Shown here piece after piece: positions 1 to 64,000 of a stretch of 64,000 nt of DNA. Position 1 is the stretch's first letter; each line of letters opens with the position of its first letter. This DNA is from Paraphysomonas bandaiensis. Taxonomy: Eukaryota > Protista > Chrysophyceae. The stretch is taken from positions 1 to 64,000 of the forward strand of contig CBFFRP010000044.1 in the NCBI GenBank assembly GCA_965644295.1, given 5' to 3'. The notes below the pieces were generated by a model. It saw only the letters and a program-made list of their open reading frames with translations. It was not told the origin of the DNA and did not search any database. A program made the position numbers and the translations under genes.

Positions 1-1202
1 TCGTCGATGTCTGGTCTGCCAGTGTGAAATTCGATGCGAGATATGAGGCCGAGGCCCGTACAGTCAGAATTGGTATATCGGATGCGCCCTTTCCATGTTT
101 CACTTATCACCGCGAGGGCGCCCCCCATGTGTGGGTCAGTGGGTCCGAGCTTCGGTTTCGTGTTAAGAAAGCGGCATACGAGAACCCCTGGGATCTGGTC
201 CTGTATATAGTCGTCTAGGTAGGCTGCTTGTCTTTGTGAGAGCCGTACGTCGAGGAGGTAAAGGCAATCTAGACTTTGAGAGCGAAAGTAGTGGAGTATG
301 GCCTCTATTTTTCCGGGGTTGCTGGAAGGGTTGCCATTGACGTTCCACGTTGAGAATTTGAAATGTGTGGCGTGTGTTAGTGGACTGCGCGAAGGTTCGG
401 GGAGGGTGAGGGTCTGCCGTGGTGGCGACTGCTTTTGGGAGAGTAAGGTGTGCCATTCCTGCTCTCGGAGCGCAATATCTTCGGCATACGCCGCTCTTGC
501 TTGGAGGAGGATCTCTGTCGACCACTTTTGGTCTTCCCAATACTGGTACCCGTAGTTGACGAGGAGTTCTTCGTGGGGGTTGATTTTGCGTAATGCTCGT
601 ATGTATATCCGTCCCGTTTTTGTGTAGAACTCTACGTTGGCGGCATTGGCCTGTAGCGGGTCGTTGATGTATCCGGCTGCGCAAAGTATGCGTTTGCTTT
701 TCCTGTCCCTGGCGTCTATTACGAATGTTCCTTGTGTGTCTTGGACGAGATAGTCGGAGGAACGCTCCGTGGACCGGGCTTCCAGGATAGAGAGTCTTTG
801 GCCAGTGCACTCGGAAATGATGGCATGGGCCGGGATCTGCTCTCCGGCGTATAAGGCATTTCCTTTGGGCAGGGTGTCTGCTAGGCCCATCAGGACTTTA
901 TATTTGAGTGTAGGGTCCCATGTGAGCGGTTGGGGTGGATTCGCTGCTTGGAGTAAGGTGCGGAAGGGCACGTGTGGACAGTATAATGTATGTGTAGGGA
1001 CTGTGTCAGGGAGGTCTGCATAGGACTGGGCGTGTCGGGCTTTACGAGGGGGCTGTGTCCTGGTGGGGAGTGTGGGGGTCCGGTTGCCTTTTGTCCGGGG
1101 AGTTTTCCGTGGCCTAGATGTAGAATTGTGGGGGAGGAGTTTATGGTGTCTGATGATGGAATGGTGTCGGCCACTGTGGTCTCTGAAGGCGCAGGAGGGC
1201 AT
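1..1202 (-). CDS. ORF-B (not in the ORF track, no stop in window): SET domain followed by the N-terminus of an APE endonuclease
   Basis: Manual translation: the frame is open from 1244 to the window edge, first ATG at 1202. SET-like segment at ~880..537: KGNALYAGEQIPAHAIISECTG...DYLVQ...FVIDARD...AAGYINDP...ANVEF...IYIRALRKINPHEELLVNYGYQYW. APE-like segment at 362..1: FKFSTWNVNG...KIEAILHYFRSQSLDCLYLLDVRL...MGGALAVISETW...DCTGLGLISRIEF. Confidence 0.85.
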   Translation of the reverse strand, partial: MPSCAFRDHSGRHHSIIRHHKLLPHNSTSRPRKTPRTKGNRTPTLPTRTQPPRKARHAQSYADLPDTVPTHTLYCPHVPFRTLLQAANPPQPLTWDPTLKYKVLMGLADTLPKGNALYAGEQIPAHAIISECTGQRLSILEARSTERSSDYLVQDTQGTFVIDARDRKSKRILCAAGYINDPLQANAANVEFYTKTGRIYIRALRKINPHEELLVNYGYQYWEDQKWSTEILLQARAAYAEDIALREQEWHTLLSQKQSPPRQTLTLPEPSRSPLTHATHFKFSTWNVNGNPSSNPGKIEAILHYFRSQSLDCLYLLDVRLSQRQAAYLDDYIQDQIPGVLVCRFLNTKPKLGPTDPHMGGALAVISETWKGRIRYTNSDCTGLGLISRIEFHTGRPDID

Positions 1203-4200
1203 GTGGGTGTGGCTACGGGGCTGGTGGGATGTTGTGGGCGTGCATTAATGGGCGGGACGTCGCGCTGAACGCTGGGTTCACGCACTTGAATGTGTGGTTC
1301 AAGGTTGAGTAGAGCGTTGTCAAGGTTGATGGCGAGGCCGGCAGGGTTGATGATGTAGAAGTGTGCGTTGTGCAGGACTATGTGAGGGAGATTCAGAAGT
1401 ATGGCTTCACGGAGTTCGTCTGACGTCCACGCAGGGCCGTACGCGTGGGGGTCGCTGGGTATGCCAACAATGCTGATTGATTCTCCATCAGTGGCCCATG
1501 TGGTTGTGGGGGTGAAGAATGTGGCGAGCCAGTGCATTTCGCGGACAGATAACCAGTGACGAATGTCGTCCGGGGTGGTGTATGTGTGTTGATGCCTGCT
1601 GGTCATGGCTGTGAGAGCATGTTGTAGCTTGACGATGGTGGTTTGGTCACAGCTAGGGTGGAGGAGCACGTCTCGAAGTAGGTTGCTGAGCCACTGTCCT
1701 GCGTAGGTCCTGTGCTCTGGTCGCCGGAAGTCGAGCTCCCAATAGGTGGCTGTAGGTCGTTTGCTGGTCATGAGCATGTGCAATCGATGGAGGGTTCCGT
1801 ATGCACAGTATCCGTTGGCTGGGATATCGTGTGCTGTGTGGATGTTCTGCGCGGATACATGAAGCCTGAATATTCTGCCAGCGTTCTGTATTGCTGTGCG
1901 GGGCGGTTGAGGCTGATCGGGATGTAGAGTTTGGGCTTCGATTTCCCTTAGTCCACGCGGAGTGATACTCAAGGTCACCATACCGTCGGTGATATAGAGA
2001 GGGGTAGGGGATGATGTGGTGCATGGGGGTGGTGGTGAGGTGTATATGTCGATACAGCTGGTGTTGTGGTCCTGTGCAGCTGCATACGCTGGTGTGTGTA
2101 GAGTGTCCATGTTGTTATGGGAGGGAGTGGTTGTGCCGTGGGGTTGGTATGATGTCGTGGTGTGTGATACTGGATGTGGACAAGTGAAGAGGTGGGATGA
2201 TGTTTGGGCGGACTGAAGAAGCTGCAACAGGGAGAGTCTAGCTGCACGAGAAGCATTGGTGCACTTACTGTCGACATCGGTAATCCTGAGGAGAAAGTAG
2301 TGAGATGCGCTATACGCGACGTTGTGGACTGGTGTAGGGGGGTGTCGAGTCGTTCCTGTCGACGTCTTGAGGAGGACCCAGCCACGCTGAAGGTACAGCG
2401 GGTGTCCCTGCCAGAACTGGAATCGGAGTCGTAGTAGTTTAAGCATGAGTAGGAAGTCTTCGGTGTCCATGTAGTGTTTGGCGGGGAGGGCTTTGGCCTG
2501 TGAGTTGGGGGAGCGGAGGGAATTCCTCATGCGGGTGAGTGTACGCCGCAGTGTTTGGATACGTGTGGCAGTGATGCCTGCAGTGAGGCATAGGGCCAGC
2601 AAGCGTTGCACCAGTGACAATAATGCGGTGGTATCCTCCTCGCTGGAAAGGTGCACAGGGTTGTATTTTCCTGGTGCAGTTGACCTCAGAATTTGATGAG
2701 CTGCTGCCACCGAGCAGAAGCCACGTCCGGGGGTGGCGGCGTAATCCGTATCGCAGTTGAACGAGGTGACGTGTATGTAGTTGGAACTGTCGTTGACAGT
2801 ATTGAAGAGTGTGGGCCAGGCTGTTGGGTCCGGAGAGGTCATGATGGTGGTGTGGAGTTGGTGTAGGAGATCCTCTCGCAGGGACGCTGCTATTTGGCCG
2901 GTGTTGTCGTAGGCAGCCCAGGTGTTGGTGAGTAAATTGGTGAAGGGGACTGTGCTGTCCTGTTGTGGGGGCTTAGCCTCCAGCTGGTTAACTTTGGCAG
3001 TCGTGGGGGAAGTGGGGCCAGTCGTGGTGGACAGAGGAGTGAAGGTATCTGTGGTGCCAGACCTGTTCGGTTTCAGGAGCTGGGGTGTGGGAGTGATACA
3101 GTGAGTTGAGGACAGAGTCGCTGAGCCGTGATTTTTGTGGGAGGTTTTGTCGCGTGCATGGGCTGTTACTGTGAGAGGTGGGTGGGAGACTGTGGATGGG
3201 TGGTGACCTGGTGGAGCGACTATAGTAGTGTGCGATGTTTCGGAGTGAGTGTGGTCTGTACCGCAGGTATTATGTTGTTCGGTGGTGTGTGATTGTTGAC
3301 GGGTGGGTATGGGGGGGAAGAAGTCGAAGAGGGTGGTTAGGGATGGTGCGGTCTGGTGGGAGGCATGGACACGTCGGCGTCGATGGGAGGGGGGCCTCCG
3401 TGCGGGGCCATCTCCGCTATCGTCAGAGGTATACCCTGGGCCCTGCTGGTGTGCCGAGGGGTGCTCTGTGCGCTGTGTGTTTGTATCATGTGGACCCCGG
3501 GAATGCTGTGCGTAGGTTCTGTGCGTCGAGCACCATGTGTAGTCTCGACTAAATGGCTCATGTAGCATGGAACACAACAGCAGCTTCAAGGTGATACAGG
3601 GGGAGTGTTTTGGATGTAGAGGTGGAGACAAAGGTGATAGTGTTTCGTAGGTTCTCTGCGGTGAGTGCGAAGTGTAGGCGAGACTACATAGCTCGGACCC
3701 CAGGGAACACAACAATGAGAGTGGGAGTGTAGCCTGGGGGTGTATGTATTGGGATATAGGGGAAGGACGGTTATGTCTCCTGGGGAGTTGTCCCGCGTTA
3801 TCTGGAGCTGCCATGGGAGTGGGAGCGTCGGCTTGGTGGGTATTACCTGGGGTTGTGGGCTGTCGAGATACCTTATTAGGGGGTTTACGTGGTCGACGCT
3901 TGGGCGGACCGTCGCTGCTGTCGTCACTGCTGTAACCAGGTCCAACCTGGCGTGGTCTGAGTTGGTGTTTTTTCGCACCTCTTTGCGTCGGAGGATTGTC
4001 GTGTGAAAGCTTGTGAGTACTATGGGCTGTGAACAGGCATACCTGGTGCATGCACAGCATTTCCACAGTCCGCTCTGTGCATCGCGTGAGAGCGTGAGTT
4101 GGAGGATGTGGGTGGTGGTGTGCTGTTGGACGGGCACAGGAGGGGAGGTGGGTGTTTTGATGCAGGTGAGCAGTACCATGGGCTGTGAACAGGCACACCT

Positions 4201-5677
4201 GGTGCATGCACAGCATTTCCACAGTCTGCTCTGTGCATCCTGTGAGAGCGTGAGTTGGAGGATGTAGGTGGTGGTGTGCTGTTGGACGGGCACGGGAGGG
4301 GAGGTGGATGTGGGTGTTTTGATGCAGGTGAACAGTACCATGGGCTGTGAACATGCACACCTGGTACATGCACAGCGTTTCTACAGTCCGCTCTGTGCAT
4401 CGCGTGAGAGCGCGAGTTGGCGTGTGCTGGTGGTGTTGTGCTAGTGCACGGACACAGGAGGGGAGGTGGATGTGGGTGTTTTGATGCAGGTGAGCAGTAC
4501 CATGGGCTGTGAACAGGCACACCTGGTGCATGCACAGCATTTCCACAGTCCGCTCTGTGCATCCTGTGAGAGCGTGAGTTGGAGAATGTAGGTGGTGGTG
4601 TGCTGTTGGACGGGCACGGGAGGGGAGGTGGATGTGGGTGTTTTTATGCAGGTGAACAGTACCATGGGCTGTGAACATGCACACCTGGTACATGCACAGC
4701 GTTTCTACAGTCCGCTCTGTGCATCGCGTGAGAGCGCGAGTTGGCGTGTGCTGGTGGTGTTGTGCTAGTGCACGGACACAGGAGGGGAGGTGGATGTGGG
4801 TGTTTTGATGCAGGTGAGCAGTACCATGGGCTGTGAACAGGCACACCTGGTGCATGCACAGCATTTCCACAGTCCGCTCTGTGCATCCTGTGAGAGCGTG
4901 AGTTGGAGAATGTAGGTGGTGGTGTGCTGTTGGACGGGCACGGGAGGGGAGGTGGATGTGGGTGTTTTTATGCAGGTGAACAGTACCATGGGCTGTGAAC
5001 ATGCACACCTGGTACATGCACAGCGTTTCTACAGTCCGCTCTGTGCATCGCGTGAGAGCGCGAGTTGGCGTGTGCTGGTGGTGTTGTGCTAGTGCACGGA
5101 CACAGGAGGGGAGGTGGATGTGGGTGTTTTGATGCAGGTGAGCAGTACCATGGGCTGTGAACAGGCACGCGAGGTGCATGCACAGCATCTCCACAGTCCG
5201 CTCTGGGCATCTCGTGAGCTGTATTATCTCATATGGTCTTTGCGTCGAGCACAATGTGTATACATGGCTACATGGCTCATATGGCGTTGAACACAACAGC
5301 GGGTTCGAAATGGGACGGTGTGTGTGTGTTGAGTGGAATAGAGTGGGCGGAGGTAACGGTGAAACGGGGGTTCTCTGCGGTCGGCACCATGTGTAGACTA
5401 GACTGTATCGCGACGAAAATAAGGCACGGACAGGTCGATATGGCTCAGGAATATTAAGGAGTTGTGTGTGTTTGTTGTTAATGTATGGGGTGTGATGTAA
5501 GGAGGTATAGTGGCATAGTGTAGGAGGGAGTAGATGCAGTGGGGGTGGAGTGTGTCGGTGTGTGATCTGGAGGGCGTATACATCAGAATACTGGAGTGGT
5601 AGGGAGGAGCGTATAAGGGCTGTAGTACTCTTCATGTGTAGAGGCGGGAGGCGGTGGATTGTGTGTACTCTGCACAA
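890..5677 (-). CDS. ORF-A: 1595-aa retroelement protein with 54-aa Cys/His repeats and two OTU-like cysteine protease domains
   Basis: ORF track. First domain at ~2750..2290: TPGRGFCSVAAAHQIL...HYMDTEDFLLML...AYSASHYFLL. Second at ~1840..1350: IPANGYCAYGTL...HWLSVREMHWLA...VLHNAHFYII. The true start codon is uncertain. Confidence 0.65.
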   Translation of the reverse strand: MCRVHTIHRLPPLHMKSTTALIRSSLPLQYSDVYALQITHRHTPPPLHLLPPTLCHYTSLHHTPYINNKHTQLLNIPEPYRPVRALFSSRYSLVYTWCRPQRTPVSPLPPPTLFHSTHTHRPISNPLLCSTPYEPCSHVYTLCSTQRPYEIIQLTRCPERTVEMLCMHLACLFTAHGTAHLHQNTHIHLPSCVRALAQHHQHTPTRALTRCTERTVETLCMYQVCMFTAHGTVHLHKNTHIHLPSRARPTAHHHLHSPTHALTGCTERTVEMLCMHQVCLFTAHGTAHLHQNTHIHLPSCVRALAQHHQHTPTRALTRCTERTVETLCMYQVCMFTAHGTVHLHKNTHIHLPSRARPTAHHHLHSPTHALTGCTERTVEMLCMHQVCLFTAHGTAHLHQNTHIHLPSCVRALAQHHQHTPTRALTRCTERTVETLCMYQVCMFTAHGTVHLHQNTHIHLPSRARPTAHHHLHPPTHALTGCTEQTVEMLCMHQVCLFTAHGTAHLHQNTHLPSCARPTAHHHPHPPTHALTRCTERTVEMLCMHQVCLFTAHSTHKLSHDNPPTQRGAKKHQLRPRQVGPGYSSDDSSDGPPKRRPRKPPNKVSRQPTTPGNTHQADAPTPMAAPDNAGQLPRRHNRPSPISQYIHPQATLPLSLLCSLGSELCSLAYTSHSPQRTYETLSPLSPPLHPKHSPCITLKLLLCSMLHEPFSRDYTWCSTHRTYAQHSRGPHDTNTQRTEHPSAHQQGPGYTSDDSGDGPARRPPSHRRRRVHASHQTAPSLTTLFDFFPPIPTRQQSHTTEQHNTCGTDHTHSETSHTTIVAPPGHHPSTVSHPPLTVTAHARDKTSHKNHGSATLSSTHCITPTPQLLKPNRSGTTDTFTPLSTTTGPTSPTTAKVNQLEAKPPQQDSTVPFTNLLTNTWAAYDNTGQIAASLREDLLHQLHTTIMTSPDPTAWPTLFNTVNDSSNYIHVTSFNCDTDYAATPGRGFCSVAAAHQILRSTAPGKYNPVHLSSEEDTTALLSLVQRLLALCLTAGITATRIQTLRRTLTRMRNSLRSPNSQAKALPAKHYMDTEDFLLMLKLLRLRFQFWQGHPLYLQRGWVLLKTSTGTTRHPPTPVHNVAYSASHYFLLRITDVDSKCTNASRAARLSLLQLLQSAQTSSHLFTCPHPVSHTTTSYQPHGTTTPSHNNMDTLHTPAYAAAQDHNTSCIDIYTSPPPPCTTSSPTPLYITDGMVTLSITPRGLREIEAQTLHPDQPQPPRTAIQNAGRIFRLHVSAQNIHTAHDIPANGYCAYGTLHRLHMLMTSKRPTATYWELDFRRPEHRTYAGQWLSNLLRDVLLHPSCDQTTIVKLQHALTAMTSRHQHTYTTPDDIRHWLSVREMHWLATFFTPTTTWATDGESISIVGIPSDPHAYGPAWTSDELREAILLNLPHIVLHNAHFYIINPAGLAINLDNALLNLEPHIQVREPSVQRDVPPINARPQHPTSPVATPTCPPAPSETTVADTIPSSDTINSSPTILHLGHGKLPGQKATGPPHSPPGHSPLVKPDTPSPMQTSLTQSLHIHYTVHTCPSAPYSKQRIHPNRSHGTLHSNIKS
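4014..5220. repeat. 162-bp tandem repeat (~7.5 units), mostly alternating A/B variants (324-bp higher-order repeat)
   Basis: The anchor tgcaggtga occurs at 4161, 4323, 4485, 4647, 4809, 4971 and 5133; units alternate gagcag/gaacag variants; the leftmost unit is 6 bp shorter; the reading frame is preserved. Confidence 0.95.
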
Positions 5678-6227
5678 TATACAGTGTAAGATACGGTGTA
5701 TTCCAGTGGTGTAGGTTGCGTGTGTATGACTGAGTATCGGTGGTGTGTGTGATGATGTTGGAGAGGGTGTGATGGAGGAGTGTAAAGTATGAAAACACCG
5801 TAGACGAGGTTTGTGATGGAGCTCTGGAGGGCTTCTTACTAGGGAGAAGGTAAATTCTGCACTTCACAAAGTTAAGCAATGAGGCCACAGAGAGACTGCT
5901 GGATTTCGATGTATTCTTCTGACCTCTGAGGCATATGCCCGATATGATGAAGCAAAAGCATATACAATATAGAGAGCTTATAGTATAAAATATCCCGATA
6001 GCTGGTTATTACACGTTAAATAGTAGAATAGTTAAGCACTGACTCATAATCGCCTATTGCTAATAATACGACATTCACTACTGCTACAGTAGTATTATTG
6101 GTACCTATGTTCGGAGACGACGCGGCAACATCTGTTAGGGCCACCTACCGCTGCGGATTAAATTATATTTTTATCGCAAATATACACAAAAAATCAAATA
6201 TATGAAATAATCTAATGAGTGCACACT

Positions 6228-7554
6228 CTAGTTTAAAGCTTTTACTGTAACTTTTTTAAGTCTTTTATCTCTACTGCCACTTCCCCCTTTAGGAGTGCGT
6301 TCCACACGAACAGAACCATCATAAAAATGTTGAAACAAGGACACACGCCTCTTAGTCAACTCACGTTTCGATATTGTCGCCTTTGAGTTGTATTTCTTTG
6401 CAGTTACATGCTTATTTAAGGTCACTGCAAGCTTAGACAAGTCTTTAGATCCTTGACGTACAAGTTCCACTCCGTTCCCAATGATACGCTCGAACACAGA
6501 CTTTTTCCTTGGCTTACTCAGAGCTGGCTTTGCATTTCTACCATTATTATTACCAAAACGAAGAGAACCAAAAATTGATTCATTGCGCATTCTCTTGCCC
6601 GCCTTTACCTGATTATGCCTGCGAGAAGCTGTTAAAACGTCAAATATTGATTTCTTCCGCGAGCTTGTTGTTTTGGGAGACACCACCGACACCTGACAAG
6701 CTCACAGTCACATACTATTGTAAACTTAATAAAAGGAAGCATATACCTTCATATTGCACATTCTATAAGTTACGTCTTCTTGAGCAATTTTGGCAGCAGC
6801 TTGAGCTCTTTCCATCTTCACTATATCCCCTCCGTTGTTTGTAATCATGTCAACAGGGAAATATTTTTTAGAAAACATTTTAGTCCGATAAGCGTCGTGA
6901 AGTTGCCAAAACATTTCACCACATAAATGCTCACGTAATTTTGCGCGCAACACAATGATTGGATACAGTATAGCACTGTGCGTGAGAATAATATTGTTAA
7001 ATGTATCTCTATCGATTGAGTGCTTGGCATCTTCCTGGAGCTTATGATGTAGATTGAGAGCCTGAGAGTTCTTTGACCAATTATCGCCGTAGAAATCTCG
7101 AACAATAGCATCTACTTCACCAATATCAATACGGGAATTATCGTTAATATCATACAGGTGAAAAACATAATCAACAGTGGTCGTCTTCGTCAATGTACAG
7201 AAATCCCTGATATAATATAATAATAAATATTAAAAAACAGTATATTATGTATTATACATACCACATCGCTAATACAAACTCATTAAACTCTAACATGATT
7301 GGTGGACGCTTATTATATGATCGAAATACACGTCTTAAAAATGGGGTTTCATTTTCTTCAATTTTAAGTAATAATGCACTTAATGGTATGCAACCATTAC
7401 TATTAATTAGTATATTACAGAAACTTTCATGAAGTTTCTTTATATCATGTGTAGAAAGACCTAATGATTGATATTTCTTATGATATGAGCCAATAGCACG
7501 ACTGCGTAAGTAGACTCCATCATAATGATGTTGTATACATAATCCACACCCCAT
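6228..7554 (-). CDS. EF-hand (calcineurin-B-like) protein with N-terminal MGCGLC acylation motif, 3 exons
   Basis: Exons 7554-7262, 7206-6747 and 6692-6228 joined by GT-AG introns; EF loop FHLYDINDNSRIDIGEV; MG plus nearby Cys suggests myristoylation/palmitoylation. Confidence 0.75.
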
Positions 7555-8236
7555 ATGATAAGGGTAGTATAATAATAATATTACAAAGGTTTTATTATAC
7601 AAGAATAATGATATCTATTTCTATTATATCTATTAATATCATACTTCTAGTATCACTTGGTCTATATGGAGATATTCATATGTTATGATAACCTCTGTAC
7701 ACACTGGTGTACATACATACTGCTGTACATACATAGTGCTGTACATACATACTGTATATATGTACACTGTCCACACAGTATATATGTACTGTATATATAT
7801 ATGAGGTGGATTTCTGATTGTATTGTAACGTCTATATACTGTGTGTTTTTTTATATGAGAGGATACGTACATTATGAAATATCCGTATTCTACAGGTATT
7901 TCATATAGAAGGACAATATATGGTATACCGTATAGTATACTTCTGTATACGGTGGTATCTCTCTGGCCTGTGGACGGAAGTTAAAGTTAAGATCTAGCAG
8001 TACCATATACTGCTGTAGTATGCCACATATCTCATAGGGTATTATCGTATCATCCATACATACATACCTACATACATACATATACACATACACATACACA
8101 TATACTTCATAGTCTAATTCACGTACATCATATACACATAGAGTGTATATAGTATGCATCTCCTCATGTTGTATACTATCTAACATCATCCATAAGTCTC
8201 ATCTATATTCCCCTCTATCATCTCTTACATATTACA

Positions 8237-10892
8237 ATGTATGAAAGTGAAGATCTTGAAATGATTCATCCTCATAATTCCCCATCAAATCCTAATGAAA
8301 CTACTTCATTAATCCCTCCAACCTCCTCTAATCCATCAAACACCACACATCCATCATATAAAGAGATATACCTCATATATATCTCATATATCATAATACT
8401 ATTATTAGGATGCGGTATGGGATATACTTACTATACATTTCATCAACATATCTCACATATAACACAACAATATCATATCTTACATCATCAGTTTATAGAT
8501 TATCAATATAACAATGAATTGCATATATTAGAATTAAAAGATCGTGAAAAACATTATCATAATCAATATGAATTATTAAAAAATTTTACTATTAATTATA
8601 GTAAAGAATTTAATGATCGTATATTTGTATTAGAAAATATGACAACTAATGCGGATGTGATTGATAAACTTCATATAACTGAAAAGAAAATACATAAAGA
8701 AATGGAAAATGAAAGATATCAACTAGAGAAAGATATGGCAGCTGTACGATTGAATGTAACTCAGCATATTGCCCTCTCGGATAGTCTTATAGATGGTAAA
8801 CTCTCTGATGTGGATAATCGTATACGTCGGTCAGAAGACAGGGTAAATCGATTGATTGCTCAGACGTATGAGAATGTGAGTTTGGCGGTAGCTTCTGCGG
8901 ATCGACACATTCAACGCATGCAGAGCAATGTTACTGCCCAAGTAGCCACCATGAGTGCATCAGTACAAGGGGCAGTGACCTCTGTGGGGGGTATGGTGGA
9001 TGCTGCCAAAGAGGACATATACCAGGAAGTGCAACTAGTTCATGATAGTATGGACCAATACATCGCGTTCACTAATAATCAGTTTGCCGCAGAGAATGAC
9101 TTCGTCAAATATCAGCTCGCAGGTACTATAATACTAGTCGTATCCATGTTGTTGACCTGCTCTTTCAGGAAGTTTCTCCCTTTTGGCGTGCCTTATTTGC
9201 CTCTGGCACGTCACATCTCATCTTCGACATTTCGATAATCCTGATGTGCAGCGACGTGTTCTAGCTATCTTATGGATGGTTCCCATATACAGTGTTACGA
9301 GCTGGCTAGCATTAGTCTTTCCATCATCTCAGCCTGCACTGGGAGCTTTCCGTGACTGTTACGAGGCCTATGTTGTCTATACCTTCATAGCATTTCTTAT
9401 TGCAATTCTAGCTCGTGGTAAAGGTAGGGGGGAGGTCATTAATCTACTAGCATCTCGAGTAAATCCTCAAAGGTCGAATTCCGTTTTGACTGAAAGTGAC
9501 AGGAATGGTCCAGGTTCAGAATTTGGAAGTGATTCCCCGGACTGCGGCGATGATTCTGAACGTAGTAGTCCAAAAAACAGCCACAAAATATCTGCCCCGT
9601 GCTCGTGCTGTATTCCCGCTCGCACTAAAAACCATCCCCGTGCGCTTGCTTCTTCTATACTTTACCAATGTCAAGTCATGGCAATGCAGTTCGTGCTTCT
9701 TAAACCACTTCTTGCCGCTGCTCCTTTCGTGTTCCGCTTATGTGGTGTGGACTACGATGATCTACAACCCATTTCGCATGGAAGCATAGTATGGGGAAGC
9801 CCAAGGCTGTACGTTATGGTGGTTGCCAATATCTCTGTCTGTGTTGCCTTTTATGGTCTTCTCAGTTTCTATCACATCACAGAGAGAGATCTTGCGTGGT
9901 GTGACCCGTGGCCGAAGTTTTTATGTGTCAAGGGCGTCGTATTCATGACTTTCTGGCAAGATATTCTGTTACAACTTATGAGTGGTTCAGGCTTAGTGGA
10001 CTCTAAAGCCGCTGCACAGATTCAAAACTTGCTAATATGCATTGAGATGTTTATGGCGAGTATTGCGCATTTCTATGTTTTTCCGCATTTCGAGTGGGCC
10101 AAAGGATATCGCAAGGAGGCCCTTACACGTACGCGCATACGCGACACGCTTGCGCTACCGGACTTCGTGACAGACGTGCGACTTATGACCTTTGGTAAGG
10201 GATGGGAGGTAGAGAGCAACGGATCAATAGACAGGTCATCTCCTATGCAGAAGGAGCGTAGTACAGGTAGCAGAGGAGAGGAAACTGCTTTAGTTGACAG
10301 AAGACGAAGTCGCAGTGGAGACATTTCTCCTGATGCAGAGAAACATAGTACTTGGAGGGAATATGGGAGCTGTCTGCAGATGCGGAGCCAGGATCAAAGT
10401 GACAGAGGGAGTGAAGGAAGTGGGGACATGGAAGGCCTGGCGACCAGTCTGTACACATACAGCACTATAGATCCCCCATCGTCAGATGACAACGAGCCCA
10501 GAGTGGGCAGCAGGAAAAGAGAACCTAGCTTTCGAAGGAGTGTGGGTGAATCGAAAGGATCACCAGAAAGAATGAGGTTTCAAGCAGAGCATGGAGGGAA
10601 GGAAGGGCATATCGAAAATGAACCGATGTGCTCTGTGGCAGCCGCTCTTGGGTCGTTGGACTTTTCGTGTACTGACAGCTCCCATGTCCCATTCAGCTCC
10701 AGTCTTCATGCTTCGGATAATGAAGACACAAAAGAGATGAAGGCTGACACAGCACCTGCACCTACTACAAGTTCTAACAGCAGTAATAAGTCAAACTCAC
10801 GTGCGACGAAGCGATCCCCTGATGTAATATTACATGGTAGTGATGAGGAGCTGTCGACTGATGAGGATGTTATAGTTGTTGCTTCAGTTTAG
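8237..10892 (+). CDS. TMEM184/organic solute transporter (OST-alpha) family protein with N-terminal TM + coiled-coil extension
   Basis: Intron 9123-9168 joins the two ORFs; motifs HLRHFDNPDVQRRVLAILWMVPIYS, RDCYEAYVVYTF, PWPKFLCVKGVVFMTFWQ, IQNLLICIEMF. Confidence 0.9.
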
Positions 10893-11264
10893 TGATGGTG
10901 TGTGTATAGTGAATTGCAATCGCAAATCGAATAATGTTTGGTTTTAGGTTAGTGCTGAAATGCTAGGTTATTTTGTATATTCTGTAATAAGTGTTGTTAT
11001 GATACATTTGTTTTGATTTTTCAAAGCACGGCAGTGCTAGCGTTTGGACTCATGCCCATTTCGGAGTAGAAGTCTTACTCTGAAAAGGCATGCAAAATAT
11101 ACACACTAAATCATATCCTACATCTCTTGAGTTTTGCTTGTAGTTGACCTGCAAGGTTAGTTCAAAGTTATAGAGTGATAGCCGTTGGTGGTGAACACAC
11201 TTTCCCGGTGTTGCTCAGAGAGTACCATGGCAACTCACTAATATTCTGTGATAATACACTCAAT

Positions 11265-11452
11265 TATTCATAATAAATTTCGTATCAACCTTCGGTTCGA
11301 TGCATCGTTCAAGTTTCTGCCCTATCAGTTTTGGATGGCAAGGTGTTGGACTATCATGGATTTAATGGTAACGGAATATTAGGGTTCGATTCCTAACAAT
11401 TCCGGACTTTTTTTTTTACAGTCCGGTAATTTGAATGAGAACAATTTAAATC
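11265..11452 (+). pseudogene. Degenerate, internally deleted 18S rRNA fragment
   Basis: ttcaagtttctgccctatcag...ggatgg...taacgga..attagggttcgattcc jumps straight to taacaat..cgg...gaatgagaacaatttaaatc; this matches conserved 5' SSU rRNA with substitutions and lacks the GGAGAGGGAGCC... segment. Confidence 0.85.
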
Positions 11453-11828
11453 TATTTTCAGAGTTCAGTTACTTCAAAGGGTGATTAGTATGCCAGAGCT
11501 TGATAAAAACGAAGCACTGATTACAGAAGGTTTAGGAGAAAGTCATAAAATATGTCCAGTCTTTTTTGTAAGTGCTACGGAAATGCGTGGTGACAATTTA
11601 AACATCAGAACCACAAATCGTAAGTTTAAATAACAAATATTTAGGTAACAAGTTATTAGGATGCAGTACGATCATGTTCGAAGTCCAAAATCAGCGCCAA
11701 CTATTCACTGAAGGTCGAATACTTAACAAGAACATAATAAACATATAATAGAGTTATCGTAACACAAACTCTGTGGTGATAAGTACTCTATTATGGGCCG
11801 GCAAAACTGGTGCTCTCAATGGTGACTA

Positions 11829-13354
11829 TTAGCTTCTAGCCAAACGTAAGTCTGTAACCTTTTTCACAGGGAAGCATTCTGTGTACGCAGGATCATCCGA
11901 TATCCATCCAGCAAATGGTGTGGCGGAAAGAAAAGTCTCCCGCTTGTGTCTATAAGTGACGACTTCTTGTTTGCAATCTCTATATGAACATGAACCACAG
12001 TAACTTTCCCCCATGCATTCTAGCAGGTCAAGATAAAGGGATGCTATAGCCCTGTAACATTGTCAGTAGTCAAACACAAAATCATCCCTGGGTGTTACCT
12101 TCGGCATAATCGGGACTCCAAATTACTTTTCCCCAGCTCTGCATTTTTGCTAATGGACGCTTTGGCAGCTCCCTGTGGCCTGCCAGTCGCGGCTAAGGTT
12201 ACTTCTACTGTGCCCCCAAGCACCCTCCGCTGTCTATTCGAGCTGTCGATATGCTTACTATCCACATTAAAGGGTACATCAGCAATCCAATTAATACTCG
12301 TGGCACATGGTGTGGCAGCACCCTGGGAGCCACGCTTGCGTTTCTTTTCAATAGTACGGTCTGCATCACTCTTGTCCTGTGCTTCTGTCAGAAGTGCAAC
12401 TTCGACAGCACACTTTCCATATTCAAATACAACATCACTGGAAGCAATAAACAACTCTGGTATGCATGGACAAAGCGCACACGATGAACGAAACGAGTGT
12501 TCGATACGGTCTACCAATGCTCGACGTAGTGCTTCCAGTTGTGCGCCTTCCTCTGCACCAGGGTCATTTCCAATCACTATCCCCGCTAGAGTTATCGGAT
12601 TCTCCAGCACACGAGGTATCAGACACCTGCTCGGTCACAAAAACGGAACATTGTGTCAGATGAGGCAAACGACTAGATTTTATACTGACCCTTGTAAACC
12701 CAAACAGCACCAACGTGTTATCTTATCGGTGCAACTCATGGAAGAACTTCGAACGGAGTCGTCCATGTCTCTCCTCCCAGGTTTCAATCGGAGCATATTC
12801 ACATATGCATTGTCCAAAGAATCATCTACTTTATGACTATCTCCATCTTCCTGTGATACACTTGTGGCAGTCCTACGAGATTTCTCGCCCGTAAAGGAAC
12901 GACATAGCCCAGTTCGTTTATACACTGACGCCTCACCGCAGGGACTATCAGAAACATAAAGCCACAATGACCAAGATGACTTCATTACCAACTTAAAACC
13001 CTTCGGATTTGATGAATCAATATGTTTTTCAAGTGGACAATATGGATTTAATTGAAATGATTCATCTTTTTGTAAATATAATGCACATAATAATATATAA
13101 CGTATAAGACATCGACGACTTAATACTTCTGCATGTGAATCTGATAATATAGCACCAGGTTCATAAGATTTAGATGAATTACTTAAACATTTTGTACCCG
13201 ATGTTATAGCAATAATAAAATATCCATAATGATCTATATATGCAACTATGCCTGATATAACGGTAAATTGACCGTTACATGGCTTCCCATTTGATGGTAA
13301 TTGAGAATAATGTTGAATAATTAATTCAGCTATATGATCTGCTTTATTTTTCAT
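11829..13354 (-). CDS. ADAT1: tRNA-specific adenosine deaminase 1 (ADAT1/Tad1)-like, 3 exons
   Basis: SGTKCL, DSHAEVLSRR, SDSPCGEAS, LRLKPGR, SMSCTDKITRWCCLGLQG; no dsRBD seen; introns at ~12627-12689 and ~12052-12098. Confidence 0.85.
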
Positions 13355-13635
13355 GAATATATAAAGGATATTAAGTTATAGGTGAGGTTTATATGTATTG
13401 TATTGTTAAGTGGTTTAGTTAAGGGCTATATGGACACAGCAGCGCACATACACACAACACTCGTACACTGCTTTATATGGTTTGGTGTATAAAATTAGGA
13501 AAATATGGTTATATATTGAGTATTTTATAGGATTTTTATATTTACTTTGATCATAATCAAACTTTTCAACGAAAATGTAGGAATTTTTACATAAAGGCTT
13601 GTATACGAGCAGCTGTATAGCAGTGTCCATCGGAT

Positions 13636-13773
13636 CGATCTTATTTTTCGGAAGTAAATTGAAGCATATATCCTCTATATTATTGTAGTACAATATACAG
13701 CTAAAATACAGATAATTATTGTCTCAATATTAGAGGAATCTTTCATCAAAAATATACAAAGGATGCCGATACA
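13636..13773 (-). mobile_element. ~150-bp MITE-like repeat family, copy 1 (partial, inverted relative to copy 2)
   Basis: Reverse complement of the element at 13794-13944. Confidence 0.8.
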
Positions 13774-13793
13774 ATGTCAGTTCACAATATACA

Positions 13794-13944
13794 CGTATCG
13801 GCATCCTTTGTATATTTTTGTTCCAAGATGCCTCTAATATTGAGATAACAATTGTCTGTATTTGTGCCGTAGTTGTATTGCAGTAATATAGAGAATATAT
13901 GCTTCAATTTATTTCCGAAAAATAAGATGCTGACTGCCGATACG
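13794..13944 (+). mobile_element. ~150-bp MITE-like repeat family, copy 2 (full length)
   Basis: Terminal inverted repeats CGTATCGGCA...TGCCGATACG; homologous copies at 24294, 28168, 54181 and 61290. Confidence 0.85.
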
Positions 13945-14422
13945 CAACGAAGACGAAGAGATACATACTACGAACGACTGTACATATACAGCAGACAGCA
14001 GGATATAATACGAGGGACATGGACAACAGATGCGTGCATTGTGTGCAATAGCTCTACCTCAATACCGACAGACACCATCGCACAGTCATGTGCCATTATT
14101 GTCTTCAGATTAACAGCTAACAGAGAGAATACACACACTCTATATACATACATGAACAAGATATATACCTCTAAGAGAAGAACGATGACTAAGAACTTGA
14201 TATGTCAACACTGTAGAGAGTGTGTAGTATCTCTGAATATGTATAACTCGCCCAATCTACATATAACCACACAATACTGAATACTGTATATAGTCAGCAC
14301 CGTAATGATCCCTCAAATGTTGAATTAGTATGAACGACAATTATTGAAATGATCCTGTGATCGACTATTTAGACGAACATCTTAATATGAAATCTACTGT
14401 ACTTCCCAGAATTCTGTGTTGC

Positions 14423-15036
14423 AGTGGCATAGCAAAGGTACATTGCTATGTTACCTGTTGATATGTATGGTTGGTGTTGTAATGCTGTGGCTCATTGCAT
14501 GAAGGACTGCTGCAAGAATTGCTATCCAGAGAAGAGTAAGTAATAACCGGGATGGCTCACACAAATGATAGGAGGCAGTATATGTCATATATACTATTCG
14601 ATGAGGTTAAATTGTAGCTTATCCTCTAGTGGCATAGCAAAGGTACATTGCTATGTTACCTGTTGATATGTATGATTGGTGTTGTAATGCTGTGGCTCAT
14701 TGCATGAAGGACTGCTGCAAGAATTGCTATCCAGAGAAGAGTAAGTAATAACCGGGATGGCTCACACAAATGATAGGAGGCAGTATATGTCATATATACT
14801 ATTCGATGAGGTTAAATTGTAGCTTATCCTCTAGTGGCATAGCAAAGGTACATTGCTATGTTACCTGTTGATATGTATGATTGGTGTTGTAATGCTGTGG
14901 CTCATTGCATGAAGGACTGCTGCAAGAATTGCTATCCAGAGAAGAGTAAGTAATAACCGGGATGGCTCACACAAGTGATAGGAGGCAGTATATGTCATAT
15001 ATACTATTCGATGAGGTTAAATTGTAGCTTATCCTC
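14423..15036. repeat. 205-bp tandem repeat, 3 near-identical copies
   Basis: agtggcatagcaaaggtac at 14423, 14628 and 14833. Confidence 0.95.
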
Positions 15037-15962
15037 ATGATGTTAAACATAGCTACTAACAGCTATATTTAACATTAGGTTGTATAGCTTTTAGTAGCTT
15101 GCTTGCTATAATAAGAAATACGTGTGTCCTGATTAGCATTAAGAAAACAAAAATGGGAATACATATTGTTTCAAATGAACGGTATGTATACTGGCTGTGT
15201 ATGCTTTGGGAGTATTGCAATTGCACTATAGATCAACTCAAACAATAAACCCCCAAATTTCTATATAAAATAGTAGCCAACAACAAATGTACTCTTACCA
15301 CAGAACACAGAAGGATACTGAGGGAATAGCAACTGTGAGGTTTTGAAATTCGTACATAAGTGTGATGATGAATGTGAACAGTTGTAGTCGCACGAAAGGC
15401 TTCTTATTACCTTAATTAGCATCATCATCACATTTATATACAATGTGCTTACCCTCCTCTGCTAGTGCACCTGATCGAATGATGTGAGTATGAGTATGAT
15501 ATAAGGTAAACTATATCCTCATAAGCACAAAGTAGCTCAAACCCTAAAAGAACTGGATGCCACTGCCCTTAACCACCTAATATACAGCATCAGATATCAG
15601 ATATGGCACTTAAACTCTCCAGAAATATTCTTGAAGTTGTTACGAAGTCCTGGATATGAAGATAGATCGCTTGCACGGACATCATTTATGATCTTGTACA
15701 GCAGTCGAAGGGTGAATTACTATAACTTGGATTGTTTGATGACCTGCTCTTGATAGTTTGTTCATGATTGTGGTCTCTCTACAATAGTGTTTTATAATGA
15801 AATCACGTACATATGACTATCAACATCATAATAAAGATAGAAGTGAGCTTCATTTGAACCGAATATTGAAGTGGAATGTCTATATTTTCCAGATGCTAAT
15901 ATGAGCGCCCTGTTGAGACAAAATCAGGTCAAAAGAAAGCTTTTTTTGAGACAAAATGGGAA
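15018..15962 (+). repeat. ~0.95-kb dispersed repeat (degenerate coding/TE relic), with an inverted copy at 55238-56189
   Basis: Colinear reverse-complement similarity over the whole length (e.g. aacaataaccccc.aatttctat, gcacttaaactctcc, gctaatatgagcg); stop-riddled protein-like frames. Confidence 0.85.
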
Positions 15963-17635
15963 CAAGATACTTATTGTTATTAGTCTAGGTAAGCGCATAA
16001 TCAAATTCCAATGTTACAGTAACACACCACCATAGATATATCACCCATACACTCCTCTTAACGGATGTAAACTATCATAAAAATATCATAAAATATCGGG
16101 GCCTATTATAATTCAATAGACCATCTGAAATGTCTTTAAACTCTAGACCATTTACCAGTCGTGGTTTCCTCGCTAAACTCACACTTTTCGATAATAGTTT
16201 CAACGGCTGCAACCCCCAAAGCCGCTATTGCGTTCGCTGTAAAGTATGCCGCAAATTTTGCTTTGAAAGTTGACCAAGCCACAGCCGGACTATCAAACCA
16301 CATCTCGATTGTACATGCACTACTGGCGAATAGAACGGCATTTCGGACGTAGTTTTTCACCATTTCTTTCGAAAGGTGTGCAATATCTGGATATCTGAAT
16401 AGTATTCGCATATACTTGGATCGTGTGTATGCTACTGGTAGATGAGCTTTAATCTTTTTCCCGAATACACTCCCCACTGTCGTCAGCTCCATACATATCT
16501 TACTATCTGGCTCTCTATGAAGAGCTGCAATCTGAACAGTGATCATGTCTGGTAAGAAAAGTTATTGAGTAGTAAGAAATGTGTGAGATATGTATATTTG
16601 CTGCTCTGCTTTATGTGTCTGTTAGTAGCTGAATTGTGAGTTGATGCTGTGATGCTCCCACAGATTGTATCCGATATCTGGATAATCAGACACTTTCCTG
16701 CACTCTTCTTCAATAATGACAAATGAAAACACAAAGAAACAGCATGGTAGGTTTCCATTGGCTAATGACAATATTGCCATATAGATATCTAATTTCCAGA
16801 TTTTTATACATAATATAAAGTCGTAGTTATATATGTACAGTATATATGACTATATAGCTAGCTACATATGAGATCTGAACACTATGTAAACTCAATAGAT
16901 GCCAACTATGAGGATATAGAACATACTTATAGTAAAAAATTAGTTCAATTATGCTTCATATTATCATGTATAGCTGATTCATTGGGATACTATCATCTAG
17001 TTAGTGATATATATACTTATACTCCTGTTTCTAGTGGCAGAAACTGAGCAGATGACAACTACATGAGTGAGATATGAAACTCAAATCGAATATCAGACAC
17101 TAGTTGTACCATAACATGGTCATTACTCCTCACATATAACTCAGCTGTAAGAAGCTATCTTGAGATCTATCGATAGGAATTGAAGTGATACAGTGAAATG
17201 TTCTGTTAAAACGTATATGTAAATATCTATTGGAATGACACTTATTGCATTTATATGACCAATTCAAAGAGGTTGTGTATATCGGAGCATAACAGTTCTA
17301 TGATTTTGGTCAGGCATGGTTTATAAAGTAATGATAGAGCTACTGTCGATCACTTCTTTTACATATTCAACGTTTCCCACAACCAGTTCGAGCAGTGCTG
17401 GATTCTATTGAACGCATCACTGTGGCGGAATAATTGTATTAACTAGCTGACGAAACACCCTCTCGTGGCTAGGCTAGATTGTTTCTGCACAATGTGCCGC
17501 ACTCGCTCCACTACGGGAAAAAAGGAATCAGGCAACACTGGTAGTTGTCGTTATGCGGTAGATCTTGATGCATAGAGTCGTTATTAATAATAACTGAATC
17601 ATTTCATAAATAGAATATGTACAATGTACAAGCAT

Positions 17636-17757
17636 CAGGGCTGCTTATTAATTAATTGTCAATTATTGAAATTGCATTTATTCAAATTGGAAAATCTATT
17701 CATAATTGCAATTATAATTGGCTCCAGCTCGCTTCAATTAATTGATACGCAGCCCTG
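17636..17757. mobile_element. 122-bp hAT-type MITE
   Basis: 23-bp TIR (CAGGGCTGCtTAtTAATTAATTG, 2 mismatches) and an exact 8-bp TSD ACAAGCAT at 17628-17635 and 17758-17765. Confidence 0.93.
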
Positions 17758-18064
17758 ACAAGCATATGTATAAACAATACAGAGCTGTTGGCATTGCATA
17801 TGGGTTAGCAGAACCGGAGACTCTGGTATCTCATCATAGGGCATCTTTAAAGCGATATTTTAAACTTACACGTTATATGAGACGAAAACATTGTGAACTG
17901 ATTCTGAACTAGTATGTCTCTTGAAGAAGTAGCTAAGAGCAGGCAATGATAGAGACAGCAGACTAATTGTACGAATATTGTTAATTTTAAACATCAATAA
18001 GCATAATGCATACATGAATAATACTTCTTAAAACGATAGCAAGGTGATAGAAGCGTCCACCATT

Positions 18065-19294
18065 CTAGTCCACTTCACCATCAGAGGTATATGATACACC
18101 ACCCTCTCCGAAGAGAGAATCAAACGTAATTCTCTGCATCGCTTCTTCAGAATACAACTCCGTCACTGGAGCAGGTCCAATAGAGAATACATCCCTTTCA
18201 CTTATAGTCATGCAGTCCAATGCTCTGGTTGGGAGAGAGGATGGGGTTGATCGAGATAGAGAAGAAAGATTAACAACTACGGGATCTGAACGATAAGATG
18301 TTAATCTCCGCAAAGTGGTACTTGCTGTGCTTGTGAAAACGCTCCCATGCACCCGCTCCCGGTATTGCTTTATCCTTTCCTTAGCAGCCATTATCTCTGA
18401 ATCAGAGAGAACAGGTACACGAGTCGGAATACCGCCACCTTTGCCTCGCGAGCGCTGTTTAGATTTATTACTGCTACAAGAGGAGTTCAGAGAGGTAGTC
18501 GATTCACTGTCATCACTGCGGCAACCCAATGTAACGATGGGCTTCGAGGGGTTCGAGGGAGGGGGAGAGGTTACCATCGCCGGGTTTTGAGGCTTCGTGG
18601 GCAATATGACTTTCTCTTTCGTAATAGAGCTGCTTGAAGATGCCGATTTTAAACGACGACGAGCTGACTTGAGAACAAATGGATTGGAGTACGCACTTCC
18701 GACAAGCTCTCCTATTTCACTTCCAGGAGAAAAGCGATAGGCAGCAACGAGGAAAACATGCCTTTCCATAGCGCGATGTTTGTTGGAGGTCCACCCGTAG
18801 TGCCATCCAAGAAGTTCACGGTTGAACTCGCAGGTAATTATACCCTGATCTGAAACCCCAACCACACCCTCGTAGTACTTCCCGAGGATGTTAGTTGCAG
18901 AGCGGCGGTTCTCTAGGAATCCACTGCGCGTGAGTGTTGAGCTAGGAAATAACGCCAACTTCTCAGCTGTAAATTGACCAAGCCAAACAACATCTTTTAG
19001 TGGTATATCACTGCAATCAAGTCCGTTATAAAAATCACAACGTGCTAATAGTTTCATACCGTGAGGTGGTTACATTAACCTTAATGCTGGTTCCACAAAA
19101 CTGTCTCTCAGTATGCTTGTGGGAGCAATGCGGGAAACTGAATCAAAACAATACAAAAATTAATCCAATTATTTCATAGAATAGTATTATACTCTATACC
19201 ATTGCAAGTTTTTCAAATGATCATTCCTATTGTTTCTGAGATAAGAGTTTGAGAACCTCATATCATCAGCAAATGTAATATCGATCTGAGACAT
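18065..19294 (-). CDS. Uncharacterised protein with a YxRNN..LKNLxCFPHC / WHYGW domain; apparent 1-nt frameshift near 19060-19075
   Basis: Exon 1 at 19294-19200 (MSQIDITFADDMRFSNSYLRNNRNDHLKNLQC), intron 19199-19138, then FPHCSHKHTERQFCGTSIKVNV; the continuation (MKLLARC...WHYGWTSNK...SNPFVLKSARRR) is in another frame. Confidence 0.65.
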
Positions 19295-20040
19295 TGTCGA
19301 TAGATAAAATGAAGTCCAAAGAGAAACATTGTGTTGACTTCATTATCATTTCTATAAGAATATAGTATCTATAATATAATGTTTCTGTCCAATCGGTAAT
19401 AAGATGCTCCATTGGATAGATAGTCACTTGGACTGGAATGATAATACAAACATTGGATTGAGTTTTTTGCAACCGTTAGGAATAGTATATGAGTGTAATC
19501 TAATAATAAGATCTTTCATGATATAAGATACTAGTAAAATAACAACTGAGTTGTATATAATAATGTGTTATTAATAAACTATAACAGTGTATAGTGGAGA
19601 CATATATATATATATATGACTTGCTAGATAGACTATTGTGATATGGTTATATTAAACTGTATGATGGGATTTCCGGTTTTTCCATGGCTCAAAACTAGGA
19701 AAAACAGTAAAATATAGGATTTTAACATTGCTATATGGCTAAATTTGTATATTTTCTGGTTTTTAGTGCTGTAAAAATGTGGAAGTACATACAGCAGTAT
19801 ACCGGTATATATACAGCAGTACATGTACATACAGCAGTCTATATACAGCAGTACATGTACATACAGCAGTCTATATGGCTATATGACATACAGCAGCAGT
19901 ATATACATGTACTGTATGTATACCTATATAGCTATCTATAGCCCTCCAACACACAGTCAGGTCTATACAAACCCACCTAGCTGTCTATTAAAGAACAACA
20001 CACATATATATATACATACACATATATACATATACATACT

Positions 20041-21618
20041 ATGGATAATAATACACGTGAATCATTAATACAACAAGCTATTAGTACATTATATGAAGCA
20101 CATCATCAAGGAGTATCTTCAATATCCCAACAAATTAATTTCTTAGAAAATAAAGGCTTCACTCCAATTGAAATAACTGAAATATTAAAAAGATTAAATG
20201 AAGGATCATCTATAGGAAATAATTCGAATGGATGGATATGGCAAATAGCATATCCTTTACTTGTATTAAGTGCAGGATGTCTTGCTTATGTTGTGACTGG
20301 TGCATTAGAGGAGGTAATCACATACATATATATGTATTATAGAGTGTGTTATATATATATAGACTGAAGATGAAGCAGTAAATGTCGATACTGAATCTGA
20401 GGAAGTTATGGATAAGTGGAGTGAAGATGAGGGTGCTCTCCTCGAACAGGATGAAGCGGAACTCAATGGTGACCTTAACTTACCTCCAACCCAATACCAT
20501 GTGGACGAGAAGGGGTCACTTTCTGGTTTGACCAAGGCATTGGAAAAGCAGAGCATTGCAGTTGAGCGAGCACTAGAGATGGCTAGTCGCAGTTTAGCAA
20601 TGCAGAGAGAGGAAGAGCAGGTTCGAGTTCCTCGATGGGCGGATGATGTAAGGTTATATATATTGTTCCTGGCTTGGTTCACGTATATTGGACTGTGTTT
20701 TTTGCAGCTAGTTGATAGAGTCACAGCTCAAGGCAGGGAGCTACTGAGCCTTCAGGAGGAAGTGAAAGCTTTGGAGGAGATAATTAGATCGTCACGTGGG
20801 CACATACCAGATGAAGCGACTCAAGTAGCGACTCCGGTGCCCACGCTGCTTTTCCGTTGCATGCGATCTCTTCGAAAGACACTTTGTGACATAGTGTCCC
20901 AGAAGCAGGAGAAAAATAAGGACAGTGAGGCAGAACTGGAAGTTCCGCAGGACGTACGTGCGTTCTGTGCTGCGGTACGCATGTATCTGCAGAAAATTAT
21001 TGACAGTCCCACTATATCGCGGTAATGCATTTATATCAAACTCATCACATGTAAACTCTTTTTTACCTATAGTTACCATCGCTTGTCCGCACTGAATTCG
21101 TCTTTCAAAAGCTCTGTCGGAAGTGTTTCTGGGCATGAGGAGGTGTTAAGTGCCGTGGGTTTTAAGCGCAATGGCAATTACTTTGAGTGGACTTGGAGTG
21201 GTACATTCACAGGGAAGGTTGGTAGTAATGATGCTAAGGAATATTCCAAAGAGGAGGTGCTGGATGTGTTGAAGGGGGCAGCGGAAATGCTGCTGTGTGT
21301 TTCGAAGGGAGATGTTTCCTGGAAAGACGATATCTGCAAAATACCACCTGAATGCCTGGAAATTGTAGAGTGCACTTCCGAAGACACTAAGCCTCATGAA
21401 GACCAACCAGAAGTGAATACATCCACAAATGCTGATGATGAGGTATGTTCATATATCGCGTGTTATGAATCATAAAGGGGTCACTATAATTACTGTAGAT
21501 ATCACAAGAGGTAAGCAACTCTCCAGCTTGTTCTGATTCCCAGAAAAGCGTTATGTCCGCTGTTCCATCGTCGACAATAGAGAATACCACGTCAACAGCA
21601 GCATCTAGTACCAGTTGA
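20041..21618 (+). CDS. PEX14: PEX14-like peroxin (Pex14_N, TM, coiled coil) with C-terminal PUB domain, 5 exons
   Basis: RESLIQQAISTL...QQINFLENKGFTPIEITEILKR; PUB-like YLQKIIDSPTISRYHRLSALNSSFKSSV..VSGHEEVLSAVGF; introns 20314-20362, 20648-20707, 21022-21072 and 21443-21498. Confidence 0.8.
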
Positions 21619-24293
21619 GATTCTTTAATATAATTGAATAATCCATATCTATATTACGCAGAGTGTTATGATGCTTTTTATTTACATACAGAAAGGGTAG
21701 CGAGACAGATAGGGTGGTCCATCTACCTTCTTTGGTTTGGAACAGATAGATTTCGACAGCAGCGTTTCAACAAGTTATTTTGTATAAATCATAAATAGTT
21801 AACATTAGGAAAGCTTTCCAGGCGTACAGGTACTGAAATAGAGTAGGCACAAGAACAGCACCAAGAGAAGGGTGATAGCCTTCTCTCCCCTGATTGATTT
21901 TTATATGTTTACATTTGAGAATATCCGAAGAGGAGGCTCAGAATCAGACTCCGACCAGTCTGAGTTAAACATGCTGTATGACTGCCCTATTAACATATAT
22001 GCCATACATGCATATTCTCAAATGTAAACACTTTTCCCGTGCTTCCGTTGCTTTGAACTCTTTATGCTTTAGATGAAACTTCTGGAGTGTCTTCGGAGAG
22101 CGCTTCACCGCCTCCCTGCAGTACGAATACGCGATGGCATATGACATTGGCCTTCAAGTAATCTTTCGTCGCTTGCTTGTATGACTTCGCCTCAAGCTTG
22201 TTCAGCGGTGGAAGTCCGAAGTCTTCCTCTCTTTGTGGCCTTTCGAGCGCGACCTCGCTTTCCTCTTTACGCATCAGAAACGTCTCGAAATCTTCAATCC
22301 ATTGATCAACATTGTTCTCGTCGAACCATGACAAATCAGCTCTATCCTCCTTCTCTCCTCCGCATCTGCTATCATATATATATAGTAAAGTCTAATTATT
22401 ACATGAGAACGGTTGTGTACAGAAACTAGTTATACATCTATAGACTAACTAATAACTGGACTTGCTATATACTACTAGCGGCGGGCAACCGTCTCGGGAC
22501 TGCTTGTGCATCGCTGCGAGCACCATGGTGCAACCGTCCCTTGTATTGAGCTTAGTCGGGGGGTCTACTTTTGGGCAATATGTCTGGCGGACCTGTGCCA
22601 TGGATTATGTGAGGGGTGAATGGGGCGAGATGTATATGAGAGATGAGAGTGTAAGTTGGTGGTGGGTATCGGTCTGCTATCATATTGACTATCGGTCATT
22701 TTAGCAGTTAAAATCATTAAGAAAATTTTATAGTAATTAAACTGGATAGACTCTTTATTATAATTGCATACACAATTATTATAATCATGTAAAACATGTC
22801 AACAACATGATAATTTATTTCGTTCATATCAACCACTGCTCAACTTCAGTATCTTGAATCGTCATGATACAATACTTCAGTTTCACAGTTATAGCTATAT
22901 AGTATATAGCATCTTTGTCTACGTATTACTGTTTTTCACATTGTATTAACGTATTCTACATTCTACAGTACTATCTTAGAGAACCATACGTATTCCAACA
23001 TTATATACGTCTAACATGCCACTGTTTGGGTCCTATTATTTGTCGGTTATTATCGAATTAGTATCAGGCTATGCATACCGTTACGCTTTATACGTGAAAA
23101 TTCTAAATGGATATATGGGCATTATTATAAACAGAGTAAAATACAGAATAGGCTTCTATATTAAGCGATGGAATATAAGGAACATATACAATAGAGTGTG
23201 AAGCTAAGTATACTTGATGTTGATATCAACACAAGTAGACACGCAACATCAAAGGCAACGTAGAGCACATGGACTAATATATCTCATGCATAAGTTATCA
23301 TGCATGAATGTGGCTATATATCAACATATCAACTGGTTGTATTTCTCTGTCTTTTATAGAACTAATGTGTGATATTAATAAGGTAGCAACGGCTCCATAG
23401 GCCCATATGCAACACTTTATATAATATACGGTATGTGTGTGTTATATATACTATTCGCCCCATGCAACTTTATATCTGCGCCTCTTCAGTTATAGTTTCA
23501 TATCATCTATTCAACTAACAACATATAAATATCCAAAGATAGAGATATATATGGTACACACGGGTATATGGTAGGATATGAGATATGAGTGATTGCACAC
23601 ACTGCTATATGGAGTATGCACAATATACACACCATATATATGTAGATAGAAACATCTATATAACATGCTCACGTATCATTGCAAACAATATCTTAAATAA
23701 CATCCATACCTCTCAAAATACATGCAATACATATTATACAACACCAATAAAACATATACTGTAGTATTCATTGCATAATATATATATAACTCGACCTTAA
23801 AGTTCTATAGTATCACTGTAGTGGTCATGCATGTAACTGTAAGTCAATGGCTGCCATATGTTTGAAGCAATGGTTTGTCTTCGTGTTGATGACTATTGGC
23901 TGCAACTACGATTCATATAGTTCGAAAGCATGATAGAAACAGACAATGTAAATCATTAGTATGCATTAGATGAGATGGAAGCCACTTTACTTAAATGAAT
24001 GCATGCATGCATGTTTTCTATGCAACGATCTGTTCCATATATATCATAAAGTGGGTGTTTTCACTACAAAACCCCCCAAAAACGCTTTTTGCTACAATAC
24101 TTGTGCTTCTTTAAATAGGAATTTCGTAGAATATACCTTATTAATTCCTGTTTTCCATGCTTTTCGCATTATAACCTTCGAATACTACTACAAAACCCAT
24201 GAAATTGATGAAAATCAAGGATATTGTACTCTATATTTACAATATTTACAGTATATATACTCGACTTGGAGGTCGCAGTGTTGTGGTTAATAT

Positions 24294-24428
24294 GTATCGG
24301 CATCCTTTGTATATTTTTGTTCCAAGATGCCTCTAATATTGAGACAATAATTCTCTGTATTCCAGCCGTAGTTATATTGCAGTAATATAGAACATTTTTG
24401 TTTCAATTAATTTCCGAAAAATAAGATA
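24294..24428 (+). mobile_element. ~150-bp MITE-like repeat family, copy 3 (3'-truncated)
   Basis: gtatcggcatcctttgtatatttttgttccaagatgcctctaatattgaga...ccgaaaaataagat. Confidence 0.85.
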
Positions 24429-24504
24429 CATATGTAGAGGAATTAGATCACATCATACTCATAATTTGAGATAGTAGTAAGAATATTATAAGAAATTAAT
24501 TACA

Positions 24505-25102
24505 ATGGAAGGAGTATGTGTACCATGTAGTGATATGGATCAATCATCCATATTATCATCTGAAGATGTGAATGAAGTGAGTTCATAGTCTATTGATATA
24601 TATATGTATGCATATGTATGCATATGTATGTATATGTATGTATATGTATGTACTTACATGTATGTATGTACTTATATATATATACACATGTACTTGTATG
24701 TATGTATATATATATCTGTGTTTGACATATATGAATAGATGCTAAAAGATATGCCACTATGGAAATTAAATTCAAATGGTCATTTAAGTAGAGTTTTTAT
24801 TGCAAAAAACTTTACAGCTGCAATGGATTTTCTCAATCAAGCCGCTGCAGTTGCAGAATCAATGGGTCATCATCCTGATATGCATCTGACATCCTACAGA
24901 CAAGTCGAAGTAATATATATACACAGATAATAATACATATCTGATATTTTTATGTATGCAGATCGTGTTATATACACATTCTGTGGGAGGATTAACTCAA
25001 GCTGACTTTATGGAAGCTCGAAAACTTGATGAACTCCCTGTGACCTACTCGCCAAAATGGTATCGTGAGAATTTTCCGTCGCAGGATACTGGCAAGTCGT
25101 AG
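24505..25102 (+). CDS. PCBD: Pterin-4-alpha-carbinolamine dehydratase, 3 exons
   Basis: MEGVCVPC...|...KNFTAAMDFLNQAAAVAESMGHHPDMHL...|IVLYTHSVGGLTQADF; introns 24577-24738 and 24910-24961. Confidence 0.92.
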
Positions 25103-25665
25103 GTTTATTTATCGTGGGCTATCTTTCTTTGAGTAGTACCATAATTTAGTTAGTTTGATTATATAGTATTTTGCAGTGCTGCTTATCGGTGCTCTCACAG
25201 TAGCGTTTGATATTATATTTTAGCTTGTTTTTTGGTCTTGGTTGTCGGTGTAAATATCCGAGCGAGCAAGACTATTAGGCTGTAGAATAACCTTAGGCTA
25301 AACAACTAATCATTTAATCAGCGTATAGTTTACCGCAGTTCAAGTAAATAGCTTTGGTGGAAGAAATTATAGCAGAGCTTCTTGATATTCAGTCTGCTGT
25401 TGCTAGTGCTAAAATTTACATTCTCTTCATCGGAAGTGGTTATGCCAGGTTTGAAAGTGAAATACGAGTTAGTCCATGAAACATATATTATCATGCATGA
25501 TGCATGGGTCCCTAGAATATGTTAAGTTGTGAATTATTCTTCATCAAAATTAAAATTCTTTACATAACGTGCGCTCTATATTTCTATTCTATCTTTAAAT
25601 TTCGCTACTAACACGACCTGTATAATATTTGCAAGATGACGACATCATGTTGTTCATATAAACAA

Positions 25666-28030
25666 TTAATTATGGGATGGTGCGTCCTTTGCATCCTCGG
25701 TATCCATAGGAACTGGAGTAAGATTATGAAACATAGTAAAATCAACAACAGTCCACCCTGCTTTCAAATAAGTAACAAATGAAAAATCGCATCGACTCAC
25801 CGTTGCTGTCAATTGATGTACACGGCACAAAAAAGTGATCCCACACTATTTCATCGTATCTATAGGAGTGGAAAGCTTGTACATTATGCGAAGTTTGCGG
25901 ATCCATGCCCTCAACAACCACTACGATCTCCATTCGCCTATCCTGCATAAACGCTTTTACATCCTGCTGCTCCCACTTGTACTGTTCTCTTTGTTGTTCA
26001 GGGTCTACACAAGGTTTTAACGTATCTTCTGAGCCGTCGGGATGAAGCGCCCCCCTGCCTGATTGCCGTGTAATAACTTCGGGAAAAGAATATTGGCTTC
26101 GTCTACGAGAAATCGATTGCGATGGAGCTGACTCAGAAAATTGTTTATTATCTGCCTGAGAGTGCAGGGCAGAAGGAATTTCCCACATTTTCTCTGCAGG
26201 GGTCGAACTGAGATAAGAGTCTCGGTCACCCCCACTACATGTATCCTTGTGTGTATCAATATCAGGGGGGCTATACGGCCTCGGGGTGTAGAGGGGTACC
26301 GTAGGAGGTTCCTTCCAGCATTTAGGAGGTAATCTGAGTCATTACACCGCAATATCACATATAACTTGACTATATCAATTAGAATAACTTACAGCGGAGA
26401 AAAGTCATCTATGTCGTGTACAATCACCTGCGGAAGCGACAGTAGAATTCTAGATCCCAGGTCATCATTGGGGTGTGAGAGACGCATGTTGTATGTCTGA
26501 CAAGTGACAGCTCCCGCAGATCCCATCCGCTCGTACCGGACTGCATAGACGCGCACTTTCGCCTCCACCAGTTGCATCTTGCGTAGCTCACATACTTGAA
26601 ACATGAAATACAACTTGCCACGGATACGGCGGATTATGGCGCGGTTACTCATGACAATCGTCTTCCGACGAGAACGGGTCCTACGATGTATTCACAGAAC
26701 ACATATGTTAGAATTATTCAACTACTACACATACACTACCTACTGATCCTCTGGTAAAGGACACCCAACACACCCGCTTGAAGCATGAGACTCATACAAG
26801 AGTGAATAGTCAATACAATTGATGGGGTCACGCATCCTCCAAAATATATATCCCTGAGAAGCAAGTCAACAGCGTGAACTACATCGATCAGCTACAAGCG
26901 CACACAAGTCCATGTATCCCCGACAGAATAGTCGCACTCACTTGGCACCGAACCCGATAGTCATCATAATCTCAAGTGAAAAAGTGTACGCTCGAAGAAA
27001 TGAAGTTGTCGTAATGTTACAACGGTCGGTGAAGTTAGCAAAATCTCCCATGATTGCCCATGGTATAGCCATTACAACCGTACTGTGGTACACAGTATTA
27101 ATACTATTCACATAAAATATGTGTCACAATCGCGACTCTGCTTACCAGGTAAGAAATATTACCATCAAAACCAAACAGCACCTTGGTGTTTTCATATACA
27201 CCAGTGCCAACACAGGATCTCCTCCAAAAAACAGGCCCAAAACTTGATCACCAGGAACCTTTCGCTTAATATACCAGTCACCTTCACTCTGATGGAACGA
27301 ACTATCGCGATCAACTAAACGAGTGGCTACATTCTTAGGTGTAGATTGTATAGCAGAATCTGATGTCCAGCTATCAGATATCCAACTCTCTCTATATACA
27401 TATATACACAATTATTTATAGTATATGTAATATGTAATGTATGATATGTGATGTACAGTATGTGATGTACAGAGTATTATATGTGCAATATACAGTATGT
27501 GTGTATGGCTACATGTACTATGCAGTGTGTGTGTATATGGCTACATGTACAATGCAGTGTGTGTATATATGGCTACATGTACAATGGAGTGTGTGTGTAT
27601 ATGGCTACATGTACTATGCAGTATGTGTGTATATGGCTACATGTACAATGTGTGTGTGTATATGGCTACATGTACAATGCAGTGTGTGTGTGTATATGGC
27701 TACATGTACAATGCAGTGTGTGTGTATATGGCTACATGTACAATGCAGTGTGTGTGTATATGGCTACATGTACAATGCAGTGTGTGTGTATATGGCTACA
27801 TGTACAATGCAGTGTGTGTGTATATGGCTACATGTACAATGCAGTGTGTGTGTATATGGCTACATGTACAATGGAGTGTGTGTGTATATGGCTACATGTA
27901 CAATGCAGTGTGTGTGTATATGGCTACATGTACAATGCAGTGTGTGTGTATATGGTTACCGTGTGCCATCTCTTTTCTTCATAACAGACACCATTTTACT
28001 TTCAAAGTAAGTCATAAAACAAGTGCCCAT
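25666..28030 (-). CDS. Inward-rectifier K+ channel (Kir/IRK family), multi-exon
   Basis: Pore AYTFSLEIMMTIGFG; cytoplasmic domain IVMSNRAIIRRIRGKLYFMFQV, EIVVVVEGMDPQTSHNVQAFHSY..DEIVWDHFF, VDFTMFH; first exon MGTCFM... at 28030. Confidence 0.88.
27497..27955. repeat. 32-bp minisatellite (~14 copies) in the first intron of the Kir gene
   Basis: Unit tgcagtgtgtgtgtatatggctacatgtacaa. Confidence 0.95.
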
Positions 28031-28167
28031 GATTACTAGAATAAGGAGTTATGAATCCTCCTATAAACTAACTGAAATAATCTGATAAATAATGTGTATA
28101 ATAATATATATGACTCCGAGTATATTGTGATAGAGTTCATATGACTATATATACCACCATACACACA

Positions 28168-28321
28168 TCGTATCGGCATCATTTGTGTATTTTTGTTCCA
28201 AGATGCCTCATATATGGAGACAATAATTGTCTGTAATCCAGTCGTAGTTGTATTGCAGTTATATATAGTATTTTTGCTTCAATTTATTCCCGAAAACTAA
28301 GATGCTGACTGCCGATACGAT
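28168..28321 (+). mobile_element. ~150-bp MITE-like repeat family, copy 4 (full length)
   Basis: ATCGTATCGGCA...TGCCGATACGAT termini. Confidence 0.85.
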
Positions 28322-28731
28322 ACATATATACAGACGTCTAACACACAGATGTCATATAATGTCACCACTAATACACATGATAGCCAATCAATGAATAGTC
28401 ACAGGTACTGGTTGGAAAATAATGGTTTGAAAAAAAAAAAGTTTGAAGTAGAAGAAGTGAAAAGAAAAAATTCTATGAAAATCCCTTATTTTTTTAAAAT
28501 TTAAAATTACGAGTAGTGTTAAAATCTGTATGTATGATTAAAGTACACCACAATATCCCCATAATATACTGTGTATATATAAAAACAGGTATAGTAAATC
28601 CATGCATTAAACATCATCATATCACACATACAGTGTACATTTAAACAAAGCAATACAATCTGCTACATTACAGTCTATAGAATCAACTCACACAATGGTA
28701 TCAACTCATTGCAAAAGATGTACAACAAAAC

Positions 28732-29740
28732 ATGATCGGTAATTATCTATACTATCAAACTATTGTTTTAATTGATTTGAATAGATGTCGTTTAATGCAC
28801 TTATATAGTCATCTATCAGCAAAGACTTTATGGAAACGTGCAATTGACTCAATGTATTTGAATACAAAAGAAAGGTCAAGTATTACAACTGCTTTGAACC
28901 CATGGATACAGTTGGCAGAAATGTTTAATGATACTAGTTTAGTATTTCAGAATCAGTGTATTACTTACTACGAGGATGGAACACCGATAATTCCATACAA
29001 GTAAGTAAACTATACCACTTATCAACACTTCGTCTAATTTTTTTACAGGCCTGTGCCTAAATTGGAGAGCATAACTAAAGTTTGTTATGATCTCAACCCA
29101 TCCTTGAGTGGGAGGCCTCAACGCGATGGGGAGTGGATCAAGAAAGAAATATGTTAAATTCGAAGCACGTTGACAAAGGCAAGTACTACATATGTAACGA
29201 ACCCGCCGCATTTTATTTCTGTGATTTCTTACATAGGTATTTAACGATTTCAACCGTAGTGGTAATCAAGATGCCGAAAACTTGAACAATGAATGGTGCA
29301 AATTCAGCTCTACATATCCTACTATTTACACGTACGCTTTCTGTATCATTGATCGAGGCATGCTTGATCAATTAGGAATAATGCTTCCCGTGGAAATGCA
29401 AAAAGATAGTGGTGTCTTGGTGTCGGAACGAACCAAGCGTCCTCTCTCAAATAATCCGTCGGTAGTAAACCGTAGGCGTCAGAGAATGCGCAGAGCAGAA
29501 TGTCCTCGTAGTACGGATTCCACAACGATCTCCGACCAAGGAGGATCAAACTCCATTACGAACTCGTTTGTAAAAAATATGCTTGACACTTTTCAGCGAC
29601 AACACGAACGAAAACTTCTTGAATGCTTATATCTCTATGGTACGGACAAAATGAAAGCGAAGGCCCAAGAAAGACTATTACAGCTGGGTTACGTGAAAGG
29701 CGTTGAACTGAATTTTGATTTTGAACACGAACGCCTCTAA
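28732..29740 (+). pseudogene. Spliced gene/pseudogene of an unknown, probably transposon-associated protein, with an in-frame TAA
   Basis: Exons join as ...NPWIQLAEMFND...PYK|PVPKLESITKVCYDLNP...RDGEWIKKEIC*IRSTLTK|VFNDFNRSGNQD...; TAA at 29155-29157; the second intron is GC-AG. Start uncertain. Confidence 0.55.
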
Positions 29741-30214
29741 CCTTTCATAGGTCGCTGTTAGAATTAGACATTTTACTGAAGTTGACTTTGCTCTACACTT
29801 AAATCTTAACCTTGTTTTGTTGAACACAAAGCACTTTCAAGTAAGAAACTATAATTATTAATCTAAACACTTCACTACATATTCATGTCACATCTGGTGA
29901 ACATCTGTTCTCAGCAGCATCTGTTTATCATACGTTCACCAGTCACGCCTATATCTTATAAAGTAACACATCAGTAATGCACCTAATAACTTTGTAACTA
30001 TAATCACCCGTTACACCTACGAGTTGACTTCACCTATTGCACACTATTAACTATTGACTCACTTCAAATGCACACTATATATTACATCATATTGCAGAAC
30101 TCAACTGTGCATCTGTGTTAGACATTTTGTAACTGCTGAGAAATCTTTGGAATCCATTGCTAGGATGAATATTAAGATATTAAGTATTATGATGCTTTGA
30201 TACACATCTATATA

Positions 30215-31095
30215 ACTATATGGGATTGGATTGATTGGATATGATATGAAGTTTTTGTGATAATTTTATAGCGCAATGACACTCTATCAAAACATGTTGT
30301 CCGATTCAATAAATGTGATGTGTGTAATGGAAGGTCTATCATATCTAGGGCAACTGATGCTGATACCTAGGTTGTTTGATATTGACACATTGTTTAGACA
30401 TTTAGACTTTACCCACTGATTCAACTCACAATTACTGTATTAACAGGTTGCAATAATTTAACAATATCGTTATATTTATCACATAAACAATCACCATGCT
30501 AAACCATACGTATTCTCTACATCTTGAACAGACGCTATTTTACCATTATGGTCAGATGTTCTTATCCATTTACTCTTGCTTATTGAACATTTAGTTTTAG
30601 TAGTCCATGTAGTGTGCATCAAGGATAGAGAACAATATATTGTAAAATATATTGATTGGTGGACCGGTAAAATATTCCATCAATATTGTTTCTGTTAAAA
30701 GAGCTCACAATACTATTGCAATATATTGTAATCAATATTATGATACTCATATAGGAGAAGATTCTTAACTGTAGGGAAAAAACTATAAGCCGATGTATAT
30801 AAATCTTCGTTCAGACAGTGATTATTGCAACAATACAATAGGGGATGATGAAGCTGAAGTTGGATATGCGAAAAAAATTCTTCAATCAGTTCAAAAACTT
30901 AAGAAACGGAAAGTTGAAATATCTAAGTACAGGTGCACGAGTCATGTAGTATGTACTTCCAATCCAATACATGTGAACGCCTGTTCAGCGCTTTGCAAAA
31001 CTGATTATATCAGTGTTGCGCAAACGTGTGCATTCTACTACACTTATTATGCTGTTGTTTCTGAAAGCTAACCGACAGTTGTGGCCGGATGCAAG
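30215..31095 (+). mobile_element. Degenerate hAT transposase relic
   Basis: Broken frames give IWDWIDWI...SFCDN and a hAT C-terminal dimerisation motif TSN.CERLFS.AKLIISVLRKRVHSTTLIMLLFLKANRQLW. Confidence 0.8.
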
Positions 31096-31520
31096 CATAT
31101 TTCAATCAATATTGAATGAATATGATGATGATGATGTCACCGATGATGGCTCATGAGGATGTGTATGAGGAAACTTTTAATTAGTTAAGAGTAGTGGGTT
31201 TGATTATTAAAAGTGACCGTAGACCTTATAATGGCAAGTACTAAAAATGGAAACTACGGATGTGTTTACTTACTGATTAGTCATATACCTATATATTGGA
31301 ATATATTGAAATAGTATTGTAGGGCCGGTTTAAAAAATCCATCAATACTTTTGATGGAACGCTATCTAACAATAGTATTGCAATATATTGTTCCCTATCC
31401 CTGGTGTGCATCGCCACAAGCATACGAATTGATATCACAGCACGTTTAATATATTTTTCTCGTGACAAATAGTCACTCAATTTATTAGATTTCAACCATA
31501 ACTAAATACTAAAGTACATG

Positions 31521-32852
31521 CTATAGAAGTCCCTTGTCAATCCGCGCCGATGGAAAGCTATAATCCACCGTGTCATCTCGAAGCGGATGTACAATACGAA
31601 ATATCAGGTACCCCACTGGTGCACTTGACACGTCGAGTGTGCAATACGCCACGGGAGAGCTAGTATTTGCCTCCTTGCCATCGGATTCTCGGGTCGTCCC
31701 GCTGGAGGATGCGCGGGTACCGTGGTGTTTAGTGATTCGTATATTGACCTCGTATTGAGGTACGCTCCTGATTTCTGTCGAGCCTGCTTCATAAACAAAC
31801 GTATTTTCTATATTTGCAAACTGGGGAAGCGGAAGACCGTACTCGTCGTAGGCCACAAGTGACCAGTACTTTTGCCCCTTCGATCGTAGTGTGCTAGTAA
31901 CAATGATATCGTCGCCATCAAGAGCTCTTAGATCATATCTCATCACCCAATATCGGTGCTCCCTAGAAGGCTGCGAGGTCTCCGATGCCGTTTTGATGTC
32001 AGGTAACACGAATACGTGGTTGTGGGGACATATGTTAGTCATGTGCCTCTTGAGTCCACGCTTGCCGATTAGGAACAAATTTTGATAGATAGCATATGAA
32101 CCAATCATTCCACCAATAAAAACCGACATGGCTCGCTCTATGCTGTATCCTAGACCAATATACATTGCTCCGATTATAAAGATATTGAATGCAAGAATCT
32201 TCTGCATGCGCTGTACATCAATTCCTTTCACTCCAGTGTTGCCGGCTACCAACACTTGAGCAGGACGAACGACAATACCTGTTTCCGCACAGCAAATAGA
32301 AGGAGTTACTACCCGTGTACCCGCCGGAACAGCGAAGTTTCTCATTGCAATAAATCCTGCTGGCCAAGTATCTGGGTGTGCAACAAACCCCGGCCCTGCA
32401 ACAGATGTTGTGGTCTGCAAGGAATTAATATCATATGATCGGGGATGAAGAAAGACTTCAAATGCTCTATCATTACTGGCTTTTAAAGTTGACAAATCTA
32501 AAGTACATGGTGCATCAGAAGATCCACGAGGATATACAGTAATCGAATTGATACGAGCTGGAGGAAATACTCCATTTATACGTAATGGTCTTCCAAGTGG
32601 TAATCCTGTCCAACATATATTAAAATTAGATGGTTCAGGAAGTGTTCTCATTAAAGATATAATTAAATCATCAAATGCATGAGGATTTCCTGGTATATCT
32701 GATGTAACATAACGATGAAACATTTGATTCTTTCTAAATAATAATTTCCCTATCATTGGAACCCATATAATAAGATTAATAACTATAATGAATATAATGA
32801 ATATGATATCATGAATATATATATATAGATTGGCGATATTTGTATCTTCCAT
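31521..32852 (-). CDS. Intronless membrane protein with a DUF1254-like C-terminal domain
   Basis: Long ORF (probable start MEDTN at 32852); three hydrophobic segments; QPSREHRYWVMRYDL...KYWSLVAYDEYG...GYLIFRIV resembles DUF1254-type motifs. Confidence 0.6.
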   Translation of the reverse strand: MEDTNIANLYIYIHDIIFIIFIIVINLIIWVPMIGKLLFRKNQMFHRYVTSDIPGNPHAFDDLIISLMRTLPEPSNFNICWTGLPLGRPLRINGVFPPARINSITVYPRGSSDAPCTLDLSTLKASNDRAFEVFLHPRSYDINSLQTTTSVAGPGFVAHPDTWPAGFIAMRNFAVPAGTRVVTPSICCAETGIVVRPAQVLVAGNTGVKGIDVQRMQKILAFNIFIIGAMYIGLGYSIERAMSVFIGGMIGSYAIYQNLFLIGKRGLKRHMTNICPHNHVFVLPDIKTASETSQPSREHRYWVMRYDLRALDGDDIIVTSTLRSKGQKYWSLVAYDEYGLPLPQFANIENTFVYEAGSTEIRSVPQYEVNIRITKHHGTRASSSGTTRESDGKEANTSSPVAYCTLDVSSAPVGYLIFRIVHPLRDDTVDYSFPSARIDKGLL

Positions 32853-33553
32853 GTGTATGTTTAGTGTAATATAATGATAGTATTGTGTTAGATTATATGA
32901 ATATGTTTTCAATTATGATAATATCTTGTAAATATAAGATGATTAATGGGTTGTGTTGTGATATATATATATATATGTATGTACTGCTGTTGAATGCTGT
33001 AAAGTGGTGTGATTGAGGATGGTATGCTGGTGGTGTATGAATGATATCTATATCCAGTGCTCTGTAGGTACGTAGGTACAGTATTCCAAGAGGCGGAGTG
33101 TGTACGATCCATGGCAATAGATGTACTGCAGGATGCATACCTATACAGCAGTATATCTGTACAAAAACGACCTACAACATGCACATATACCTGTTTTTGT
33201 GGGAGATTTGTGCACGATGTATGGATATAAGCTGCAGTATATGTTTTTGTTCGGTTTTCTGTTATAGTGTACCACCAAAACTGGCATATTTTAGATTTTA
33301 GTAGAAATTATACACACACTGTACTCCACACATCATATATATTGTGAGTATTTTGAATTTGAAAAGCACATACTGTGAAAAACTGTTCCATATCTGCCTC
33401 CAGATATACATACCCTGAACCACTGTAGATGTGATACTATATAATTGTGATAGAGTTCAATTAAAACACATTCAAAACGTATGTGGATTTGAATCACTGG
33501 AATTTCTATTACTTTCCAGGAGATTTCTTGTCTTCTTCATACTATTAATCAAA

Positions 33554-36188
33554 ATGACAAGAGATGAACTAGATGTAAAAGAAGGTTATATATATCGTAA
33601 TGAAGAAAATAAGCGAAATTCTATACATGATACATCTTCAACAATCACATCTTTACATCCAAATCGTCATATAAAAAAAAAGAAAAGTATTAATAAATAT
33701 GAATCCCCATATGTACGTGAAGCACGATTAAAAGCAGAAGAACGTGCAAGACGAGCATATAAGAAATCAAAAGAAATAAAACCATGGAATAATGATTTTA
33801 CAAAAGAAATACCCCAATATTTTGATAATAAAATACATAAATCTGAAATATTTAAATTACAACCAAGAGATCCATCAAAACCTTCAAGTAAAGAGAATTT
33901 ATGGTCAAATTTAAGAGAATATCATCCAACTTCACATCCAACAACTTCGACTTCATCTATGAAACGATCATCAAAGTTAACTATGCGAACTAATGAGGTA
34001 TGACTATGTATGTATGTATGTATATGTATGTATGATTATATATGTGTATGTGTACATGTATGTATGTATGTATGTATGTATGTATGATTATATATGTGTA
34101 TATGTATATGTGTGTATGTGTACATGTATGTATATATATATAACTATATGTGTATTATCTATTAGACGTCTCCGGTTAATTCTCCGCATAAGAAGTATGG
34201 ATTTATCCCCAGAGACCACGTATCATCACAGGTGCCACAGTGATACATACATACATAGATAGATAACTACCCATATATATATATGCATGTATGTATATAC
34301 ACATACTGTGCTCGTTGTTCGTGTGTCTTGTGTTATCTTACATGAGATCAGGTTGATATGAGCTCACCGGTATCTGATACACATGATAAGCAGCCACTAG
34401 ACTCTGATCATCATGACACACCACATTCAAGACAAGATATACATCACTCTAATAGGGATCCTCACTACTCACAGCCCACTTATTCATCTGCACATCATAA
34501 TCCAGGCACTTCCTCCCCTCATCGCATGTCTATATCATCATCCACCCAAACACTTGATAGTACCACGCCCTGGATGCCTTCATATCACGATACACGACGT
34601 GGTGAACCTGAGAGACAGTCATCTTCACCACATAGGGGCACACGCGAGAGAATAAACGCCACAATGTCGCCACAGCGGCGCAGAAATTCATCCCCTCACA
34701 CTTCCGACAGAAGGGTATTAGCATCTCCGCGAACTCACCGGACTAGTTTTGAAAGGGAGAGTGTACCGATAGCACCCAAGCGAGTAACTACTCGTGCTAC
34801 ATCTCCTTTTGACCCTAACGTAGTGGATCGACTACTTTCCACAAAGTCAGTAGGGGACAACATCCCCCCATCAAACCCTACACAATTCCCCTTAAGTCAC
34901 AGCCGAGGACCGGAAGGAACATTGGAGGCAACCTTGGTAAGGATTTTGGAACACCAAGCACGGGCTCAGGAGGTGCGATATGTATGTCTTTCATCAACGT
35001 GTATGCTAAACTAGGGCCCAGGTCAGCAGCACAGCTAACTCAACTGCTTTGGGAAACGTCAGTAAGCTAGTTACAGAAATGGGAAAGTTAATTATATCTG
35101 CTGGCGATAAGAAAAAACATCGCCGGCGTTCCAAAAGTCAGACCTTTGCCTCGTCGAGCAGAAGTGCAACCGCGTCTCCGACGCTTCGAAGTCAGCATGA
35201 AATGCTCGTGTACACCCCCCACAGAGATGTATATGACAGCACCCAGCAGACACAAACTCATGGACCAAGTGATTCCACCGGGCTCATAGAGGAGGCAGAT
35301 GCATCGCGCACAATACATGTGAATAAACGCGAGGAAAGTATATGCAAGCAGAATAAATGGACAGGACCTGTAAAAGCCAATAGCTGCAACAAGAGGAAGA
35401 CGAAAGCAGATATGTTGGACCACGTACTCAGCAAAATCCAAGCGATGGAGCACCAAGAACAGGAGACCTCTCGACTGCTTGTAAATAGAAAGAACCGAGA
35501 CCGCCACGCGGATATCCCCGTATCAACCTCCAGTTCAAAAGAAGTTAAAATAAACCATAAGGGCTCCCCTCTGCGTCGTGTGGTAACAAAACCACCAGTA
35601 AATGAGGTAGGCTCCCAGCGCCATGTTGTTTGAATCTTCTTTCTAATATGTTGCTCAAAGTCACTCCAGGATGCTATTTTCATGCAAAAAACTGAATTCG
35701 ACTACCTGGACCGTATTGAATCCGCAATATCGCATACGCAAGACACAACTGATGTGCTGAATCTACCTGAAGAGAAAGGTGGACTAGCGGTATATAAATC
35801 ACCAGTGGATGGTGAAAATAGAATTTCTGAGCCATCTAATGAGCTTCAGAGGGCAATGAAATATGTCGCTGCAGATTCTGTGATGCGACATGATGTGAAA
35901 GAGTACCAGCTCGAGTTTAAAAGGTTAATCAGGCAATTTGCAGTCGTTTCTATCATAATTTTGGTGCGTAACAGGTGGAAGAAACTTAGAGAATGTGTAT
36001 TTCGAGAGAACAAAACTAGTTTACATGATGTTGTTGTCAGGTGACATACTTTTCGAATTTGCTTTTTTAAATTGATTGTTTTTGATAGACTTTCGGACGC
36101 TTTGCTGAATGACCTGCTCGACGGTGCGACAGATGAACTTGAAACATTATTTGCTGAAATAGCGGATAAGTTTATAGATAAGATTTGA
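33554..36188 (+). CDS. Hypothetical low-complexity (Ser/His/Arg-rich) multi-exon protein
   Basis: A chain of same-strand ORFs separated by GT-AG introns, ending at TGA 36186-36188; no recognised domain. Confidence 0.6.
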
Positions 36189-37429
36189 TTGTCGAATAGC
36201 CAAGGGTACTATATTTCGTTGTTAATTATTTATAAGTGTTTCTTTTTGTGGAGTTGTCAGTTTGTTTTCTTTGTGTTATCTAGCACACACATGCTCCTAA
36301 ACTACGACTAAATATAAATTGGAAAAATATAGAGCGATATGCAGCTGTACTCTGTACTAAAAATTTGTAACTCATGAATACTTTCTAATTAATGTACTAA
36401 GCAAATGGTGTGAGATAAAATCAACGAGATGTCGTAGAAAATCATAGCCATGTATCATGTATACTTGATTAACCGGAAACGCGTTCTAAGTAAAATTAAA
36501 CATATTGTGACAGCGCTTATTACTTATTGCTATTTGTTACACTGTTTAGTTGCACAACAAGAAATCTTAAAAAGGGGTTATCTTATCCCTCAACAAAGTC
36601 GACTCGCACTTTTTCGAGGTGTTCTGGGGATTCCAAACGTGAGCGACAAACATAGACAGCAGAAAACGTTGTGCCCACTCATAGCCAAATGTTTGTGTGG
36701 TACAAGGGACACTAATATAAGTGTCACTTGTTTAGACGTCTTTGGACCCTGATGAATAAACAGGCATCCGGGAATGGGTCCGCCTGAAGGGTAACCGGGG
36801 CATTGGGCTGCCTGCTGAAGTCAAACATCCGGGGGGTTCAATCATCCTGAAGTCAGCAGATGTCAGGTACATCAACTTCCTGCTTGCTCACTGCGTTTGC
36901 TTTAAGTGATAGAGCAAAAGTGGATGCACCTTGGTGCTTGAAGTGACACACAAGAAGCTTTCGTAGCGCTAAATAGTAGGATATCAAAGTTAAGCACAAT
37001 TTAGTTAAATTGCGATAAATGCTAAATTAACTCTGACTCTCAAATGCTTACTGCTAACAATTAGATATTCACTACTCATAACTAACATATATATATACCA
37101 AGAATTATATATTTACAGAATTAAATAATTGTTCAACATTACGCAAAACTACTCAACAACTTTGATCTCAGTGAAAATACTGACAAATTCAATTAATGAA
37201 TGATATATATACCTGTTGGACATTACATAGACTTCTATTGTTTGTTGCATTTTATTTTTTACAAAATGATACCTACCAGTATGTCGTATTTCCTTGATTT
37301 GATATACCACAGGGCCTCCTTCATATATATACACCTGATTGTATACTTCACATGTTTAACAAGTAGAATGCTCATGGAAGTCAAAGCAACGTATTTAGTA
37401 TATAGTGTATAGCAGGGATAGGGAATAAT

Positions 37430-37870
37430 ATATTGTATTGCAATATATTGTAAATGTATTGATGTTGTACCGGCAAAAATTCCATCAATATTGTTTCTGT
37501 TAAATTACCTTACAATATATATTGCAATCAATATTTTGCAAGCTTCCAAATGTAGGGTGCAAAACTCAAGCAGGCGAAGAATTAGAGTTAACAGGATTTG
37601 AGATAGATGTTGCTAGAATATATCTCCGTTCAGACAGTGATTGCAACAAGCTGAAATATTAAGAAGCAAAACGTTGAAAGAACTAAGTGCAGGTGTGCAG
37701 GTGCACAAGACATGTTTTATGTCAGTCCATTACATGTGAACGTCTATTCTCTATTCTGTGCAGCTAAACTTAATATATCAGCGTTGCGCAAGCGTATGCA
37801 TCTTACTACACTTAATATGATGTTGTTTCTGAAAGCTAATTGACAGTTGTGGCCGGATGAAGGCATATTC
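37430..37870 (+). mobile_element. Second degenerate hAT transposase 3' relic
   Basis: Colinear similarity with 30630-31100 (ccatcaatattgtttctgttaaa; cgttcagacagtgatt; tgttgtttctgaaagcta..gacagttgtggccggatg). Confidence 0.8.
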
Positions 37871-38212
37871 AAATCACATAAAGGTATTTAGTCAGTTTTA
37901 ATCAATCAAATATATAGAATTTATTTGTGTGGAAAGTACAGAATAGTAACCTTACATTCCTCAATACTTTAATATTAAGAGGTATATCTATGAACTCCAC
38001 CAACATATTTTCTCAAAATTGGTTGCAGTTTTTAACTTAACTCATTAATCTAATAAATATGTAAGCAGAGTAATATGTACATATGCACAGTTCATAAAAA
38101 GCCAAAAACTTCTACTTGAAAACAATACTATGGGAAAATATGTGTGCCTGTTAATCAAGCAGAATAAAATAGAAAATTGGGCAGGTTGAAATCCCAGTAA
38201 TAAATATTACAT

Positions 38213-39241
38213 TTAGCTTTCTCGATCAGTTTCATTTTCACGCTTTAGCCTATCTTCTTCGAGTTTCGAATATATCTGATACATGAGTCTGTTCTGCGAC
38301 GGAATTCCCGGGTAACCGAATCCTACTGGTGGGCACCAAGGCATTGATACATGTCTGTGTGGTGCAACTTCATCCTCATCTCCAAAATCATATGGGTTCT
38401 TCCCCTTCGGATATTCCTTGTACAATGAGTAATCTCGGTCATGTGTGTAGCTGAGACATTGAGGATCAGGTGGCCCTTCCTCGTTTTCGTACACACTCAT
38501 CCGCTCCTCGAATACATCACTTTGTCGATACGCCTCATTCTTGCACCACATTATTAAGTTGTGCCGCTCGCCTGAAATTATAGAGTCCGCTCCATGTCTC
38601 TGCTGCCCCAAGTGAACTATTGCCCGACCCACAACATGAGGGTAACTGAGAGAGTATTTGCGGTGTCGAGCTTCAGCCATTTGTCCACAAAATGTCAAGC
38701 CAGCTCCCACGAACCCCTCCTTACCTAGACAAATGTTCCAGGTAACATCAGAATCATCTGTATGCATATCAAGAGATCGATCTTTGTTCGGATCATAGGA
38801 TACAATAAATGTATGATGATCTGTAAATTCCGATCCTTCCAGTGGATATAATACACGTGACAATGGTAACAAATACCGTTGTTGTAAATCAGTAAGTGTT
38901 TCTTTCATACCCATTGTATTTAATATTAAACCATAGTTATTCATACTATTAGGTCGTGCAATTGGTATATCATTCTCTATAGAATATGCAATAAACTGTT
39001 CCATTTCATGTATAATCATATGACAGATTTCATATGTAAATATATTTAATGAATATACATGTAAATATTCTTTTTTGATTAAATTTAATTTCATTAAATC
39101 ATTTAATTTTATATTTTGTTGTATAGAATTTAATAGTGTATGATATTGTGGATTAATCCAATCATTTTCCCATTTCCCAGAAAATAATTGAGGATAACAA
39201 CAATAATTAGATGTAATATACATTTGAATATTATGATTCAT
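38213..39241 (-). CDS. 2-oxoglutarate/Fe(II)-dependent oxygenase, OGFOD2/ICU11-like
   Basis: RPNSMNNYGLIL, HHTFIVSY, LDMHTDDSDVTWNICLG (HxD), HLGQQRHGA, GERHNLIMW. Confidence 0.9.
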   Translation of the reverse strand: MNHNIQMYITSNYCCYPQLFSGKWENDWINPQYHTLLNSIQQNIKLNDLMKLNLIKKEYLHVYSLNIFTYEICHMIIHEMEQFIAYSIENDIPIARPNSMNNYGLILNTMGMKETLTDLQQRYLLPLSRVLYPLEGSEFTDHHTFIVSYDPNKDRSLDMHTDDSDVTWNICLGKEGFVGAGLTFCGQMAEARHRKYSLSYPHVVGRAIVHLGQQRHGADSIISGERHNLIMWCKNEAYRQSDVFEERMSVYENEEGPPDPQCLSYTHDRDYSLYKEYPKGKNPYDFGDEDEVAPHRHVSMPWCPPVGFGYPGIPSQNRLMYQIYSKLEEDRLKRENETDRES

Positions 39242-39807
39242 ATTGATATATTCGATTAAGGTTTATGTTAAGTGTGTGTATATGTATAGAATGAGAGGGA
39301 GTTGGTATATATATGGAAGGTGTGTATGAGAGATGTGCATGTACATGTACATGGATGTGTGTGTATTGTATATATAGAAGCCGTCAGGAAGATTGGAAGA
39401 ATTCTCTCTTCGGTCATACAAGACATACAAGACATATATGTACTGCTGTACCTGGTGTACGCGTACGTGTATCAGATGGTACGTATCTACTGTATATATG
39501 GTATATGTAGAATTACATACAGCAGTGTATATTATACAACTGTGTATATAATTATACTGGAACGTGTACAATATCAATGATTTTCTATAACAAAACCATG
39601 CATTTCTAGATATTGCATTGGAATTTTTGAGATTTACTAGCTGTACAATACACAATGCTGTTTGTAGTATGTGTTGCTTTGGGCGCCATGCAGAGTGCCT
39701 CCAGTACGCACATACTGAACTTGGAGTTATATACATACACAGTCATATTAATAACTCTACAGTCATAGTACAAACAAAGAGAAGAGAATTTAATAGAAAC
39801 TATTCAT

Positions 39808-40185
39808 ATGGTATATCTTATCTATGAAATAGAAGATCATAACATATCTTAAACAGGCAAATATTAAAACTGAAGAGAGTTTATTAGAAGACATCGAACA
39901 ATCCACTCGACGTGTATATAATCAGGTATCAACTATATATATATACATATGATCTGTTATATATATATATTGTAGTCAAAAATATTAGATGAAGAAGCAA
40001 AAGAACATACAAGACTGTTAAATGGTATGGAAAATGGGGTTCATGATGCTCAAGTAGGACTAGAATCTAATACTACACGTGCCTATGGTATTAATCAACG
40101 CAAAGGGTCATTGACTTGGATGTACTGTGTTATTACAGGAGAAGTGATATTATTAATTATATTGTTGATATCTGGACTGACATGA
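39808..40185 (+). CDS. Small Qc-SNARE (syntaxin-8/SYP5-like), 3 exons, not in the ORF track
   Basis: M|ANIKTEESLLEDIEQSTRRVYNQ|SKILDEEAKEHTRLLNGMENGVHDAQVGLESNTTRA...WMYCVITGEVILLIILLISGLT*; introns 39811-39856 and 39926-39975. Confidence 0.8.
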
Positions 40186-41996
40186 ATATATATCTGTATA
40201 ACACCTTTTTTGTAATGCAATGTACGAATCGAAACTGTAATTAGAAAAGAATTTGTGTATGTATTGATGTCGTTGACTGCCTTGTAATGTGAACAATGAG
40301 TAAATGATATGATGAGACCTACCTTTATGTATAGCAAATTGTTGAAACTTATCAGGCTTGAGGCCACGAGAAATCAAAAGACTGCTTATCAATTACAGTG
40401 ATACACGAAATTTTCCATAGGATAGATATGAAGTACCAACTGAGAGCTAATTAACTACAGAATAACATATACTTTGTTCAGATTTATATTCTTATAGCTT
40501 GACTATATATCACAGAAATAGAAGTCATCGTATTTCTTGTTACGTAAATTTTACGAAATGTGTCACATGGGATAATACTGCACTCCAAGAAGCCTTGCAA
40601 CAAGATCCTGTTGTGCCAGTGGACGAAATCAAAAACACTGACGATGTGTAGTCATAGGAGTTACGACACGTATTCTGTTATTTAATCTAATTTGTAAATA
40701 AGGTAGTACCCCGCTATCATGTATTATTCTGTTATCTATTATGAGCAATAAACCTTGTGAGCTTGTGCGTCATTGACGCTAACTTTAATTACTATAATTG
40801 CGGCCAACATAGGCTATTAAAGGATACTAGGCCCTGACTGAAATACATAGATACCAATTGAAGTTGGAGCCTTGGATTCCCAACACACAGTATAGCACCC
40901 TGATAAATTTCACTGTATATAGTTACTTCGGAATATGACGACTGTGTCTTCTATTGCTCGATGTCTCTTAGTTTTATTGACTTCTACATCTCATTCTTAG
41001 CTGCTAAATACATTTGCTCTATAAGATGTCAAAGAAGTGTGGACATAAGGCTAAAGTGTTGGAGTTTTATCTTGAAATGCGTTATTGTAGACCGGGTTCA
41101 ATTTTGTACAGGATATGAAAAATTCAGTATGACTACATACATCACTGCATTTATGACGCGATTATGAAACGGTTACACAAGTACCACATAAGTAATAATA
41201 AGTACTACTAATACAAAACACAGAAAACGTTGGACTGTTTAAGTGAACATTTATGCTGTTACAACTCTATGCCTGTGACATATAGATATACAACAACTAG
41301 TATACCACAAATACATTTACCGACAAGTGTATGTGCATTGCGCAAAAAACGGAGTCAATCGTGCAATATCGTTTTGAAACGGGGATTACTATGAACTCTT
41401 GAGTATGTAGTATATTATATATCACCTAAATCACACTCACATCTGTGTCGATGATTCACTATCAGATATTGCCCGTACCCCCATACAAACATTCTGTAGT
41501 GTTGAGCGTTGATGAATACTATACCCAGCTTACATATTTAGTGTGCACAATACACAATCTAATCTGAAAGAGTGGCATCTCTTTCCAGTCTTATTATATA
41601 TTATATATTATTAAATATATAAGACCTACGAGGGTGTAATAGACCTACGAGGGTGTAATATGATACCATTCAGGGAAGATGGAATTAATATGCTAAAATA
41701 CGCTAATACATTATCTGTACTATCTCACTGGCTCTACTTCTTAGAAAGGCCAAGTTGACGGCTATTACTTTGATTTATACGAATATTTCGATTTTAGACA
41801 AGACAGGGATGTTCGTATGACAGCATGAATTGTAAACTAATATATCACCAAACAGAAATAATAGTTATTAATAAATTATTAATTTGATTGATAACTCATT
41901 ACGTGCAGAACCTACATCATACCAGTGGAGCCAGTCACAGTACAATATTTAGTGCAGACTGAATCCAGGCGTAATGATATACACGTCGTCATTATA

Positions 41997-43211
41997 TCAT
42001 ATACTCTCTCCAAGCAAAAGTGTTACTTCCGTTGTAACAGAAGCGACCAATGTCAGGGATCCATTATTCTTAATATGCCCATCGTTAAAGATAGTCGCAG
42101 TTTCAATGAAGTTTGGGAATCCCCAGTCGATTTTACCGGGACGAAACACCAGTGACTGCTTCGTTCCACGTTTGACAGATGGAAAAAGCGGGTTCTTCTT
42201 GCATAACGCAATAGTAAAATCCACTCGCAAATCTCTTTCTATATCAGGAAAGTAAATCCGTGCCTCATGGAAGTCATTTCCCCGTGGAGTTGGTCTGAAT
42301 TCGAGGAAAAACTCCCTTCCTTCGACAGACTGTCTATGAGAGCGATAAATTTTTTCCGGCGAAAACCCTGGGATAGTAAAGACTAGCTCAGTTGTAGCAC
42401 ACTTACTCTGGAGCTGCTGGATAGTACGCTGCTGCGAGGTGATCATTCTCTGTTGGGAAAGTATAGTAGACATCATCATCGGAATATGTGCTTTTAAGTC
42501 ACTATTGTGTGACGCCAGGTCCTTACGCTTCACCATTGCTTCGCATCCCAGGATAGATAGCTCACATTTAACAGTTTCTTCTGGGCAAGTAGTAGATCGG
42601 TGATTGTCCACCATGTTTCGAGGAATCCTTGTGGCATCCCCACTCGTGGTATGGCATCCATTAGGGCAGGGAATTACAGTTTTGGGACATACTTCTTGAT
42701 GACCAGAAATCAGATAGTGCTTCATGGATTGCTCACAAAATCCACATGTAACCACGCGGTGTTTGCACGAAATACCATGTTTTCGTGCATCTGATCGTGG
42801 AAAGATATCTTCACAACCCTCATTACAACACATGACTTGTACAAATGGACATGATTCCATATGACTTTTTAAATCTAACATCTTTCCATTCCATTGACAT
42901 TTCTTACCTTTTATATCATCTAATATAGATGGGCACTTTAATATAAAATCATTAATTAAATCAGCCACCACTCTATTCGTTATTAAATGACTGTTATATA
43001 ATTCACTTGTGGAACATTTCATAGGACATTCTTTCCGTAATTTTAAAGAATTTTCAATACATTTTCTACAAAATGAATGACCTTTAGGACATTGTACAGG
43101 ATCTTGCATAACATCAAAACATATTGTACAATGAAAATGTTCATTAGGTGGGGTGATATATAAAGTATTTGGTATACCTCTTGATGTATAATGTAAAGCA
43201 AGTGGATACAT
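41997..43211 (-). CDS. TRAF-like protein (RING + TRAF zinc fingers + coiled coil + MATH)
   Basis: CTICFDVMQDPVQCPKGHSFCRKCI...CP RING; repeated HxxxC..V.C zinc fingers; C-terminal DWGFPNFI MATH motif. Confidence 0.92.
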   Translation of the reverse strand: MYPLALHYTSRGIPNTLYITPPNEHFHCTICFDVMQDPVQCPKGHSFCRKCIENSLKLRKECPMKCSTSELYNSHLITNRVVADLINDFILKCPSILDDIKGKKCQWNGKMLDLKSHMESCPFVQVMCCNEGCEDIFPRSDARKHGISCKHRVVTCGFCEQSMKHYLISGHQEVCPKTVIPCPNGCHTTSGDATRIPRNMVDNHRSTTCPEETVKCELSILGCEAMVKRKDLASHNSDLKAHIPMMMSTILSQQRMITSQQRTIQQLQSKCATTELVFTIPGFSPEKIYRSHRQSVEGREFFLEFRPTPRGNDFHEARIYFPDIERDLRVDFTIALCKKNPLFPSVKRGTKQSLVFRPGKIDWGFPNFIETATIFNDGHIKNNGSLTLVASVTTEVTLLLGESI

Positions 43212-43342
43212 GTATGTAGATATGTGATTATGATGATGTGATATATATATATGTATGTATGTGTGTGTGTTGAGACTATGAATATATATGTAGAGATCTT
43301 CTTATGATTATATTGAGAGATATGAAGATGAAGTAGATATGG

Positions 43343-43520
43343 ATGTATGTATGTGTGTATGTATGTATGTATGTATGTATGTATGTATGTATGTATGTAT
43401 GTATGTATGTATGTATGTATGTATGTATGTATGTATGTATGTATGTATGTATGTATGTATGTATGTATGTATGTATGTATGTATGTATGTGTGTATGTAT
43501 GTATGTATGTATGTATGTAT
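43343..43520. repeat. (TATG)n microsatellite
   Basis: About 44 tetranucleotide units between the divergent TRAF-like and TFB2 genes. Confidence 0.97.
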
Positions 43521-43992
43521 TGACATTTACTTGCTTTGGTGAAGAAATATCCTTGAAGTGAATTTTATAGGAAATATATTTATACGGGTTGTTTCAACCG
43601 GAATGTGTAGCCGGTATATTAGGTATTCTGCTGTTCAAGACTCTTTGGCACATACCGTTCACCCGTTCACGATAATGTGAGAGCACTCTGTATATACAGC
43701 AGAGTATGGTTAGATTGGACAGAGGTATATGGTATACCAGTATACCATGGTATACAGCAGGTATATAGAGCTGTGTTTATATACGCATACTCTGTAAGTC
43801 TCTATATGTAGGTACGTATATGCTATAGTGTAGTAGTAGAGACTATAGACTAGAGAGCATATAGAACACAGTCCACAGATCTACTTACATCTTCATCCCT
43901 CCCTCATCATTCATTCTTACAAATCCATCCATGAACTCTATATAAACAATACCCTCTTCTCTTCTCTCCTCTCATCTCTTCACATATTAACA

Positions 43993-45491
43993 ATGACATT
44001 AAATAACATTATTAATATATTTGATTATATTAAACAATTATCAAATGATCACATTGCATTATTATACGGTCAATCAAATACTAATATACAATTCACACAA
44101 TGGGTATGTAGAGCAATCTTTCAATCACTTACATCATTATCACGTACATATATTATGCGTATAATCTTTATTGATCATGAAATATCAATTGATCTATTAA
44201 CAAAATGGTGTCATGAGAATGAACTTACAATACATCAGAATGCTATGAATGAATTACAATTAATGAGAATATTAATACCATCGAAAAATCCAAATTATTT
44301 TATTATGCATGAAGGATTTAGAAAAAGTTTAAGATGTAGTTTAACAAATGTTTCGAAACCATGGAATGCAGTGAGTGATGTCAAAGGCGAGAATGTTGAG
44401 GCTTTGGATGCAGCTTCCTTAGATGATATGTGCATTCGCAAGTGGAACGATATATTGGAGTATTTAGTTACCTCTAATCCAGCCTTGAATATTTCATCGA
44501 CTGTGGAGAATTTCCTCATTCAGGCAGGACTAATGCAGGTTGCGAGTGATGAGGTTGTCCTATCTGGACCACGAAAGGGGCGACCCAAGACTGTGTGCAT
44601 TACATCGAAGGGGTACGAGTATATGTTAATGGATATACAGAGTCAGGTGCTGTGTTTCTATTTGTGTGCTGTTGTCACTTTTATACGCTTTTCCTGTAGG
44701 TGTGGATGTTTGCTTTTGAATGTTTGAAACGATCAGGATCACGACAGGCAGAAGTACTGTCGTTCCTGTTGACTCTCTCATATTGTGAGGTTGGGATGAG
44801 GTATCCGACTTCATCTCTGACCCCCATCCAACGGCAACTAATGATTGAATTTTCTCACCTGGGGATACTTTATCAGAATCCGAAGGATTCCTCTGGGTTC
44901 TATCCTACAAGGATTGCTATTAGCATGGTTTTCCGCAACGCTGCCCGAGGAGTAGCCCAAGGTCGCACTCAGATCGCCTCGGGTGGAAGTATCACTGGCC
45001 TCTCTGTCATTGTAGAGACTAACTTTCAGGTCGTTGCGTATGTAACATCCGACTTGCACTTGGCGATGTTGAGTCTATTTGTTGATACGAGGGGCATGAT
45101 TCGCATGCCCAATATGGCCCTCGGCATAATCACAAGAGATAGTGTAAAGTCTGCGCTGAAAATGGGAATTTCTGCCAAGCAAATCATCGGCTTCCTTACA
45201 CTTCATGCCCACCCTCGAGTGGCTAATAAAACTCAAATTGTCCCCGAAAATGTGGCGGATCAGCTGCTCCTCTGGGAGGCAGAAAAGCATAGGTTACACA
45301 CCCAGGAGGCGGTGTATCTAAATTTGTCTCTTGTAGTTGCTGGAAAAGATCTAGAGATCATGTACACTAAAATTCTCGCCTATGCAGAAGAGATAGGCGT
45401 GTGCTTGTTTGCGAATGAGAACAAAAAGTGCTTAGTCGTGACACCCGAAGGTTATAGACAACTACAGGCGTATGCTTCGTCTATTGCGTGA
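43993..45491 (+). CDS. GTF2H4: TFIIH subunit 4 (p52/Tfb2)
   Basis: CRAIFQSL..LSRTYIMR, ITSKGYEYML.D...QVW, FYPTRIA, IVETNFQVVAY, ITRDSVKSAL.MGISAKQIIGFL..HAHP, VPENVADQLLLWEAE; intron 44647-44699. Confidence 0.95.
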
Positions 45492-46042
45492 GAACGTAGA
45501 TTTTGGATATAGTAGAATAGTTTTCATGTTCCTATCAGTATGAGCAACTCACTGATAAATAGTACAATGCAAATTTTAAATCAATTCTTATTACACTTTA
45601 GTAATATTTACCTTAAAAAAGGACATGCATGTTTATACTTTTAGGATAATGAACCCGTTGGGGACCACCGACATATCTCAAAAATGAACGAAACTAAAAG
45701 AAATCAAAATAAACTCGCTTTGCTTAAAGAGAAATTCAAAGCGTGGTTAGAAATAGTGAACAACCAGACATTGCCTATTGGCCGGATCGCTTTAGGCAGC
45801 AAGCGCTTATTAGTAATATTTATCAATATGCTGGTGCATCAGTTTGCTATCACATTGAGCATATCACGCTCCATACAATAGTAAATAGTATTCCGTATTC
45901 CACCATAGTAGTCAATGCTTTTCACCAACAATTCCTAATCTGCTGATAATTTGAAGGTACTAAGTTCTTTTGTGTATTTAATCGTGTACTTCTCAATGAA
46001 AAGAATGGAAAGTGAAATTAGATTCATTTACTGTAGTTAATG

Positions 46043-47987
46043 TACCTTTGAAAACATCGATGAAGTCTTACTCTCTGGGGGTCTATCAGCATCACTTATT
46101 TAACTATGAATTATAAGGCACAAGTATGACAACAACACGCTACAACCTCTTACACACCACTCTACACACTGAAAACAATTGGTTTGGAAACCAAATCGCA
46201 CCTTGAAAGGATTTGCAGTTTGCTTGATGCATCAAAGCTGAAACATTCTGACTGTACAAGATACTTGCTCCGAAATATTAGTGGCTTGGAGGAAGGAAAG
46301 CATATAAACAAGCATTCCACAAGTAATCTGATGTAATATAAAAGACACTTTATGCAATTTAGCATATCTATCTAATTAGTTATGGATTCTTGGAGTCAGT
46401 CCTCCGAAGAAGATGCTCCTGACTGCCGATACGGTTGTTGACAGACGGACACATCGACAGATCTTTCAAGTTCTTTGGAAAAGCGGCCGTATTTGTTATT
46501 TTTAGAAGAAAATACTGGCGATTTTGAGGAGTTGACGAATATCCCTATTTTTACGCTGCCAAAAAAGGGGGGTTTGAGTGGAACGAAATTGATGCTTCGG
46601 GGACAGCGCCGTCCCTCAATTCTAGAATTAATACTGCCACCCCGTCCCTGAGGGACGGGCAACACGACGACCTCAGTTTTTAGGTCCGTAAAACCCCTAT
46701 TTTTATATGTGAGATGATGTGTACATGATTTGAGTGTGTTTGTACTGCTGTACATAAGAGTATGTGTACTGCTGCATGTAATATAGCAGTACTCAGCAGA
46801 GGCCACTCATATGCTGTAGTATGATGTACGTATATATAGTCGTGTTGTGGTTTGCGTTGCTTCGGTTAGCATCCACTGATCGAAATGAGGAATCAAGCTT
46901 CAAACAGATTGCAGTTGTTCTCATCTTTGAGATGAATGTTTGGAATATAATGGAGGGTATAGTAGACCACACCTTCCTCACAGTCCCTCATACTGCATCA
47001 GATATAAGATACTTGGAGCTCTTATGAAGCCGGACTTATTCACTCGACCCATGTATACATCCCATTTGAGATGAGAATTGCATGTCTATGTACATAGTAG
47101 TGTATAATAAGCTATGTGTTTATACGCAGACGAGCTGTTAGCACACTGTCATGTCCCAGTGAAGTTTGTCATTATGTGTGAAGTCAAAACGCCCTCGAGC
47201 AAATCGTAAAGGGGCATTCCTGGTACAGTCCTCTAAGAAACGGTGTGGGTTGCGAGGGTACTGTGTGTACCCCGCTCGTACACTTCTCCGGTTTTAAGCA
47301 CTTTCACATAGTGCTTGCAGGCTATGTGCATAATGCACTCCCGCACCACACCGTTTCTTAGAGGACTGTACCAGGAATGCCCCTTCACGATTTGCTCAAG
47401 GGTGTTTTTCAGAGATGGACAATTTCGTTCCACTCAAACCCTCTTATTTTCTTTGGTGGAGTAAAAATAGGGATATTCGTCAACTCCTCAAAATCACCAC
47501 CGTCAACGAAATCGCCAGTATCTTCGTCTGAAGATAACAAATACGGCCGCTTTTCCAAAGAACTTGAAAGATCTGTCGATGTGTCCGTCTGTCAACAACC
47601 GTATCAGCAGTCAGCATCTTCTTCTGAGGACTGACTCCAAGAATCCATAACTAATTAGATAGATATACTAAATTGCATAAAGTGTCTTTTATATTACATC
47701 AGATTACTTGTGGAATGCTTGTTTATATGCTTTCCTTCCTCCAAGCCACTAATATTTCGGAGCAAGTATCTTGTACAGTCAGAATGTTTCAGCTTTGATG
47801 CATCAAGCAAACTGCAAATCCTTTCAAGGTGCGATTTGGTTTCCAAACCAGTTGTTTTCAGTGTGTAGAGTGGTGTGTAAGAGGTTGTAGCGTGTTGTTG
47901 TCATACTTGTGCCTTATAATTCATAGTTAAATAAGTGATGCTGATAGACCCCCAGAGAGTAAGACTTCATCGATGTTTTCAAAGGTA
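46043..47987. repeat. Large fold-back inverted repeat (~550-bp arms, ~830-bp spacer) with a nested internal inverted repeat
   Basis: 46043-~46590 is the reverse complement of ~47420-47987 and is near-identical in the outer part; a second IR pairs 47197-47248 with 47346-47397. Confidence 0.92.
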
Positions 47988-48682
47988 AATGAAGGACGTG
48001 CATGAAGATTGTGTTGAGAGAAAGAATGGTCTACCAGCCTACTTCAGCATTGGAGAGATCGATGGAGTCCTGCTTATGCTGCTATATACCGCTCTTTAGC
48101 TTTGTTTTGACCTGATGTATGTTGCATTGGTTCTACGTCACCTGCTATGACCTCATGCTTCTGTAATGCGTAGCTATATGCCTGTGATGTGTAGCTATAG
48201 GCCTGTAATGCGTAGCTATATGCGAGTACAATTCATGACTAGGTTTAATACTATAATTGACTAGGTTGAATAATATATCTCCACTGAATTAATGATAATT
48301 TAACTGCAGAGATGCCATGATGTGAGACCATCCTTCTAGTCCAGCATCATATAATGAATAAAACTTTTTTTTAAATGGTAGAAACTCCGTGTAACTCAAA
48401 CTAGCCACCTAGGTCGCTTGTGGCTTGATAATTGTGATTATTAGAATATGGATCTTATTCTAGTATATTCAGTATGTCACTTGAAGACAATGTAAGAGAA
48501 TACAGTGAAATATAGTGATGTACAAATGCTGTGATGATATTGAGAAACTGAAATAGTTTGATCTTTCAAGATATGTTCAGTAACGAGAGGTTCGCATATG
48601 TAGGATATTATGCAGGGATTATAATGAGTTAGTGTTGGTTATCACAACTTTGTGTAAACGATATTAATAAATCTATCTAGTC

Positions 48683-49270
48683 TTACGACAAATTCTCTCT
48701 GTGATCTAGCTTAAAATGAGCAATTATCAATAGTGATTTGGGTGTCTCAGAGGTTGTTGATCGCTTTCTGTTGTTGCTGGATGGGATATCGAACCAAGGT
48801 CCTCCCATCAATGTAGTTCGCAATGTGAGAAAGTTAGGTGCTCCCAGTGGTTTCGTAAGGAGGTCGGCTAACAGTGACTTGGTGGGCATATGATCAACAG
48901 TCAATAGATTCTCGGCAATATGTTCTCGAATGAAGTGATATCGGATCGCGATATGTTTTGTACGTCGATGATGAGTAGGATTGTAACATAATTGGACTGC
49001 ACCTTTATTATCGCACCAAATAGTTGTTGAGAATGGGAGTTTGAAGCCAATTTCTGATAATAAAGAGCGTAGCCATAAAGCTTCCTGAGCTGCTGATGAT
49101 AAAGCCATATACTCAGCTTCGGTAGATGACAATGCCACTGTTGTCTGTAATCGAGATTGCCATGATATAAGACAATTACCTATGAAGAATGTAAAAGCTG
49201 TAGTGGACCGTCGAGTGAGGTGACATCGTGCCCAATCGCTATCGCAGTATCCTGATAATGTTATGTGGGA
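48683..49270 (-). mobile_element. Ty1/copia LTR retrotransposon fragment (RNase H domain only)
   Basis: LSGYCDSDWA...RRSTT, ISWQSRLQTTVALSSTEAEYMAL, IWCDNKGA, HRRTKHIAIRYHFIRE, LADLLTKPL; RT is absent upstream and no LTR was identified. Confidence 0.92.
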
Positions 49271-49693
49271 TCCATATGGTATACGTATATGCATATGTGT
49301 ACATGTTCGTGATTAATGCTCTATCGTATGCACTCCTATATACTACGAATAGAACGTTCTTTATTGACTCATGCTCTTGCTGCAGCGTTGGCTGTCTACA
49401 CCACTCTCAACGTAATCTCTGTTAATTGCGATTGACATTGCACTATATTCATTCGTACATTTTTATTAAATATGAGATATGTAGACATAAAATACTTAGC
49501 TGTAGGATAATCATCGTTACCCTTTGAAAAATAACACATACACGAATATTAAGAATACTTCAAAATATGACTACAACATGACTTGAAGCTAAGCAATATT
49601 TCCAAAAGCCATAATTGGCCAGTGCTATTGTTTGATGAAAGCACAAAGGATGTCACACGAAATATTCTGCACAACCTTTAGCATATCTTGCAA

Positions 49694-50725
49694 CTACATT
49701 ACTACGCATGAAAACATTTTACAGTACACTGGTTCAGAAGACAACGACCTGTCATTGCTCACTGAAGTGACACTAGCGGCTCGGCTCGTCTGTCTACTTG
49801 ACCGTGCCGAAGATAAGTACCTTTCTTCTATTAGCCCTCCGTTGCAGCCCAAGTCGCTAAGCAATAACGTGCTCCGATTATGGGTCGACTCCTCTGCCTC
49901 GTGCGAAATAAGCTGCTCCATAAAACTTCTATTGGGGTGAATTTCTGGTCTCCTGGCAATGACATATTTATACGCTTGCCGAAGGGTCCAACCAAAATGC
50001 TCTTGAACGAAAGCTATGACCAACGATGCGGAACGAGAGATTCCAGCCTGACAATGTACTAGGACTCGTCCGTTCTCCCCGAAGGCATGCTCGATAAAGT
50101 CATTTACTGGACGGAAAAAGTGGGACACATCTTCTGATTCGTCGTCTGTAATTTCTACGTTAAAATAACGAATCTTATCAGAAAATCTGTTGTCCTTCGA
50201 CTTTACTGCTGCCACTATGTGAGTAATTCCAAGACTGTCCAATAGAACATCATCACGTGCTTGCTGAATATTACCCAACCATAAAAAATTTTCAACAATT
50301 TCTGACGGGTAACGAAATTTTTTGAGATCAGAATCAGGGTTTGAGGTAAAGACCAGAGGATATCGTATCTTAAAATGAGGAATACTTACAAATTGAGGAC
50401 GAAATGGAAGATTTTCTTGAATTAATACAGAATATACAAACTGTATCCATGAATCTTCATATGTATTACCAGCTATAACTAAATGTAGATGTGATATCCA
50501 TGAAAATCTTTCACGTTGATGTTCTATAATACAATTATCAGATATCCATTGTATAGATGATATCCATGTCTTTGTATGTGGTGGTGAACATGTTATAGAT
50601 TCTCTTATACAATTATTATAATATTCTTCATGATTTCTACAATCAATGACTATATAATCACCATATGGTAGCATGTTACATAATAATGTATAGTTTATAT
50701 GAGGGATATGATAAGGAGATGACAT
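49694..50725 (-). CDS. Dual-specificity (MAPK-type) phosphatase with N-terminal rhodanese-like domain
   Basis: IVIDCR..EEY...CIRES; PSEIVENFLWLG; VLVHCQAGISRSAS; RRPEIHPNRSFMEQL. Confidence 0.92.
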   Translation of the reverse strand: MSSPYHIPHINYTLLCNMLPYGDYIVIDCRNHEEYYNNCIRESITCSPPHTKTWISSIQWISDNCIIEHQRERFSWISHLHLVIAGNTYEDSWIQFVYSVLIQENLPFRPQFVSIPHFKIRYPLVFTSNPDSDLKKFRYPSEIVENFLWLGNIQQARDDVLLDSLGITHIVAAVKSKDNRFSDKIRYFNVEITDDESEDVSHFFRPVNDFIEHAFGENGRVLVHCQAGISRSASLVIAFVQEHFGWTLRQAYKYVIARRPEIHPNRSFMEQLISHEAEESTHNRSTLLLSDLGCNGGLIEERYLSSARSSRQTSRAASVTSVSNDRSLSSEPVYCKMFSCVVM

Positions 50726-51068
50726 GTAGAGATGAGAGTTATATAAGGGGAATAGAGAGCATTATGTTAATAGGGTGATAGATAGGAATATAGGGAGATG
50801 TATCATGTAGTTATTGATATGATGGAGATGTGTGTGTGTATGATGGTATGGTATAGCAACACTCTATATATATATATATATGTACTGCTGTATATGTATA
50901 TAGTATAGTAGCTACACTCGTATTGTATATGGTACAGCTGACACTGCCTGTGGTGTATTTATAGACATGTACAGCAGTACATTGATATAATATACTCAAC
51001 GGCACACATATACACGGGTACATAGGTACGTACCTACATATCTACCAAAAAAAAAATCAACAAAATTA

Positions 51069-51139
51069 TACGGCAGCGGGGAATCGAACCCCGGGCAGAA
51101 GAATGGGAACCTTCTATGTTACCACTACACCACTGCCGT
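51069..51139 (-). tRNA. tRNA-Gly (CCC)
   Basis: ACGGCAG-TGGTGTAGTGGTAACATA-GAAGG TTCCCAT TCTTC-TGCC-CGGGG TTCGATT CCCCG-CTGCCGT-A cloverleaf, with downstream T-tracts. Confidence 0.95.
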
Positions 51140-51427
51140 TTGCTAATGCTGATAACGATGTCATTAATTTTATAATATAAATAAAATAATGTTTTCTAAT
51201 CCTTTAAACTACAACATATAACTTCAACTGCAAAGAAAAAAGAATATCTCAATATGTGTATATTCCATATACAACAGAACTATAATGGAACATACATACC
51301 TCTATATATATATATATATATATACTGACTGTATCTAACTAACTTAAGAACATAATCATCTAAGAACTCATATATACATACATACATATCTATATGACAT
51401 CCAATCTAATCAATTATTTCAATAATA

Positions 51428-51887
51428 ATGAATAAGAAATTATTTCTATTAGTCCTTTATACTTTAACAATAACAACTGTATCATCAGGAGCCTTACGAG
51501 CCCATCAATATGGTATGTATTCACAACTATATCATCTATTAGTAAGATAGATATATCAGACAACACGCCAAGTGATAGAAATGTTATTGTTACCCATTGG
51601 CCAGAATTGAAAGGTTGTCAGTGGCTTATATATACACACTCATTATCTAATGGAGATATATATACAGGTGTGCATTATGAAGATGCAAGAACAGCAATAT
51701 TAAGTGACCGGCCAGAACTACAAGTACTTGTTGTTCCACAAGTAAGTGATATATGTATAGTATTTTATAGGTGTAATAATCTATCTGGGTCTAGGATGCA
51801 ATGGTGACTGCAGATTATCGAGAAGATCGTGTGCGTTTGTTTGTAAATGATGAAGGGATAACAGTTCGCACTCCACACATTGGTTAA
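51428..51887 (+). CDS. Secreted potato inhibitor I (I13) family serine-protease inhibitor, 4 exons
   Basis: Spliced translation: MNKKLFLLVLYTLTITTVSSG...HWPELKGVHYEDARTAILSDRPELQVLVVPQDAMVTADYREDRVRLFVNDEGITVRTPHIG*. Confidence 0.92.
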
Positions 51888-52689
51888 TTTGATGACTGTA
51901 AATGTCTGCGGTTAAGGTTGTGGATAAAACGGTCGACATCAGTTTGCCACGCTACTTCATTGATGTCGGACTAATCTCTCGTGAAGTGGATGAATTCTAA
52001 TGAATATATATTATTGTACTGTGCGTGGTGGTATATACTGACTAGAATATACTTTTATAGCCACTTGAAATAATATTTGATGTATACATACAAATCTATT
52101 AAATATAAATAACGCTGTTGTACATATCTATAGTTCTTAGTATCTACCAACTACTAATCATAGAGATTGAAGAGTTAAGGTTGTGTGACAGAAATATATA
52201 ATATCACCGCAGTAGAGGCCTGTGTCTTTGCTGCTATTGTGGTCAATTGCGGAAAGTCGAAGTTTTTTGTTTGATTGTGATGCCTTCCATATATCACATG
52301 TTACCATGATGTATGATGTTCTATAGTAGTGAATTACTATAGGAAATAGGAACCAATCTATATGTTAATGTGATTAAAATAACTAGCACTTCCAATCATT
52401 TTCATAAGACCTTAGATATAAATGCTAACAATCGATGTGCACTACATAATCGACGAATTATAAAAGGACTAGGTTTTCACGTTTTCACCACTTGTCTAGG
52501 TTCTTACATCGATTTTGGTGTGACTAGATCCATACAATATCCAAAAACAAAAAGCGGAAACGGCATGGAATAACCTACGGCTACTACAAAAGCATGGATG
52601 ACCAGTTGCAATGCTATCCTTTATCTGAGAAAGTAAATATAGTAGCGCAAGATGAATAGAAGAAACTAGAAGAAAATTATTATTTTCGT

Positions 52690-53791
52690 CTAATCTCGTC
52701 GTCCTATATGTCCATTTATATACAGCACCTTGAACAATTCACAACCCCTGGAAGTCCAAGTTCGACTTCAAGTACTCAACGTTTGTATTTACAGATATAT
52801 CTTTGCATCAGCCATCAATCCTGAAGCAACCAATAAAAGAGTGGACGAAGTTACCCTCGTTCCGTCATGAATAACATTTTCGGCATAAGCGCATTTATGC
52901 CGACCAAAATATATAAAATAATAATATAATGAGCACAAAGGCATGGCACTCTACATCGTCGGGAGATTACGAATTGCTTTCGGATTGTGTGTGTCATCCC
53001 TACGCCTGCTCCCACTTGGATTCGGGTACCCCAATGGATTTGCTCTAAATACCTCTCTCTCATGTATAGCCTTTTCGTATTCAGATTTTTTCTTGTCTAT
53101 TACTCGCTGCACTTTCGCCTGTTTAACTTCATTTTCCAGACGAGTGTCGTCAGTCATATTCCGAAACTCAGCCATACGCTTCTTACGACGGCGTCGTATT
53201 TCACGTCGTCTTTGTCTCTCTTCTCTTGATGCACAGAAAAACGCTACAAACCAGAACCCCACCGGGGCAAGAAGAAAACAACCGAGGATAAATAGCCACG
53301 TCAATTTTGGCTATAAACAATCTAATAATCACAAATACTTTCAATTGTTCGCAAAACTAACCTGGCTGGAGAAAGCTAAAAGAAAGTATTAGTTTACGAT
53401 ATATGACCAGTAACACACCTACCATCAGTTTCAGCTCTTGCAAAAAGAATCAAAAACACTCCCAATAAACCTGATGTCCAACTTGCTAGGGTAATTGAAA
53501 CCTTATATTTCATAAACCGTGTATCTTCATCAATATCACCCATATAATTATCTAATTTATTAAACATTGCACCATATTCCAAATCGTCTACATAGGCTTT
53601 ATATGGTATCTTATTACCTAATTACAAATTTATTATTAGAAATCATATATATATAATTAGTAGTATAGATTATTACCATCAGTCTCATCGTCTTCTAATA
53701 CAGGAGGTTTAATAGATTTGATTGTCATGGGATGAACTTTAGTATTACTATTAACTATATATGATTTGGATTTATTTGTTGTAAATGACAT
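52690..53791 (-). CDS. Hypothetical 2-TM membrane protein, multi-exon
   Basis: ATG at 53791; exon ORFs 53394-53582 and 52951-53304 carry hydrophobic segments followed by an Arg/Lys-rich helix; the 3' end is uncertain. Confidence 0.5.
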
Positions 53792-54180
53792 TAGTAACAG
53801 TTCAAAATATAATGAACTGTTATAAAATATTCAATTGATATGAATATATCATATATATATAGTGAATGAAGGCATAGATGTATATGTATATATATATGGT
53901 ATGTTAACACTCAATGAACTCAAGTCACTCTATACTGCTGCTGTCTATATATATATATGTGTGTACTGTACTGTATGTGTCGTTTCATATGTATGTATGG
54001 TATGTGTGTACCTGTAGGGAGAGTTTATGGAGTGTTTCAAAAAAAAATCAAAGAATATAGATTTCTAGGTGTCAAAAAAGTAGACATTTTCCAGTATTAC
54101 TCACAAAATCTATAGATTCTATATACTGTGTGTGTATGTACACAGTATCTTATCATAAATATCTATGTGTACATACAGCA

Positions 54181-54329
54181 TGTCGGCAGTCAGCATCTTA
54201 TGTTTCGGGAATAAATTGAAGCAAAATTCCTCAATATTACTGCAATACAAATACGGCTGGAATACAGATAATTGTTGTCTCAATATTAGAGGCATCTTTG
54301 AACAAAAATACAAAAAGGATGTCGATACG
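54181..54329 (-). mobile_element. ~150-bp MITE-like repeat family, copy 5
   Basis: tcggcagtcagcatctta...ggatgtcgatacg is the reverse complement of copy 2. Confidence 0.85.
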
Positions 54330-55237
54330 TCTGTATATACACCGCTGCTAGATATCCATGTATGTATCATCTCTACAACTATCTGTATAGTCCATATCTT
54401 AATATACCATATATAACAAGAGTAGAAGACAGAATCACAAGAAACATTAACCCATACATCTATCATATCATCCCTTATATAGATATATACATACAGGTAT
54501 GTATAGACTGCTCTGTATATGTATGTACTAGACATGTACATCCACCTCATATACTCGACTATCTATTACATACATAGCCTTATATACTGCTACTCCTACT
54601 ACCTGATATACATTGATATACAAGCAGCATGTATGTTGCCGTGCAGTCCCTATAGAGCCATAAAGCCATAGACCATCGAGCTATATGCAACACGGACTAC
54701 TATATGGTTATATGGGTGTATGGTTTGTGTAGAATATAGTTATAACATAATGTATTATAATAATCTAACCCTACTATTAAACTACTACATCTTCTTCTAT
54801 ACTGATTTGAGAGGGCATAATATATCCAGAAAGTGTGATACTATTCATACTTCACCTTAATAACTACTGCAAGTAGCACGGAACAACATTATTCTTTTTT
54901 TGCCTGTACCAATTACTACGAAACAACTATCTTCTTTTTATGTTACAAATACTATGTTCTCACTGTTGCTCTTCGTATTTTGATGTATTACCAGTTCACT
55001 ATATATGTCCCTGTTAAGGATGCCCTATATGAGATATTATGGGTATGATATACTATTATAAGTACATGCATGTGCTTACTTTCCAGTCCTGATGCTATGT
55101 AATTGGCGTAATTCTATGTCCAATCTGCAGCAAGTGAAAGTAAACTTTAAAGTGAAACTGTCAACTCATAGATCAAAGCCATTCTACGTGAGAAGAAGCA
55201 GTGGTTGACCTTTTGATAATCAAATTAAATAAATGCA

Positions 55238-56189
55238 TCCCCATTTTTTGTCTCAAAAAAATCTTTATATTGCCTTGAATTGGGCTCAACAGATCGCTCA
55301 TATTAGCACCGGGCAAATATAGACACTCAACTTCAAAATTCGGTACAACAGAAGCTCACTTCTATCTTACTTATGCAGCATACAGACAGAAGAATATCAA
55401 CAGTGCAGACCATAGATACGAAGTAGTGATTATCTATAGGATCCATCAACTGCTGTGTGACTGTCATATGTATGTGATTTCATTATATTACTCAATTAGA
55501 GAGAAACCACAGTCATGAGTTAACTATACAAAGCTGGTCATAAAACATTCCAAGTTATATTCTATCCTTTGTCTCCTGTAGAAGATCACAATGATGTCAG
55601 TGCAAGCGATGTACCTTCATAGCCAATACTTTGAAACAACTTCAAGAACATTACAGGAGAGTTTAAGTGCCATATCTGATGCTGTATAGGTGGTTAAGGG
55701 TAGTGGAATTCAGTTATTTTAGGGTTTGGGTCATATTGTGCTTATCAGGATATTATGTGCCTTATATCATACACTGAGGTGCACTAGCAGGAGTTAAGCG
55801 TATTGTATATAAATGTTATGAAGATGCTAATTAAGGCAATAAGAAGCCTTTCGTGCGATTACAAATGTTCACATTCAACTTCACACTTATGTACGAATTT
55901 CAACACCTCGCAGTTGCTATTCCCTCAGTATTCTTCTGTAGTAAGAGTACATTTGTTGTATATATTATAAATAGAAATTAGGGGGGTTATTGTTTGAGTT
56001 GACATACAGTGCAATTGCTATTTCTTAAGCATACACAGTAACATACCATTGATTTGAAACAATATGACTTCTCATTTGCTTTCTAAATGTTACTCAGGAA
56101 ACGTTAATTTCTTCTTACAGCAAACAAGAATACTAATAGCTATACAATCTAATATTACGTTTTCAACATCAGGATAAGCTACAATTAAC
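55238..56189 (-). repeat. Inverted copy of the ~0.95-kb dispersed repeat at 15018-15962
   Basis: Colinear reverse-complement similarity with indels. Confidence 0.85.
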
Positions 56190-56736
56190 ATAGGGATAAG
56201 GGGTATCATCCCTTGTCTAAATTTTAGAACTCCGGCTTTTCGCCCTAGTAGTTTCAAAATTTTGAGCGCGGGACGATATAGCCTCTATATCTCCATATTG
56301 CCCGTGGTTAAATATAACTATATTAGCACCATACAAAACTGTTTTCTGCCATAGAACATCATGTAATAAATTCCATGCATCAGGCTGTTTTCTTCCTACA
56401 CAACAGACTATAGATTATAACTCATATCCACTTAATTAGTACGATTCGCCTTAAGAATTTTTAAAGAAAATCCCATGATTAAAACCTATTATGTTACCAT
56501 TACTCATCTGTTATGGAAGTACGACTAATAACTTGGCAAAGAAGGAAACATGACCTGCTATCTACCTGTCAGTCGAAGAAAGCAGTCACCTTTAACTTCA
56601 AGAAACACAACATATGGCCAATCCACTATATTGAGACTTATATCAATAATATATTACTATATTTTACATTCTACTACAACAAAAAGGTACTAACACACCC
56701 ATGCGACACAAAGTCTAACCACTGCAAACGAACGCA

Positions 56737-59700
56737 TCAATTTTTCCCATTGGCGCTCAGATTCGGTATTATAATATTTGGAAATTTTTTCGTCACAACA
56801 AGAAACTCTTTCAGCGTGATTGCATTGCTGTCATTCGCCACAGCCTGCTTCATCATAGTTTGGGCTTTTCTTTCAATACTAGCTAAACTGACCATATGAT
56901 TTCCTCGAAGAATCTGTCGAACTTCATTTAAAGATATATAGCCCGTCTTATCTTCATCGAACATATGAAAAGTTAAGGGCAATCGAACATCTCTCGAAAG
57001 TTCAACAAAATTGAAGCACCCGAGCAAAAATTCCCTGAAATCCACTTTTCCAGAACGTTCGGGATCAAAGAGCCCAAACAGTCTGTTATTCTCGTTAATA
57101 GGATCAATGCGAAGAAGATTGCAAAACTGATTGAACGTAACGTTTCCATTCGCCCGCTGTTCTCTAGGTAAATCCAAGTATGAGTTGTACCCCATTTTTA
57201 AAGAGTCAAAATCATATTCGTGGTCATGCAGGAAGTTCGTAATCATTTTCTTCTTCATATCGCGTGCCTGCATTTCCTTCTGTCTCTGGTACGTTGCAGA
57301 GTCTACTTCATTCGCTCGACCAGCCATTACTAATTTTTCATCTTCAATTTCCTTCAGTTTGGCCTCATTAGCTTCACCATCCTTGTCCATAATCGCGGGG
57401 TTGGGATGCAAAACGAGTTTTCTAAATTCATCAAAACTAACTTGGCCATCTCCATCAATATCGACCATCGCAATCATCATATCGATTTCTTCGTCAGTAA
57501 TAAGCTCACCCATGCATATAAGAATGTGGCGAATCTCCGATGCACCGATAAAATTATTTTTATCTAAATCAATAAATCTAAACGCATTTTCGATCTCTTC
57601 GTCTGTGAACTCTTGCTTCATCATGTCAGATTTTTGCCCTTCTTTTAAAATATCTGCCACCATAGCATTGTCATCTTCTCTAACTTGCAAGTCATCCTTT
57701 TCGTCTGGAGGTGCTTGTCTGAGAGCATCATCAAAACTCTCCATACCCGGGCGGTACTGAGGAAAGGCTATAGCTGGAGGGCCTTCAAAGTGAAATTGCA
57801 AGTTAATATCCCCACATTCACGGACTCCGCCTGTGGGTTTGTTTTGTTTCAGTGTCACCCAGAGATTCTGTATTCCTGCCTTGAATACTGTTAAAAGTGA
57901 GACTTGAGCGCTCCCTATCAACTCATCATCTCCTTGTATGTTCTGGTGGTAGCAGTCCACATCCATGAGGTACTGGTCCACAATATCGAAATCAAGCTTC
58001 GCAGACCAGACAGGATCCATCCCGCCGTCCTTGTCGACAGGGCACTTTTTCGACATTTTAGCTGCCTGACTATTGAGTGTAAAGTTTACAAACGGGTCCA
58101 GACGAAGTGTTTCGCCTTCAGTTGGAGCATTCTTACCAACAGGTAGGAGTCCTTTGCCTCGAACTACATTCATATGCAATGTTCCAGCAGGGAGGTGTGT
58201 TACCTGTCAAAATCACACGTTATCCATATACTCACATTTGTGAAAGAGGTACCTTCATAACTAGCTGACCCTGTGCCGTCTCATCATCGCGAAGCTTATC
58301 AGGCTTATAAAATAAGTCAAAGGTGTCCCTCTTTGCAGCCATCGGTAATATATCCATGTAAGGCAATAGGCATAGATCGGTGTAAGCAATGGGATTGTCT
58401 TCCCCAATTTCATGGTCACAAATCAATATATCTAAATCATTCACCCATGATTCAGTATCAACCCACATAATAATATCCTCCTCTGCAAAATACGGATCTC
58501 TACCGCCCTTCTCGATCACCTTACTCTTCTTTTTGTATGATCCCAATGCCATCTGTACGTATGGATGCTGTTGACCCATGGGGTCTACATTTCTAAGTCT
58601 CTTTGCCTCGTACAGAGTAAACACAAACATTCCGGCCCTCGCCTCTTCAAATAAGAATTCTAACATAATCTAAAACCGCAAATTAAAGGCATCAACATGG
58701 AGCATTTAATAATGAAAACATGGATACGTACTTTGCTTGTACTCGTTCTGTCACCAGGGGCTACAATAGGAATCTTTTCGTTGTATGCCTTGAATGGATT
58801 TTTGAAAAATCGAACCACACTCATTGTCACTGTTCCGATTACTTCATCCTTAAATGATCCTTTATTCCACACTTCTATGCTCAATTGAAGATCCTCCTGA
58901 AATATGTACTGTGAGGGCCGAACAACATCGAAATAAACCAATTCATCGGCAAAGCTCGCATCTGTGTCTTGTTTCCGTTGTACTTGTGTTTCTTTCCACG
59001 GCCACTTATCGGCAGCCCCCAGTTTGAATCTAATATATGGATCTACCCGTGGGTTTTTCGATTTATCATCCCTCTTCCTCAGGCCAATGCCTTGAATACA
59101 AGTAATATTGAGTCTTCCTCCATTTATTTCTCTCGCAAGAGTACTCTCAAGCCCCTCTTTATTAAGGGGAACAGGTGGTACGAATTCTCCAACGCCCTGT
59201 GCCTGAGCGACTGCGGCATTAGGGTCTTTGATTACTTCGACACCAGGGGGTGCAGTGATCAGCTGGCTAACAACAGATCCGCTGATGTCAGACTGCATGT
59301 CATCTGGGATGGTGCGTTGGCCAGCAGAGCTAACAGTAGGAGGTCGTTTGCTTGGCTCACTAGTAGTGGAGCTCGAAGTGGGGCGAGACGGGAGAGGTTG
59401 TGGCTTGTCCGCAGAAGGCTGGGTTTGCATCGGCTGTGGCTTGTCCGCAGAAGGCTGGGTTTGCATCGGCTGTGGCTTGTCCGCAGAAGGCTGGGTTTGT
59501 ATCGGCTGTGGCTTGGCCGCAGGAGACTGGGTTTGCATCGACTGTGGCTTGGCCGCAGGAGGCTGGGACAGCATCTGTGTCTGAGGGTCAGAATCAACCG
59601 GTGCAGAGTGCGGCTCGATATCTTGCGCTGAAGGAGCCGGAGTCTTCACGTCTTGCTGAACAACAGGAACGACTGATGGCGGCCCCTCAGGAGGCTGCCC

Positions 59701-60853
59701 TGCCAGTGCAGAAGGCTGGGCCGTAGGCTGCTTCTGTAGTTGTGGGGACATGGGTTTCGAAGTGCTAACAGAAGGTTCAATTGGGACCGCCGGTGTTGAA
59801 GTTGTAGGAGCCGTCGTCGCAGCAGGCATAGCCGGAGAAGAGTCATGCGTAGTAAGGGGGACAGCTGGCGCTGCATCTTTAGCTGTTTCCATTGGTTCGG
59901 ATGGTACAACAGAAGTGTCCACGGGTACTGCAGGTGCTGCCTTGGCATCCTCTTCGTCTGAAGAGCTTTCTTCGAATTCTGGGAACTCTTTGTCTCTTCT
60001 TTTTACCACCACGACCTCCTCCACCTTGGGGGCTTTGTAACCCCGCTTGAAAGGAGGTTCTGTCGTTGGAGGGGTGTGCTTCGGCTTCTTCGGATCCACT
60101 TCTTCCTCCAAAGGAGGGGGGGCACGGCCTTTGCCTGGAGGTGGTCGAGTGGGTCTCGGCGGCACGCGTGTGCTCGGAGGCAAAGTCTGCGGTGGTAGTG
60201 GCTTGCCCTCTGGAATTCCACCTGGTGGCCCAGATGGAGGAGGTGGACGGCCAGCCTTGGGATCTTTTTTCTCAGCTGGTGGAGGTGGAGCGGACTTCTT
60301 CTCGTTCGGGTCCGCTTCGAACATTGAGATGGCGCCTTCTTTCTTGGTAGGCTTGAGAGTAAACTTTGGAGGAGCTGCACCTTTGCGACCAGCTTCGATG
60401 ATACCTGTTTTCGTATCAGGTTCGAACTCTGCTGGCTGATAGCTAGGAGTAAAGCCTCTTCCTGGAGGTGGGCCTCGACCAGGAGGTCCAGAAGCCTGCA
60501 CTTTGTCTTCTGGAGACGCAGCAGGAGCAAAAGATAATCCTTTTGATGGACTAATTGCTTTAATATTTTCAACTGCAGGTCTATGCGCAGTGTTGGCTAA
60601 GTCACGTGGAGGAGGTGCCATTGGAGGTGGCTTGAGCTTCATGGCCCCTGCATTAGGTGGTGGTCGAGGAGGAGGTCCTGCAGGCTTCTTAATTTCACCA
60701 ATACCCCTTACAGCTTGAGCCGCTATAGCATATAACATAAGTATATATATACATATATATTAGATTGATTTACTTACGGGGTGGTGCTCTTGGTTGTGGA
60801 GGACCACGTGGAGGTGGTCCTCTTGGCCTAGCAGGAGGTCTTGGGCCACTCAT
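56737..60853 (-). CDS. Large Ca2+-binding protein: Pro-rich N-terminus, three C2 domains, calmodulin-like and calcineurin-B-like EF hands
   Basis: C2 motifs RVDPYIRFKLG, QHPYVQMALG..GGRDPYFAE, LDPFVNFTL..GGMDPVW; EF loops DLDKNNFIGASE, DIDGDGQVSFDE, DPERSGKVDFRE, DEDKTGYISLNE; first exon ATG at 60853. Confidence 0.88.
59397..59570. repeat. 36-bp coding tandem repeat (PQPMQTQPSADK, ~5 copies)
   Basis: Repeated tgtggcttg.ccgcag.agg units. Confidence 0.9.
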
Positions 60854-61289
60854 ATATTATAACTACTCTAATGACATGATATATACATATATATATATGA
60901 TGATGAGGATCTATGTGTCTTAAGTGTGTATGTATGTGTATGTATGTATATATAGAGAGGAGAGCAGTTTTAAGTTACGTTATTATATCATCGCTATCCT
61001 GCTGCTGGTGATGGGGAAAATTGTGTGACAAGAGTGACAAGGGTGTGTGTACTGCTGTACAGAGTACGTACAGTTGTACGTTATTATAGTGTAATGGTAC
61101 TCTTGTACTGTACAGCAGTACACTGTATTATATAGTACAAAGTACCATTATCCACTCATATACTGCTGTACTTGCAAGTGTGTACAATTGCCCACAGTGG
61201 TACAGTACATACCATTGTCCACAGCAGTACAGTACTATTGTCCACACATGTACAGCAGTACTTATAAGTGGACCATCATCCAGAGCAGT

Positions 61290-61434
61290 ATCGTATCGGT
61301 AGTTCATTTTTCGGGAATAAATTGAAGCAAATGTAGTCTATATTACTGCAATACAACTACAGCTAGAATACATATAATTGTTGTTTCAATAATAGAGGTA
61401 TCTTTGAACAAAAATACACAAAGGATGTCCATAC
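61290..61434 (-). mobile_element. ~150-bp MITE-like repeat family, copy 6 (diverged)
   Basis: tcgtatcggtag...ttcgggaataaattgaagcaaa...tctttgaacaaaaatacacaaaggatg. Confidence 0.8.
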
Positions 61435-62364
61435 AATATATACAATAATCCATACATAGTCCATCATGGCTGTGAATAGTAACACTTAAGCCTTATCTAA
61501 GTGTTCTTACTAGCTACCTATAAGTATTCATTCACAAAACAGAAAATGTGAAAACAGGTGGTGCCCACTTACTGTTTTTGTTAGTATAGACATGATTCTA
61601 TGCAATGTACAAGTGTATGATACAACTACTGTGTATATATGTATAGACTAATAGATTAATAACTTTGATATTAGTGATAGAGAGTGATAAGGTCACATAT
61701 ACGAATAAAGAATCGATAATAAGACATTATGATCGAACAGAGTTGAAACTGTGCCCCGTTGACTACAATTGAAGTGTAAGAGCAGCCCACAGTAATGAGG
61801 ATAATGAAGCACTATAATAGTTGAATAAGGAAAATATATACATCACATGGGTGTATCTGCCATATGTTACATGTTACACTCTATGAATACATCAATGCAT
61901 AGGATAGAGTGAAGGATATTATAGCTCAATTGAAACGTTTTACTAATGACACAGCAATCACATAAGTCTATTGCTGTAACCAGTGAATTATTAATTGAAA
62001 CGTTATGCTGATGTCTATGTATATGAATAAAAAATGAGGGAAGTATTACTGATGCTAACCTCGATTGAAATTAGGCATATATTTAAATTTGTGACGCGTA
62101 GGGCTTGGTATACAACTAACTTGAGTCGTTGGGACTATGTATATGCTCCACCAATCAACTATCGCAGATTCAAACAAAAACGCAATAAATCAAAAAGGAA
62201 TTAGGATTCCACACTTCAATACCATTTGACTGCTTTATTAAGTCGCATATATAGCACTTTAACTCTGCAGTTCTCAGTACATTCACAATAGAGTATCTAA
62301 CGCAATCCAAATAATACTGGTTGCTAACATTTTAAGTTATTTCATACCTCGCCAACAGTATAAT

Positions 62365-64000
62365 CTAGCGCTCTTCCCAGTTGACATATTTCAATGCGAT
62401 AAGCACAGCAGCGGCGAAGATAGCTGTGAAAATTGGAATCACAGAAAGGCAGTAGTCTCTGCTGTATGAATCAAATCCCAACTCATCGATAAAGTAGTCA
62501 CCATTCTCTAGATCTTCGTTTCCACTGAATTCGTTGAGGACCATAGCTTGGAAAGCGAAACGCATGAAAGACACGTATGGAGCCCAGCAACGTAGCCATA
62601 GAGGGAAAGTTGGGATGTATACGATAAAACCAGCAAATACAACTGTGATGAAAAGACTTACTGGGAAGAAGTTAATAGCCGCCTGACCTGTAGGTGCAAG
62701 CGCTGCGATAGTCTGACAGCAGAAAAGGCCAGTCCAGGAGCTAAGCAAGAGAGCAAGGAAAAATGGACCGAAGTGTCCATCTACAAACCCACACATCGAA
62801 TATGCAATGGCACTAAACACGAGCACATTCAAGATCCCTTGTGGCAGTTGCAGGTAGAACGAAGATATCCAGTACGGAAAAGCACCATACGCCTTGGCTC
62901 CGCGCTCTCTGTAGAACAAAAGCCTATCTTCGAACAGGGCTGGTATAGCTTGTTGGTGACCAAGAATCATAAACATGATTGCAAAAAACATAACAGCGAG
63001 GCGCTCAGTATAGTCTTCATCTCCAAGCTTCCAGAAAATAGATCCGTAGAAAAGGGCAACAAAAATGTGACTATATATTCAATATCAAACAGACTCCAAC
63101 AACAATACAATAATTATACAATACATTCATACCCATGTAATATGAAAAGAAAATTAAAGAAGACAATATACAAATCATTCAATCTTACCGCATAAATGTT
63201 GCGACGGTGGTTCTCGGCTGCTTGACCGTTTTGACAAACACTCTTTCCATAAGGACGTAAAGTTGGTGCTGAGTGGAGGTCGGGTATTCACTGATATCGT
63301 CATCCTGGGTTGCTCCTGCGTCCCCAACAGCAGCAATATCCATGGCAATCATAGTGTCAATATTTTCCATAAACACACGACAGAGCTCTCCACCGGCATA
63401 ATACGACGCCAGCTCTGAACCAGTGATAAACTTTCCATTTCCAGCTGCTGTGAACGATCCACCAACTGAAATCACAAAGTCAGCCGGGTTGGTACCTCGG
63501 ACATAGGGGAACTGGTAGGGTGATGTTGTGAAGTAGTTTACTACATCTCTAGCAGGGCCGAAATAGATAACACGTCCTTCAGCCAGTAGAAGAAGTTTAT
63601 CAAATAGGAAGTAGGTGATCGGTGATGGTTGGTGGATAGTGCAAATAATAGTTCTATTTTGGTTTGCAAGATTTCTCACAGCCGCCATTACTTCATATGC
63701 AATTGAACTATCCAGACCAGTAGTAGGTTCTATATTGACGATTATTAAAATCAGCGAAGCAAAACACTCAAACTTACCATCCAAAAATATCAAATCTGGA
63801 AGATTTATAATTTCAACACCAATTGACAGGCGCTTCATCTGTCCTCCAGAGATGCCACGAATGTACTCATTGCCGACAATCGTACCGGCATGTTCAGTCA
63901 GACCAAGCATATCCATGATCTTGTTCACGCGCGCATTACGCTTCTTAGTGTCAAATTTTTTCTCATCCATACGGAGACGAGCGGCGTATGTAAGTGTCTG
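62365..64000 (-). CDS. ABCG (White-type) transporter, 3' part
   Basis: RGISGGQMKRLSIGVE, LIFLD|EPTTGLDS, ICTIHQPS, NPADF, FYRERGAKAY and an ABC2 membrane domain; the 5' end lies beyond the window. Confidence 0.95.

What the first reader, a model, noticed from the sequence alone, without database searches (positions are those of the whole stretch)
1..5900. Non-LTR retrotransposon carrying a chromatin-modifying toolkit: 2x OTU-like protease + SET methyltransferase fused ahead of the APE endonuclease
Seen in the sequence: the domain order on the minus strand is Cys/His repeats, OTU-like, OTU-like, frame change, SET, APE (TWNVNG...), running off the window. Established knowledge: APE is the N-terminal domain of LINE ORF2, and cysteine-protease accessory domains occur in a few non-LTR lineages. 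A SET lysine methyltransferase in the same frame about 60 aa before APE is not a standard LINE architecture that I know of. Inference: the element may write methyl marks and remove ubiquitin at its own insertion site or on host silencing factors (self-encoded anti-silencing or target-site remodelling).
Basis: partly seen in the sequence, partly recalled or inferred. Interest (0 to 1): 0.92.

Follow-up and report, generated by a model that had tools for sequence, protein, structure and literature searches.

The report
LINE retrotransposon carrying a SET methyltransferase
The left end of the window is a large, recently active jumping gene (a LINE) from an unidentified marine eukaryote, and its single giant protein carries a histone-methyltransferase-type SET domain fused just ahead of its DNA-nicking and reverse-transcriptase domains, a layout shared by a family of related elements and not found in the papers I could search.

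Summary
On the minus strand of window 1-5890 lies the 5' 5.9 kb of a C/A-rich element (GC 0.55 against a 0.35-0.40 host). It has in-frame 162-nt tandem repeats, two paralogous Cys...His domains, a frame change, a Pfam-significant SET domain, and 64 residues later the start of an APE endonuclease.

Five near-identical copies (98.7-99.7%) in marine metagenome contigs supply the missing half: complete APE, an RT with AYADD, an RNase H-like stretch and a CCHC knuckle. They show that the frame change is a private 1-nt deletion in a C-run. The intact element is about 10.8 kb with one ORF of about 3,470 codons.

Two 5'-truncated copies and a 295-bp 3' fragment inside the window, flanked by a 13-bp target-site duplication, show target-primed reverse transcription.

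SET placed directly before APE recurs in at least 10 protein clusters sharing only 22-36% identity with the window family. One 12-kb relative is colinear over its whole length. The fusion is therefore a lineage trait, not a chance capture.

The "OTU" label is not proven. Only the catalytic motifs resemble OTU; the Pfam, PDB-profile and fold searches all failed.

What the SET domain does, and whether the Cys/His domains are proteases at all, are inferences. I call it a new variant of a known kind, of moderately high interest.

The parts
5636..5890 (-). 5' end and 5' untranslated region of the full-length copy. The exact first base is not determinable because no second full-length copy was found.
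   Evidence: Composition switches from host-like (C 0.17) to element-like (C 0.38, G 0.12) at about 5890. The first in-frame ATG is at 5635.
890..5635 (-). ORF-A, the N-terminal part of the element's single giant ORF. In this copy it ends early because of the frameshift at ~1134.
   Evidence: The stop at 890-892 is reached only because of the 1-nt deletion.
4016..5218 (-). Tandem array of 162-nt (54-aa) units, 7.5 copies, in frame.
   Evidence: TRF gives period 162 (88% matches) and 324 (96%). The same array lies at the 5' ends of contigs L014 and L016.
2861..4015 (-). Low-complexity Pro/Thr/His/Ser-rich linker. It holds two GPGY(S/T)SDDS...RR(R/P) basic patches that look like nuclear localisation signals.
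   Evidence: Translation. No family hit.
2225..2860 (-). Cys/His domain 1, a putative papain-fold and possibly OTU-like cysteine protease. The Cys of PGRGFC is at 2716-2714 and the His of SASHYF at 2302-2300.
   Evidence: Homologous to P0173 aa 337-569 of the distant relative L013. The Cys and His motifs are conserved. The AF2 model is of low confidence.
1301..1924 (-). Cys/His domain 2, a paralogue of domain 1. The Cys of PANGYC is at 1807-1805 and the His of NAHFYI at 1363-1361.
1129..1139 (-). Frameshift site: a C-run of 5 where copy L001 has 6. It separates ORF-A from the SET-APE frame in this copy only.
   Evidence: Pairwise alignment with L001. L001, L014, L015 and L017 are all open through this point.
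549..866 (-). SET domain. It has a G-x-A SAM-pocket loop (KGNALYAG; the family consensus AGxGAFA is the standard GxG), AAGYINDP (N-D in place of the usual N-H) and EELLVNYGYQYW with an invariant Tyr.
   Evidence: Pfam PF00856 E=3.4e-10. The family profile hits KMT2C at 3e-10, EZH2 at 4e-9 and SETD7 at 3e-8 in the PDB.
357..548 (-). Conserved post-SET linker that joins SET to APE. The family consensus is YW..RWSLSLLR.AA..Y...W.DL...PLKHPW.
   Evidence: Alignments A1 and A2. W, L and W columns are invariant beyond the Pfam SET boundary.
1..356 (-). N-terminal ~118 aa of the APE endonuclease (WNVNG, LLDVR), cut by the window end.
   Evidence: The complete domain in copy P0001 aa 1079-1327 gives PF03372 E=3.4e-9, with GDFN and RIDH present.
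22378..22672 (-). Second, heavily 5'-truncated copy: the last 295 bp of the element, ending in a (TA)n tail.
   Evidence: 92.6% identity over 256 bp to the 3' end of copy L015.
22673..22685 (-). Target-site duplication, upstream copy (ATATGATAGCAGA).
   Evidence: Exact 13-bp repeat on both sides of the fragment.
22365..22377 (-). Target-site duplication, downstream copy (ATATGATAGCAGA).

Best explanation
Window 1-5890 (minus strand) is the 5' 5.9 kb of a full-length copy of an autonomous APE-type non-LTR (LINE) retrotransposon. The element is about 10.8 kb and belongs to an unidentified marine eukaryote.

Shown:
- The intact element encodes one ORF of about 3,470 codons. Its order is N-terminal 54-aa repeats, a low-complexity linker, Cys/His domain, Cys/His domain, SET, a conserved linker, APE, RT, an RNase H-like region and a CCHC knuckle. 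A short AT-rich 3' UTR ends in (TA)n.
- It moves by target-primed reverse transcription. Copies are 5'-truncated at different points, and one fragment has a 13-bp target-site duplication.
- The window copy is dead, or mis-assembled, through a 1-nt deletion in a C-run.
- SET fused directly to the N-terminus of APE is an inherited trait of a whole LINE lineage.

Inferred:
- The SET domain is probably an active lysine methyltransferase. It keeps the SAM-pocket glycines and the catalytic Tyr, but has N-D/E where canonical SETs have N-H.
- Because it is built into the endonuclease module, it most likely acts on nucleosomes or chromatin proteins at the site that APE nicks. That could make the target permissive, or mark the new copy against silencing.
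- The two Cys/His domains are most likely papain-fold cysteine proteases with an OTU-like active-site loop. Their first job would be to cut the 3,470-aa polyprotein into working pieces. Deubiquitinase activity is a possible second job.
For: LINE identity:
- APE PF03372 E=3.4e-9 and SET PF00856 lie in one 1774-aa ORF of copy L001.
- RVT_1 E=7.5e-16 with AYADD lies directly downstream.
- An RT profile of the lineage hits R2 proteins at 1e-30 and human L1 ORF2p at 7e-20 in the PDB.
- Copy L001 is 5'-truncated with its own AT-rich flank, and copy L015 is 5'-truncated at a different point.
- The window holds a 295-bp 3' fragment with a 13-bp TSD and a (TA)n tail.

Single ORF:
- Each of the six copies is broken at different places.
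- Every break is spanned by an open frame in another copy.

Recent activity and constraint:
- Copies are 98.7-99.7% identical.
- Variants shared between copies are 8 synonymous to 2 non-synonymous. The binomial p is about 1e-3 against an assumed neutral non-synonymous fraction of 0.72.

Lineage trait:
- The HMMER search of 1.84 billion proteins gave 160 hits.
- Among the fetched proteins, SET followed by APE occurs in 10 clusters at 22-36% identity to the window family.
- SET-APE-RT is seen in the full-length proteins P0163 and P0124.
- L013 is colinear over Cys/His domain (28%), SET-APE (32%) and RT plus C-terminus (37%).

SET integrity:
- Y, G, Y and W of the ...YG.EYW motif are invariant.
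- The N of the IND motif is nearly invariant.

Cys/His domains:
- The G-x-C motif is invariant and the N-x-H-[YF] motif is conserved across paralogues and L013.
- hhalign places the Cys loop on the Pfam-certified OTU Cys loop of P0008, the relative with the best RT match.
- The AF2 model puts the Cys at the N-end of a helix and the His at the start of a strand.
Against: - No enzymatic evidence exists for any domain.
- The His of the canonical SET N-H-S/C SAM-binding motif is replaced by Asp or Glu throughout the family. The domain could therefore be inactive or have altered cofactor binding.
- The closest solved SETs are H3K4, H3K27 and non-histone enzymes at similar E-values. Substrate and mark cannot be predicted.
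- The OTU assignment fails every statistical test. Pfam found nothing and the PDB profile search found nothing. hhalign gave a probability of 0.8%. The AF2 model has pLDDT 38-48. Foldseek found nothing below E=0.037.
- The RNase H-like region is recognised by eye only and has no profile hit.
- All six observed copies carry at least one frame break, so an intact master copy has not been seen.
- The host is unidentified.
- The LINE clade is unassigned.
Confidence: 0.6

Rival explanations
1. The SET domain is catalytically inert. It serves as a histone-tail or protein-binding tether that steers the APE-RT machine to a particular chromatin state, in the way chromodomains steer chromoviral integrases. 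It would not write a mark.
For: The His of the N-H SAM-binding motif is replaced by Asp or Glu in all family members. SET is physically welded to APE by a conserved linker, which fits a targeting role. Grau-Bove et al. report that most TE-chromatin fusions involve reader domains (10.1101/2021.11.30.470311).
Against: The catalytic Tyr and the GxG loop are conserved over 22-36% identity. That is more than a pure binding module would need. In known SET structures the His of N-H contacts SAM largely through its backbone (own knowledge), so losing it need not kill activity.
Confidence: 0.2
2. The two Cys/His domains are not proteases or deubiquitinases. They would be structural or nucleic-acid-binding modules, an ORF1-like function, and the Cys and His are conserved for another reason such as metal binding.
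For: No profile or fold method recognises them. No acidic third catalytic residue follows the His: HYFLL and HFYII where OTU has H-x-D/N. The two domains share only ~18% identity.
Against: The active-site-like loop P-G-x-G-x-C...H-Q-[IL] matches the OTU loop of a related LINE. The Cys-to-His spacing is 138-148 aa. The predicted Cys-on-helix and His-on-strand geometry fits. Bona fide OTU and Ulp1 domains sit with the same SET type in relatives P0008 and P0090.
Confidence: 0.3
3. The element is a Helentron-type rolling-circle DNA transposon. These also combine an APE endonuclease with OTU protease genes and, in Phytophthora proto-Helentrons, a SET gene. On this reading it is not a retrotransposon.
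For: PMC4067079 documents APE, OTU and SET in Helentrons and proto-Helentrons of a stramenopile.
Against: An RT with AYADD follows the APE in the same strand and ORF. No Rep or helicase domain is found anywhere in the ~10.8 kb. 5' truncations, a 13-bp TSD and a simple-repeat tail are marks of TPRT. In Helentrons APE is C-terminal to the helicase, whereas here it is N-terminal to the RT.
Confidence: 0.01
4. The arrangement is a chance chimera. Either a LINE landed next to, or transduced, a host SET gene in this one copy, or the assembly joined unrelated pieces.
For: The window copy shows a frame change between the upstream part and SET-APE.
Against: The same junctions occur in five other copies from independent assemblies and at different genomic sites. 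The frame change is a 1-nt homopolymer deletion. The strand composition is uniform across the whole element. Relatives at 22-36% identity have the same SET-APE junction, with conserved linker residues.
Confidence: 0.02

Closest known systems
APE-type non-LTR retrotransposons with RNase H and a C-terminal CCHC knuckle. [quoted passage not shown]
   Same: The order APE, RT (YxDD), RNase H-like, CCHC. Also TPRT hallmarks: 5' truncation, TSD and a simple-repeat tail.
   Different: It has one ORF of about 3,470 codons with a ~1,950-aa N-terminal extension. That extension holds tandem 54-aa repeats, two Cys/His domains and a SET domain. No ORF1 is recognisable. The RT profile scores higher against R2 proteins than against L1 ORF2p in the PDB. 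Clade not assigned, because no reference RT set was available.
LINEs with accessory cysteine proteases: NeSL and Utopia with an N-terminal Ulp1-like protease (PMC4640811), and Dualen/RandI with a cysteine protease (own memory of Kojima & Fujiwara 2005, not checked here).
   Same: A cysteine-protease-like module in the LINE polyprotein, N-terminal to the enzymatic core.
   Different: The domains here are duplicated. They match neither the Ulp1 nor the OTU Pfam models, and they are combined with SET. NeSL and Utopia use a restriction-like endonuclease, not APE.
SET genes carried by DNA transposons of oomycetes: proto-Helentron-Pi (PMC4067079), and HarbingerS and MuDR families (Repbase Reports cited in PMC12730594).
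   Same: A mobile element carrying a SET lysine methyltransferase, sometimes together with OTU protease genes.
   Different: Those are DNA transposons in which SET is a separate small ORF. Here SET is a domain inside a retrotransposon polyprotein, fused to the endonuclease by a conserved linker.
P0008 / L004, an environmental 3,923-aa single-ORF LINE found here.
   Same: It gives the best RT match to the window family among the fetched proteins (E=9e-40). It has the same SET subtype (E=1e-18). It carries a Pfam-certified OTU (E=6.7e-18) and an Ulp1 (C48) protease.
   Different: The domain order is RNase H, APE, RT, SET, OTU, Ulp1, so the accessory block lies after the RT instead of before APE.
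Retrotransposons that captured other epigenetic writers or readers. Examples are DNA cytosine methyltransferases in DIRS and Gypsy elements, and chromodomains in chromoviruses (both cited in 10.1101/2021.11.30.470311).
   Same: The concept of a retroelement encoding chromatin machinery.
   Different: The enzyme is different (a SET lysine methyltransferase) and so is the element class (LINE).

Membership tests
Non-LTR (LINE) retrotransposon, APE type | AP-endonuclease-like (Exo_endo_phos) domain N-terminal to the RT in the same ORF | tested here: met
   PF03372 E=3.4e-9 at P0001 aa 1079-1327. RT motifs start at the end of the same ORF. The window holds the first ~118 aa.
Non-LTR (LINE) retrotransposon, APE type | LINE-type reverse transcriptase with a YxDD box | tested here: met
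   RVT_1 E=7.5e-16 and AYADD in L001:5905-7149. The lineage RT profile hits R2 at 1e-30 and L1 ORF2p at 7e-20. This was seen in near-identical copies, not in the window itself.
Non-LTR (LINE) retrotransposon, APE type | Insertions with variable 5' truncation, target-site duplication and a simple 3' tail, and no terminal repeats | tested here: met
   5' truncations in L001 and L015. The 295-bp fragment at window 22378-22672 has a 13-bp TSD and a (TA)n tail. The 3' end of the main window copy lies outside the window.
Named LINE clade (L1, I, Tad1, Dualen/RandI, Proto1 and others) | Position in an RT phylogeny with reference sequences | not testable with these tools
   No reference RT set such as Repbase or RTclass1 was available. 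The only evidence is coarse PDB profile scores. No restriction-like endonuclease motif was seen by eye after the CCHC.
SET-domain lysine methyltransferase | Match to the SET profile above the curated threshold | tested here: met
   PF00856 at 40.7 bits against a cut-off of 22.4. The family profile hits KMT2C at 3e-10.
SET-domain lysine methyltransferase | SAM-pocket GxG loop and the catalytic Tyr of the C-terminal EL..Y motif | tested here: met
   AG.GAFA in the family and KGNALYAG in the window. The Tyr of EELL..YG is invariant in 10 of 10 aligned sequences.
SET-domain lysine methyltransferase | N-H-(S/C) SAM-binding motif | tested here: not met
   The motif reads I-N-D-P in the window and I-N-[DE] across the family. 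The Asn is kept and the His is replaced.
SET-domain lysine methyltransferase | Methyl transfer to a lysine substrate | not testable with these tools
   Needs a biochemical assay.
OTU cysteine protease / deubiquitinase | Significant match to the OTU profile (PF02338) or to a solved OTU | tested here: not met
   No Pfam hit at E<=10 on either isolated domain. No PDB hit with a single sequence or a 4-sequence profile. hhalign against the Pfam-OTU of P0008 gave a probability of 0.8%.
OTU cysteine protease / deubiquitinase | Catalytic Cys loop (D-G-x-C-x-[FY]) and C-terminal His motif (H-[YF]) about 100-150 aa apart | tested here: inconclusive
   PGRGFC and PANGYC pair with SASHYF and NAHFYI, 138-148 aa apart, and are conserved in L013, P0135 and P0053. 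The Asp before the Cys loop and an acidic residue after the His are not in the canonical places.
OTU cysteine protease / deubiquitinase | Papain-like OTU fold | tested here: inconclusive
   AF2 gave pLDDT 38 from a single sequence and 48 from a 4-sequence alignment (pTM 0.49). Foldseek against the PDB gave a best E of 0.037 to an unrelated protein. Otubain-1 was at rank 40 with TM 0.25.
Helentron / Helitron | Rep/helicase protein with a C-terminal APE | tested here: not met
   No Rep or helicase domain in any ORF of the element. APE is followed by an RT.

The most novel reading that the evidence does not exclude
A whole lineage of marine-eukaryote LINEs has welded an active histone lysine methyltransferase to its integration endonuclease, with cysteine protease/deubiquitinase domains alongside. 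On this reading the retrotransposition complex rewrites the chromatin of its own target site at the moment of insertion. That could be a self-encoded anti-silencing device or an integration-licensing device, and it has no described counterpart among retrotransposons.
Probability: 0.3. Interest if true: 0.85.

Novelty: new variant of a known kind. Interest (0 to 1): 0.62.

Why it matters
LINEs are usually treated as targets of host histone methylation, not as carriers of a methyltransferase. A conserved SET-APE fusion would mean that a retrotransposon lineage brings its own chromatin writer to the nick site. That would open a testable route to how mobile elements choose or condition integration sites, or escape silencing.

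It also extends the list of epigenetic enzymes captured by mobile elements from DNA transposons and LTR/DIRS elements to LINEs. It shows that SET travels with cysteine proteases (OTU, Ulp1, or the unassigned Cys/His domain) in several element types.

On the practical side, one copy is deposited in a bacterial MAG. It marks eukaryotic contamination there.

Tried and rejected
Searches that found no more relatives:
- The word-index protein search with the OTU-like region, both inside the full ORF and as a separate 541-aa query, found nothing but the near-identical copy.
- The same search with SET-APE-RT found one relative, P0167.
- The metagenome DNA scan first failed because the alignment was too divergent. 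With a tighter alignment it returned only eight short, mostly generic SET loci, which I did not use further.

Tests of the Cys/His domains that gave nothing usable:
- AF2 on Cys/His domain 2 without an alignment gave pLDDT 38 and was unusable.
- AF2 on domain 1 with four sequences gave pLDDT 48.
- Foldseek on the domain-1 model gave no significant match.

Tests of the RNase H-like stretch that gave nothing:
- Pfam, NCBIfam and the PDB found no match.
- BLASTP against the Pfam RNase H of P0008 found nothing.
- The assignment therefore rests on the by-eye motif series DGS...E...D...H...D.

Host identification failed. Seven host ORFs are not in the protein collection as exact sequences. No tool here names organisms for non-identical hits.

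One literature query ('HarbingerS') was wasted on the English word.

The Helentron and chance-chimera readings were rejected for the reasons given under rival explanations.

Per-domain dN/dS among the copies was not informative. There are only 32 single-nucleotide codon variants in 5.3 kb.

Full report
THE OBSERVATION

The first 5.9 kb of the window differ sharply from the rest. GC is 0.53-0.56 against 0.34-0.44, and the + strand GC skew is +0.29 to +0.40, so the minus strand is C- and A-rich and G-poor. The switch lies at about 5890.

On the minus strand a 1595-aa ORF runs 5677..890, with its first ATG at 5635. From the composition, stops are expected at about 3% of codons, so an ORF of this length is not chance.

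A second frame, window:3-1244:-, is open for 414 codons and runs off the window. In it Pfam finds a SET domain (PF00856, E=3.4e-10, 40.7 bits against a cut-off of 22.4) at window 549-863. Sixty-four residues later comes FSTWNVNG, a typical start of a LINE AP-endonuclease.

The 'Cys/His repeats' are a 162-nt tandem array, 7.5 copies, at 4016-5218.

The two 'OTU-like' regions are real paralogous domains, each with a G-x-C motif and a later H-[YF] motif.

THE MISSING HALF

- The protein search found a 1774-aa protein (P0001) on an 8.8-kb marine metagenome contig (L001). It is 99.4% identical in DNA to window 3707..1.
- Its 90% cluster holds five copies on contigs from different assemblies. Two come from the Tara Oceans protist-fraction project PRJEB4352. 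One was deposited as part of a 'Nitrospiraceae' MAG.
- All copies align to the window copy, or to each other, at 98.7-99.7%.
- In L001 the Cys/His domains, SET and a complete APE (PF03372, E=3.4e-9) lie in one unbroken ORF.
- The window's frame change is a single missing C in a C-run at ~1134. The other copies read through that point. It is a private lesion or an assembly error, not part of the design.
- Downstream of APE lies an RT (RVT_1, E=7.5e-16) with FDSI and AYADD motifs.
- After the RT comes a stretch with the RNase H motif series (TDGS, YETLA, WTDC, RSHPE, IADAAA). This was recognised by eye only.
- A C-x2-C-x9-H-x4-C knuckle follows, and the stop is at L015 6797-6799.
- Each copy has one or more frame breaks, but at different places. 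Every break is spanned by an open frame in another copy. The ancestral element therefore had a single ORF of about 3,470 codons in about 10.8 kb.
- For coordinate mapping only, I concatenated natural pieces (window, L001, L015) in a scratch file.

EVIDENCE OF TRANSPOSITION

- L001 starts with 408 bp of AT-rich unrelated DNA and joins the element 2.2 kb inside it.
- L015 joins 4.1 kb inside, after its own flank. These are classic 5' truncations.
- The 3' end seen in L015 matches window 22642..22387 at 92.6%.
- That piece is a 295-bp terminal fragment at 22378-22672 on the minus strand. It ends in ...ACTATATAT and is flanked by an exact 13-bp duplication, ATATGATAGCAGA.
- In L015 the young truncated copy sits directly after the (TA)-ending tail of an older copy, 84% identical. 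This suggests insertion into TA-rich sites, including the tails of earlier copies.
- Among the six copies, variants shared by two or more copies are 8 synonymous to 2 non-synonymous, and singletons are 9 to 13. Against an assumed neutral non-synonymous fraction of 0.72, the shared class has p of about 1e-3. This fits purifying selection on the lineage that kept transposing, with neutral decay after insertion. The numbers are too small to say anything per domain.

CAPTURE OR LINEAGE TRAIT

- A full HMMER search of 1.84 billion representative proteins with the 414-aa SET-APE piece gave 160 hits at E<=1e-3.
- Most hits are plain SET proteins. Among the proteins fetched, 21 of 167 carry both SET and APE.
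- SET lies directly N-terminal to APE in 10 separate 50%-identity clusters, at 22-36% identity to the window family.
- In the alignment, conservation runs beyond the Pfam SET boundary through a linker (YW..RWSLSLLR, W.DL, PLKHPW) into the first APE motif (FK.GSWN..GNP).
- Full-length members show SET-APE-RT in one protein. These are P0163 (2097 aa) and P0124 (2317 aa).
- The 12-kb contig L013 is colinear with the window family over Cys/His domain (28%), SET-APE (32%) and RT plus C-terminus (37%).
- The relative with the best RT match, P0008, is a 3,923-aa ORF seen on several 12-16 kb contigs. It has the same SET subtype placed after the RT, followed by a Pfam-certified OTU and an Ulp1 protease.
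- So SET plus cysteine protease modules recur as accessories of this LINE lineage, in more than one arrangement.

THE SET DOMAIN

- A family profile hits KMT2C (3e-10), EZH2 (4e-9), SETD7 (3e-8) and EHMT2 (2e-6) in the PDB. The domain is clearly SET but cannot be assigned to a substrate class.
- The GxG loop and the Tyr of EELL..YG are conserved. The Tyr is invariant in the ten aligned sequences.
- The usual N-H pair reads N-D or N-E in all members.
- There is no Cys-rich post-SET. A conserved aromatic helix-like segment follows instead.
- I take the domain to be probably active, but an inactive binding role cannot be excluded.

THE CYS/HIS DOMAINS

- Pfam, NCBIfam, PDB sequence searches and a PDB profile search find nothing.
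- The domain is nevertheless a real conserved family. Domain 1 hits L013/P0173 (E about 2e-12 in the local set), and a four-sequence HMM also finds P0135 and P0053, both next to SET domains.
- G-x-C is invariant. N-x-H-[YF] is conserved wherever the C-terminal part is present.
- hhalign aligns TPGRGFCSVAAAHQIL with the OTU loop VPGDGNCLFHAVTHQL of P0008, but without statistical support (probability 0.8%).
- AF2 gave low-confidence models (pLDDT 38 and 48). In the better one the Cys caps a helix and the His opens a strand, as in papain-fold enzymes.
- Foldseek found nothing significant.
- Verdict: a putative papain-fold cysteine protease, possibly a divergent OTU. Membership is not shown.

MECHANISM

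Shown: an APE-type LINE that moves by target-primed reverse transcription and has been active recently.

Inferred:
- The SET module, built into the endonuclease, acts on chromatin at the nick site, either to license integration or to mark the new copy.
- The Cys/His domains cut the very long polyprotein and may also remove ubiquitin-like modifiers.
- The N-terminal repeats and basic patches may provide nucleic-acid binding and nuclear import in place of an ORF1.
- The main rival for SET is a non-catalytic tether.
- The main rival for the Cys/His domains is a non-protease role.
- Helentron and chimera readings are excluded by the RT, the TSD and the conserved junction.

COMPARISON WITH WHAT IS KNOWN

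- Ulp1-type proteases are known in NeSL and Utopia LINEs (PMC4640811).
- SET genes are known in DNA transposons of oomycetes (PMC4067079; PMC12730594).
- A survey of 172 genomes lists SET among the chromatin domains found fused to TE domains, without describing this architecture (10.1101/2021.11.30.470311).
- Five full-text searches found no paper describing a SET-encoding non-LTR element. Repbase Reports and Dfam could not be searched, so prior cataloguing cannot be excluded.
- I classify it as a new variant of a known kind.

LIMITS

- The host is unidentified. The flanking genes are ordinary eukaryotic ones: a TRAF-like RING protein, OSTalpha, a C2/EF-hand protein and a dual-specificity phosphatase.
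- The contig is not human, and nothing was withheld on that ground.
- The element is a cellular retrotransposon, not a virus, toxin or effector.

Noticed in passing
window 22365-22685: A second copy of the same LINE family: a 295-bp 3'-terminal fragment on the minus strand, 92.6% identical to the young copies. It is flanked by an exact 13-bp target-site duplication, ATATGATAGCAGA. It gives the element's 3' terminus, ...ACTATATAT.
   Followed up: yes
L016 (NCBI GCA_002726235.1, PBSN01000010.1): A 7.3-kb contig deposited in a 'Nitrospiraceae bacterium' MAG is 99.3% identical to this eukaryotic LINE. Its protein MBQ27685.1 is the SET part. This points to eukaryotic contamination or mis-binning in that MAG. 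Its last 160 bp do not match the element, so it is either a deleted copy or a chimeric contig.
   Followed up: partly
L015 1-215: A young 5'-truncated copy sits head-to-tail directly after the (TA)-ending 3' end of an older copy, 84% identical. This hints at a preference for TA-rich targets such as the tails of earlier insertions.
   Followed up: partly
L004 1454-13225 (protein P0008): A 3,923-aa single-ORF LINE seen on several 12-16 kb marine contigs. Its order is RNase H, APE, RT, SET, OTU (Pfam E=6.7e-18) and Ulp1/C48 (E=2.4e-18). The accessory block is the same as in the window family but lies on the other side of the RT.
   Followed up: partly
window 4016-5218: The 162-nt tandem repeats are open in all three minus-strand frames. 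They lie near the 5' end and recall the promoter monomers of mouse L1. Whether they are translated, act as a promoter, or both is open.
   Followed up: no
window 2883 (L001 1233-1247): A 15-nt in-frame indel between copies. It duplicates REDPL in L001 relative to the window, just upstream of Cys/His domain 1.
   Followed up: no
P0069, P0090, P0135, P0053 (environmental proteins): The same SET subtype occurs fused to other partners. P0069 has a protein kinase and three SET stretches. P0090 has an Ulp1 protease. In P0135 the unassigned Cys/His domain lies downstream of SET, and in P0053 it lies upstream.
   Followed up: partly
window 51069-51139: tRNA-Gly (CCC) gene on the minus strand. It is the only Rfam or ARAGORN hit in the window.
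   Followed up: no
window 41997-43211, 9183-10892, 56737-60738, 49694-50725: Host genes appear as long uninterrupted ORFs. They are a TRAF-like RING/zf-TRAF/MATH protein, an OSTalpha-type transporter, C2 plus EF-hand proteins and a dual-specificity phosphatase. The locus is a compact, AT-rich eukaryotic one with few or short introns. The host could not be named.
   Followed up: partly
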